A stretch of DNA of 64,000 nucleotides from NCBI GenBank assembly GCA_977020255.1, contig CDROCS010001465.1, positions 186,001 through 250,000 of the forward strand, given 5' to 3'. Made by a program: the position numbers and the translations under genes. This document shows positions 1 through 64,000 of this stretch, in pieces (position 1 is the first letter of the stretch; the number at the start of each line of letters is the position of its first letter). The DNA is from Obrimoposthia wandeli (lineage: Eukaryota). The notes under the pieces were generated by a model. The model worked only from the letters and a program-made list of their open reading frames with translations. It was not told the DNA's origin and did not search any database.

Positions 1-156
1 GACCCTTACCTCCGCATCCCATCAAGACATGACAAGTCAGAGGAGGTTGTAGATAAATTAGTGTGTAAAAATATGTAGAAATATCTAGAAGCGATTGTAC
101 AATAAGTAGAATTATGTAAAATTCATGTAGAAATTAATTGTCATCATGTATTTAGA

Positions 157-456
157 ATGTCTGAAGAATGCCCAATATGTTTGGAAGATTTAACTGAACG
201 AAGAACAAGACCCGATACCTGCAACCACTTACACCACGAGGAATGTTTATCAAAATGGATCAGAACCTATGGAGAAACTCCCTATCCGACATACCCTCGT
301 TGCCCTGTATGCAGAAGACAATTCACAAAGTTAATCAAAATAGAACCCAACCAAGAGGATGTAGATGTACAGGTGATATTCCGTTGGAAGAATTTGAGAG
401 AATGTTGGTATTATTACTGTCTATCAGAACGACAAAATCCGATTACTTTTGTGTAA
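157..456 (+). CDS. Intronless RING-H2 zinc-finger protein (putative E3 ligase), copy 1, intact
   Basis: CPIC-x13-CNHLHHEEC-LSKW-x14-CPVCR matches the C3H2C3 RING-H2 pattern with the conserved Trp; 99-aa ORF. Confidence 0.85.
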   Translation: MSEECPICLEDLTERRTRPDTCNHLHHEECLSKWIRTYGETPYPTYPRCPVCRRQFTKLIKIEPNQEDVDVQVIFRWKNLRECWYYYCLSERQNPITFV

Positions 457-516
457 ACATCACACAACCACCAGCCCTCAATCGAGCCTAAATTCAACAT
501 CACCCCTCTCACAGCA

Positions 517-822
517 ATGTCTGGAGAATGTTCAATCTGATACGAGAACATCATGAACCTATACACCCAACCCAACATCTGCGACCACCAGTTCCATGTC
601 GAATGCCTCGAGACATGGATCCCAATTGCCAACAGCAACAATCCCCTCGAATACCCAAACTGCCCGATGCGCAGAGCAACCTTCTCGGTGCATTACGTCT
701 ACAACCGGGACAGCCTCCAAGCAGTGGTACCCATTGTACACTGCTGGAAGAACATCTGCGACTGCTGGTGTTCGTTCTGCGTAGAGGAGCGACGCACAGG
801 CCAGCCCAACAGCCAGCAGTAA
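517..822 (+). pseudogene. RING-H2 paralog, copy 2, disrupted
   Basis: ATG 517 reads MSGECSI*YENIMNLYTQPNICDHQFHVECLETW...CPMRR; TGA at 538-540 replaces Cys2 and the last Cys is Arg. Confidence 0.75.
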
Positions 823-1142
823 CCGAAGGTAACTTTCTGACTTAAAACGTGACATTATGAACTACCCCTGTGTATCGCATACCGCGATAAATTAGCTACC
901 ATAATTGTAATCATAATTGTATAATCTTGTGAAACTGTAAAATGACCATTACCATTTTTATGTATGTTGTTTATTTGAAATTGTAATTATTATACTGAAA
1001 CTCCAAAAGACAATTTTTTATGCTTAGTATGAATGTGAAAAACATGCCTAAAATCAAGACAGAACTCGGTAGGATTAAAATGAATATTAATATTAATATT
1101 AAACCAAATCGAACCCCAAATTAAAGAGTAATTATCGTGCAG

Positions 1143-1384
1143 ATGATTTGCTCAATCTGCCTGGAAACAATCCGAGCAGCGTCGGCATCCCCTGCCGGGT
1201 GCCGGCACAAGTTCCACGAACCCTGCCTGTACAAGTGGGCCATGGATCCCTATCCCTATCCGCGGGACACATCACTTGCCCAATGTGCCGCACTCCCTTA
1301 TCCGAATGGGCGCTCCTGTGCCGAAAACGCCTAAAGGGCAACCGCATAATTACCACCTGCATTGGCGGTGAGCATTGTAGATGA
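1143..1384 (+). pseudogene. RING-H2 paralog, copy 3, frameshifted
   Basis: MICSICLE...GCRHKFHEPCLYKW in one frame; continues as HITCPMCRTPL in another frame after about 1260. Confidence 0.75.
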
Positions 1385-1387
1385 TCC

Positions 1388-1663
1388 GTGTGCCTGGCGC
1401 GCCGTCGTGACGCGCAACTCGGCATCCGCAAACGGTGGCGGTCTAGCCGCGACTGCCGCTCGTGGCAGCAGGCCAGACGTCTGTGGATCGGAAATAATCG
1501 TCTGTACGGCTCAGACTTTGAATTAATTGTCGAGAGCCCACATCTGAGCCATGATCAGCAGACGGCCCTATACATCGGGGACATTCCGTCCTTTCCAGAC
1601 CTACCCCTGGAGCAAGTCATGCTCTTTCTGGACGATCAGAACATGCCGAACATAATTGATTAA
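1388..1663 (+). CDS. Unknown GC-rich ORF ending the RING cluster (possibly a fourth, degenerate member)
   Basis: 91-aa ORF starting VCL just after an out-of-frame ATG ATC; same GC-rich style as the RING ORFs. Confidence 0.35.
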   Translation: MCLARRRDAQLGIRKRWRSSRDCRSWQQARRLWIGNNRLYGSDFELIVESPHLSHDQQTALYIGDIPSFPDLPLEQVMLFLDDQNMPNIID

Positions 1664-2050
1664 CATAATCCGTCCCTTTATCCTTGTACTACATTTTTTA
1701 GTTTTGTGTATAGAATACAAAATTGAATAATTCGTGACTGCGTCCGAATTATTCATAAAAATCAATACCGACTTTTGTTAAATATTGGGCATGTTTGATG
1801 AGTTTGAATGCTTGAATTAAGTGGGGATGATTTTTAAAATCAGAAGCTAAAAGGTTATTAAATTAAAATCGATACGTTCCGGGGACGTAACTTTTGTAGA
1901 ACCCCCGAGATATGTTAGGATTAGGATTTGATAAATATTAAATAATTAATCTAATTTATAAAAAAATAAAATCCTTGAAAGCAAGGTTATAAAACTAAAT
2001 AAAAAATAATATTTAAATAAATTGATGAGAGTAAAAGGCAAATTAAATAT

Positions 2051-2090
2051 TTAGGACCTTGAAAGGTCATGTTCAGTGTGTTATATATAA
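2051..2090 (+). promoter_or_regulatory. LTR promoter block with TATA box; homologous block at 3201-3240
   Basis: ttaggaccttgaaaggtcatgttcagtgtg is identical in both LTRs, followed by TTATATATAA (2081-2090) or TTATATGTAA (3231-3240). Confidence 0.55.
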
Positions 2091-2589
2091 GGAGGTTGAA
2101 ATTAAATAAAAGGGCCCCAAAAAAGAGAACACGAGAATTAAACGAATTAGAAGAATTAAAGAAGAAATCAAAAAAGAAATCTTGTAATTATTGCCGTTAA
2201 ATTGGACGAAGAAGAAATCTTACAATTATTATCGTGGGATCCAGAACAGTTGCAGCGAAGTCGTCAATTCCCACATCAAAAGTAAGCGGAATTAATTAGT
2301 GAATTAACTGACATCTAATTGACAGTTCCCACAGAATCACAATTCTTCGCAGCCAGCAACAATCTACATCGTGATCGAGAGATTGACGGGATCAGCAGAA
2401 TCTTGCACGCCAAATACCAGAAGTAACATTCGCAACCAATTAGAGGAGGTAAAAAATTTACATATATAGAAACTGAAATTACCACTATCTGCAGTCACCA
2501 CACAAATTGTTCAAGAGAAGCAGCAGTTCAACCAAGCAGTTTTCCTCTCGACAATTTCGAGAGTCGTTAGAAGCTTCCCGTCTTGTAGT

Positions 2590-2745
2590 TCGTCAATACA
2601 GCAGTTCGTCAATACAGCAGTTCGTCAACCAAGCAGTTCGTCAATACAGCAGTTCGTCAACCAAGCAGTTCGTCAACACAGCAGTTCGCCAACACAGCAG
2701 TTCGCCAACACAGCAGTTCAACTCAGCAGTTCAACCAAGCAGTTG
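2590..2745. repeat. ~15-bp degenerate tandem repeat (cagcagttcgtcaa..)
   Basis: About 10 adjacent units; explains the spurious ORF 2507-2746. Confidence 0.85.
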
Positions 2746-2936
2746 ATCGCACACAAATTGTTCGAGAGCAGAAGAAACTAGGAGGTAAATCACGAAAATT
2801 TCCAACATAATTATTCGAATTATTAGAAAAGATTCGGATCGAGCACATCTGTCCGACAACTCTCTACTGCGCTACCGACCCAGCAATCGGACAGTGCATC
2901 TCGCAGGATTCTATACTCGGAATTTTAAATTGGAGG

Positions 2937-3060
2937 TAAGCCGAAAAGTAGTGTGATTTCAGTGAATTTAAAGCCGAAAAGTAGTGTGATTTCATTGAAT
3001 TTTAAAGTAGAAAAGTAGTGTGATTTCATTGAATTTTAAAGTAGAAAAGTAGTGTGATTT
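2937..3060. repeat. ~33-bp tandem array, left part (aaagccgaaaagtagtgtgatttcattgaattt)
   Basis: About 4 units; the array resumes at 5859 after the solo LTR. Confidence 0.9.
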
Positions 3061-3899
3061 TGTTAGAATTAGGATTTGATAAAATTATAAATAATTCATC
3101 TAATTTATATAAAAAGAAAATCCTTGAAAGCAAGGTTATAGATTAAATAAAATTTATATTGATAGATTGAATAGATGAAATTAAAAGGTAAATTAAATAT
3201 TTAGGACCTTGAAAGGTCATGTTCAGTGTGTTATATGTAAGGAAGTTAAAGTTGAGTTAAAGGACCCAAAGAATTAATTAAGAAACGGAAGAAGAACAAG
3301 CCCAGTGTGAGTCACCCAAGGAATCAGGGTAATATTAGCAGTTGGCTGAATTATTCATAAAGTATTTAAGGCCAACAGTCAGAAATCAGCAGCAACGGTA
3401 AATTTCAGTGTGAGTCACCCAAAGAATCGAGGTCAACAGTCAGAAATCAGCAGCAACGGTAAATATCGTGGGAGCCCAGCCGGATTAATCAAACGGCATC
3501 AAAGTAAGTAAAGGTCATTAGTAAGATAACTGTCATATTTGGACAGAATACACAGCGCCGCAACAAGTTCCCACAGTGTCGCAGAAGCAATCAGCAAGCA
3601 GTTATATCGATTACTTCATCATCGCGCCAACTAGCATCGGGCCAGCAACGAGAAACTAATCTCCACACACCAATCAGTCGCGCCAGCAGAACCAGATCAG
3701 GAGACAACTGAAAAGGTAAAATTATCAATACACACAAACTAAATTACCGCTATCCACAGTGCGAACCAGCAGAATCAGATCAGGAGAATTGTCGCTGAAC
3801 CAATTGAAAACGGGAGACAACTGACGAGGTAATTTAATATAAAGCCAAACACACTTACCGTTATTCGCAGTCGCCACAATTGTAGAAGTTGAAATCAGA

Positions 3900-4240
3900 G
3901 AAGAAGCAGTCGCCACATTAGAGAAGAAATTGTCTGCAGCAGTTGATCGCCACATTCGAGAAGAGGAAATTGTCTGCAGTTGATCGCCAAAATTCGAGAA
4001 GAGGAAATTGTCTGCAGTTGATCGCCAAATTTGAGAAGAAGAAATTGTCTACAGTTGATCGCCAAATTTGAGAAGAAGAAATTGTCTGCAGTTGATCGCC
4101 AACACACCAATTCCAAGAAGCAGTGGTCGCCAATTCCGAGAAGCAGATCGTCAATAGCAGTTCGCCAATTCCGGGAAGTAGATCGTCAATAGCAGTTTGC
4201 AGTTCGCAGTTCGCAGTTCGCAGTTCGCAGTTCGCAGTAC
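3900..4240. repeat. ~33-bp degenerate repeat (gaaattgtctgcagttgatcgcc) followed by a (gcagttc)n heptamer run
   Basis: Visible tandem units. Confidence 0.8.
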
Positions 4241-4504
4241 GATTACACGCCAGTAAGAAATCAGTGGAAATTCAGGAGCCCGTGAATCCGAGCAATCTCG
4301 GAGAACGTAAACGAAAAATCAAGAGCTCAGCGAATCCCGGTGACCGTGGACGACAGCAGAACTATCGGACATCTACAATCTCAGCGGAAGATAGATTCAT
4401 TTGAATATTGTGAGTAAAAAGTAATCAGGACATATTTTACTAAAGTTTAAATTACAAAGCGTTCCCAGGCATCGACACGCGAAGCAGAAAGTCAGAGAAG
4501 AAAT

Positions 4505-4608
4505 CAATCTCACTGATCAATCTCACTGATTAATCTCGCTGATCAATCTCGCTGATCAATATCACTGATCAATCCCGCTGATCAATCCCGCTGATCAATC
4601 TCGCTGAT
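4505..4608. repeat. 13-bp tandem repeat (atcaatctcgctg)
   Basis: About 8 units. Confidence 0.85.
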
Positions 4609-4715
4609 CGGACAACGTGAGGAGCCAAGACAGGAGATTCGAATCCGGATTTTGTGGACTTATCGTGGTATTGGGAAGAGGTAAGAAAGTGTACAAGCGG
4701 AATACAAAATATTGA

Positions 4716-5420
4716 TAAAAGATTGTATTTTATTGAAGTTTAAATTACAAGGCGTGAAAAAACTGAGTATATTTTATTGAAGTTTAATTTACAAAGCGTA
4801 AAAGACCGAGTGTGGTTTATTGAAGTTTAAATTGCAAAGCGTAAAAACCGAGTATATTTTATTGAAGTTAAATTGCAAAGCGTAAAAACCGAGTATATTT
4901 TATTGAAGTTAAATTGCAAAGCGTAAAAAAAAACCGAGTGTATTTTATTGAAGTTTAGTTTACAAAGCGTGAAAAACCGAATATATTTTATTGAAGTTTA
5001 AATTACAAAGCGTTAAAAACCGAGTATATTTTATTGAAGTTTAAATTACAAAGCGTGAAGACCGATTGTATTTTATTTAAATTTAAATCACAAAGTGTGA
5101 AAGACCGATTATATTTTATTGAAGTTTAAACTGCATAGCGTGGAAAACCGAGTATATTTTATTGAAGTTTAAATTACAAGGCGTGGAAAACCGAATATAT
5201 TTTATTGAAGTTTAAATTACAAAGCGTTAAAAACCGAGTATATTTTATTGAAGTTTAAATTACAAAGCGTGAAGACCGATTGTATTTTATTTAAATTTAA
5301 ATCACAAAGTGTGAAAGACCGATTATATTTTATTGAAGTTTAAATTACAAAGCGTGAAAAAACCGATTATATTTTATTAAAGTTTAAATTACAAAACGTA
5401 AAAGACCGATTATATTTACT
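4716..5420. repeat. ~43-bp minisatellite (ttttattgaagtttaaattacaaagcgtgaaaaaccgagtata), about 16-17 units with a 5-unit higher-order duplication
   Basis: Units read directly; a variant block starting about 4971 recurs about 5186. Confidence 0.9.
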
Positions 5421-5858
5421 AAAGCGTTTTCCCTACTTTTTAGAGCAATAAGCTCTCCCAAAATCTACCACCTAAAACCTTGTCGGTTTTAGAGAAAAGA
5501 CTCTAATAAACTAACTAAACCTAAAGTAAAATCGATACGTGGTTCATCCCCACTTGTGTAGAGACTTACAGAAGTCTTAGGAATTTTATTGTATTATTTT
5601 AGAAAATACGTACGTAAACGTATTGTTTCGTTTTAGTCTAGTGTGTTAACAATAAACGATTTCCTACATTAGAAAGCATTGTTCTAAACCCTTCAGATTA
5701 AGAGACATCAAAACAAACACCTTCAGATAAGCAATTGAGACAGGCAACCATAACATTAAGTAGGCCACGACCAACTTTAAGACCTGCTTCTATAGAACTC
5801 ACGTTGGGGCCCGCCGCATTCAAGAGGATCTATAAAGTTTCATATAGAAACCCCAACA

Positions 5859-6116
5859 ATTTCATTGAATTTTAAAGTAAAAAAGTAGTGTTGAATTCAT
5901 TGAATTTAAAGCCGAAAGGTAGTGTGATTTCATTGAATTTTAAAGTAAAAAGTAGTGTGATTTCATTGAATTTTAAAGTAAAAAAGTAGTGTTGATTTCA
6001 TTGAATCTAAAGCCGAAAAGTAGTGTGATTTCATTGAATCTAAAGCCGAAAAGTAGTGTGATTTCATTGAATTTTAAAGTAAAAAGTAGTGTGATTTCAT
6101 TGAATTTTAAAGTAAA
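5859..6116. repeat. ~33-bp tandem array, right part
   Basis: About 8 units of the same monomer as 2937-3060. Confidence 0.9.
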
Positions 6117-9100
6117 AAAGAAATTGAAATTGTTATTGAATAAAATTGGATTGCCCATAATTACGTTGAATTTCCCGAAATTGTATTGAGATTACCCCAC
6201 AATTGAAATTGGATTGTTCCGCATTTTGCCTAAATTAGAGCAACAACTCTACTGAACTTCATCCCGTGTTAGAGCAACAGCTAGGTAAACCACTTGTACT
6301 TTAGAGCAACGCTCTGCGAACTTGCCGCAATTTTAGAGTAAAGACTCTAGCGCCAACCAACCCTAAACCTAAAATCGATACGTGGTTCATCCCCACTTGT
6401 GTAGAGACTTACGGAAGTCTTAGGAATTTTACTGTAACTTTTTAGAAATACGTACTTAAACTTATTAATTCGTGTTAGTCTAGTGTGTTAATAAATAAAC
6501 GATTTCCTACAACTAGAAAGCATTGTTCTAAAACCCTTCAGATAAAGACACAACAAAAAACCTTCAGATAATAATTGAGACAGGCAAGCATAACATTAAG
6601 TAGGCCACAACCACCTTAAGACCTGCTTCTATAGAACTCACGTTGGGGCCCTCCACATTCAAAAGGATCTATATTAGAAACAGTGTTTTCATATAGAAAC
6701 CCCAACAATATATTAAAATTCTAAATTAAATAAAATACACATGATACATAATAACCTAGATACATTGACCTAATTAAAATTATATAATACATTATTTTAA
6801 TCAAATGACTTTTGTTTAAATAATACAAATTTGAAATTGATGTATTTAAACAAAATGTATTTTTAATGTATAGTTGCAACTTAAATGCAGTACGGGACAC
6901 CTTTATGATGAATAGATCCTTTGTTTCATACATAGAAATAACCTTGAGGTAGTGTTATAGTATTCATTGTGATTTAGTATTAATTGTGGCATTGCTAATG
7001 TTATGAGTAAATGGCAAATTAGCAATGGACTGCATAATGTACATATTTAAGTTATTAATCACATAATCTGTGATAATGCAATATACAATGTTGAATGAAT
7101 CACTGGTGAAATTATTACTTGCACTGCATGTCATAACACATTGAAATGATGAGAAGACGCAAATATTTCTGAAATTGTGATATGTTCCATAAAGGCCTTA
7201 TACGGATAATATAGATATGTTACTTGAACTTCAATACTCGAGGGCCACCCTTAAATATTATCCAATTATAATAATCTTTTGCACAGTATTTTGTTTTCAT
7301 AGGTGGCATATATTGGTGGGTGGCAGAAGTTTAATTCAAACTTTCAATTTTAAGGGCCACCCTACTACACACACGAAATAATCTTGATGTACCCTTTAGT
7401 GAAGACTGCACGTTAATACGAACTTTAGATAAAAATATATATAGTTCGAAAATATGTTATTAAAAATAGAATAACAAAGATCAAAGGCATCGATGAGTCA
7501 CAAAATTTAAGCACAAAGACATGACTCATTGGGGGTGGCTTTGTGCCAGAAGTGCTATATTCCCTACTATTGTTAAATTTGCTTCAGCTGTGAAATAGTA
7601 ATTCACATAAGCATACCAAGGGTTTTTCTCAAAACCAAATCTCTGCTGCCTTTTATAAACGGGCCATTTCCATTCGGCTGGTTTCTATCAGATAGAACCG
7701 TTTCAATAACATCATTGAGCAAATATTCAACGTACAAACGAAATTGGTAATTATTTCATTATTTGCATTACATCAACACATAAAACTGAGTTTTTTACTC
7801 CAGACTGCGGGTCTTATACAGCTTGCACAAAACAAGTACACTTTTTGTAACTTTGTAAGTTAGATTCAGATAGTACTAACAAAAAAACGTTTCGCACGAT
7901 CATAAAAAGAACTCAGTGAAATTTTAGTATATGATAAACATAATATATTGAAATTTTAAAAATGTTGTTTTAGCTGGTATTTATTTATAATAAAAAAGTT
8001 ATATGTATTAAATATTTATAAAATAAATTTTATGATTTGGTTTAATTGAAATAATTTAAATCCAAAAATTTAAGTGCATTAGTTGAAATAATGTTACGAA
8101 TTTCAAAATCCAATAGGAATTTGGTAAGGTTTTATTTTAAACTAATAACAATTTAATATTTCATTAAATTCATTTTTATTTGGTATTTATTCATATATTC
8201 ACGTTAGTGTTTCTATAATTTAATATATTTAAACACATTTATAAATTTATCACATAAATATTTCTTTCGATAACTTTTTATATACTTAAAACTAGCAGAT
8301 AATGAAATTACTTTTATATGTATAATTCATTTCAGAATTTTTATACAAATTGTGAAATCCTAATTTTTATGACACCTAAAGTACGTTTCCTTGTAAGTTT
8401 AAATTTTTTTAACCTAATATGAATTTATTGTTAATATATAGTTGTCAATATGAATTTGTGATAAGTTTTATTGTATTTCTTTAAAATTAAAGTCCAAATA
8501 AAAACAATTTTTAGATTTCACCTTCATTATTTAGTTTTTTATTTTAATTAAAATTAAGGAATAATTGTGAAAAAATTATAAATTTCCAATAAGTTCAATA
8601 AAAATCTTATTAATTATCATTCGGAAAATCCAGTTAAAATTTCTATGCACAAAATTTTATTTTTTTGTTATAAATAGTTAACTTACTAAGTTCCTCTTAG
8701 TAAGTTCATCAAAATTGTGCTCTAATCGGAATTTAACATCAATTACGGATATTCATTTAGTAAATTTCTGATTCTAACTTATTAATGTAAAATAGGTGTA
8801 TCAGCAATGGCCAATAAATAATCAGTTAAAAGTGCATTAACAAACCTCGGATCAAATGGCCAATTAAATGCTCAATTAGGCGATTCAGTAATTTTGCTGA
8901 ATCACGTTTTACTCTAATAAAATTGTACTTTAATGTACATTTTATCAATTATTATATTCCGAATAATACTAAATAATAATAAAAATATTGTATTCAGTAT
9001 AATATAAATATTATTGACAAAAAAGGTAAATTTGGCAAACATTGTTGAGTAATTTTCTCTTTTTATTCATGTATATGATATTTTATCACAAATTCACTTA

Positions 9101-10199
9101 ACAATGTTTTAGTCCTGAAGAAAATTGAGATTATTGCAATCAAAATGCAAGTAAATGTGTACAAATCATATGTAAATATCACCACAAATAAAAGTAATAA
9201 AAGACAACTTGGTTTGACATGCCAATCTAAATTAATATTAATCATTTTAGATATTTGTTACAATTATATGACTTCACATATTTGCATGTATTGATAAGAC
9301 TCGATTCTTAACTTCAAACATAAAATAATCCATCATTAGTAAGTCAGTTTACTATTATGTATAAAATAATTGTCCCAATTAACTTGAAATTCCCTAGCTG
9401 TAATTTAGCACCACTTTTCTTGATCTATAACACTTATTCTTAAGCTTTCTTTCATTCAGTTTATAAATTTCACATTTTCAAACTACTTTGAATAACTTTA
9501 CATAAATTATTTTTAGGCTTTTCTATTTTCAATTCAAAATAAAATTATCAGCTATTGAAACAGAAATTACGAATGTAGCTAAAATTTTGTAGTATATTTT
9601 AAGCTAATTTTGTACATAAATAATTTTTATTAATTTAATATTTTATAATTAATTACTGAAAAATAAATGAATCTTCTAGAAAGGCTCAGTTTTCACTCAA
9701 CTATAACTATTTAATTATCTAGTACCTACCTATTACAGTTATGTTAATGTTTACCTTAAAATCTACTACTTTTAATTGTTAGTAGTTAACAAACCACTAA
9801 GTTTTCAAAGAAATAAATAAATTTCTATTTTCTATTCTTTTTTAGTAAATTAGTTTATTAATTTCAAATTATTTTCATTTTACTTCTACAATATTTTTTT
9901 ACGAAAATTGAAACAATCAGCACAGATATGAACAATATATATTTAATTGAAAAGATGAAAAACGTTTGCATTAGCAATAACACTTAACCTTTCACAAAAG
10001 GGATCATTCTATCAATTGGTAAACACTTGATAAATGCAACGAAAAGCTAACATGCCCGGATGTTTGGGTGACACTTTTAGAGTCCGTGATAAACGGAAAT
10101 GGAGATGAGAAAGAATGCGTGGAGACGATGACGAAGTGGCTCATGAGAGGGTATGTCTGAGAAATCTAGAAAATAAAACGTCGTCGGAGATAGATTGTC

Positions 10200-10652
10200 T
10201 CAGCTGTCGTTGAACGCCGCCTCGATTTCGTCCTTGACAGAGTCGATGATAAACTTGTCCGGTGTGTCAGAACCGCCGATACCACTTCCATTCTGGTCGC
10301 GTGTGTTGTTGGTTTGGGTCTCCACAGAGCGTGGGTCACTGTCTTCCTCTTCCTCTCCTCCTTCTTCTCCCTCGTCTTCATCTTCATCCGATAGCGGCTG
10401 GGTGGCACTTGTCGCTGTAGCCGTCTTGCGGTCAGAGAGGGAATTGGCAGACTTGGAGCGACCTTGACGAGAGTCACGACTGCGACGCAGCTTAGCACGA
10501 CCTGGACCATCGGGACGCCCAGTTGATAAAGAGTTTTTGAGCTTCTGACTCTCCTCTAGTTTCAGAAACTTGATCACTTCGTTGAGACGATCTCTGAAGC
10601 TGACTAGACTTTCCAGAGGAATGCCGATTACATTTCGGTGTAGATCTGTTAC
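10200..10652 (-). CDS. PUR-alpha (PurA) family protein, last coding exon
   Basis: Acceptor ttcag|GTA at 10652, phase 0. VTDLHRNVIGIPLESLVSFRDRLNEVIK completes a PUR repeat, followed by an acidic low-complexity tail and TGA at 10202-10200. Confidence 0.75.
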   Translation of the reverse strand, partial: VTDLHRNVIGIPLESLVSFRDRLNEVIKFLKLEESQKLKNSLSTGRPDGPGRAKLRRSRDSRQGRSKSANSLSDRKTATATSATQPLSDEDEDEGEEGGEEEEDSDPRSVETQTNNTRDQNGSGIGGSDTPDKFIIDSVKDEIEAAFNDS

Positions 10653-11435
10653 CTGAACATAAAGTATGTTATAAATTTCATAAACAGTAACTTTTTTTCT
10701 AATCAGTGCTGATTAAATATTTTGCGTGATCAGAATTTTAAATTCAAACTGACTAATTGTCATCAAAGATTTTTAGATTTGTTATGCACTCATTTATGTG
10801 GCATTTAAATTTGGTATCGTGTTTAATTGGTTATGAAACCGTTAATAATAATAATCAGGATTAATATCTAATAAATATGCAATCTAATTCAGAGAGACTA
10901 ATTATAATAATTCTAAACAGACAGTTTTAAAGCTTTGGATGTTTTATACACTGATCAAAATGTAACACAAAATCTGCCTTACATATGTAAAAGCGATTTA
11001 GAAAATACGGATTTACATTCAGTTAAATAATATTTCTAATCCGTTTAATATTACCAATGAATCTATAATCAATTCAATACAAAACAGACATTTAAAGAAC
11101 ATGAACATATTTTGCTACAGTACGCTTTGAAATGCAATGCATATATTTTCTTAACTTTCTAAAATATTTCATCTCTGTTGAAGGATTTTATATTAAATGC
11201 TCATAGGGTGTAAAGTTATCTTAAGTTATTGGACCTTTGATTACAATTTTCATTTTTTTTAATTTCAGAACAATAAATATTGAACTTATTGTTTTGTTTT
11301 TTTAATTTATATAATTATGTTTTTTTTCATTCAAGTTTTCTACAACTGGTAATAAATAAAATTTACTTTTATGTAATTCTTTATAATTAATTTTAAAATT
11401 TTATTTTTGCATAAATTTTATCATTGGACATTAGT

Positions 11436-11600
11436 ATCAACTTTAATGAAAGAGCTAGGAAATAAATGTTAAATTAAATTATCATTTTCAAGTCCATATA
11501 ATCATTCAAGTAATGGCAAGTCGAAAGACAATTTCAGACAATCAAAGATTTATTAAACTTAACAATGAAATATAAATGCTCAGAAATTAGGCTTACGTTC
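11436..11600. repeat. 165-bp perfect inverted repeat, left arm
   Basis: Exact reverse complement of 12912-13076 on base-by-base reading. Confidence 0.9.
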
Positions 11601-12559
11601 AAAACTTTGACTGTTAAAGATTTAATTTAAAAAAAGCTTTTAAAATATATCAAATAATTCTAATATATTTCTGTAGTAATATATATTTTCATTAAGTATT
11701 TTATCTAACATTTTAAGTTATATTTTTAACCTAGTAATGATTTAGAGTGGTTCGTAAATATTCACATCAGATAATTATAAATAGTCAATATATAAAACAA
11801 AAAAATACATAAAATATAATAAAGTAAAATTAAAAATATTGTTTTGAAAACTGAATTTGTCATGTGAATCAATTAAATCAATCCACTTTATTGCAATTCA
11901 TTTCGAAATAATTACTTTAATAAAATAATCTACACAAATACAAAATAGAACTATACAATTGTAGATCAAAATATTGCTTTACATGCAATTTCATCTCTGA
12001 AATAAAATATGAATAAATCAAATTAATGATAAAGAGAACTATAAAAAACAGTATTTTATAATTTTACTGTTAAATCTCAATTATTTATAATTTCATACAA
12101 ATGATAAAAAATAGCAAAATTATTAGATTTTTGTCATTTTAATTTTCCTGTAATCTGAAAATGTACAATCATCCATTTACTAATATTAACAGTGTAAATA
12201 ATTTATTTTAAATCATACTTATAAATTTTAACATTTTTGGAATGTAAATTTAACGCTTTATTTAATAGTAATAAAATGTAAATTTATTTTCATACTGATT
12301 ATGTGATCGAAAATGAACATAATAAAGGTAAATGGTTATATATATATGTCACCAGTGAAAATATATACTGCTAGAAGTCATGAAAACCAAACTGTATTCA
12401 GTAAAATAATTTGCATTTATTTTTGTGATGTATATGTCATTATTGAGCAATTCAAACATATCACATAATCTCCCATTTACCAGCATAAATATTTCCTGTA
12501 GACCCGTAAACCACAATTGTCACAATCTCTTATTTTTTCCTTGTTTTTTAAATTATTTA

Positions 12560-13000
12560 TTAATTCTTTATTTTTTCCTTTACATCTTTCAATGAGCAAT
12601 TTTATTTTGAAAGTCATATCATGTATTTTCTCTATTATGACTCCAGTACCCTCCTATCGATTATCATCATAATTTAGAACATCTATTTTTACAAATACTC
12701 CATTGCTAATATCAAATTTTTGATAATTATTTTCTTTGAAGTTACTTTCATTCTTTTGATTAATTCTGTTCTTGTACGTTTTATGTGTTTGCGTCTCTTT
12801 CTTTATCTTCAAACCATTCAAAAGCAATTTTACTTCCAAATATTATTTCAGTTGGAATTATACTTTTTGTTGCTTCTACAGTAGTATTTATAGAAAATTC
12901 TATTTCTGGAAGAACGTAAGCCTAATTTCTGAGCATTTATATTTCATTGTTAAGTTTAATAAATCTTTGATTGTCTGAAATTGTCTTTCGACTTGCCATT
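12560..13000 (-). pseudogene. Degenerate Ty3/Gypsy integrase C-terminal remnant
   Basis: Minus strand reads AYVLPEIEFSINTTVEATKSIIPTEIIFG...KFDISNGVFVKIDV..DDNR*EGTGVIIEKIH, with several stops. Confidence 0.55.
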
Positions 13001-13076
13001 ACTTGAATGATTATATGGACTTGAAAATGATAATTTAATTTAACATTTATTTCCTAGCTCTTTCATTAAAGTTGAT
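12912..13076. repeat. 165-bp perfect inverted repeat, right arm
   Basis: Exact reverse complement of 11436-11600. Confidence 0.9.
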
Positions 13077-13273
13077 TCAAATTATTTTTTCTAGATCACA
13101 ATGTATTTATATAAATATGAGTATCTAAACCTATTTTATACTGATTCAAATAAATTGTCTCTGAAATCTGTATCACATCTACCTTTCTCGCTAAATGCAC
13201 GCAAACTTTTTAATACAATATAATATAAAATAAAAGCCTTTTAATTAGTAAAATATTTATTTTTTGGTTGTCT

Positions 13274-13378
13274 TGCAGTTTTTAGTTGAGAAACATTTAA
13301 GAATACAATTATTCATCATTTGTGTTGCAGTTTGGTTGAGAAACATTTAAGAATACAATTATTCATCATTTGTGTTGC
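13274..13378. repeat. ~52-bp tandem duplication
   Basis: ttgagaaacatttaagaatacaattattcatcatttgtgttgc occurs twice. Confidence 0.8.
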
Positions 13379-14499
13379 TGTTTTTTTCTTGCTTTGATCA
13401 GCTACAACGTTCAGACCAATGTATTTCCTAAATTGATCAATAATAGCTTTTATAAATATTTTTTCATTATGTTATTTTCAATGGCCCACAAAAAATCTAT
13501 AAAATCCGTAGTTTCTTTGCTTAATTATTTTGTTATTATTCACTACTTTTTCTTTCTGACAATTTTCACAATTTTGAACTATATTTTTGAAGAATTTTAA
13601 TCTCAAACCTACATGACACAAAGTTTTCTGAACATGCTTTAATAAACTACTTTATATTATCTTTTGGTATCCATACTTAATCATTGATAGTCATTAATAT
13701 AATACTTATAATGTTATAATCATCTTCTACCTCTATTTTTAATTTTAATTTTCTTCGGAATTTCTTTGCCATTCTATGCCAATATCTTTAATATCAAGTG
13801 ATAAACCTTTTTTAAGATTCTCGATTTTTGCTTTCAATTATCAGTTTTACATTGAACACAAGATACACATTTATTTCTGAACAGTGCATTTGAGTAGTTT
13901 TCACCTTTTCTGTACTCTGAAACCATATCAAGGCCACTTGTACCACGTTTGAAATTGAGGTGTAATTGGTTTTTTTATAGGTTTTATCGTGAAAGTTATA
14001 GCTTTGTGATCAGTTCAAAGACGAAATAGATAGTTTTGAAATAATCTGTAAATGCACAATGGACATCATTTCTTTTCTGATAATACAGTAACCTTTTTCA
14101 TGATGATTCATAAGATATTACTCTTTCATAACCTAGATCATGTTCTTGATATAATACTGCATTAATTATATCAAAACTGGCATTGGTGTCTAATAAAAAT
14201 TCTTTTTTTTTTAAATCAGAATAAACCGAACGAAGCACGCAAGTGCATTCATATAGAAATCTAGGACGATTCGGACTTTCAAGATTTTATTTCTCTAATT
14301 TTCCGAGATATTTAGTGACAATTTATAAGATTTTAATTATAGATATAATTTTTTGCGTCAATATTAATATAAATTAACAAAACAGTTAATTTTTAAGAAA
14401 TTGTTAATTTAAAAAAAATTAATTTAGTCAATCAAGAGAAAAAAAATGAAAGATGAGAGCTGGTAGGAATATGAAGGGATGCAGTGAAATGTGAGTCTC

Positions 14500-14790
14500 A
14501 GATTATTTGATTGTGCAAAGGGCCAAAGGTCTCTGAGGTGACTCACACCTTCAGTGACCTGATCTGTAGGAAGAAAGGGAAATGCATTTATTTTACCATA
14601 ATATAAACGAAAGTCATTATCAGTTTCATACAGATTAATAAGATCCAATGACTGAATTTTTCGCAATATCGACAGAGTCAGATGATAGAAACAGTACTGA
14701 ATATGAACAAAATCACCAAACACAGAGTGGATAGCATTAACTATCACCACATACGGATCCCGTCCTGCTTCCTCTAACACATGAAACTAA
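14500..14790 (-). pseudogene. Mutator/MULE transposase fragment
   Basis: NAIHSVFG..IQYCFYHLTLSILRKIQSLDLINLY..DNDFRL..AFPFLP resembles the MULE CxFH..Q..RKIQ..GL..Y region. Confidence 0.65.
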
Positions 14791-15933
14791 ATTATTTGAA
14801 AATTAACTATTTCTAATAAATATGCTCAAATCTAATTTTTACTTAAAATCCCCAAAAATAATGAACACCATCTTTAACTAAACAATATAAAATTAAAATT
14901 TTATAAATTGACCCATAAATCTTGTAAATTGATCAAAAAACCTTTAGAACGAACACCATCCACAACTAAACTAAATTGACACAAAATATTTTATAAATCT
15001 AAAATGAAAAAAAAATCGTGAAAGTCAGAAACGACACATTCAAAATCAATTACTATAATTTGATAGTAATCACAATTTGTAGTACTTATTAACAGTAGTT
15101 AAATAGAGGTATATAGTTGTAAAATATTGGGAATATCGAATAAATTATTATACCAATGTTGTAGATAAAACCATAAAATCAACAATTTTGTTCTTTAAAC
15201 TGTGCAAAAAGAAAGTTAACCTAAACTTAGAAGAACACATAAATTGAAAGAAATCATAACAGATATAAACTAAGTGAATACTGATATCTTGTTTTTCTTT
15301 GACATTTAATTGTTTCTCATTCTAACTTTATAAAATCAAGTATTTTAATTCCAATTTGCAACAATTGATTGCATTTACTCAGAAATATTAATGAACTAGA
15401 TAAAGATACAACATCCTGTTACATAACAAAGGATTTTAATATTACATTGATTATATCTTATGCAATGTATAATTCTAAATATTTATTTTTTAAATTAATT
15501 TCAAATGATTTGATACTAAAGTAAAAGTTTAATGAAATAAAATAAGTTTTCTGGAATTTACTGCTTTAATTTTTAAAAAATAATACTTTTTTGAGTAATA
15601 AATACAGTTATTACTTGAATTTAACATTTCAATATTTTGTAGAAATAATAAAATTAATTAAATCAACAAAAATAAAGTTGAAAAATACAATATAGGACGT
15701 TTCAGGGTATGGCCTTTATTAAGTAGAACGTTTCGGATTTTCCAGATTTTTGGTTGAAATTGGTGTTTTTTCTTATAGATTTTTTTTCAGTAAATTTATA
15801 AGAAAGTTAGTTTTTAGTCAAAACTTTTTAACTTTGATTTGAATAACATTTAAATTTTGTAATTGTGTTCAAGTACCACGACATTGCCCCAATAGGCCAT
15901 GGTCTAAAAAAATTGAGAATCAGTGTTACGAAC

Positions 15934-16067
15934 TTGGGAAATGTGAAGTCGTTTTCCCCATCTGGTGTCACGTAGATCGAAGTAGAACCGCCGACCACCG
16001 GACAAGCTGAATAGAGAGCTTACATCGAGATTGCCTTTGATTTCCCGGTATCGAGTAGAAACGTCAG
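15934..16067 (-). CDS. PUR-family protein, internal exon
   Basis: Acceptor ttgttcag|CT (phase 1), donor CAA|GTTCGT (phase 0). Encodes GGRRFYFDLRDTRWGKRLHISQ, which resembles PUR repeat III (NKRFYFD....RGV.MRISEV). Phases fit both neighbouring exons. Confidence 0.8.
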
Positions 16068-18952
16068 CTGAACAAGTAAATAAGTTTAGTCTACAATACT
16101 TTTTAAAATATGGTAAGGATCTAAAATCAGAAAATAAAGATATTATATTGTAAAAGGCAAATTGGCAAAAATTATATTTATATTTTAAACATTCTTCTGA
16201 AATGGTAACTGTATGAAATTAAGCAAAACATTTTCGTAGGGTTTGAGCTTAACTCATTTAACATTGATTGTTATTATAAAAAACCGTAGACACGTATGCT
16301 CATATTTATTGATCCTTGCTTATTTTTATGTTCTATGTGGTTTGGTTTATTGATTTATTGTGAATTATTACTATTAATATATATAGCATAAAGAATTCAG
16401 ATTACAAACCCCATCAAAATTCATTACAATGAAAAATAAATGCTTTTTAATACCTTTAACTTTAGGCCAATTATCAGGGACTATCTGTATTTTTTCTATT
16501 TTGATTCTGTAGCAGTTAAGGAGGGAAACTTACGGACTGTAATATTAACATATTACATATTTGCAAACATTCTATCTACCACATTGTAAAAATATTTATT
16601 GTAACTTATTACTTGATTTGTTGTATTTTCAAGTGAATAATCTCAAACGATATCCTTCAATATAAATCATATTTATTTAATCCGCTAAAAATGTTAAGTT
16701 GACGACGAATTTATGCATTAATATTGAATATATATAGAGAAAAAAATAAGTACTAGCTAATGACGATAAAGTTTTAATTTAAGTTTGTAATAATTCAAAT
16801 AAGATTCTTATGTAAGTTATTTGAAAATGTGATTCTAAATAAATTAAATACAAAATTGAGTTTTAACATAAATATACTATTTTCAAAATGATAACATTTG
16901 TTAAATACATAATGTTAGATAAATTAATTGCAACTCTAAAATAATACAAAATCATTAATATTTTTTATCTGTATTTTTATTTAAATGAAGAAATTAGTAG
17001 AGTTGTTGATTTCAATCATTAATCATCAAAAAAGCTAAATTACCTACAATATCTCATATTTATTTTATATTTCATAGATTGTTAAAAATGTTAAATAAAT
17101 TTCTTAAAACTTTATTTTATTCTTAGCTTTAAGTTTCCTAAATCTGTTTCATGGTAATTTTTCGTTTAATGTCTAGTCTAAATAAGACTTTTATGCCCAA
17201 AGCACAAACATAATTGCAGTCGTTCTATTTTCACATTTCGATTAAGATTCTAATTGAGTATCACAAATATATTTTAACAATCAAGACAATCCAGTTAAAA
17301 TTTTAAAAATATATATATATAAGTTACACATAATGCATCTTATTCTAGATAAAATGAAACAATATTACCTTATTATCTTATATGATTGTTGATTTTATAA
17401 CCTATATACAACAAGTCCATCTTATATGTATAATAATAGAGAAAGTAAAATAACTAAAGCTTTCAACATTTTGTATGTCTTTTAGAGAAAATTGAAAAAG
17501 ACTTCATCATCCGGAAAACTATTGGAAGAAAAAAATTCATTTTATAAGTTAAAAATTATGTACTGAAATAATGCATACAAATTATGTAAAAATATTATGA
17601 CTAACAAATTAATGAAACTTATGCAATGCAAAATTAATTTATGTATTACAAATTAAATCTGGCTTGAAAAATGATAACGCGATTGTTTGGTTAATTTTAA
17701 ACTAAAAATAGTAAATCTTATTAAATTTTAATTGTATTCCTATATTTTAGTTCACTCTGTGTAACTTACCAAGTCGAATAAAAACACTTAGTAAGTAGTG
17801 AATTTTGAAAATAGGTAATTTTAGTCGATTTAGAGGCCTAGTGAATCACCGAATTTCTTTATTTTTTATTTTAATTTTCTTGTTATCAATTTTTGTCTAA
17901 TAGTCACAGAATAAAATTTAATTACAGTCATCCAAAATCTGTCGTAAAATGTTTTTAATTTTCGATTTAAATTGTTTTTTAATATTAAAAATCAATATAT
18001 TTAACTTTAAATCCATCTATTAAAATTCTAAAATGTTGTATCCCTATTGTATTTTTATTGGGTTTTGAATTCAAGATACTGTGTTAGTGTTTGTGCATTT
18101 TTGATATCTGTGTTTCCACCTAATAATTGTTTTTACAACTACTAACAGGGCTTAGATTGCAATTTGGACCAATTGCCGGGTGACTTATTGTACTGTAAGT
18201 TGAACTTCAAGTATAATTAAACCGGAATTTATCTAGAAATTTCCAAGATTCAATTTAATAAGTTACAATAAGTGTATTTTTAATTATAGTTTATAATTGA
18301 TAAATTATTTGCATGGGGATATTGAAGTAAACATTCCCTAGTAATTATCAATTTTCAGCGGTATGAAAGATTAAAAATACTTTAAAACATTAATATTAGT
18401 AATACAAATTAAATGAAATAAAAAATTGCACGATCACAGAAGAAAGTAAAAAATATGATATTTTCATTATTTTATTGAACATTTATTACGCTAATTAAAA
18501 TAAGTAAACAACATTTTTTCTTACTGAAACTTTAAAAATATATATTTGTAAAGATAATTAAATTAATAGTATTATAAATTCAACAAAAATGACGTAAACT
18601 TTTCGACGCAAGAATGTATTTTTGTATTGAGGGCACAGCCTGAGTGTAAGAAATAGTTTGAATGTTGTAGTGAACCTATTTGAGCCTCCATATTTACTTT
18701 ATCCAACTTTATTTAACTCAAATATGGAATATTAAAACTAATATTATCTTAGTATAACAACTTAGAGTAGTGGCGTAATAAAATAAAGAAGGTTAAATTA
18801 TATATTATATATATAAATTTTGTGAATTTACAATTAATATTTAAATAATCTAATTCGTAATTGCATTCGAATGCTGCAATGTTCATAATCTTTCATGATT
18901 GACAGATATTATTCCAAAATATCAACATATCATTTTAATATGTAAAACATAC

Positions 18953-19427
18953 TCAAAAACTGGATAAGCTGCGAAAGGGACTCATTTCGAAGCTCGATGA
19001 TCTCCTGAGCGTCGTCATCGATGCAAGACGGTTTCGGCTTCACTTCCATGTAGCTGCGCAGCCTGATGGAAGTTCCGATTTTCTCCAGCTCTACCTGACG
19101 CTTGGTGACCTCACATGTGAAGACGGTAGGAGCCAAGAGATCCACTTCCAGTTTGGATTCCTCTTTGCTAGGACAGGCTCCCACCAGATACTGGACGACC
19201 TCATAGCACAGATGCACCGGAATCCAGCATGGAAATTGCTTATTACGAGACGCCATTATCTTCTTGACATCCTTGATCACCACAAAGGGATTAGGTCTCT
19301 GCTTGTAGTCTGAGTGGAACTCCCGGATCTCCAGTATGTACTCGTCTTTGCGCTCCTGACGATTTCTCACTACATGACGGATCAGCGGTCGTAATGGGTT
19401 GAACATATCAGGATAGATGTATACCAT
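18953..19427 (-). CDS. PUR-family protein, first recognisable coding exon (two divergent PUR-like repeats)
   Basis: ATG 19427 (MVYIYPDM), donor TTGA|GTATGT phase 1; GC-rich coding style; EYILEIRE..FVVIKDV..CWIPVHLCYEVVQYL pattern. Confidence 0.65.
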
Positions 19428-20678
19428 AGCTACGTTGGGACGAAAATTCAATACACTCAGTTACTGCTAAAGTTCAAATTAGCGATTTTACTATAGCAAA
19501 TTGAAATTTAAAACATACAAAATTGCTTTGGTTACAATGATTAATGTTATTTTAAATATAGTATTGAATTATCGAAAAAATTATTCAATCATTATTTTAT
19601 ATTTGACTATAAACTGTCTTTAATTGAAATGTATATTTTTTGATATTTCGATCGACTTGATTGGTAAAAAATGCTTATTTTTACAGGATAACCGCAAATT
19701 TTTTAGTTCACTCTAATTTATTACATTCGATTTATTTATTTCAAAACTAAATTAGTATTTGGTATTTTTTCAAAAATTTCTAATGCAAAACATTTAAAAT
19801 GGACATCGAATTAGAAAGTAACTTAAACAATTATTATTTCAGTAAAGTGAGAGATCTGGTCGAAGAATATAGTTTGAAAAAAGGTAAAATAATAATAACA
19901 TAAATTGTTTTTCGATTGATAAGATGTAAACATTAATTTAGTATTGGTATATGATTATTAATTTTGTTTTAATTCTAAATAAAATGTCAGAGAAATTTGA
20001 ATATGTAAACAAAGATTTTCTGTATATCAATCATTCAGTTCCTAATTTAACCATTGTATTGAAGTAACAATTTTAAACATTGTATAAATATTTTTCTGTA
20101 ACGATTCTGTTTCAAACTTCATTACACAACACTTCTTTATATAATTGTCCAACCATATCAAGTAATTTGTCAATGATTTTCTTGTTCCATCACTTTCTGA
20201 GACCATCAAACTTATTTTCACTAGTCACATATTTACAACATTAAAATCACTAACGTTTGATCATATGATTAACAATAAACGTATCATGTACTATTTTCTG
20301 TGTTTTTTTTCGTTAAACTATGAATTAGAAAATAACAAAATCGAAAGATTTGAAGTATTGTGACTTATTCAATTAAAATAATGAAATAATTATGTAAATT
20401 ATTAAAGATAAATATATAAAATTAAGCTAGTTACAAATTTTAAATACATAATCCTCACCTAGAAATTCTCATTCGCATATTTGGAAAATTGGAAACTACA
20501 ATGGTAGAATGCGCGACTAGCAAGTATTAAGACCCGTGACTCTATGGTGTGCTGCTTCTGATTCAGGTGGAAAAAATATCGTAGCCTTGGATATTGTCAA
20601 AACACTTTCCAGCAACATTAGTAAAATATTGTTGAAAATGCTGGATCAGGATAATTGAATGAGGCCAATGAGAGGTCC

Positions 20679-20916
20679 ATGTGTGTGGATTTATTCTATC
20701 ATATTTATGTGTTGTTTGATGTTTTACTATTTGTCCAATTGGCCATGCCTGTACGCATGTAGTTTGACAGGGTTTATAATGGTTATGCGAAAGGTATGTG
20801 TGTGGATTTATTCTATCATATTTATGTGTTGTTTGATGTTTTACTATTTGTCCAATTGGCCATGCCTGTACGCATGTAGTTTGACAGGGTTTATAATGGT
20901 TATGCGAAAGGTATGT
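20679..20916. repeat. 117-bp tandem duplication
   Basis: Identical units start at 20679 and 20796. Confidence 0.9.
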
Positions 20917-21627
20917 TAAAGTAAATTGATATTTTGGTTTAAGTGGAGAGGTTAATGAAAAACGATTATGTGACAAGTATTATGTTATTTTTAATAGTGG
21001 TTATAAAGCTTAGTAAAAAAGATGTTGGAAAGTTTTATTTAACTCAATTACTTTAAAGTAAAATCATCGCATAAAAGTTAAATAAAACTATTTTTAAAGT
21101 CATACAAGTGACAATTTGATATTACAAAAATATGTATTCTAACTCCCGACACTGGACTAATTGTTTTAAACTATTTTTAGCGCCGAAAACTGGAAATAGC
21201 TTTTTCATTATATTAAAATTGCGAATAACTTATTTTAACATTTATTTAAATTTAAAATTGAATATAACTGCCTCTTAAAGCTTATTGAATCTAAAATATG
21301 CCGCCATTTTAAAATAAAGATATCTAAAATTGCATATAAAATTAAAAAAATAAACATTAAAATTGAGAAAAATTACAGATGTGTTTTAAATAAAAAATAT
21401 ATAATTAAAGATTAATAATTTATAATGTAAATTAGCAGAATTCAGAATTTACGTCTTGTTTATTCAATGTTGATGAATTTCTGGAGCTTAGATTTTTTTC
21501 AGTGTTAAAAGATTAGCGACCGAGTTATTGACTCTGTAGTACGACTAAACTCGTGTCTAAATTGGCCATCAAATGTCATAAAGCAAGCATATAAAAGCTG
21601 ACTTACTTGTGCGACTGGTCATCTGAC

Positions 21628-22202
21628 ATGATGCTGATCTGGTGCTCGTGGTGGTGGTGCAGTTCTATGCTGCTGATACTAATGCTTGCCACAGGCTGCC
21701 TGTGGCACCTGCTAGTTCGCTATCAAGACCCCCCGGGACCACTGGGATGGCCGTTGCTAGGCTGTGTGCCGGGACGCCTGGTCGGCTGGCTGCTGGGACA
21801 CCAATACTGCCAGGCGGAGTTCTACGCTGACACAAGAGCCCGGTATGGCAGCATGTGGTCGCGCCGCATCTTGGGTCTGCGTGAGGTGGGTATTGCTTCG
21901 CTGGACTTGCTGGTCGAGGCTGCCCCATGCATGGCCAACAGGCCGCAGCTGGCCATCCTCGACTTCATGAGCAAGGCAGGTGGCATCATATTCCTGGGCG
22001 GCCCAGTCTGGCACGAGCACCGCCGCTGTGTCCTGCGCTCTCTGACAGAGCTGACGCGCCGCAAACATGGCTACCGTGAGCTTGTCTCCGACCAGGCCGC
22101 CCTTATTGTGACCCGACTGGGTCGCACGCAGGGTCGACTCGTGGAGCCAGATAGCATATTTGCACCCTCCGTTATGCATGTCATCAGCGCTATAATCTCC
22201 AG
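21628..22202 (+). CDS. Cytochrome P450, exon 1 (clan-2-like by inference)
   Basis: Hydrophobic N-terminal anchor, PPGP motif, C-helix WHEHR; donor AG|GTTGGC (phase 2). Confidence 0.9.
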
Positions 22203-22906
22203 GTTGGCTTTAGTCGTAATTATCGGCAACAACTTCACATTTTGTGTGTGAGTGGAGATATGGAAAACTTTATAATTCCTGTAACTTCAACGACGGTCAG
22301 AGGATGTTACTTGTAGAATATCGTATTGTTAGGTTCCAGAGAAAATTAGTTGCCATAACCGGGAATTGAACCTCTATTCTCACTATTTGCACGTCGCACA
22401 TTATATCACTGAACTACCGCAGCTACCGAATCTTTAAGAAAGTTATTAATATTATCTCATAATTATATGCACCTCTTTCATATTTAAAAAAATCATTGAG
22501 AATAATTTTTTTTTATCTTACACATTAGACTTTAATAGTCGAACAACTTTATAAAATATATACAAACTGTGAATGCGGTATTCCCCATTCATAACAGAAC
22601 ACGCATATTTCGATCATACGATGTTTATTATAAAGCGTTATGAAAATCGATCTAAAGTAGTTTCAAAGAGCAGATTTATTTCAGAAACAAAGTGTATTAT
22701 CTGATAAATAACTCGTTGAAGATATGAAATTTATACTAGGACACCACAAGAGAGAATATAATGCATCATTTGAAGAATTTTAATGCATTAGCAATTTAAT
22801 TTTTATTTATTATAAGTAACATATAAAATAGTAATATTTTCTTTACTATGGAAGCTCATTTGACCAAATTAGATTATGGATAAAGTAAAATAAATGGATA
22901 TATATA

Positions 22907-24084
22907 CAGGGTGCGGATGTTTCAGATCCAAATTTCCTAAAATTTAATTTGCATTTGTTTAAAATGAGTAAACGTGAGGCCATCATTCAACTTCATTGCG
23001 CGGGAAAGACAAACCCAGAGATTGTTAAGATCTTAAAAGCTCCAAAATCAACAGTTCGGGATGCAGTAAACCGATACAAAGAACTTGGGACATCAGACGA
23101 TCGTCCCAGAAGTGGACGCCCCCGAACTGCTCGCACCCCAGCCAAAATAAAGGCAGTTAGGGAGCGAATAAGGAGGAACCCCAAACGAAGAATGAGGAAA
23201 ATGGCCAAGGACTTCAAAGTTGACGAAAAAACTGTCAGAACAATTGTCAAAGATGATCTCAAGTTATCCCCTTTCAAGATGACCAACAGACAACAACTGA
23301 CAGAATTGCTAAAACAGAAGAGGGTCGAAAGAGTCAAGATTCTCCTGAACCGAAAGAAGGATGGCACGGATGCTGGGGTAATTGTCTTTTCTGATGAAAA
23401 AATGTTCACTGTTGAGGCCCAGTTCAACTCGCAGAACGACAGAATTTTAGCTAAGAGTGCTGATAGCATTCCCAGTTCGGTAAAATCCGTTTACCGTCGC
23501 CAAAAACTTAGCTCGGTAATGGAGAATTGGAGATCCTCTCTCATTTTTGTTAAAGAGGGTGCCAAAGTTAACGCAAACTCGTACATCCAGGATATTTTGA
23601 CTCCAGCCCATGTTGAAATGAAGAAACATTTCAAAAATGACCCTTTCACATTCCAACAGGACGGTGCGCCCTCTCACACTGCGACAAAACTCAGGACTGG
23701 TGTGAGAATCACTTTCCAGCTTTCTGGAGGAAGGAATTGTGGCCTCCTTCATCACCTGACTTGAACCCTCTGGACTTTTGTGTCTGGTCCATCTTGGAGA
23801 GAGAGGCCTGCGCTACAGCCCATGATAATACATAAGCTTTGAAGAAGTCTCTTAAGCGGGAATGGGCCAAAATTCCCCAGGAATTCTTTCGTGCCGCAGT
23901 GAAGAGCTTCAGGGGGAGACTTGAGCGTGTAATTGAAGCCAAAGGCGGCCACATTGAAAAATAGATAGTATAAATGTTAAATAGAGCTCTAACAAATTGT
24001 GTGTGTTATTTTTTGTTTAATTTCAACCTTTAGTAGTTGTTCAATTTAACGTTTTATGAGATCGGGGACTTTCTCCGCACCCTG
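22907..24084 (+). mobile_element. Tc1/mariner superfamily, maT (DD37D) transposon
   Basis: TIR CAGGGTGCGGA...TCCGCACCCTG, TA target duplication, 1178 bp, inside P450 intron 1. Confidence 0.9.
22964..23964 (+). pseudogene. DD37D transposase, inactivated
   Basis: HTH, VFSDEK, FQQDGAPSH, then WPPSSPDLNPLD after a 1-nt frameshift near 23690; 37 residues between D2 and D3; premature TAA near 23832. Confidence 0.88.
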
Positions 24085-24322
24085 TATATATATGTTCATG
24101 ACAGACATCATGTAACTGTTTATATTGTGCCCAAAATTGGAGTTGATCCAATATTGGACTATTGCGTATTTATGTATTCAAAATGAGAAAATCTTGAAGT
24201 TAATACCAAAAGAACGATGTATGGGTGACTTTATTTATTTAAACTCATATTAAGTAACTATCAGAATTATTGACAAACATCACACATATTTACAATGCTG
24301 CTTTCTCAATTTCTATTCTCAG

Positions 24323-24662
24323 ACCTTGTTATAGTGAATATGGCAAGCGTGACCTGGAGATTATAGAGTGCATCAAGTACATCGGTCAGGACGCAAACAT
24401 CCACGGAGTGCTGTTGGCAGTTTGTATGGTTCGCTCCAAACGTTTGCTTGGTCTGTGGGGCCCTGTGCGCCGCTTCGTTTCCAGTATGGAGACATTCGAG
24501 AGCTGGGTTATGGATCAGTGTTGCCAGGCTGAGAAGAGTTTCAATCCTGTGGACACCGAACAGCCACCGGACTGCTTGCTGGAGTGCCTTCTGCAACGCA
24601 GGTACGAGCTTCAGCAGACCGGCAAGAGTGCCGATGCTAATGATTTCTACGACCGACATCAG
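24323..24662 (+). CDS. Cytochrome P450, exon 2
   Basis: ttctcag|A acceptor (phase 2), CAG|GTGAGC donor (phase 0); F/G helices, PDCLLECLL. Confidence 0.85.
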
Positions 24663-24769
24663 GTGAGCCAGACTTGCACTGTTATGAATGGAAATTGACG
24701 AACTATAGATATAAAGCTTTCATACGAAAACCACGGATTTTAAAGACGTTTCCATATAAAATAACATAC

Positions 24770-25032
24770 TTCTTCGCTTTGAGTTAGTACCAACACTATA
24801 GTGCCTAAATGTCTATATATAGTCATTTTTAGACAGAATGTCGTTAAAATGGCTTAAAATGTCTCAAAATCACGCATATGAACTCAAGATGGAAAAATCT
24901 ATTTGAGTTCGTATGCGTGATTTCTGGACTTGACCTACTTTTAGTCTCAAAATCGTGCATACTAACTCAAGCCAATAGGTCCCCCCTGGGGGGCTTTGTC
25001 GCTTTGAGTTAGTACCGACACTATATACTACT
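24770..25032. mobile_element. 263-bp Polinton-terminus-derived element flanked by a 6-bp duplication (ACATAC)
   Basis: Ends CTATATACTACT, the reverse complement of AGTAGTATATAG at 30382; ACATAC at 24764-24769 and 25033-25038. Confidence 0.6.
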
Positions 25033-26099
25033 ACATACTATGAAATAATTTTAATATAGTGTCAATTTTATAATAATATAAAATGACTTTTACTCAAAAG
25101 CACTTTCCCATCGGGAACTGTTAGTTATTAGCCATGATACTTTTGAATATGGAAGCCAGTAGGTGAATGTGTCCCGTCTAATCTACCCCCTCCTCACTAG
25201 GGAGCTCCTCTGTTCTTTAAAATCACTAATCTATGGAGGGAAATTGGAGTGTTAAGTATATACATGACCAGAATTGTTTCAAACTGTGATATTCATACAT
25301 TTTCAATTGCACAAGAGCAGTTCACTTGCAGTGGATGGTACAACGGTCAAGGTCGCAAACTGAAATGTGAAGATTAAGCACTTATGATACTTGAATTCTA
25401 TTAAGAGCGTGTTCAAACATGTGTCTATGTTTCTTGGCCTACCATTTAGGTTAGCTGTTGAAATTTCCAATATGTCACGAGCATAAGTCCTCGCGTGTCC
25501 AACTGTTTACCACACTTTACAGAACTTTATTAAAATAAATTATATAAAATAAAAAGTAAAGAGACTTAAAATGCACCCCTCCATTCAGAGAGACAAATGT
25601 ATTGTGAGCCCATTTGAGAATCTCACAGGCTTCCAAACGCCATGAGAGTAGCGATATATGATAATAGTGAGGGTCGCAATAATTTAAAAACATCAAATAT
25701 GAGTTTAAAACGTGAAAAAATTCTAAATATATTGCAGTTTTTTTATGATAACTTTGTATCTGAGATTAGGATAAATTTGTATGAAAAACGGGATTATTAG
25801 GGCAAAATAAGTAGTGGAGGGCCCTTGTTAAAATTCATTATGTGAACTTCGTTTTAGCAAAGTTCACTGACATGATTTATCTTACAGGAAGCTCAAACAT
25901 TCCTTCACCCACATCTTTCCAACTCTTACAAGTTCATATTAATTTATTATCCTTAGATGAGAGGTAATCTTTACCTCATTTTTATATAAATCGTCTATAA
26001 GAGGAAAGTAAAATCTACCTAATATTCTAAGACAGCCGAATCCATATTGTTTACCAACAAAATATGGTAATTCACCATCTTGTTAGCTTTGACTATAAG

Positions 26100-28150
26100 C
26101 TTCAATTTATGCTGTATTCATCATTTCCTTTTTTAAATGTATTATTAAACTTGTCTTGGCTCCGTCTGTGAAATATTATTAATTGTCCGGAATTATATCT
26201 ATTATTCACTTTAATAATGTTTATTAATAAGAAAGCAACTGAAATATACGTTGGTAGATCTATACGAATACCGATGACTTCACAAATTTTAGGTTGACTT
26301 TCCAATATACGTATTGTTCTCAAAAGTGGTACTTGCAGTCCTCTTACACGTATAAATATATAACTAATTAATAGCAATTAAATGATTCGCTTGATTTTAA
26401 AGCTTTTTGGTTTTTACTGTATGGGTTTCAAAAGTATTTCTTGTTAAACCAAAATAAATCCATTTCATATTGATTTTTATCGTAAACGTCGTCTTTCCAT
26501 TATCTGATGTTATATATTTATCTAAATATTCACTAAATTCCTTCATTATAAATTTACTAAAATCAATTTCTTTATCTATTTTATAATATTTTTAAAACTG
26601 TTTCAGTTCCAGTACATTTTTAGTTCTAGTTTTACCTAACAACACGTTTCTACTCGTTACTGCGTAAAACCATATACAAAGATTTCATATTTTATTCGAA
26701 GCTGATATCCAAATAGGATCTGAATAACCATGCCATTTAATCAAGTATTATTTATGTTTACCAGTATCCTTAAATTTTCATATTTTTTGAATATGGAAAA
26801 CGTTAGGTTTACTTGACAATACTTGTAGTTCTTGTTCGTAAATTTACTGTGGATGATATTTTTATCAGCATCTTTAGTAGTATACATTATCGGATTGCCC
26901 TTTTGATCAATTTTACTTATACAAAATATTTCATCGCTCCAATTGTGATAATTTTTAAAATAAATGGAGTACAGCTAATTTTAGAAATTCAAACATATTC
27001 GTTTTTCTTAAATTTTGCCTTTATAATATTTTTTCATTTTTATTCCTGCATATCTAAATATCTACCGGTCTCATTCCCGTATAAATTCTATGTTCAGAGT
27101 GTTATATGTATGTATTATTTTAGGTTAAACTTGGATTCACTATTTTCTTCCTTGTTTTGTGAAATACCTTTTTAATCGATCTCTTAAAGTACGAGTAATT
27201 TTTTATATTTATGCTGGTTTGTACTGCGAAAATACAAAGTAGTGATTTATATTACTTTGTTTAAATAATTATTGAACATGTTGATTCTAAAACCCTTTCC
27301 TAAATAGATTTGCACCTTTTGCGGATTTTCATATTTAAATATTTTTTTAATGGCTTAATGCATATCAATTGAACACTTTGCTTTAACTGGAACTTCTCAA
27401 GCAAATATGCTAAATACATTAATACATGTTAAAATATATTGTATTCCTTATTAATAGTAGAATCTTTAATGCTGTCATTGTTGTCATTCTTTTTTGTTCT
27501 CTTTGTCAATTTTGAAACTCCTGTGTAGCCAATTGTATATTTTTGATTGAACCATATGTTCTCCATTACAACAATTTGAATATGTATAAAATTTTAATTA
27601 AGGTAAAGAATAATTAGCACTCATATCTTTAGGTTATTTCTAAAATAACTGTTTATGTCCGTGTCACGACTATAATACTGCTAATAATTGAAACAACAAC
27701 TGATATTACAACCCTTATAACATGTCCATTCTTTTTAAAAATAATGTTAGATTAGCAATATCTAGAAAAGTTTTTTTTATTTCTTTAATACATTTTTATG
27801 TTTTCCAATTTTTACTCAGCCCAAAACTATATTATACAAAACTTCCAATAAATCAATTACATCAAAAGACGAAAATACTTTAAGAATACTTATTCTCTTA
27901 TGTGTAGAAGCCTTGATCAAAGCTTTCAAATATGGTGTGCATTTTTGTACTTTCATAATTTAAAAATTAAAATTCATGTTTAATATTGTTTATAATCGAA
28001 TTCCTTTATATTTTCGTTTAGTTCGAACTACAGACTTGATTAATTTGTTCACTTCTTTTTTCTTGCTGTTTATTTTTTAGCTCTCTTAATGGGTATTGCC
28101 GTTTAAGTTTTATAATTATTATATGTCGGTTTAAAAACTGTTTCTTCATT
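26100..28150 (-). pseudogene. Decayed second Polinton fragment: core-protein ORF, integrase and minor capsid
   Basis: Reverse-strand similarity to 36850-39400 (e.g. gtaatggagaacatatggttcaatc..ttggctacacaggag; VPLLRTI..IDLPTYISVA). Confidence 0.8.
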
Positions 28151-29588
28151 AAAATTAAATAAATCCGTTAAAACACGTAAATCCTCAGGGCATTTTTAAA
28201 AGATTATATAAATCTAACCTACATATTTTTGTCATTCACTTACTCATATTATACATCAGAAATGTAGTTATTTATTGAGACAAAAATCTCATTTAAAATC
28301 TCGTCAACGGCAAGTCGATACTGACGAGGTCAATATAGTTATCTGTATTCCTGTAGTCTTATTTTATTACCCTGGAGGGCAGTTGTGAAATCCATACACA
28401 CAAGTATGGAATTCCACTCCATATACACATGCACTATTTTAAAGGACAGAGGTGCTTCCTAGGGATGAATTAGACTGGACACATACACCTTCTATTGTAT
28501 CATCTTTTACCACTCTCTTCAAATGGTCAGAAATAATGCATTCAATATTATTATCCCCATTGGCAGATATCGTGGCAACTTGTACAATTTCTTCTTTGAA
28601 ATTTGTCTTGGCATAGACTTCACACTTTGACCAAAATTGTCTACATCCACCATATGGAAATCTTGGGCTAACAATACCCTACGATATTCTGAAATTTGTC
28701 TTTCTTATTCAATGTGTTTGACCACTGTAACATCTGTTAGTATATGTATTCCAACTAATATAGCTGAACGAGCTTCAGAACTAAATTTCACACCATTTGA
28801 TTACAATGATGACAACCACACCCTGCTACCATTGTCAATTCTTATTTTATTAAACATCACAACTTATTCACAACTTACATAATTGTTTTATTTTTTGATA
28901 ATTACATTATGTCGTATTTTTATGTAGCCATACATTATTACACACATCATCACAACAAAGCACTTAAAGTGAATTTTTCTGCTTTTACCCAATTGATCAA
29001 TTCAAAATTTGCATCCATTGCTGACTAAGCGAATTAGCTTATGAACGATAATTAACGGTAACTAATTACCACCAACGTATTTCGTTACAGAGAAAAACAA
29101 TTAATTTAGCCATCCCTAGTTGGCATATCATGCTTCAAAGGCCATTAGCTTCAAAACGTTTATTTACTCTTTACAGTTTACTGTCTTTTTTATCATATGA
29201 TAATATCAGTCGCAAAAATTGAACAAAAATCCAAAGAATTACAAAGAACACACAAAGAAAGCAGACTGGAATACGCTAGAGCTAGAAAAACAGAAAAGTA
29301 AAATGTTGTTTGAAGAGTTGAAAAAACAATATAAATTAAATGATTACGACGGTAATATTTTTTTATTTGCAAGATGAAGGATGAGAAAATAGTTTCAAAG
29401 AGACCATATGTCGGAGGTTCAATAATAATAAGGATCATGCATTTATGCGTCACAAAATTTTCAGCTCTTTTGTGTTCATCCACAATTCACTGTCAGTGAC
29501 GCACGTTGAGTATCATTGGTGAAAATGACTAGATATAATAAGTGATCAAGTATGACAAGAATATATGTAATTATACAAATATATTCAG

Positions 29589-29749
29589 ATATGGCGCACC
29601 TGCTTCGATCTGTGGAGTGCCGGAGTGGACACTACGACGCATGTGTTGTGCTGGTGCACGCTTCAACTCGCCGTGCGGCCCGATTTACAGACTCAACTGC
29701 GAAACTGTGTGCTGCCTTTGCGTCGAGTCGACGATGACGAACCGCTCCA
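29589..29749 (+). CDS. Cytochrome P450, exon 3 (I-helix)
   Basis: attcag|ATA..., encodes IWRTCFDLWSAGVDTTTHVLCW; donor CA|GTGAGT (phase 2). Confidence 0.9.
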
Positions 29750-30381
29750 GTGAGTTCTTTGTCTTCAGCATCTAGCCAGATAGGTGAGCTTTGTTACATT
29801 TCGCCACTATGAAATATAATTGCTGATGTTCCATGGCTAAATTCATTCTCTGCTGAGGCTATCTGAATTTCTGTATCTTTTGATCGATTAAGTCAACTAG
29901 TCTTGGTATACACTCTTTGTTAAATATATATTAACAGTGTCTTTGTGTACAGTTCCATGATAAAGTTCTTATAGCCACTATTCAAGCTTCCAAATTCTGT
30001 AAACTTTCAATCTTGGTACTCATCGCAAACTGGTGATAAAACTGAAAAATAAATTTCCCCTTGATAATTATCAAAATTTAGAATACGTTCATCTTCTAAG
30101 CGGAAGTCAGTCGAGTGAAATTTATATAATAATAAGCCTTTGTCTCTAAGACTCTACAGTTTATATCGACCATTGTGCTGTTGTTAAAAATGAAAATCAA
30201 ATTTATATTTATTTGATATCAATCGAATTTTCACAGATCACATATCATTTAATTTGTAATTAAACCTTTTACTTTAAGTTATTTTCTAATGTACATCTAT
30301 CCCCTTAAGTATGTACGTTTACTACAACAATGTCTGCCACTTACTCGCGCATATATACTAACTAACTATTGCTTCATATCA

Positions 30382-30830
30382 AGTAGTATATAGTTTAGTT
30401 TCTGGAATAGTGTCACAAAGCACCCTCCCTCGGGGTGACGGGGCTTTCTGACACCTTTCCAGGAACAATACTATATGCCTTAGAATATGTCTATATAGTA
30501 ATTTTGGTCATAAACACACTAAAATCACTCAAACACACCCAAAATGACTCATAAGGTCTTGAAATCGTGCGTACTGCCTCTTTTGAAATTTGTGGTAATA
30601 TGCATGATTTCAAAACTTGGAAAAAAAATAGTTTCGAAATCGTGTATACTGCCACCCTCTCCTTTTAGTTTTCGTCAGCATTGCGGCAGCATGCACGATT
30701 TCAAGATTTTAAAAAAATGCGCCATAACTATTTTTGCAGTTTAAATGATATATTTTAAAAAGTGACCAAAGCCTTCCTTACGGAGCTTCCTAAAAGAGGA
30801 GCCCTGCATGGCCGGGTTAAACCTTTGTAA
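30382..30830 (+). mobile_element. Polinton-type terminus (AGTAGT...) with internal hairpin
   Basis: 5'-AGTAGT start; 37-nt imperfect inverted arms at 30388-30424 and 30440-30476; motifs shared with 24770-25032; no partner TIR found. Confidence 0.55.
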
Positions 30831-31245
30831 TGATTATTTTAAATATACTTTTGTTTATAGTAAAAGACAACGAAAACTATCAATATTTATTAAACTTTCT
30901 TTTGTCCTTCTGTAATTTTCCATGTATGCTTCAGTTTCCCGAGCTCATCAACTTTGAACACTCGAATTTGTATGAATAAAATCCAATATTTGCATTTGGG
31001 AAACTCTTCTTGAGATAAATTATAGATTCCAGAGAATAAATTTTCATAATCTTTATTGAAAACACTGAAATTTTAAATTTTGATATTCAATTTCATACCT
31101 TTGAAAATAGCATTAAGATGATTTATATCCGTATCAAACTTGGATTATGTTAGCATGACAGTGTGTTGAAATTCCTAGGTTCCAGGTAACTTGAAGAAAT
31201 TCATCGAATAATTGAAGTAAGGTACCACTTCACTAAACAAGTTTT

Positions 31246-32164
31246 GGATCAGGTCAATTTGCCACCCCGATGTATAAATACATAATTATAGAATTATAGT
31301 AAAAAAAAATTTAATAAATAAAATAATCTCAATCAACACATTTATTTCACATTATTTTGAATAAATTCAAAAAACATTCAATATTTCCCTTTCCATTCCA
31401 ATCGTACCACAAAAATTCAGTGAGAAAGTCTTCATGACCTAAACGAATAGGATTAAAAAGAAAATAATTACTCATCATCTTAATAGCCAGTTTTTTGATT
31501 TTTATCATAACAGGTTTACTAATACTGACATAGTTCATTATTTCAGTACTTTTCAAACCCGTTTGATAAGTGAATCAAAACCTTGAGAATTGTTCTAAGT
31601 GATAGTGTGAAATTATGGAACCATGACCCATTCTTCACTGATAAAGTGGTTTGGTAGGAAGCACATCTACCATTCATGCACCTCCACTGGTAACAGTCAT
31701 TTGACTTTGTTGTAGGCTTCAAATCACAAGCCTGACTGCATTGATTGCAATTCATTTCACCTTTTATTATTTCTTTTTGAATTAGAAATAACAGCAATGC
31801 TTTATCATCGTAAGTCTCTACGATTGTGATCATTTCACCAATATTCATTATAGGGATATAAAAAAAATTAATTAAAAAATTATGGATTTAATACAACGCA
31901 TGTACCATACATTATAAACAAGCTTTTTATTATTTTAAATTGTTATTCAGATCATACTTTTTTTAAAAATTATAATAATCTAGCTTTTTATTATTTTAAA
32001 TTGTTATTCAGATCATACTTTTTTTAAAAATTATAATAATCTAAAATAGCATATATTATAATAATATGATAATTTATACAATAAATATTTGATTTCGTGT
32101 TGTTTTGTTTAAAAATGATCAGGTCAATTTGGCACCCCGTTGGGGTGCCAAATTTACTTGATCC
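31246..32164 (-). mobile_element. Merlin (IS1016/IS1595-related) DNA transposon, internal-deletion derivative
   Basis: Termini GGATCAGGTCAATTTGCCACCCC / GGGGTGCCAAATTTACTTGATCC; 8-bp TSD CAAGTTTT at 31238-31245 and 32165-32172. Confidence 0.8.
31347..31848 (-). pseudogene. Merlin transposase remnant (N-terminal zinc ribbon and C-terminus; catalytic core missing)
   Basis: CNQC..C..YQWRC..C..LSVKNGSWF; frameshift; NPIRLG joined directly to EFLWYD. Confidence 0.7.
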
Positions 32165-32408
32165 CAAGTTTTCACTAAAAATATCTTCTAATTCTGTATC
32201 ATCAGAATCCATATATATTGTGCTATTGAGAACCTTGATCGCATTCAAAACTCCCTTCTTCTTCTTCGTCACTCCGCTCTTCAAAGTTTGTTTTTGTAAA
32301 TTGAACTGAAATATTTTGTTAGTTATAGTTGACTATTTGAATCTGATTGGTAGCTGATACTTATTGGATAATATGAAACTATATATTTCCGTGACATCAT
32401 TAATTATA

Positions 32409-32630
32409 ATGAAAATAATCGATATAAATTATAAAGATAAAGTTAAGGGAAGTGTTATTCACTTACTTTTTTCATCAAAGAAACCTTTACAATATGTTGA
32501 AAAGTTAAAAGATTATACTATAGTTATATTTCCATCAAATATTATTATTATTCTTATTATTATTACTATTGAGGTTCATGTAGGATTATGGGTTGCAAAC
32601 AACCAATCAAACATGTCAAGAATATAGAAA
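32409..32630 (+). pseudogene. Second, degenerate TBP-like gene copy from a related Polinton
   Basis: MKIIDINYK...PLQYVEKLKDYTIVIFPS, then an AT-rich insert, then SCRIMGCKQPI; colinear with 35293-35500. Confidence 0.6.
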
Positions 32631-33193
32631 TTGACACACTTTAAAGCGAAAGATTTAATAATACAATGAAGGATAAATTAAAGAAACAGTTTTCTGCAAT
32701 TGGATCAAAGAAATGAGTAAAGGTACTACGAAAACTGATAATTTCATATAATCACTCACCCCATCGAGGTTTGGGCGGTAAGAAGCCTATAAATATTTAA
32801 TTTTATGATTGGTTCGGCCGTAATAATAAAACAATAATAAAAAACTCAAATACAAAGTTGGAAATTTTGTTCGCATATCACGTTTAAGTACAACACCCTT
32901 TATTAAAAATTCGATAATAATTGGAGTGATGAAGTATTTGAAATATCAAAAATAAATTTGCGTGCTAACCCCACATAGATAAGGGTTAAAGTTCAATAGA
33001 TGGAAAGTTTTATGAGCAATAATTAAACGTTATTGATAAACCAAAAGTATTTAGGATCCAAAAAATCATTTTAATCTAAAGGTCAAGGTAAGAATATACA
33101 ATATTAAGTTAAATGGCACAGATATAAAACATCAACATGGATAAAAGCAAACCAGATAGAGTTAAAAATTACTATATTGTATAACCATCTAAT

Positions 33194-33463
33194 ATGTATC
33201 CAAACACTCGACCTGCTAATACCGCATCGAAATTTATTGTTGCTTTGGAAAATCCAATAGAACTTCAAGGCGTATGGAAAGTTGCATTGACTGAATTTAC
33301 TTATAGTAATACACTTGTTATTTTACACAAGGGAGGTAAAATTAATTATAAAGAAACAACTAGCACTTTGAAAGCCTATACTGTCTCAGTATGTGTTTAT
33401 TTTAAAGACGAAGAAATAATTACATTCTCAAAAATTCATGGTGAAAAGCAAAGAACCTATTAA
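33194..33463 (+). pseudogene. Truncated Polinton minor-capsid paralog (N-terminus)
   Basis: YPNTRPANTASKFIVALENPIELQGVWKVALTEF resembles QPDNYASSFIIDWENPINLQGEWEAALTEF at 38389. Confidence 0.7.
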
Positions 33464-33619
33464 TAGTATCGTAAAGAAAATTTGAAAAGTAAAATTAAAA
33501 TCATCCATAAATGTTGCTAATCTGCATTTTGGCCTTGTAAATCCAATTTGGTATACAAGCTCAATTTGTAAATATTGAAAACCAAGTTAAACATGAGTAG
33601 GTGGATGTGTCCGGTCTAA

Positions 33620-33810
33620 TCCACACCCCCTCCCCCCTTGTCCTTTAAAACCGTGCATGTGTGTGGAGTGAAATTTCGTGTAGGTGTGTGGAGTGAAATT
33701 TCGTGCATGTGTGTCTCCACCCAAAGGCCCCCCCTGTCCTGTATAACCGTGTATGTGTGTGGAGTGAAATTTCGCGCATGTGTGTGGAGTCAAATTTTAT
33801 GTATGTCTCC
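33620..33810. repeat. GC-rich subterminal repeats (gtgtgtggagtgaaatttcg), two ~100-bp blocks
   Basis: Four to five motif copies, one containing TTTCGCGC. Confidence 0.75.
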
Positions 33811-33999
33811 ATTCCACCCAAAGGGTGAAGGAAGGGGGTAACCCCCCCACCACAATTTATCAAATATCAACGAACTATCAAATAATATATTACTACTATT
33901 TTTAAGAAAGATTTTAGATTAATAAATTACTACATGTTAAATATCTATTTAGAGGAGAAAAAACAAAATACGAGTCAAAATTATTTTTCAAAATATTTA

Positions 34000-34410
34000 T
34001 TAAACATAAAACAACATATTGGCTTCACTCAAAGACCAGAGAGGCTGCATTTTCCCGTCATCAGCAAAATATCCATTGAGACATATTGAGATATTCCATA
34101 GTTCTTCATCTTGAATTGGAGCAATCAAATATCCTAGATCATCTTTAAAATCCAGACTGGGATCAGTTTCAAGCTGGAAACAATTTCCTTCATATACATA
34201 ATCAGGAATGTAAAATCCCAAAATATTTTTCAATTGATCAATATCAGATGTTGTTAAAATTTCGATGAGATATTTATTCTCCACTTTTGATATTTTCACA
34301 GGATTCATAACTCATATAATTTGATGCCTCTTTAATATATTACATAGTTTTTCTTTTGAAATTCTTTCTGGATAATAAAAATTTCTTACATATCTCAGAA
34401 GAGGATCCAT
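34000..34410 (-). pseudogene. Polinton accessory protein A2, paralog of 34563-35045
   Basis: ATG 34410 (MDPLLRY), in-frame TGA just before MNPVKI; shares NPV.I, DD.G.. and W...I.L.GY....P.W motifs with its neighbour. Confidence 0.6.
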
Positions 34411-34562
34411 TCTAAAATAAGGAAACTGATAAAAAAACAATGTTTATAAAAAATACATATAAGATACATATAAGATACAAATATTTTAAAAATAAAACTG
34501 ATTATTAACTGCCAAATGAAAGAAACATAGTAAAACCGATTACAATTTATTACACGTAAAAG

Positions 34563-35045
34563 TTAAAACATAGAAATATGAGCACGTTCAATTTTCCACA
34601 TAGGCAACTTTGTCCCCATCTCATCTTTCTTGTAACCATAAAGTCGAATTGTTACAGTCCATTGCTTCTTTTTCGGAAATGCATCAATATCAACATATCT
34701 TCCATAGTCATCTAGAAATGCTTCATCGGGTCCTCGGATATAAAATTCGTTCTTATTGAAAGTAAAATTCGGAACTGCCTTTTCAACTTTCTGTTTAAGA
34801 TATTGAAAATCTGGTTTTTGAATATTTGATAGATAGTAGCTGAACTTTCTTCTTTCAATTGTCACAGGATTTACTAAAGCAATCAGTTGAGCCTTCTTCA
34901 AGAATCTGACTTTGTATTTGAAATATTGTTTCACTTCTTCATACATATCCTTATCCGATTCTTCAAACATTTCTATATCTTCCTCATCGTTTAATACCCG
35001 TTGGCTATCATCCATCGTTGATAATTGTCTTTGATATGAATGCAT
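34563..35045 (-). CDS. Polinton accessory protein A1, unknown (possible OB-fold ssDNA-binding protein)
   Basis: Intact 160-aa ORF with TATAAAA and CCAAT upstream; fold assignment is inference only. Confidence 0.6.
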   Translation of the reverse strand: MHSYQRQLSTMDDSQRVLNDEEDIEMFEESDKDMYEEVKQYFKYKVRFLKKAQLIALVNPVTIERRKFSYYLSNIQKPDFQYLKQKVEKAVPNFTFNKNEFYIRGPDEAFLDDYGRYVDIDAFPKKKQWTVTIRLYGYKKDEMGTKLPMWKIERAHISMF

Positions 35046-35292
35046 TTACTATGATTTGTCCTCCAATGGCGCATTCTTTTATACTAATTTCTAACAAAGA
35101 CATGAATCTCATTGGTTAATATAACTAAAGCATTGAATTTGATTGGACTAAAACCATATTAAAAATCAAATTTGATTGGAAGAAATATATCATCCAATTA
35201 TAATAGGTTTGCAAGATAATTACATGAAACGTGCAATAAAAAAGCAGGTTCAGACATATAAAGAAGATTTTATAGAATACAATTTTAGTCTA

Positions 35293-35828
35293 ATGAAACT
35301 CGTAAATATAAATTATAAAGGTAGAACAGAAGATGATGTTTCGTACTTACCATTCAATGAATGGAAGCCGAGACAATATGTGGAAAAGTTTGACAATTTT
35401 ACAGTTGTTATTTTTCCTACAGGTTAGTTTTTTTATTTTTATATTGAATTCTTTTAGGAAATTGTCGTGTTATGGGATGCAAAATACCAATACTTGGGTT
35501 CAATTTACCATTTGGAATTCGAATCACTGCAATACAATCAATCACAATTTCGGCTAATCTTGGGAAACAGATAAATCTTTTTAAAACTGCAGAGAAAATA
35601 AAAGAAGAATGCATGTTTGAACCTGAAATTTTTCCTGCTCTCAGTTATTTGAAGTTTAAACCGCTATGTGTAAATATATTTTCCAGTGGTAAAGTTATGA
35701 TATTGGGATTGAAAAATTTTGATTATCCAGACATAGTTGATTTGATTTTAGAAAATATATCTTATTACATCTTGTTATCTTTTTTCTATAAACAAACCCC
35801 GTTTAAACTTATTGTTTCAAATGAATAA
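35293..35828 (+). CDS. TATA-binding-protein-like gene carried by the Polinton (exons 35293-35422 and 35458-35828; about 166 aa)
   Basis: Two TBP repeats: TVVIFPTGNCRVMGCK and FEPEIFPALSYLKFKPLCVNIFSSGKVMILGLK (TBP: [50 protein letters not shown]); 35-nt GT-AG intron restores the frame. Confidence 0.8.
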
Positions 35829-36093
35829 TACTATAAATAGAGACAATGAAGTGGATCGGCTTGCCGACGAAATATTTTCTGGAAAAATTAGGGGTAAAGA
35901 AATTTTATCAGAATTAAAAAATAATGATATAACAAGAGATAACATTGAAATATTGGTTAGATCACTCGTTATTCAAGAATTTAGAAATCGTACACAAATA
36001 AATAAAATTATGGCCAAATATTCATTAATTAATTTTTGTATTTCATCTACAATAGCTCTAACATTGTACATTTCAATAAGGAAACAAAATTAA
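35812..36093 (+). CDS. Small protein with C-terminal hydrophobic segment
   Basis: 93-aa ORF; YSLINFCISSTIALTLYISI followed by RKQN. Confidence 0.45.
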   Translation: MFQMNNTINRDNEVDRLADEIFSGKIRGKEILSELKNNDITRDNIEILVRSLVIQEFRNRTQINKIMAKYSLINFCISSTIALTLYISIRKQN

Positions 36094-36113
36094 AAAATGA
36101 AAGAATATATGCA

Positions 36114-36741
36114 ATGGAGCTAAATAATAATGCTGTATTTCAAATAGTTGGTCCCAGTGGAAGTGGAAAGACACATTTCGTATGTAAATTGTTGCAAAAT
36201 GAATCTCTTTTCAAATCTAGTTTCAAAAATATTTATTGGCATCATTGGAGGAGGGGAAAGCGGATTAACCAAAAAAGAAGTTTGCAAGTTGAAGGGAATA
36301 CAATTTATTGAAGGATTTGACGCAAATTGGTGTGAAAGATTGAAAAAAGAAGATGTAATAATAATTGATGATTTGTATCAGGAAGCTAACAAGGAATCAG
36401 ACTTTAATAATTTATTTACGAAGATTGCAAGACATCGTGAAGTAACAGTTATATTTATCACTCAAAATCTTTTTCACCAAGGAGGTCACCATAGAACTAG
36501 AAATCTTAATGTGCATTACTTAGTTTTATTTAAAAATCCTAGAGATCAAACAGTTGTTGATTTCGTGGCCAGACAGGCATTTCCCCAAAATAAGAACTTT
36601 TTAGTTGATTCATTCCACGATGCTGCTAAACAAGCACATGGGTATATATTTATTGACTTTACACAAGCTTGCCCAGATGATTTACGTGTTTTAACCGCCA
36701 TATTTAATTCTAAGGGAGTAACTGTTTATAAACAAATATAG
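36114..36741 (+). pseudogene. Polinton packaging ATPase (FtsK/HerA-A32 type), frameshifted near 36245
   Basis: Walker A GPSGSGKT, Walker B VIIIDD, HREVTVIFITQN, LFKNPRD. Confidence 0.9.
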
Positions 36742-36937
36742 AACAATCATAAAAGATAAATTTATAATGCCTTTTAAGAAGTTGATAGTAAAACGTAAAG
36801 CAAAGCCTAAGAAATCAAAAAAATAATCATTAAGAAAAAAGAAGTGAAAAAATTAATCAAATCTGTAGTTAGAAATAAAAAAAAACTTAAATGGCTTCGA
36901 ATATAAACAATATTTAAATTGAACTTTTTTTATTAAA

Positions 36938-37267
36938 ATGAAGAAAATACAAAGAAGCATACCCTATTTTAAAAGCTTTAGTCAAAGCCTCTTCTAATAA
37001 GATAATGATTATTCTTAAAGCATTTCCATCTTTTGTTTTAGATGATTTATTGGAAGTTTTGTATAATATAGTTTTGGGTCGAGTAAAAGTTTGAAATCGG
37101 AAAAATATATTAAAGAAATATAGAAAAACTCTTCTAGATATTGCTAATGTAAAAAGTAAAAAAAGGAAACGAAATATTATTCTTAAACATAATGGTGGTT
37201 TCATAGGGGCTGTTATTCCAGTTGTTGCTTCAATTATCAGTAGTATTATAGCTGCGACACGTTCATA
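36938..37267 (+). pseudogene. Basic Polinton core-type protein ending GGFIGAVIP
   Basis: Lys-rich ...KRKRNIILKHNGGFIGAVIPVVASIISSII; frameshift and stop; preceded by a Lys-rich mini-ORF at about 36767-36907. Confidence 0.6.
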
Positions 37268-37296
37268 AACAATTATTTCTAAAATCAGCTAAAGAT

Positions 37297-37515
37297 ATGG
37301 GTGCTAACCCTTCTTTACCTAAACTTAAATTTTCTTTCTATTCAAATTGTTGTAATGGAGAAGATATGGTTCAATCCAAAAGATCCAATTGGCTACACAG
37401 GAGTTTCAAAATTAGCAAAAAGAACAAAACAAAATTACAAGAAAACACAGAAATGGCTGAGCGACCAGTTAGCCTACAGTCTGAACAAGCCGATGAGAAG
37501 AAGGTGTCCAACTAG
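37297..37515 (+). CDS. Small ORF with N-myristoylation consensus (MGANPS) and a Cys-Cys pair, overlapping the integrase start
   Basis: The YSNCCNGE segment is retained in the decayed copy near 27560-27630. Confidence 0.45.
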   Translation: MGANPSLPKLKFSFYSNCCNGEDMVQSKRSNWLHRSFKISKKNKTKLQENTEMAERPVSLQSEQADEKKVSN

Positions 37516-38385
37516 AGCTTACAAAACCAGCGGTCCTAATAATTTATGGCAAATGGATTTGTTGGAGATGATCCCATATTCTTCCATTAATAAGGGATAT
37601 CGATATATTTTAACATGTATTGATGTATTTAGCAGGTTTGCTCGTGCAATTCCAGTTAAAGAAAAGTCTTCAATAGCTATGCTTGAAGCCATTAAAGAAA
37701 TATTAAAAGAGGACATTCCACAAAACGTGCAAACTGATTTAGGAAAAGAATTTTATAATAAGCAAGTTAAATCATTATTTAAACAAAATAATATAAATCA
37801 TTACTCTGTGTTTTCACAATACAAAGCAGCAGTAGTAGAAAGATTTAATCGTACTCTAAGAGATCGAATAAAAAAGTATTTCACAAAAGAAGGAAATAAA
37901 AAATGGATCCAAGTTTTACCTAAAATAATACATGCATATAATCACTCTGAACATTGAGGTCTCAAGGGAATGAGACCTGTTGATGTTACTAATAAAAATT
38001 CTATGGACATTTGGATGAACAGGAATAAAAAAGAAAAAATTAAAAAAGCTAAATATAAGAAAAACGAATATGTTCGAATTTCGAAAATTAGCTCTACTCC
38101 ATTTATTAAAAACTTTGATCAGAATTGGAGCGATGCAATATTTTGTATAAGTAAAATTGATCAAAAGAGTAATCCAATAATGTATACTATTAAAGATGCA
38201 GACAATAATATCGTTCACGGTAAATTTTACGAGCAAGAACTACAAGTAATATCAAATAAACCTAGCGTTTTCCGTATTCAAAAAATATTAAAATCTAAGG
38301 GTACAGGTAAACATAAACAATACTTTGTTAAATGGCATGGTTATTCAGACGCAACTTGGATATCAGCATCTAATATAACATGTAG
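37355..38385 (+). pseudogene. Polinton retroviral-type (c-int) integrase with C-terminal chromodomain
   Basis: WQMD, QTDLGKEF, VERFNRTL (DDE); TGA at 37955-37957; QYFVKWHGY..TW chromodomain. Confidence 0.92.
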
Positions 38386-38388
38386 TCT

Positions 38389-39438
38389 ATGTATATGGTT
38401 TTACCTAGTAACGGATGTCCGAAGACTCAACCAGATAATTACGCTAGCAGCTTTATTATTGATTGGGAAAATCCTATAAATCTCCAAGGAGAATGGGAAG
38501 CGGCTTTAACAGAATTTTCTTTTTATTATTCTCCAATTACTATCAGAAAAAACTCACATATTTCGTTTACAAAAGAAGTTGATCATGAAAAAACAACTAA
38601 AGTTGTGATCGGGTTTGATAGTAAAGGAAAATTCTTTTACAATTGTATAGATAAAGAAGTGAAAGTAATATATGAAAATAACAAAGTCAGATTTAAAAAT
38701 CGATCAAAACATTTTCAACCTATTCAAATTATATTCGAATCTGGAAGAGAAGCTCTTCAATTCGGTTTTGATAGTGGACATGTAGTAGGTATGAAGAGAT
38801 CTGATATTGTCTCATCTAAATTGTTTAAAAATGTTCCTAGTAGAGTAGTAAGAGTGTTGTTAGTTGAAACGAGACCAAAGACTGTAGTGGAACTGAAAAT
38901 GTTTTCAAAAGATTATAAAATAGATAGTGAAGTGAATTTCTGTAAATTAATACAGAAGGAATGTAGTGAATATTTGGATAAATGTGAAACATTAAAAAAT
39001 GGTAAAATAACGTTTACAGTAATGAACAATATAAAACGAGTTTCATTTGATGATAAACTCGCTAAAAACCTTGGTTTAAACAGAAATACCTTTGAAACCC
39101 ATACAATAAAAACCATAAAAGCTAAAAATAAGGCAAAACTTTTAAATGCTGTTAATCATTTATATATTTATATTAATTTAATAGAATCAACGCTCGGAGG
39201 ACAACGAGTTCCACTTTTGAGAACAATATGGATATCTAAAAATGAAACTAAAGATGGTGACGCTGTCGGTATGTGTATAGATCAACCAATGTATCTTCCA
39301 GTTGCTCTCTTTTCTATAAACAATATTGAAGTAAATATTAGAGATGATTCCGGACAACTAATAGATTTCACGTACGGGGCCAAGACAAGTTTAACAATAC
39401 ATTTAAGAAAACAAAATAGCGAATCCAGCAATAATTGA
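38389..39438 (+). CDS. Polinton minor capsid (penton-like, PX)
   Basis: Intact 349 aa; LPSN..P.N..S.F...L.GEWE.ALTE N-terminus; LYIY...VPLLRTI...MYLPV..INNIEVNIRD.SGQLI C-terminus. Confidence 0.85.
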   Translation: MYMVLPSNGCPKTQPDNYASSFIIDWENPINLQGEWEAALTEFSFYYSPITIRKNSHISFTKEVDHEKTTKVVIGFDSKGKFFYNCIDKEVKVIYENNKVRFKNRSKHFQPIQIIFESGREALQFGFDSGHVVGMKRSDIVSSKLFKNVPSRVVRVLLVETRPKTVVELKMFSKDYKIDSEVNFCKLIQKECSEYLDKCETLKNGKITFTVMNNIKRVSFDDKLAKNLGLNRNTFETHTIKTIKAKNKAKLLNAVNHLYIYINLIESTLGGQRVPLLRTIWISKNETKDGDAVGMCIDQPMYLPVALFSINNIEVNIRDDSGQLIDFTYGAKTSLTIHLRKQNSESSNN

Positions 39439-39793
39439 AGCTTATAGTCAAAGCCAACAAGGTGGAGAATTACCATATTTTGTTGGCAAACAATATGGAT
39501 CTGGCTGGCTTAGAACATTAGGTAAATTTGCCTTTCCTCTTTTAAAGAGACTCGGACGATTTATATCAAAATTAGGAAAGGATTACCTTTCATCTAAGGA
39601 CAATAAACTAATACCAACTTTTAAGAAGCATGCGCTTGATGAACTTGATAATGTTTTACCTGAAGTTGCTAATTTGATTATAAAACGTAAATCAAATAAA
39701 AGCCAAGGAGGTAGTGGATTTAAACGTAAAAAGAAGCAAAAAATTAATATAAACAAACGTAAGAAAGTTGAAAGAACAATATTTGCAAAATGA
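39416..39793 (+). pseudogene. Conserved Polinton virion protein with amphipathic helix (start codon apparently mutated to ATA)
   Basis: Open frame QQGGELPYFVGKQYGSGWLRTLGKFAFPLLKRLGRFISKLG...QGGSGFKRKKK; stop overlaps the capsid ATG. Confidence 0.65.
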
Positions 39794-41018
39794 GTTGCGC
39801 CAAAACAGAATTGTGTATTTTTGATAAACCACTCCCACAAGTAGTTGTAGATAATGCTTCCTTTGAAGAAATATTCCTAGTTAACTCAGTTTCAGGAACC
39901 ACTTTAACCGATTTAGAATTTAATATTAATGGTTCCAATAGCGAGTATTTAGATTTGAATGATACTTTGCTTTATGTTCAAATAAAAGTATTAAATCGGG
40001 ATGGTACTAATTTAGATGAAAATGCCTATGTAACACCTGTAAATTATCTCTTTAATTCTTTATTTAATGATGCCATTGTTACTCTTAATAATGTCAAAAT
40101 TGAAGGTGGAAATTCTTCCTATGCTCATAAAGCTTTGATTTAAAGTTTTTTGAATTATAGTACTGATACTCAAAATACTAATTTGCGACCATTGGTTATG
40201 ATAAAACGGTTGCAACTCGCAAAGAATGGATTACAGGTTCTAAAGCTTACGAAATGTGTGGGTCTTTGAGATTGAATTTCTTTGAAGAACCGAAATATTT
40301 AATTCCCGGTGTTAATGTACATCTTCGTTTGAAACGTAATAAATGGAATTTTTCTTTGATAAGCACGGACGTTCTAAAACCTAGACCTGATATTTTGGAT
40401 GCAAAATTGTATGTTCGAAGAGTTAAAACCGAGCAATCAGTTTTAATGGCACATAATATAGGAATGGAAAAAACAATGCTTGTTATCCTATTAGAGAAAC
40501 TAAACTTATATCTTATTCTTTAGGTACGGGTACACAAGCTTTTAATAAGGATCAAATATTTGGTGATGTAAGATTACCGAAATTCATTTTAATTTCTTTT
40601 CAAAAAACTGCAAAGTTTCTAGGAAATTATACGACAGATGCAACTCAATTTGACAATCTTAGTGTAGGTTCAGTGACACTTTCAAGAAATACTGATTATC
40701 GTGAAACATATAAAACAGATTTCGAAGGTAACGCTTATGCTTTTGGCTTATACGCAATCTATTATTCGGAATTTGGGCCAACTAGATAAAAATATAAACA
40801 ATGGTATTTCTTTCACTGAGATTAAAAGCAGCTGCCCGTTCTTCACATTCGTTTTGGCACCAGACTTTGATATAAACCAATGCCAACTACCAAAGGATGG
40901 AAATTTACGACTAGAAATTAAGTTCAATGCAGCTTTAACAAATCCTACTACGGTGCTTATTTACGGAGTGTTTGATTCCGAAATACAAATTAATAAAAAC
41001 AGAACTGTTATATTATAG
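39790..41018 (+). pseudogene. Polinton major capsid protein (double jelly-roll, PY), disrupted
   Basis: MSCAKTELCIF, LEFNI.G..EYLDL.DT.LYV, KYLIPGV, GNLRLEIKF..AL; TAA at 40141 plus frameshifts. Confidence 0.9.
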
Positions 41019-41019
41019 A

Positions 41020-41400
41020 ATGAAGTAAGACATTTTTAAAATTTATATTTATTAATTTTTATTTAGTTCAGTACAAGTACAAGAATCAGCAGATAAGGTC
41101 TTGGGTGATAAATTCAATGGAGTTTATCCTATTGATATGATTCCATTTTTTCAATCTGGAGGATACATTATCAATACTCATACTTCGAATTTACCAGGAG
41201 AACATTGGATAGCTATTTATGTTAGAGAGTGGACAATACATGTATTTGATCCACTTGCAATGTATTATCCACACAAACTTGTTTCAACTATTCAAAAAGG
41301 ACGAAGAAGAGTATTTTACAACAAGATACAATATCAGGATCCTGCGACGAGAAACTGTGGACATTTATGTATTTTATGGTTATCGTTGCAAAATGATTAG
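41020..41400 (+). CDS. Adenain-like cysteine protease (exons 41020-41024 and 41067-41400)
   Basis: 42-nt GTAAGA...TTTAG intron yields MNSVQVQ; catalytic motifs GEHW, FDP, QD...CG..C. Confidence 0.88.
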
Positions 41401-41664
41401 TGTGTTATAAAAATAAAAATTTTAAATGTTTTATTTTGAATTATATTTTTAAATCCCTAAAAATATAAGGGTAAAATAATAAAAGACATAAGACGAATTT
41501 TTTTTTAATACATTTATTAAAAACAACATCACAATGAGGTCTGTCAGCAAAGATAAGGTCCATCCTAAAAAATGTTTTGAAATAACAATAAGTTAGAGTC
41601 TAGGTGCCATAGGGATCTAAAATTAAAAAAAACTAAACTAAAAAAATCAAAAAATGAAAACCGT

Positions 41665-44600
41665 TTAAATTCGGAAGTGTCCATAAGCCAGGCTAGCGTT
41701 CTTTTCTACCCAAAAGCGCTTGTCGTCATTACTACTCAAAGCGATTTTTGTTGATTTATGGGAATACAGTTGATGGGCTCTTGAAATAAATCTAGTTTGC
41801 TCAACGCTTTCAATACACCCAGTATCATAAACTTTCCGGTATGCCTCATGTGTAAGATTGTTTCTTCCCACACCCTGTGCTCTCATTGAACATGTATTAT
41901 TAGATGCATGTAAACTGTAGCATTTAGGGCGTAGGAAAATACAATCATCATACGAAACCTGTCCCTCGCTTTCATCCTTAAATTTCCTGATAATGTCCTT
42001 TAAACTCATAGAGTGTAGAGGATGGTTAGCGGGATATTTATGGGTATCTAGTAAGTTGTCCCTAAACATGGCTGGTAATAATTGATTATTTAAACTAACA
42101 TTCCTACATTCTAAAAAGAAAGAGTCAGTGTCCCCAGCTGCGATTTTGATCTCACAATTAAATTCTTGTCGGTATTTCTCCAATTCTATGTATTGAAGCT
42201 CATACATTCTGAGTTTAGAAATGTCTAAAACCGTTTGACCTATATAACTCGGTCGATCGAGACAAATACTCTGTTTTCCTAATAACACTGCTACCAAGTC
42301 ATCTGCAATTGTAAAACTACGCTTGAAGTTGTACTTGCTAGTATATGTTATTAGTTTACGCTCATCATTGCAAAACCGTATACAAATACGTTTCCGCAAG
42401 TCCTCTACAGTTTTTCCAAAGAGGCTTTTACTTTTTAACTTGTAAAAATCCCGATCGAATTTGCTAGTGGCCAAATTACGTTTTCTAGAATTCTTCTCAA
42501 TATAGTCTTTAAACACAAAGTTTTGACTGAAGTTTATAGCACGATGAATTCGAGTAACTTTCGCTCCCAACTTTAAGAAGAATTGTAGAAGTCAACAATG
42601 CACGAAATAATTCAACTTATCTTCATGGGTTAACAATAATTTCTTAACCTTTGAATTAGGTGGGCATTGATGAACAGGCGCTACTGGAAGATCATCTAAT
42701 TTATCATGCACATTGGAAGGGATTGTTAAGTCAACCTCAACCAAATAGCCGATGTCTGATGAAACTGTATCGACAATAGCCAAATCTGTCATCAACTTAT
42801 TCAACTCTTCCTCATCATAAACCCACTTAAAGTTGGCATTAGGTAGACGTTGAGTAAGCGCCCACCCATACAAATTATTAATGTCGATGTACAGAATCTC
42901 CGTGGACTGATTTTTGACAACATGATATTTGTTGACAAAAGTCATTCCACCGCGTATACCATAATCATACATTTGATACATCGCGGGATCTTGTAGTAAC
43001 TCGATATTAATGTTAAGAGTTTTTATTGCTGTTGCCCATGAAAGACCAGGTAAACTAAAGAAATGCATGGGATCTAGCCCATCTTCTGCTAAAGACTTTA
43101 CACGAAAGGACTCAAAAACATCAGCTAAAAGATAAATGTCTAATTTCATATAATAAAGCATATATTCAAGAAGATTTCGACAATTATTCGCCCAAAATGT
43201 ACGGGCCTCATTATAGTTTTGAAGACTTACACTTTCAAATTCAGTTATGGGTGGGATTTCTGTAGTATTTTCTAAATCTGCAAAGGTTTTCACTAATTTA
43301 TACGGAAAAATCCCCTTATCATTAACGGAAGCTGGGAACACTGACTGTGTGATTGGCCATGTATTTAAAGATGCCGTTAAACTTTTTAAAGACCCGCTCC
43401 AAAACTGCAGAGAATCTATGAATCTTAAACTGCAGAATTCAGTATATGCAGTTAAAGATAAATATCTCTCTGAAGTTTGAGGTATACATGAAATTTCCCA
43501 AGAGCTTAATGTACCCAACGCATTTTTAAGTATATGATGCAAATCATATCCTTTGAAGTTATGAAACACGATGGGAATTCATTGTTTTTTAGGGAGACGA
43601 CGGCCAAGGTTACAGAGGTTGCACGCCGCTCCCAAGTATCGCCCCATACCATGATCGTGATCTCTGACTAACTTAGACTGGGTTCCACACAAATAACATA
43701 ATCTGCAAGAATTAAAATTACCCCAGTCTATGCCTGTCATGATCATTGCTTGATGAGCATTAAGATCATACCACGGTTTGACAATGGTTGTTCTTAATTC
43801 TTCTAATTTTAACATAAAATCTAAAATACAATTTGGATCGGTAAATTTATGATACTGTGTAATATTGGGGCCTAAGAATAATAGTCCTGCCGAAGCCGGT
43901 AGGTGAATACTCTCATACTGGTCGTGCAATGCTAGAATTGACTCAAAATCAGCATACACCCTGAATTTCACGGGTATGCATTTTGCCCAATCCCTGAATT
44001 TTAAATCCTTATCCTTAGGCATGATATATAGCGTATTGTCATCAGGATTCAGTGAACATAATGTCAGATGTTTGCTGTAAGAGAGCTCGGATCGGAATCC
44101 ATGCAAACATCTATGACACCACTTACACCTTATCCTAACCGGTAAGGCTCCATTATCTAAATTTAGAAGACGATCTAAACTGGAAATTGCAGCATAATGG
44201 AATTTATTATTCTGTTCGAGCAAAATTAAGTTGACCTGAGTCCTCTCATTTTTGCTCATATAAATAACATCTACAAAAGGATTTTTAAATATTTCTTCAT
44301 CTGTTACATTAACTGGGATATCAGTATTATATTTGAATACATTAATACTCAAGTTATTAAGATGTTCAAATATTGATATCACAGATAATTTAACAGGAAA
44401 ATCTATTCCATGATACTGCAATTCATTTAAAAAGGGGTATATTTACTGACACGCTCTCTATGTTTAGTAATTACACCCCTTTTGAGGATGGCCAACACTT
44501 TATACAGAAGCAAAGGTTATCACTGTTTTGTATGTTAACAATGGAACGTGAAAGTTGAAGAGATCTAGGTGAAGGAATGTATGAACTCCCCAAAAGATAT

Positions 44601-44914
44601 ATCATGTCAGTGAACTTTGTTAGAACAAAGCTAACATCGTGAATTCTAACTAGATTCCATCCACTACTTAACTCGCTATAATTAGCAATTTTTTCATCTA
44701 GGTTTCTTCCAATTTCAGTTACAAAATTATCATAGAAAACAGTTGCTTTATGTAAAATTACCCAAGTTTTAGTTTCCTCATTGACATTTTTAAACTGCAC
44801 TGTTGCACAAAATTGAACCTTAGCCTGTCCTAATTTAGTCACTTCTGATTTTAAAAGATTTTCAATATTTGAATCTACACCTACGTTTAATAAAATTTCA
44901 TTTCCTAATGGCAC
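41665..44914 (-). pseudogene. Protein-primed DNA polymerase B with EndoVII-like motif, fragmented
   Basis: SSGW..SYIP..NIQNSDNLCF; YADFES; VRDHDH.GRY.GAAC..CNL; FHNFKGYD; FIDS; KGIFPY; RGG; YIDINNLYG; K...SLFGK; GDTDS; several stops and frameshifts. Confidence 0.93.
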
Positions 44915-44949
44915 CTTAACTATAACATATTTATTATTTAGGTGATACT

Positions 44950-46162
44950 CTATAGTAGCACCGTTTTCTCTACGCTTTTTGGTGGGACCTTATTAAGAAA
45001 TTGGCCTCGCCTCTTTCTTCCTACAGTCGCTGACAAACCTCCCCCTAATTGAACGGACAGACAACTATTTATATTAACAGTTGACACAAACGCAGCTGAG
45101 ATTGAAGGTTCTGCTATTGGTGATGCTGCCGATGTTGAGGCAATCGCAGCTGGTGTAGACGATGCTGCTGTAATAGATGCTGCCGCAGATGATGAGACAG
45201 TGGCAGTTGTAGAGGCTGCATTTGAAGTTGGAGTAGGCATGGTAGAAGCTGACCTTGCCGATGAAGAAGCGGCTGTTGTAGAGGCTGATGCTGCTGAAAT
45301 AAATATATTAAAAAATAAATATATTTTTAAAAATTATTACTTCTAAGGCGTGCTAACATCGATGTAGGCACTCGTGATGGGGGAGGCATAGCTGTCGTAG
45401 CGGATAATGATTGTATCACGGTATTTCCTGAATAAAAAATAAAAATAAAATATAATTACAATAATATATATAATTACAATTTTAAAAAATAATAATAAAA
45501 AATACCTAATGAAGGCAATCCAACTGGAGCTGGAATGAAGTCCTCTTCATTTATGGAATCCATCCAGCTGTCGTCCGTTATCTCGACAAAATCGGATTCC
45601 TCGATGTTCTCCAACCAGGAGTTATCGCTCCACTGAAGCTGCTCTATCTCGAAATCTGACTGGGTGATATTTTCCATCCAGTCATTGTTCGAGAATAGGG
45701 TTGCTGGTGCCAACTCCTAAAAATCTTCTTTGGAGATGTCGTTCATCCACTCATTGTTAGTCATTTGAGTGGATGGGGCAGCAGCAGAATCAGGAGCCAG
45801 GACAGAAGGACCAATGCAGGACTGTAAAAGGGTTGATCGACTGCAACTGGAATTGGAGCAGGAGCTGGAGCGGCCTTCGAATCGCGCACCAATTGCACGA
45901 TATCCCTCTTCTTGTTGTTGGCTGTGAAACACGATAGATGAGCTCGATGTTCACCGAAGAAGTCTCGAAACTCCTTCTCCTCCATTGTTCTGCAGAAGGG
46001 GCAGACGAAGAAGTGAAGCCCGCGAGACTTTGTCCGATAGTAGGCGGACATTATCTCCATGCGGAGCCGAAGCACCACAATATGCTGGAAACAGAATACA
46101 AGTAATCTGAAATAATAAATATTAATAAGGAAATAATAAGCATAGATTCTTACCATAGTCAT
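44950..46162 (-). pseudogene. Spliced low-complexity leader upstream of pPolB (Cys pairs, acidic W..I...DF repeats, Ala/Ser/Thr tract, QLGGG)
   Basis: GT-AG introns 46153-46107, 45505-45428 and 45340-45294; the last two join open frames; internal TAG and frameshifts. Confidence 0.6.
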
Positions 46163-46392
46163 TATTTCAAATTGTCGTGGATTTAAATGAAGAAAGTGTT
46201 TGCTTATATACTAAAATTTATGCACACATGCTCTTTTCCTATTGGATTAAAAAAATTAATTTATCCCTCCACTGAGAAAGATTGTTTATCTGTTATTGGT
46301 TAAAAAAAATATTTTTATTCCTCCAATCAAAAGGCTTATTTGTAATTAGTTGTAAAATTTTAATAATGAATTTCTCCAATTAGAAGAATTGT

Positions 46393-46881
46393 TTATCTAC
46401 ATGTCAAGTAATAATAAGATAGACTTAAACATTTTTTATATGCGCAATGGTCACCATGATTACGATATGGACAGCAAATATTTCGTGGAATTTTTAATAG
46501 ATGATCACGTGAAATATTTAAAGTATTCAACCTCAATTTGGGAACATATTTTTTTAAAGTCTTATATTTTTTGCCATCCATTTCATCTAAAACATAAAAA
46601 ATTCCATTTTCAATATCAAAATTAGATGTTATTGTATCGAAAATACATATTTCACAAAAAGCCTTATGTCCTTCTTACCATTTTAATAAATGAAAGTAAT
46701 TAGTTAGATATAAATTAGTAAATTTTTTCTTATAATCTAAACTTTTAAACGGGATATCTATTTGAAATATGAAATGCAAAGGATGAAAAACGTCGCATAC
46801 ATCCATAATACATAATTCTTTTATAATGTAATCACCATTTTTGTTATTGAAAGCCTCAAAATCTATGATATATTCCTGCAT
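46393..46881 (-). pseudogene. Possible DnaQ/DEDD-like exonuclease-fold accessory protein with one nonsense codon
   Basis: YIIDFEAF....YIIKELCI N-terminus and CPYRNHGDHCAYKK C-terminus are in one frame, separated by a single TAA at 46677-46675. Confidence 0.55.
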
Positions 46882-47189
46882 AATTATCTAAATTTGCAGA
46901 AAATCCTGTTGTTTATAATGAAAAAATCAAAAATTTATTAAAATAACAAAGTATTCAGTCTTTCATGTTAAGATTGGTATATATTCTCATTTTTCCTATG
47001 AATATTAAAATAAATTATTTTAAATGTAAACATACCTAAATATTTCGAAATTAAATTATCTAATTTATATCCAACAATTTCCTCGGTATCATTTTCTGAA
47101 AAGTAATTTATTTTATAATCTTCCATTAAATCTGGAGATAATTTTATGTATAATTTATTCCAAATTTTATTATCCATTTTACAAAAACA

Positions 47190-47593
47190 TTATATATAAA
47201 TTTGTTTATATTTAGTATGCTTATGTAAAATATTTAGACAATTATGTAACCTAATCAATAAAGACGAAAAATTAATCAAAAATTTATTTTTTTGTAGACC
47301 CTCTTCCGGTTTAATCTGGAGGATTCTTTTTCTTGCTTGCCTCCGAATATCCTCCATCTCTTCTCTTCTTTTTTCATCCACCTTCCTTTTTTCCAATTCG
47401 ATCTTCTTATTCCACTCCACGATTCGACGTCGTTCTGCTAGCCTCCTATCCCCACCCGGCGATTCCACTCGGTCGCAAAAGCAGCATACAAATTTTGATT
47501 GAGGACCCTCTTTCTTAAGTCCCTTTTCTTCTCATTTATTCTGATGTTTGCTTCTATCTTCGCTACCAAGCTTTGCAATTTAATGAATTCCAT
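47190..47593 (-). pseudogene. Highly charged coiled-coil protein, frameshifted
   Basis: MEFIKLQSL... joins RRLAERRRIVEWNKKIELEKRK... across a frameshift; TATA and CCAAT upstream. Confidence 0.5.
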
Positions 47594-48589
47594 TTTTTAA
47601 TTATGAAGAGGTTAATAAATTTGAACCTATATATATAAATTTAAGACATTTTTAATCCAATCACAAGCAATGAAATGATATATTTTTATGTATCAAATGA
47701 AAGTTTAATAAATCTATAACTAATCATTGCATTTATATTTAAACCTAAAAAAATGCAATGATTCCTTATTAATCCAATCACAGGCGAATAAATTAAATAA
47801 TTTTTTCATGTTGATATTTTATTAAACTTAAAGATGATATTTAAATATATATTAACAATAAAACATATGAAACTAATGTTTATAAATTATATTTTTAAAC
47901 ATCTTTACGAAGTCATCATTGGGATCATCCGGGTCGAAATCCCATCCGACTAAGTATTATAGGAGAAAGCGGTACTGGTTCCTTCTTCTTTGGCCGGCCC
48001 GGTTTCTTTTTCGGCTTCACCGGTTGCTTTGTAGCAATTGTCCTTCCCTCAGGTTTTGGCAATAGTTGCCGCAACATTTTGGGAGGAGGTGCAGCCGATG
48101 TTGATGGCCCCGACATAGAAGCAGTAGCCTTCCTCTTCCGCAGAGCTTTCTTCTGTTTCTCCTCCTTCTCACGCTGAAGCTGGCGTGAGACGGCATCCTG
48201 TTGCCCTAGCGAATCTGGAAGCATTGCCGGTGTATCCAGTTCCGCCAGGAATTCGTCCAATCCAGCTTCATCCAAGGCTCTCTTTAAGTTCTGGCTGGTT
48301 GTTGGACGAGGAGAAGCCGGTGATGTCTCCTGCAGGCGTCGTTGACTTGATGGCGGACTAATCTCGATCGGTGAGACTGGGATCCTCTCATATAAAATTG
48401 GACCGTCGTCCACTGGAGATGGGAGAATCTCCTGCCGTCCAATCACCGCCTCAGAATAATGGCCAATTGAGGTGTTAAATTTTCTCGAGCGCTTCGTCTT
48501 CTTCACCTCTGCTCGCTTCGTCCGTTTCTTTGGAAAAGGATTAATTTCTCCACAAGCCTCCTCAATTAACCGGACAGGTTCCTTTAGAG

Positions 48590-51147
48590 CAGGGTTTCTC
48601 AACCTTTTTTCACCACGGCCCTCTTTAGTTTGCAGCAAATTGCTGTAGCCCCCCTCTACTATGGACAAAAAGATTACATCGTATACGTATTGTTTTCAAT
48701 TATACTATTCTGTCATGGAAACATTCAAAAAGATAATCAATGAGAAAACTATATTTAAAAAATGTTAGTGTGACCCTTGCGCTTGGCGTTTGCCAACAAG
48801 TGTAGTGAAATCTGGAGCAATTTCAGAAAGTCGTAAACGGATTTCTGCATTGTCACACAACTTGAGATTCATCCGCTGTTTTGCGAACGAATGAAGGACA
48901 ACTGAGAACCCCTTCTCAGCTAACACCGACGTCGGTAGATTAACAATAAAGGGATAAACCTTCTTGAAAATTTCCGGATAAATTTCTGAATTTTCCAGCA
49001 ATGCTGCCACCCAATTCTGCTTTGACATGCTGATCATTTTGTCATCTCTGAGAACTTGACATAACTCCATTTGAATGTTCTCAGGAAAATCGATGATTTG
49101 ATCGACTGTCATGACGTGAAGACAATCAATATATGCTGGAACAGTCAACACAATTAAATCCTCAAATCTTAGCTGAAAGTTTGTATACAGGACTTCCAAG
49201 TGCACTAAAATGATGTCTCGCAAATCGGGATTGCAAACATCGTTGGCCAATTTTGGGAAATGACTGAAGTTACCAGCACGAATACTTGCTGCCCAAACGA
49301 TCAATTTGTTCATAAATGATTTGATAATTCGCTTGGCATCAACAATATTGAAATTTTGTGACTGCATAACCATGTTAAGCTCGTTTAGTTTTCCAAATAT
49401 TGCCTCCAGATATAAAATGGTGCTTTTGCTTTCAATCAGTTTGTTTGTGAGATTAGCATCTCTTTCGCTCAAGAATTCAACAACTCTGTCAAAAAGAGCG
49501 ACAAATCGCGACAGACAGTTTCCCATCGAGAGCCACCGTACCTCGGTATAGTAAAGCAAGCATTTAAAGTGCTCATCTTGACAAGCTTCACGAAAAAGGC
49601 GGTCTTGTAAAGCTCTTGCCTTTATTTTGTTAATTGCTGAGACAACAATTTTAAGACAATCCATCAAAGTTGTTCCGCCCAAGTCTTTCGCGACCAAATT
49701 CTCACGGTGAAGTACACAGTGCATTGTAAAGATGGTCCTGTCTTGCAGAAAGCGACCGACAACACCTTGCTTTTTACCCACCATAGATGGGGCACCATCA
49801 GTGCAAATGGATATCATGTTTCTCTTGTCTATACCATGATCCTCGAAGTACTTACAGACTGTGTTATACACAGATTCGCCTGTCGTGTTTACCACAGTTT
49901 TGATAAACAACAACTCTTCCTTGAGTTGTCTATTATCACCGAAACGGACAAATGCCAAAACAACCGCTTGGTTCGAAAATGTGCTTTCATCAAGCGTCAA
50001 TAAGAATTGTGAATTGTGAAGATCATTTGTGATGATGAATTCCACATTTGCAGCCATATCAGAAATACGTCGCGATATGGTGTCATTTGAGAGAGGAATC
50101 GATGCGAGCACTGACTGTGGATTTGATACATTGGCAACATTAAATGCTTCCAAGATAGCAGGTTTAATCAACTGCTCTGCCAGTGTATGCGCTCTACCCT
50201 GTTTCGCCATTAAATATGCAATTTTATATGATGCTGTTAAGCCAGAAGTAGAGTTCTGAGGAACCACAAATTTTCGCAATTGGGTTGAGGCTGTTGTCCT
50301 CTGATCACGAAGCTGAGTAAAATATGCGCGCGGTTTTGTTGCAATGTCAGGATGCTTCTTTTGGAGATGAGCCTCAAGTTTTGATGGTCGCATTGAGTCA
50401 TTGGAGAGCACAGTGTTACAGACAATACACTCAGGAAGTTGAGAATTACTTTGGCTTGCAATGAATCCGAAACGTAAATAATCACAATTATACTGTCTGC
50501 ACTTTTTTTTGCTGCTCATTGTCAACTAAAAATCAGAAATAAAAATTGTTTACAAGGGTAACGTGAGCAAAAAGACAATTAGAAAAACAAGGTCCTATGT
50601 GTGTACATTCAGATATGGTGAATGACAAACAAGAAGAAAGAAATCAACCACTGACTCATTCAAAACAAACACAAGTGCATGTTTGTGAGTTAGGTAGGTA
50701 GCATTTTACAATGGCAGCGTATTTTGGGCATGTACACATGAAGTGTGACACTCTTCTCTTCACACGCTGAGACACAACACGATTACTGATTTTAGTCCAT
50801 AGATTACTCAGGATGATAATTATGCACATGCCACATCCGCCACACAAACTTTTGTAGCGCGATGATATTTTTGCAAAGGCATATTATGATGTTTTACCGT
50901 CGGCCCTCATTGGGCTGGTACGCCCACGCAATAAGTTGACGCGTCGCGTCCATATGTATCTAGAAGTCTATACTCTGTTTTTATTCCATGTCAAACATTT
51001 ATTTGTGGCACACGTGTGCAGCCATCGAAGTGTTTAACCCAGTGAAAACAGGGGTGTTAATTTTTTATTTTTGTTTGGCTCGTGTAGCCCCCCTGGCAAA
51101 TTGTGTGGCCCCCCAGGGGGCCCCAGGGCCCCCGTTGAGAAACCCTG
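48590..51147 (-). mobile_element. hAT transposon, Buster type, 2558 bp
   Basis: 14-bp perfect TIR CAGGGTTTCTCAAC; 8-bp TSD CTTTAGAG / CTTTAAAG (nnnTAnnn, one mismatch). Confidence 0.93.
48765..50525 (-). CDS. Intact Buster-type hAT transposase (586 aa)
   Basis: BED finger CIVC..HLQKKH; LDEST; CTDGAPSM; CVLHRENL; RWLS; EKGFS. Confidence 0.92.
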   Translation of the reverse strand: MTMSSKKKCRQYNCDYLRFGFIASQSNSQLPECIVCNTVLSNDSMRPSKLEAHLQKKHPDIATKPRAYFTQLRDQRTTASTQLRKFVVPQNSTSGLTASYKIAYLMAKQGRAHTLAEQLIKPAILEAFNVANVSNPQSVLASIPLSNDTISRRISDMAANVEFIITNDLHNSQFLLTLDESTFSNQAVVLAFVRFGDNRQLKEELLFIKTVVNTTGESVYNTVCKYFEDHGIDKRNMISICTDGAPSMVGKKQGVVGRFLQDRTIFTMHCVLHRENLVAKDLGGTTLMDCLKIVVSAINKIKARALQDRLFREACQDEHFKCLLYYTEVRWLSMGNCLSRFVALFDRVVEFLSERDANLTNKLIESKSTILYLEAIFGKLNELNMVMQSQNFNIVDAKRIIKSFMNKLIVWAASIRAGNFSHFPKLANDVCNPDLRDIILVHLEVLYTNFQLRFEDLIVLTVPAYIDCLHVMTVDQIIDFPENIQMELCQVLRDDKMISMSKQNWVAALLENSEIYPEIFKKVYPFIVNLPTSVLAEKGFSVVLHSFAKQRMNLKLCDNAEIRLRLSEIAPDFTTLVGKRQAQGSH

Positions 51148-52860
51148 CTTTAAAGAAAACATTAATAAAATTTTTAATAAAATTCATTTATATAAAAAAT
51201 ATTTAAATATCTAAAATTTTACCTCAATAATCTGATACGGAAGTTTTTCCTGCCGCTCTATCGTTACTTCTGTCGATTTGAGCAGACAAGATTTCGCCTT
51301 TCTAAGACGCCTCGTCTTCCGTACAGCAGCCTGCCTCGTTCGCTTCTGCAGGAAAGGATAAATTTTGCTCCATGTCTCCTCAGTTAATTGTATTGGTTTC
51401 TGCAACAAAAAACATAAATAAAATTTAAAAATATAAATAATTTACCTCGATGACGGGCAGGTTAGCCTGTTTCGCCAACTTGACCTTCTTCCGATGGACC
51501 GTGTGGGTTTTGACCCGATGGCGTCGAGGTTTCTTAATCGCCGCTTGTTTCCTATCGACGGGTAGTCTGAGAGTTGCCTCCTCCTAAATTTCCTTCACCA
51601 ATTCGGCTTCCTATGTGAATAATTAAAATAATTAACTAATTTATAATAATATACCTCAAATTTAGCCGGAGTCGGTAGGTATCGTTGATCACTCCTGGGA
51701 TCATCCTGGCTACATTGACTCGCCAAGTACTGCAGTTCAATCAGCCTCTCCATCGTGGTCACTGACGGTGCCAAATCCAGTTGAAGTTTCTGAAAATGAA
51801 ATTAAAAAACATTTTAAATAAATGATGTATTGTCGGCTATTGAAGTTGGAGTTGTAGAGGGAGTGACACCATCCCAATCGTCGGTGAACAGGCGCCACTC
51901 GTCCTCGTCCAATTCTGCCACCATCGAATCGTTGGCTCCTGGGGCTCCGACACTTGGCTGTATCCATTCGTCGATGAATGGAGTCAAGTCCTCCTCACCA
52001 TCCGACGGAACGTCATCGATGAATAGCTCCTCGTCTGAGTCTGGTGCGAGTACTATCTCCGGCTGAGACAGCGGGATCAATTTCCAGGGGCATTTGATTG
52101 CCGCCTCAAAATTCTGGAAGAGATTGGATCTCCCTGCTGCTACTGCTGAAGTTGCCGTACGATTGGGTTTTGTATTTTGCCTGGGAGTACAGTCTTCCCA
52201 ATTCTCAATCGAATCCTGACTAGTCAGGTCGATATATTGGGATCTCTGTATCCCACCTCTCACGCTCATTGGTTCTTCTCTCGGAGTTGAGCTGGCCAAT
52301 GGCGGTTCTTCTAGCAACAGCTCGGCTCTTGCTGCTGCTTCTCCTTCGTCTCCTTCGCTCACCACCGACGAGTCTTGACTAAGTAAGTCAATGTACTGTG
52401 CCGGTGGTGGCGTTCGCTGCTGTACTGGAGAGAAATCCCCATATATATGTACCTCCATCTCTTCATCCAAATCGACGTTGTTGAAATTTGCCATTCTTGA
52501 TTAATGAAAAATAATGAAAAGAGGTTTCCTTATATACAAAAACAACAGACTAACCTTCTTTTATCGTCCAATGAAAGCGGGTTATTCAAATAATTTATTT
52601 GAAAAATCCATAGGCTTTTATCAATTTTTTAACTACGATTGAATGCGAGTATGTCATTGGATAAAAAAAATATTTTATTTGAAAATAGTATTATTTTCTC
52701 AAGTTTTTGTTGCTTAAGTTCAACGTCCAATGAGAACGTATTATTCAAATAATTTATAGTATTTTCTTAATTTTTGTTGATATTTGAATACATATATATC
52801 TTTTGATTTAAAATAGTAATATTTTCTTGACCTTACATGTTTGAAGGATAGAATTTTTTT

Positions 52861-53230
52861 CAGAAGTCATTTAAGGTCAAGTTAAGGTCATTACCTCATG
52901 AGGTCAAGGTCATTTAAGGTCATGATGACTCATTCTATGACTCATCGATGACTCATCCTATGACTCAACGTTAACTCATCCGAATAAATGAAAATGTTGA
53001 TATCATTTCCAATTTATGTAGTTGATAATTTAAAAATTTTTGCGACCCTATATATATGTATCTAGATATAAATTCTTATAGCGAAAATATTTTTCGCGGC
53101 CGTAGGGTGCAAAAAAAAATTCTCGCGTACAATTTTTCGCGCCCGCAGGGCGTGAATACTTTTTTTGCGACCCTATCTATATATGTATGGATATAAATTC
53201 TTATAAGGAAATTTTTTTTCGCGACCCTGT
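52861..53230. promoter_or_regulatory. Subterminal cluster of AGGTCA x5, TGACTCA x4 and TTTCGCG-type motifs, plus a ~125-bp duplication
   Basis: Motifs read directly at 52874-52922, 52926-52967 and 53091-53225. Confidence 0.55.
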
Positions 53231-55429
53231 ATATGTGTTGCTCGTTAAATCACCGCGGGCCCGGAGGGCACGCTTTGGCCCACTAAACGGCCTCCCAGGA
53301 CCTTCTTCACTTTTTTGGGAGCATTATGAGATTTTCAATTTTAAAGGGTGTTCGTTTGGATTATTGATAAATATTGTGAGTGAAAACTTGAAATCTCTAA
53401 ATCTAGTGCACAATTAAGCTGTGTTTGTATTCGCTATTCAGTTTAAAGATTCAATAAACAAAAATATATCATTTATTCTGAACAAATTAATTACACGTCC
53501 GAATATGATAATGATTATTTAGCTACTTATTGATTTAAAAATAAAGAAAATCAATTATAATAAGAAGTACTCATAAATATTCGATATCAATAATTGAAAA
53601 TCCATCTAGATATAAAATCCATTTGGGTGCAGTTTAATAATAACTCCAACAAAAATATCCCTAAGTACATATTAGTAAATTTCTATATTATATCTCATAA
53701 TTTAATTTACAATATATAGGATTGAAATTTTGACCGCTTTCAAATGAAAATTACAATAAAGTTATATTTCCATTTTAGTTTTAAAACTAATTCTAAATTT
53801 AAAAAATATTTTTACAGATTTCTAATACTAAATTTTGACTATGGTCTTCTCTGGAATATCAGAAATATCTGAATACAAAAGAATACAAAACATAACATTA
53901 TTTTATTCGAAAATATAAATTATATTGTACATTTATTCAATAATTAACAGCAAATAAAGCTCATCAGATGTATTTTAATCTAAAAAATATTTTCAAATAA
54001 TTATAGACCAGTTCTTTTTTTATTTTTATGTACTTTCAATACGATGTCCTTTCTTGACGATGAGAGACCTGTCAGGGCGAAATACTTTCAGAAACATTTT
54101 CAGTTGTTCTCGGAGAAAGTTGTCTTTAGATCATCTAATTTTTAAAAATTATGTTCAAATACCTTTAACTTTGTTTATCCCTTAAAGAAAAGTGTCAAAA
54201 GGAGTACTCTACCTTAGTGAAAAACAACTGGCCACATCCAGCGGGTGATACGAAGAAAGGGTACATCGTGATTACTTTGAAATCTCTGTATACTCTCTGT
54301 CGTTCAAAGTGCATGTAAGAAAAAGTGGCTGATCCCACTGTACTGGCTTCTTTGTATTCACCCTTTCCTTAATTGCATCATTGTAATTCATATTAATTAT
54401 TTTCATTGTAATAATTTATAGTAATAAATTAACAAATCAAAATATTAAACCGATCAGATTCGAGCATATAACTATCCGTATAAACGTATTTCAGTTAGAC
54501 TGTAATTTTTACAATGTTCAGTTTTTAAAATGTGCCAACGAAGAATAAGAGATCATCAAATGAAGTAAAAAACAATAAGAAGAAGCTTGATGAATCTATC
54601 ATAATTGATTCTGATGATACTGAAATTAATTAAATTTCATTAGCCATATTTCTTGAGCCGAAGTTTCACACTCTCAAAATTCCATAAATCTCGGAATTTA
54701 AATTTCCTATTATACTAACAATAACGAAATTTTATTACGTCATATCAAAGATACACAACACTGACATCAATAGTATAAACAATATCTTCAAAGACATCTA
54801 ATTAGATATCAAAAAACAAACAGACTCAACAAAAAGAAATTACTGAAGGTCATGTGAAAGTGCTATATTTTTTACATTTCTTGGGTACTTAGATGTCATA
54901 TCCAACAAAGAATTACCCATAGTAAAAGCAACCTTTTAATGTCATCTTCAAAATGTCAAGAATTAAAACAAACACAGATTTTACAATTTAGACTTCTATT
55001 TGCTATAAATCCTTTCTTTATCACATAAATCATATGTAAAACTATTATTATATAGCCAGACAATTAAACACGCACACAAGCACAAAAAAGTGCAATACCA
55101 AATTTCGGCCCTCTTTTGGTAATTCACAATTAACGTAATTACGCGATTCAGCAACGTTGGAAGGGAGCGGGAACGCAAGCTTTAAAAGGTATATCATTAA
55201 CGGTAAATGATGAATCTATTGTGTAATCAATGAATTATATTACAAATTTTATATGAAATTAGAGAGATAAGAACGTTAGAAATAAAATGATGTTGATGAC
55301 TATTTTACATTCAAAAGTCATAAGAAAATATCTGACTATAATTAAAAGACATTAGAGTTTTGGACTACACAATAAAAAAGTTACAAAAAGTAAGAATACC
55401 TAGATTTATTTTCAATACAAAATTTGATA

Positions 55430-55860
55430 AACAAAATGTACATGTGCTTGTGGATGTGTAATGTGACGCATTCGGAGCTGAAGTCTATGTCAGGAGTGTT
55501 CAGCAAGACGAAATCTGTGTATTATAAGTGATGGCAAAATACATATAAGTATTTCCAAAGTTTGAATTGATGGCAGCTTGTGAAGGTTTAAAGTGGGCTC
55601 AGGTGCTCACAATCACATGGTGTAGATATATTAAATACGTGATATTCTGGTCAGATAGTGAAGATGTGATGTGGTGGATCAAACAACCAGGGATATATTA
55701 TAAACAGTTTGTAGCAAATCAAGAGGGGGTTATTCAGAAGATGCCAGAAACAAATCGGTGGAGGTATGTTCCAACAAAGGAAAATCCTGTGAATTAGGTT
55801 AGGGGACAATAGAACTCGCTGAAAGTAAACGATTGTAGAAAGTGCCTGAATTCTTAGTTA
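55430..55860 (+). pseudogene. BEL/Pao LTR retrotransposon RNase H-region remnant
   Basis: ELMAA..G...FWSDSEDVMWWI...KQFVAN..IQ...WRYVPTKENP. Confidence 0.75.
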
Positions 55861-56258
55861 AAAATCCAAAAATTGCTATTAAGTCACCAATCAAGTGAAC
55901 GAGATAGTGAGATCCAAATTAAAAGAGATCTGTGTTTTACGGTATAGATAACTTTTAGAAGTTGTTTAGAGATCGAAACGGTTTTGGAGTTGTAAAAATT
56001 AAAACGCTTAAGCCTATATAACTCGTTTCATCCTCAGTTGTCAAAGTTCAGAGGATTTTTTCGTGATATTTGAAATCGATTAGAAAAAAAATCTTAATTT
56101 TGCCCTATTTGTATGAAATTCATCAATTTTCATATATAATCGAAACTCAAATAGATCTGTTCTTTCATAAATTTTGAAATTCTTCAAAACCGGTTTTATT
56201 TCATAAATACTAGTTTATGTTTTTTCCTAAAAATGAAAGTTTGTACATTTGCAATAAG

Positions 56259-56484
56259 GTATGATGAGGTGCGCTCGATTCCTTTCTTGCGAGCTTTCCT
56301 CGATGAGGCTTACCGGTTCTTTCCGGTGATCCCGCGCATCCCACATGCAGTGGACAAAGATCTGGACTTCCGAGGTTACCGACTTCATCCTGGCGACCTT
56401 GTGCAGGTCGATTTACGGGCCATTTCCCGCGACCCAGAGTTGTGGCCCGATCCAGACGTGTTTGATCCCAACAGGTTTCTTGAG
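56259..56484 (+). CDS. Cytochrome P450, exon 4 (K-helix and meander)
   Basis: ataag|G completes the phase-2 CA-G codon from exon 3; EAYR (ExxR), DPELWPDP..FDPNRF; donor GAG|GTGAGA. Confidence 0.9.
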
Positions 56485-56779
56485 GTGAGACAGTCTTTCT
56501 TGGTAATTACAGTTTCAGTAGAATTATTAGTCAAACGTTTTTCAGTTAAACGTATATAAAAACAATTACCCTACATTTCCGGGTATATCCCGCATTTGTC
56601 TACAGCACACAGACATAGATACCATTCAATTTTTGAAACAATTTAATTAATACCGCTAGCAATTGTCAAAGAATTCTTTTAAAAGTCAGTAGAAAGTGCT
56701 ATTTTATTTTGATGCACCGAAATTGACTTTCATTATGTCGAGTGATGTCAACCGGCCAAAAACTGTCGGTTAACTGAGA

Positions 56780-57120
56780 AGAAACGTTTGAACAATACGA
56801 CTAGAAACGTCGATCTAAAATACATATACAATATGGATGAGGTGCTTATGTGCATCGGCATACACAAATTATATTGTTTAGTCAGTTTGGCAAATAATGT
56901 TAATAGTACCCCGCAGGATTATAAACAAACAGTTTTACTTTTATTTGATGTAATTGCCACGGACGGGAATATTTTGTCCTATGGTGATCTTTAAGCGTAA
57001 ATCTTTTCTAACGTCTATGCTAATGAAAACGGACCGTCAAATTAAGATGGTTTCAAGATAAAAATATGTAAAGTTTGAACAGATGGCCTGTCTTCTTTTG
57101 ACTCAAATATGTTCTAATTT
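56780..57120 (+). pseudogene. Highly degenerate pogo-like transposase remnant
   Basis: KYIYNMDEVLMC resembles the pogo I.NMDETP motif; the rest is poorly conserved. Confidence 0.35.
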
Positions 57121-57157
57121 TGTTTCCGTGCCTGCTCATTAAACATAATCTGCGAAG

Positions 57158-57197
57158 GACAATGGGCTGGCAGTATCCTCTATTGATATAATTCCAG
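57158..57197 (+). CDS. Putative short P450 exon 5
   Basis: ag|GAC AAT GGG ... CCA G|GTGAGG gives RFLE-DNGLAVSSIDIIP, the expected position before the heme motif; acceptor is weak. Confidence 0.5.
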
Positions 57198-57338
57198 GTG
57201 AGGTAATTAAATTGCTCCAATCACTATATAATCACTTCAATATAAAAAGAGCCTTACTTAGGATAACTTGTGAGTGAATTTTAAATTCCATCAATTCCAT
57301 GTTTACCGAATTTAAAAGGCATATTTTATATATGGTGG

Positions 57339-57448
57339 TGTTGATAACGTATTGGTGAATGGAGATTCCGATGAATCATTGGGTGAGTGTGTTGATGACG
57401 TATTGGTGAATGGAGATTCCGATGAATCATTGGGTGAGTGTGTTGATG
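57339..57448. repeat. 51-bp tandem duplication (2.2 units)
   Basis: Units start at 57339, 57390 and 57441. Confidence 0.85.
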
Positions 57449-60400
57449 TATTGTCGAATTCATTTTTGAATTGATTGGATATGTAAGAGAAGAGTCTCAA
57501 ATTGAAAACTGGATGGAAAATTGATTTTTTTATTAATTATATCTAAATTCTATTTTGTGAATAATTTCGTGTATAACCCGGACCATTATTATTTTTTCAA
57601 AGTTACTTCTTTTCTTTACATGGGCCGTATGTTATACCCGAAACTTTGGTGTTTTGCAGCTTCTGTAGTTTGCATCTTATAATATTGACGAGACCGCAGT
57701 TACCCAAAAGAAGTAATGTCTCTGAATTGATACTTTAGAAATATTAATTGAAGTCTACTTAACTGAAATATACAATACTATCAGTTTTAAAATGAATTTA
57801 AGTTATAATTGGGGGCTGCTAAAATATTTTTCAATTTATCTCTTACGGACAATGTAATCCTGGAGTGATGGAGGATGATTAAATGGATATTAAAATTAGA
57901 ATGAACAAACATTTTAGTAGGAAATATATTCGAAAAATAATAAAGATGACAATTACAACACAAAACGAAAAATTATATACGGATATAAGAATTAAAAATG
58001 CAGCAAATAGGGTTTACAAAATGACGTTTCTAAAAAACATTGTTTCAGTATATTGACTCAGAATTGTTTTATTACAATTTGTGAAATTTTAATACGAAGC
58101 GAAGAAAAAGGTAAAAATAAAAGAAAACTATCATTTGAAAAGGGAATTAACGTTTTTTTAACGTATAACGTAAAATCAAAAGTTGTTATTCAATAAAACA
58201 GGTTTTTAATTATTTGAGTATATACCAGAGTGTTTATCTTCTTGTGTGACCCGAACAAAAAGATCTGAAATTCACTGTATTGCGACTCGATTCTAATGTG
58301 CAACACTGTTTGTCAATTCTACTGTTAGAGTTAAATTTTAAAGAACATTAAAATAACAAATATTTAAATTATTATCCTTAAAAACTTTTAAAACAATTGC
58401 TTAAGTTATGAATAACGTTTATACCAAAATACTTATTAAAATGTTATTTAGTGACCCACAATTAAGAATAATAGTTTTAAAATATTAATTAATTTTGTGT
58501 AAAATTCAACTTTTTACGAATAACATTTTAAAGAAAGACCTTAGATCAAAATCTGAACTACACATAATTAGTAATGAAATATCGATTTATTTCATGTATG
58601 CTTGAAAGTTTTTCAACTTTTGTATTAAGAAAAATCCGCAAAAATGTGATTTTTGTTAATTAAAATGTTAATTAATGAAACTTTAAATTATTTTTAATAT
58701 CATCGTCGTTATATATATTTTTAATGTTAACATGTTACGATATATTTCTTTATTAGGAACTCTCAAAATTGTTGGCCTCCTGGCCATTTGTTGTTGTAGT
58801 TGTATATAATAAAATTATATTGCAATACCTATATATATATATATTTAATATTTAAATTAAGCTCAACATTACGTAACTGAGCTCATAAATCAGTGACGTT
58901 GCGTGTACTAGTCAAATATCTCTACAGCTGTGTAGGACTGCGAATATAAACCGCACATACAAATAGACTAATTCATTATTTCAATTAATTAAAGTTTCAA
59001 TCATAAGCTTTCACATTCATTGATTTGCCGCATTTTATTATACCTAAATGGGTTTGTATTAAAAAGTGTAAATTTCACGGCGAACGTGGTCAATCAATTA
59101 ATTAGGAACTGAATGGAATTTCTTTGTCGACTTCAAAGGGAAGTCAATATGCATTATTTGCAATGAGAATATTTTGATATGTACGAACAACAATATTGAC
59201 TGCCTGTGTAAGTTGTGACAGATTCAGGGATCAAATTCGACACTACAAGGTAGCAGAATTATGTAAACAAATCTGGAGTCAGCTAGGTTACTGCTTAATT
59301 ACCAATATAATATAAGTCATTGAAGCGGTTCTTTTCAGGGTGTCTTTGAATTTACGAAATCAATCGGCGTATTTTTAAAGTAATCCGTAAAAGTTGGATA
59401 TGGATCAACACGTCTACAGCTTTGTATCTGAATGATTTTCATCATAAATGTGATTTGAATGATATTTCAAATTTTTATTTTTATTATAGTATTTTAACAG
59501 ATTTAGTTGTTTATAAGTTGTTTATAAATGCATTTTGTTTTAAATAAATTTATTGTCGGTTTAAGATGCGCATTATTTAATATATAAAATTATGAAAAAT
59601 GTTCTCGTCATAAATCGGTTAAACTAAAGCTTCAAATTAAAATAATCCAATCAAAGATATTGAAGTAATTATAATTTTGTCTGTAGACTGTAGAAAAATA
59701 TTAATAATTGTGAAAAAACACTCAAATTGATGTTCTTATTTGAAATTGGGAGGAAATTAGAAAATTTCACAATGTTATTTTGAATTGCCTTAATGATCCA
59801 CACAGGAAATTGACAGTATTTTAAAGGAAGCAGCCAAATTTCTTCTACAGATTTGATATTTATAGCCATTTATTAGAAAAGATCTGCTAGTAATCAATTT
59901 GAGATCGCTTATTAAATGGTGAAAGAATTATCGCTGAGATTTTCAACAGTTTCAGTTTATAGTTTTGTAATTTAACCAAAAGAAAAGTCAATTCTCTCTA
60001 AATGTCAAACAGAACATGAGTCACGACTATAACAAAGTAAAGTCTTCAGACACAAAAGGAGGGGCCTACATGGTCCAGATCAATTTAACTACTAATCATA
60101 TGATTTACGAACGAACAAAAATATTTCAGTAAGAATTAAGATTATTGTATAAGCAGAAAAGCGTGTTAAAAAATTATTTATATCACTTTGAATTTTATAA
60201 AATCTTTGAATATCAAACAGTTTAAAATATGATATCATATAGATGATACTAAAACATAAATATATGAAAATACATTTCAAACATAAAAACTATTTTTTTT
60301 CCAAAAAAAATTTGTTTTAAATTGACCGCAATTATTTCTAAATTTTAAGTCCTTGTAAAATATTTTCAAAGGAGAATTATTTCTGAAATCATTATTAAAT

Positions 60401-63400
60401 ACAAATATATTAATCTATTGTGCTTGTTAACGGGATGCCAAACACAATCCTAACTTAGGAAAACTCCGCATATAAGCACTGATTGAAATCTCTATATTGT
60501 AAGTAAAATTAGATTTACTAATACGTATTAGGATTTCGACAAGAGAAAACTCGCGAGGTAGGATAACCATTATAATATCAAAGGTTTCTTAAAAATAAAA
60601 TATACTGTGAATAATAATTTTTACTATGTAATGAAACAATAGTAGCCTCATTAGAAAAGGGAATGTTGACATACATAATTCATGGGTTACCATTAGTAAC
60701 TAGGTAGGAATATTTTATGAGTATCTTATGTCTATAAATAAAAGAATGAAGTTGCTATATTTAGCATGTCATGTTAGTGAATTGATAAGCTGTTAAAGCG
60801 ATTTGATTTTTATGTCAAATTGTTATCCCAAATTATCCATTTCATTATTTAGATTTTATTTACTGTGCAAACAATTCGGACTAAGTACTCAATACGTTAT
60901 TCTTTCTAAGATATGCATTAAAGTGAATCCCAAAAATATCTCACCATCTACAGTTATGCATACAAAATTTCAAAAGTATACTTCAATAACTTTTAATTTA
61001 AATATATTTTAAATTGAATAAACTTTTAATTAGTTTAAAAATCTTTCATTAGAGTTTTGTTTAATTATTAAAATTAATATGTTTGAGAGTTAAATCTATC
61101 CCGAAAAGGAAATCTTACGAATATTCGTTATAATTTTTAACAGGTAATATGAATTATAACGGTCATCTAAAAAAGTCTAAAAATGTCTAAAAATGTCTAA
61201 AGAAGAAGAAATATTATAAGTTTTGAAAATGAATGGAATACCAAAATCTGAAAACCCGATATCAAAATTTTTTCAAAAAGACCCTGAAACCGTTAGAGAA
61301 TTTTGTAGTGCGTCAAATAATTATGACAAATGATGTGATAAAAGTATGGATGAAAAGAAAAAATTGATTAAAATACATAAATAGTAAGGCAAAAATAAAT
61401 AATTCAAGAACAATGGATATTCCAGCTAGTAAAATAATGTTTGGCGATGTTTGAAAAATAATTTCCTTAAAGTATGTAAAAATTTAAAAACTCTTATTTT
61501 GAATAATGTTCACAAACAAGCTACGTTAAATTTATCCAAGAAAAGACTTTCAGAAGGTCCTAGTTATTGAGATAAAATTACGTTTTCGATGAAAGAAGAT
61601 TTTATCTAGATGAACGAAATGTATATAATTAATAATGGGATGAAGGAATATTCAGACAATTTGATTTCTGAATAGAATATTAAATTTAGAATGTATGGCA
61701 ATATCCATCAACGGAAATCTAAATAATGCTATATATTTTAATTTTTTAACGGATCATATTATAAAACATTGCATGTTAAACCATTGTTAGTTCAAAGATG
61801 AAAAAGCCATACGTATATATATTCTTTCTTGGTTAGATGGAAATAATATTGTTTATAAATCTTGGTCAAGTCCCCATACTACAATGTGGGTAATATTATA
61901 TTAGAGCCTCGTACGTGCAATTATGAAAGAAATTATCAGAAAATGACACAAAAGAGTTATAGAAATGTTTCCCAGAAAGACATATAAAAATAAATTAAAA
62001 TAATTAATGCTTTGTAATTAATTAAATGTTATTTATAATATTATGACTTTTGTTTTTGTTTATTTTATGTTAAAATACGCCGTAGGGATATCTTTTTGAA
62101 GCAATTTCATTTTTGAACTTTATTATTTATTTTATTTATATAATTAAACAAAACCCTAAATAAAATATTTGTTTCAAAAATAATTTACATTTATGTTATC
62201 TCCAACATATTCAAATTTCCAGTCATTACAGCACATACTTGTAAAGTTTCATACACAAATGAAGATAGGTGAATCTTTTGGGACTCATAATAGATACCTG
62301 TTAGCGATATTTATTCAATATGTTGGTCACTTGGCAAACGTTAACTATGAGTATATAACGAAATCTGAAATGAGGTGTGTCAAAAATTTTAAATATTAAT
62401 TAATTAAAGATCAATCCCTTATCTTATATACAAAACCATTTAATTTTTTATCAGTAAAGCATTTTTCAGTAAATATGATTATTATTGTAGTAATACAAAA
62501 TTTAATTTTGAAATGAAATCATTAACAGTTAACCTCTTCTGTCGTCTAAAGGATTAAGGCCAATTAAAAACAAATAAAACAACTAAGAAAATAAATAATT
62601 TAAAACATTATTTCACAAAATATCTTCTTTGAAATCACATCAAATAGTCTGTTACTGATGTTGTTGTAAAGAGTTTTAATGTACATTTTTGTCCATTATT
62701 TGATTCATATATTTTTTCGTTCTTTAATTCACTTTGTAATAAATATGATCGATTCTCTTTATAAATTTGTCTTGTCAGAATTCCCCAGATAGTGTCTATT
62801 ATATTGAGAGCAGGGGAATTAAATTGCCATTACATTAAATGTACACTTATCTTCAAGCCATGCTGTAGTTAGCTTCGATTTACAACTAGTAGCGCTATCT
62901 TGCTGAAAAATGCAATCAAGATCTTAAAAAACAGGTATAAAGCATTCTCTCAACTGATTTATGTATATTTTGCTAATTAATAATGTTTGGTATAAATTTT
63001 CAATTAACGCTTAAACAACCCCAAACTTTTGTCGAACTTTTTGATGTAAATATCATTTTTTCCTTTCTTAGATCATGTCAGTAGTATGTTCGTCATTCGG
63101 GATCCTCTAAAAAAATCTATTCTCATGGATGAAGAATATTTTTCATAATTTTATTTCTCATTCAATAACATATTTTTAAAATATATATATGTTCCATTTT
63201 TTGTGCTTTTGTGAAATTAGGAGCCATTTTTATAAATTTCACGATTTATTAGCGCTATTCAGTATAATACAAATACTTTCGTGAATAATTGATACAGGAA
63301 TATCCTTTTTAACGCTACAGAGACTTATAAGTTTATTAAATCCTTATCTTCGAATTCTTTCATTTGTTCTCACAACGAATTTCTTTCTCCCAGCATTTTT

Positions 63401-64000
63401 AATTAATGTATCATAACTAGGAGCCCCAAAAAAATCAATCAACATTTTTGCATCTGTCAACTTCTTATATTGATTAATATTTTATTTTCGATAAATAATC
63501 AATTTTAATTTTTTCTTTTAAAGATAAATAAGTGATTTTACGTTAACAAAACTTTTGATTTTAAAAAAATAATTTATCATAAAATGCTATTTTTTACGAC
63601 AGAAATACATTTTTAAAATAGCTATAAAATATTTAAACAACGGTAATTATTTAAAGTGATAAATTAAAAATAACACCAAATTAATCCTATAAAACAAATG
63701 ACGATACGGTAAGCCATAATTTTAGAACGTTTAATTCAAATTTACAGAAAATTTTCTTAAATACTCAACGAGATATTTAACTTAAAGCGCCTAAAGACAG
63801 ACGATATTTATATGATAAACAATTTATTAGAAAAAAATAATAATACTATCTTAAACCAATATCTCACAAGGAAACAATCCCCATTGGACAACTCTAAATA
63901 TTAAAATAAATGAGTAAGAAAAAAATATTTGTTTGACTTGTTAGTTCTAACGTTAATTATTTCAACGTATATACCATGAACACATTCATACAGGGTTCCG

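What the first reader, a model, noticed from the sequence alone, without database searches (positions are those of the whole stretch)
157..1663. Tandem battery of intronless RING-H2 ORFs immediately upstream of a large LTR
Seen: three (perhaps four) short, diverged, intronless RING-H2 genes in one orientation, ending about 250 bp before an LTR. Copy 1 is intact; copies 2 and 3 carry single lesions. Established: RING-H2 domains are E3 ubiquitin ligases, and DNA viruses use RING E3s to destroy host defence proteins. Inference: these are accessory cargo in the 3' internal region (env position) of a large Gypsy-like retroelement, forming a multi-ligase counter-defence cassette. Giant planarian LTR elements with accessory ORFs (Burro) are known, but I cannot verify any relationship.
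Basis: partly seen in the sequence, partly recalled or inferred. Interest (0 to 1): 0.7.

Follow-up and report, generated by a model that had tools for sequence, protein, structure and literature searches.

The report
Repeat-borne array of small ubiquitin ligases
A decaying copy of a highly repeated jumping-gene-like element in an animal genome carries three small ubiquitin-ligase (RING) genes just before its long terminal repeat, each with its own splice acceptor, which suggests a retrotransposon with virus-style accessory genes whose targets are unknown.

Summary
The RING array is real: three + strand RING-H2 ORFs (ATG 157, 517, 1143); no fourth. Copy 1 is open; copies 2 and 3 carry two lesions each, not one. 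Each ATG lies 0-2 nt behind a YAG acceptor (background 77 of 1080 ATGs). The '4.8-kb LTR' is a 2.0-kb TG..CA LTR holding a nested 2.8-kb sibling LTR with a 4-bp duplication. Its + strand splice donors (8 vs 0) make it most likely a 3' LTR. Contigs of one sample show RING1/2 and the LTR ends to be very repetitive (hundreds of loci at least), RING3 about 50-fold rarer, and the RING2 stop private to this copy. One diverged copy bridges the pre-LTR/LTR junction. RING1 models as a canonical E2-binding RING. No orthologue was found; the nearest look-alikes are small giant-virus RING proteins. Not shown: gag-pol, a 5' LTR, RING-LTR linkage in other copies, expression, host taxon, any target. A polypurine tract is missing. 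Best reading: spliced accessory E3 genes at the 3' end of an LTR retroelement (0.62). Counter-defence is inference only; a Burro link is unsupported.

The parts
1..78 (+). end of an upstream reading frame (25 codons to a stop), cut by the window edge; identity unknown; high-copy
   Evidence: frame 1; bin 1-250 has 626k summed depth in X1
153..155 (+). candidate splice acceptor (TAG) ending 1 nt before the RING1 ATG
157..456 (+). RING1: open 99-aa ORF; C3H2C3 RING-H2 (residues 5-52) with Arg after the last Cys, plus C-terminal W-K-N..C-W..C..E-R motif
512..514 (+). candidate splice acceptor (CAG behind a pyrimidine tract) ending 2 nt before the RING2 ATG
517..822 (+). RING2: paralogue of RING1, broken in this copy (stop at 538-540, private to the copy; eighth ligand absent)
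829..836 (+). candidate splice donor just behind the RING2 stop
1140..1142 (+). candidate splice acceptor (CAG) directly before the RING3 ATG
1143..1663 (+). RING3: RING-H2 ORF with a frame break near 1265-1272 and an in-frame stop at 1382-1384; tail to 1663 unresolved; block carried by a minority of copies
1664..1912 (+). pre-LTR untranslated stretch: no purine tract; structured; 12-nt inverted match (1819-1830) and 14-19-nt direct match (1859-1877) to the LTR 3' part
1913..6707 (+). outer LTR (TG..CA, 1993 bp without the insert): TATATAA at 2084, AATAAA at 2105, several splice donors; read as the 3' LTR
   Evidence: end point table 8
3061..5858 (+). nested sibling solo LTR (2798 bp, TG..CA) with ATTT on both sides, inside the outer LTR's 33/34-bp tandem repeat; 85-86% identical to the outer LTR at both ends

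Best explanation
The three ORFs are accessory genes in the 3' internal region of a large, very abundant LTR retroelement, and 1913-6707 is its 3' LTR (with a later nested solo LTR of a sister family). SHOWN: RING-H2 ORFs; repeat nature; LTR anatomy and polarity; acceptor-like YAG before each ATG; a canonical E2-docking surface in a model. INFERRED: the LTR promoter makes an RNA whose leader exons are spliced to alternative acceptors, giving one short mRNA per RING gene that ends at the poly(A) signal of the 3' LTR. Spliced-leader trans-splicing would fit the same signals. Each protein is a minimal monomeric E3: the RING recruits a host Ubc4/UbcH5-type E2 and the short Cys/Trp C-terminal motif picks a substrate. 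RING1+RING2 are the family's core; RING3 is a subfamily module. This locus is a dead copy decaying after insertion. Most likely purpose (my estimate, about 0.4 within this reading): removing or disabling a host factor that silences or restricts the element. Alternatives are turnover of the element's own Gag/particles, or control of apoptosis. Whether the element is autonomous and Gypsy-type is open.
For: Repeat: summed contig depth 300-626k over 1-1000 against 8 for an exact single-locus contig (X1); floor about 470-670 loci at places 540 and 444 (depth is not a copy number). The RING2 stop is private: 99.2-99.7% of depth reads another letter in 4 of 4 runs, one sample. LTR: TG..CA ends, sibling with a 4-bp duplication; four + strand contigs start at 6707 with 11-44 unmatched letters to the left (records 21, 22, 29, 30). 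Junction: X2 record 12 spans 1804-1944 with 17 other letters and 8 gaps, so a diverged copy shares the pre-LTR/LTR join. Polarity: AGGTAA 8 on + and 0 on - (expected 1.8; 0 of 200 shuffles reach 8), 42-46-nt GT..AG units, A-rich + strand. Acceptors: 3 of 3 ATGs, background 77 of 1080, joint p about 4e-4, post hoc. Paralogy: RING1/RING2 C-terminal parts align above 1000 of 1000 shuffles. E3 surface: AlphaFold2 pLDDT 84-96 over residues 1-60; Foldseek hits are RING E3s. With yeast Ubc4: score 0.68, best control 0.02; mark reached by 51 of 78 solved and 2 of 108 mismatched pairs (eukaryotes 71 of 105, 2 of 126); runs agree in at least 94% of contacts, partner pLDDT at least 81. This is a textbook pair, so the pass shows likeness only. 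Precedent for spliced 3' accessory ORFs in animal LTR elements: PMC5408684.
Against: No gag, pol or 5' LTR could be seen. No purine-rich PPT before 1913 (purine share 0.5 in 20 nt). No listed contig links RING1/2 to the LTR in another copy; depth between them (1251-1750) is 2-3% of the RING1 bin and loose ends lie at 1077-1081. The outer LTR's flanks AGATA/ATATA match at 4 of 5 bases, so a solo LTR with a mutated 5-bp duplication is not strictly excluded. AATAAA is over-represented on the - strand of the LTR (17 vs 4.2 expected, 0 of 200 shuffles; probably from the 43-bp tandem array, not tested) but not on +. All read evidence is one sample, probably the window's own. No dN/dS. The C-terminal motif of RING3 aligns only weakly (19 and 99 of 1000 shuffles). 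The tree neither shows nor excludes one origin of the three RINGs.
Confidence: 0.62

Rival explanations
1. RING1-RING2 belong to another abundant mobile element (DNA transposon, Helitron, Maverick/adintovirus or an endogenised large DNA virus fragment). Only this subfamily joins them to the LTR family's 3' end.
For: Depth trough at 1251-1750 and loose ends near 1080. Nearest Atlas clusters are small Nucleocytoviricota RING proteins (0.94). Maverick-like polB/ATPase/integrase remnants lie at about 25-45 kb.
Against: No blastn or tblastx match between 1-1912 and the rest of the window. The acceptors and + polarity match the LTR. RING1/2 depth is of the same order as the LTR's conserved end. No viral contig has the C-terminal motif.
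Confidence: 0.15
2. Non-autonomous LTR derivative whose only intact genes are the RINGs, mobilised in trans. The RINGs may serve the helper element or be passengers.
For: Very high copy number; odd pre-LTR signals instead of a PPT; nothing of gag-pol seen.
Against: An upstream frame ends at 78, so other coding sequence may lie to the left. The window edge, not absence, hides it.
Confidence: 0.12
3. The element runs on the - strand: 1913-6707 is the 5' LTR and the RING ORFs are antisense genes in the leader.
For: No PPT on +. A G5 run follows the LTR on the - strand; AATAAA excess on -; one donor-like site on - at position 9.
Against: Donor bias 8:0 for +, A-rich + strand, TATA 170 nt inside the + start. 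No TGG-type primer site next to the LTR on - (the TGG rule is recalled).
Confidence: 0.06
4. Amplified host RING gene family or retrocopies without present function, into which an LTR inserted by chance.
For: RING style resembles RING+PHD host proteins among the hits (P0029, P0095). Near-match of a 5-bp duplication.
Against: Hundreds of loci or more. The stop is private and other copies are open there. A second copy bridges the LTR junction. No skip joint 1912-to-6708 among the 15 joints shown, 188 not shown. No orthologue.
Confidence: 0.05

Closest known systems
Bdelloid rotifer LTR retrotransposons (Vesta, Juno, TelKA) with non-env ORF3 (PMC5408684; section 3.3 and passages read)
   Same: Family-specific accessory ORF between pol and the 3' LTR; ORF3s are said to be typically expressed from spliced messages; gained and lost between subfamilies.
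   Different: Cargo there is GDSL esterase, DEDDy exonuclease, TM/coiled-coil or env; 'ubiquitin', 'zinc' and 'C3HC4' occur 0 times in the main text. Here there are two to three paralogous RING E3s, each with its own acceptor.
Burro/GYPSM1 giant gypsy elements of planarians (PMC6431247, section 7 read whole; Grohme 2018 not held)
   Same: Large LTR element, thousands of copies, cargo tied to ubiquitination and apoptosis (MATH/TRAF, Ubi/SUMO-like, BIR, BCL2, an AIR1 motif annotated 'RING Zn-finger').
   Different: Burro cargo is inside the 4,873-aa ORF1 or an upstream accessory ORF, and env lies between gag and pol. Here the genes are stand-alone 100-aa ORFs at the 3' end. No sequence or host link was shown.
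Small stand-alone RING proteins of large DNA viruses (Nucleocytoviricota, iridovirus, baculovirus, nudivirus, ICP0 class)
   Same: Minimal intronless RING plus short tail; top Atlas clusters and BFVD fold hits.
   Different: No hit shares the C-terminal motif; best identity 42% over 65 columns; the context is an LTR, not a DNA virus.
Accessory genes of complex retroviruses (HIV Vif/Vpu/Vpr; recalled, no call)
   Same: Several short 3' genes, each reached by its own splice acceptor, working through the ubiquitin system.
   Different: Those proteins are adaptors for host cullin ligases; these encode the RING itself, and no env or infectivity is shown.

Membership tests
RING-H2 E3 ligase | C3H2C3 ligand pattern and cross-brace fold | tested here: met
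   Copy 1: all eight ligands, Pfam above cut-off, RING fold. Copy 3 only across its frame break. Copy 2 lacks two ligands in this copy.
RING-H2 E3 ligase | E2-binding surface (Ile7, Trp34, Pro50, Arg53 in RING1) | tested here: met
   0.68 vs best control 0.02; textbook pair, likeness only
RING-H2 E3 ligase | ubiquitin transfer activity | not testable with these tools
   needs an assay
LTR retrotransposon | TG..CA terminal repeat, multi-copy | tested here: met
LTR retrotransposon | 4-6-bp target-site duplication | tested here: inconclusive
   met for the nested sibling (ATTT); the whole element's left end is outside the window
LTR retrotransposon | polypurine tract directly before the 3' LTR | tested here: not met
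   purine share 0.5 in the last 20 nt; a C5 run instead
LTR retrotransposon | second (5') LTR with primer-binding site | not testable with these tools
   window starts inside the element; no genome held
Ty3/gypsy (Metaviridae) | gag and pol in PR-RT-RH-IN order | not testable with these tools
   not in window; no RT motif in six frames
Burro elements | planarian host, >30 kb, cargo in a giant ORF1 polyprotein | not testable with these tools
   organism coded; host not determined; the RINGs here are stand-alone ORFs
Maverick/adintovirus accessory gene | linkage to polB, integrase and ATPase genes within terminal inverted repeats | tested here: not met
   next to an LTR; no similarity to the Maverick-like remnants of the window; left side unseen
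conserved single-copy host gene | low copy number, orthologues elsewhere | tested here: not met
   no orthologue

The most novel reading that the evidence does not exclude
An invertebrate LTR retrotransposon family, present in hundreds to thousands of copies, behaves like a complex retrovirus. It expresses a modular, swappable array of its own RING E3 ligases from alternatively spliced short mRNAs to destroy host silencing or restriction proteins (for example piRNA-pathway factors), and it primes plus-strand synthesis without a polypurine tract.
Probability: 0.22. Interest if true: 0.78.

Novelty: new variant of a known kind. Interest (0 to 1): 0.5.

Why it matters
Accessory ORFs in animal LTR elements are known, but I found no description of stand-alone, paralogous RING E3 genes with individual splice acceptors in one (searches; open-licence library only, so Repbase and subscription papers are unseen). 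If these ligases are active, a non-infectious genomic parasite brings its own protein-degradation tools, as DNA viruses do. The substrates would then point directly to the host's anti-transposon factors, and the high copy number makes selection tests easy once the assembly is at hand.

Tried and rejected
Own genome: none held, so no leftward extension, copy census or dN/dS. Expression: no RNA holder listed. Homologues: word-indexed search of RING1 found no candidate (lengths 54-174 only). A profile against 1.84 billion representatives gave 1024 hits at E<=0.001, all generic RINGs among the 150 shown; none has the C-terminal motif. 37 of the 150 were scanned with Pfam: no RT, integrase or gag family among the best 5 families shown per protein. 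Best extended match P0072 (38% over 72 aa) has no further relatives. Viral contigs: one generic giant-virus RING locus. The C-terminal motif had no confirmed relative in viral (0 of 239 candidates) or metagenome contigs (0 of 229), and no Atlas hit at 0.9. LTR motif scans: 0 matches. Rfam: 0; tRNA: 0. RING tree of 96 rows (93 of 150 hits kept by coverage and score) is unresolved, 64 of 93 branches open. Host taxon via the P450 exon: only CYP2-like, hence animal. Fourth RING rejected. A tyrosine-recombinase (DIRS/Ngaro) reading was considered because of the inverted 12-nt match; set aside because the sibling has TG..CA ends and a 4-bp duplication (criteria recalled). Earlier scan notes by sequence and place: none. 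Paper supplements were not opened.

Full report
OBSERVATION. Three RING-H2 frames lie on the + strand. RING1 (157-456) is an open 99-aa ORF with all eight ligands (Pfam zf-RING_2 E 1.5e-10). RING2 (517-822) has an in-frame stop at 538-540, at the second ligand, and lacks the eighth ligand. RING3 starts at 1143, breaks frame near 1265-1272 and meets a stop at 1382-1384. The frame beyond, to 1663, has no Pfam match and is probably its tail. A six-frame scan of all 64 kb found the central RING motif three times only, so there is no fourth copy. RING1 and RING2 are paralogues beyond the RING: their C-terminal parts share W-K-N..C-W..C..E-R and beat 1000 of 1000 shuffles; RING3's tail aligns only weakly (19 and 99 of 1000). 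DNA similarity among the three is limited to short stretches of 24 nt or less.

THE LTR. 1913-6707 begins TG and ends CA, but is two elements. An inner copy (3061-5858, 2798 bp, TG..CA) sits in the outer one's tandem repeat with ATTT on both sides. The outer LTR is 1993 bp, and the two are 85-86% identical at both ends. A 4-bp duplication and TG..CA ends are the marks of a retroviral-type integrase (established knowledge). The outer LTR's flanks give no 4-bp duplication, as expected if it is attached to internal sequence, although they match at 4 of 5 bases. Polarity is most likely +. AGGTAA occurs 8 times on + and 0 on - (0 of 200 shuffles reach 8), several donors open 42-46-nt GT..AG units, the + strand is A-rich, and TATATAA (2084) and AATAAA (2105) lie near the + start. 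Against this, AATAAA is over-represented on - only, and there is no purine tract before 1913. In its place is a structured stretch with direct and inverted matches to the LTR's 3' part; I cannot explain this.

A NEW FEATURE. Each of the three ATGs lies 0-2 nt behind a YAG, in RING2 after a pyrimidine tract. Only 77 of 1080 + strand ATGs of the window do so (joint p about 4e-4; noticed post hoc; 3 other ATGs of the 43 in 1-1912 also qualify). This suggests one spliced mRNA per gene, by cis-splicing to LTR leader exons or by trans-splicing. No RNA could be examined.

COPIES. No genome is held. Four runs hold the stretch, all one sample and probably the window's source; their contigs were laid on 1-7500 at 80% likeness. 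Summed depth in X1 is 300-626k over 1-1000, 63k at 1001-1250, 6-9k over RING3, 117k at 1751-2000, mostly under 3.2k in the LTR middles, and 190-690k at the conserved LTR 3' ends. An exact single-locus contig has depth 8. The tool warns that depth is no copy number. Allowing the maximal 31-fold overcount gives floors of about 470-670 loci at places 540 and 444 (94-190 at three other RING1/2 places) and 34 in RING3. At the RING2 stop, 99.2-99.7% of depth reads another letter in 4 of 4 runs, so the stop is private to this copy. Of 440 listed differences 40 were shown. The seven in RING1/2 fall on codon positions 1, 2 and 3 as 2:2:3, as in neutral decay, and two of them change residues in RING1's C-terminal motif. 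Whether the other lesions are private could not be seen. One diverged contig (X2 record 12, 1804-1944) bridges the pre-LTR/LTR join with 109 and 32 letters on the two sides. Four + strand contigs start at 6707 with unmatched letters to the left, fixing the LTR's right end (32 of 195,218 pieces shown). No listed piece links RING1/2 to the LTR in another copy, and loose ends at 1077-1081 show that many copies continue into other sequence. So RING1+RING2 are the common core, the battery of three is a minority form, and the linkage is shown at this locus only.

THE PROTEIN. AlphaFold2 gives a confident RING (pLDDT 84-96 over residues 1-60) and a low-confidence C-terminal helix. Foldseek returns TRIM21, RING1B/BMI1 and other E3s (best E 4e-3, none at 0.001) and viral RINGs (10 at E<=0.001). 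With yeast Ubc4 the model docks Ile7, Trp34, Pro50, Val51 and Arg53 on the E2: score 0.68, best control 0.02; mark reached by 51 of 78 solved and 2 of 108 mismatched pairs; at least 94% contact agreement, partner pLDDT at least 81. This is a textbook pair and may pass from memory. No orthologue was found. The nearest Atlas clusters are 83-124-aa RING proteins of giant viruses (0.93-0.94). Some top sequence hits are tapeworm double-RING proteins or RING+PHD proteins. The tree is unresolved, so the origin, host or viral, is open.

MECHANISM. Best reading (0.62): accessory genes at the 3' end of an LTR retroelement, each on its own spliced mRNA, each a minimal E3 using host E2s, with the C-terminal motif as the likely substrate-binding part. 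Shown: ORFs, repeat status, LTR anatomy, splice-like signals, modelled E2 surface. Inferred: splicing, activity, substrate binding, purpose. Counter-defence is the most natural purpose by analogy with viral RINGs (recalled), but nothing here tests it. Rivals: a separate mobile element joined to the LTR in one subfamily (0.15), a non-autonomous derivative (0.12), opposite polarity (0.06), host gene copies (0.05).

COMPARISON. It works like the rotifer LTR elements with family-specific ORF3s, said to be typically expressed from spliced messages (PMC5408684; section 3.3 and passages read), but with different cargo. Burro elements carry ubiquitin- and apoptosis-related domains inside a giant polyprotein or an upstream ORF (PMC6431247, section 7 read whole; the original paper was not held); no link to them is shown. 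Passages of PMC6338049, PMC10309623, PMC13524379, PMC8502044, PMC11410931, PMC8532177 and bioRxiv 2024.03.25.586562 were searched by term; none of the passages described RING E3 accessory ORFs. Eight literature searches (listings only, apart from the papers named) found no such description, in an open-licence library and without supplements. Two unchecked scan notes report a RING inside dinoflagellate copia polyproteins, so RING cargo may recur. Membership in Ty3/gypsy cannot be filed: pol is unseen and the PPT test failed.

VERDICT. A real feature, correctly spotted, with details corrected and one useful addition (an acceptor before each gene). New variant of a known kind; interest 0.5. The bold version, a retrotransposon with a modular spliced E3 arsenal against host silencing, has probability about 0.22 and would merit about 0.78.

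Noticed in passing
window 1819-1830 and 1859-1877 vs 5522-5555 and 6370-6398: The pre-LTR stretch holds an inverted 12-nt and a direct 14-19-nt match to two adjacent stretches of the LTR's 3' part (shuffles reaching them: 4 and 0 of 300). 1700-1930 folds better than 200 of 200 shuffles. A candidate strand-transfer or priming signal in place of a PPT.
   Followed up: partly
window 2449-2494, 3716-3759, 3829-3870 and others in the LTRs: A series of 42-46-nt GT..AG mini-intron-like units inside both LTRs; the LTR may give a multi-exon leader or non-coding RNA.
   Followed up: partly
window 157-453 vs 517-819 and 1143-1660: Third-position GC is 0.35 in RING1 but 0.59-0.72 in RING2 and RING3, hinting at different histories.
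   Followed up: no
window 4220-4485: Exact contigs at depth 65-100 (records 4 and 14) against about 8 for a single locus in X1 suggest about a dozen near-identical copies of the inner LTR's middle: a young subfamily.
   Followed up: no
window 25700-45000: Decayed Maverick/Polinton-like remnants (DNA_pol_B_2, rve integrase + chromodomain, A32-like ATPase); 25739-28192 is a 75-82% identical inverted match to parts of 36670-44739.
   Followed up: no
window 48765-50525 (-), 22889-23764 (+), 21595-22251 (+): An open 586-aa frame that looks like a hAT-type transposase (label recalled; only weak zinc-finger Pfam hits), a Tc1/mariner-like transposase fragment, and a divergent CYP2-like P450 exon.
   Followed up: partly
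window 11430-11600 and 12912-13082: 171-bp inverted repeats, 99% identical, enclosing about 1.3 kb of AT-rich DNA: a MITE-like element.
   Followed up: no
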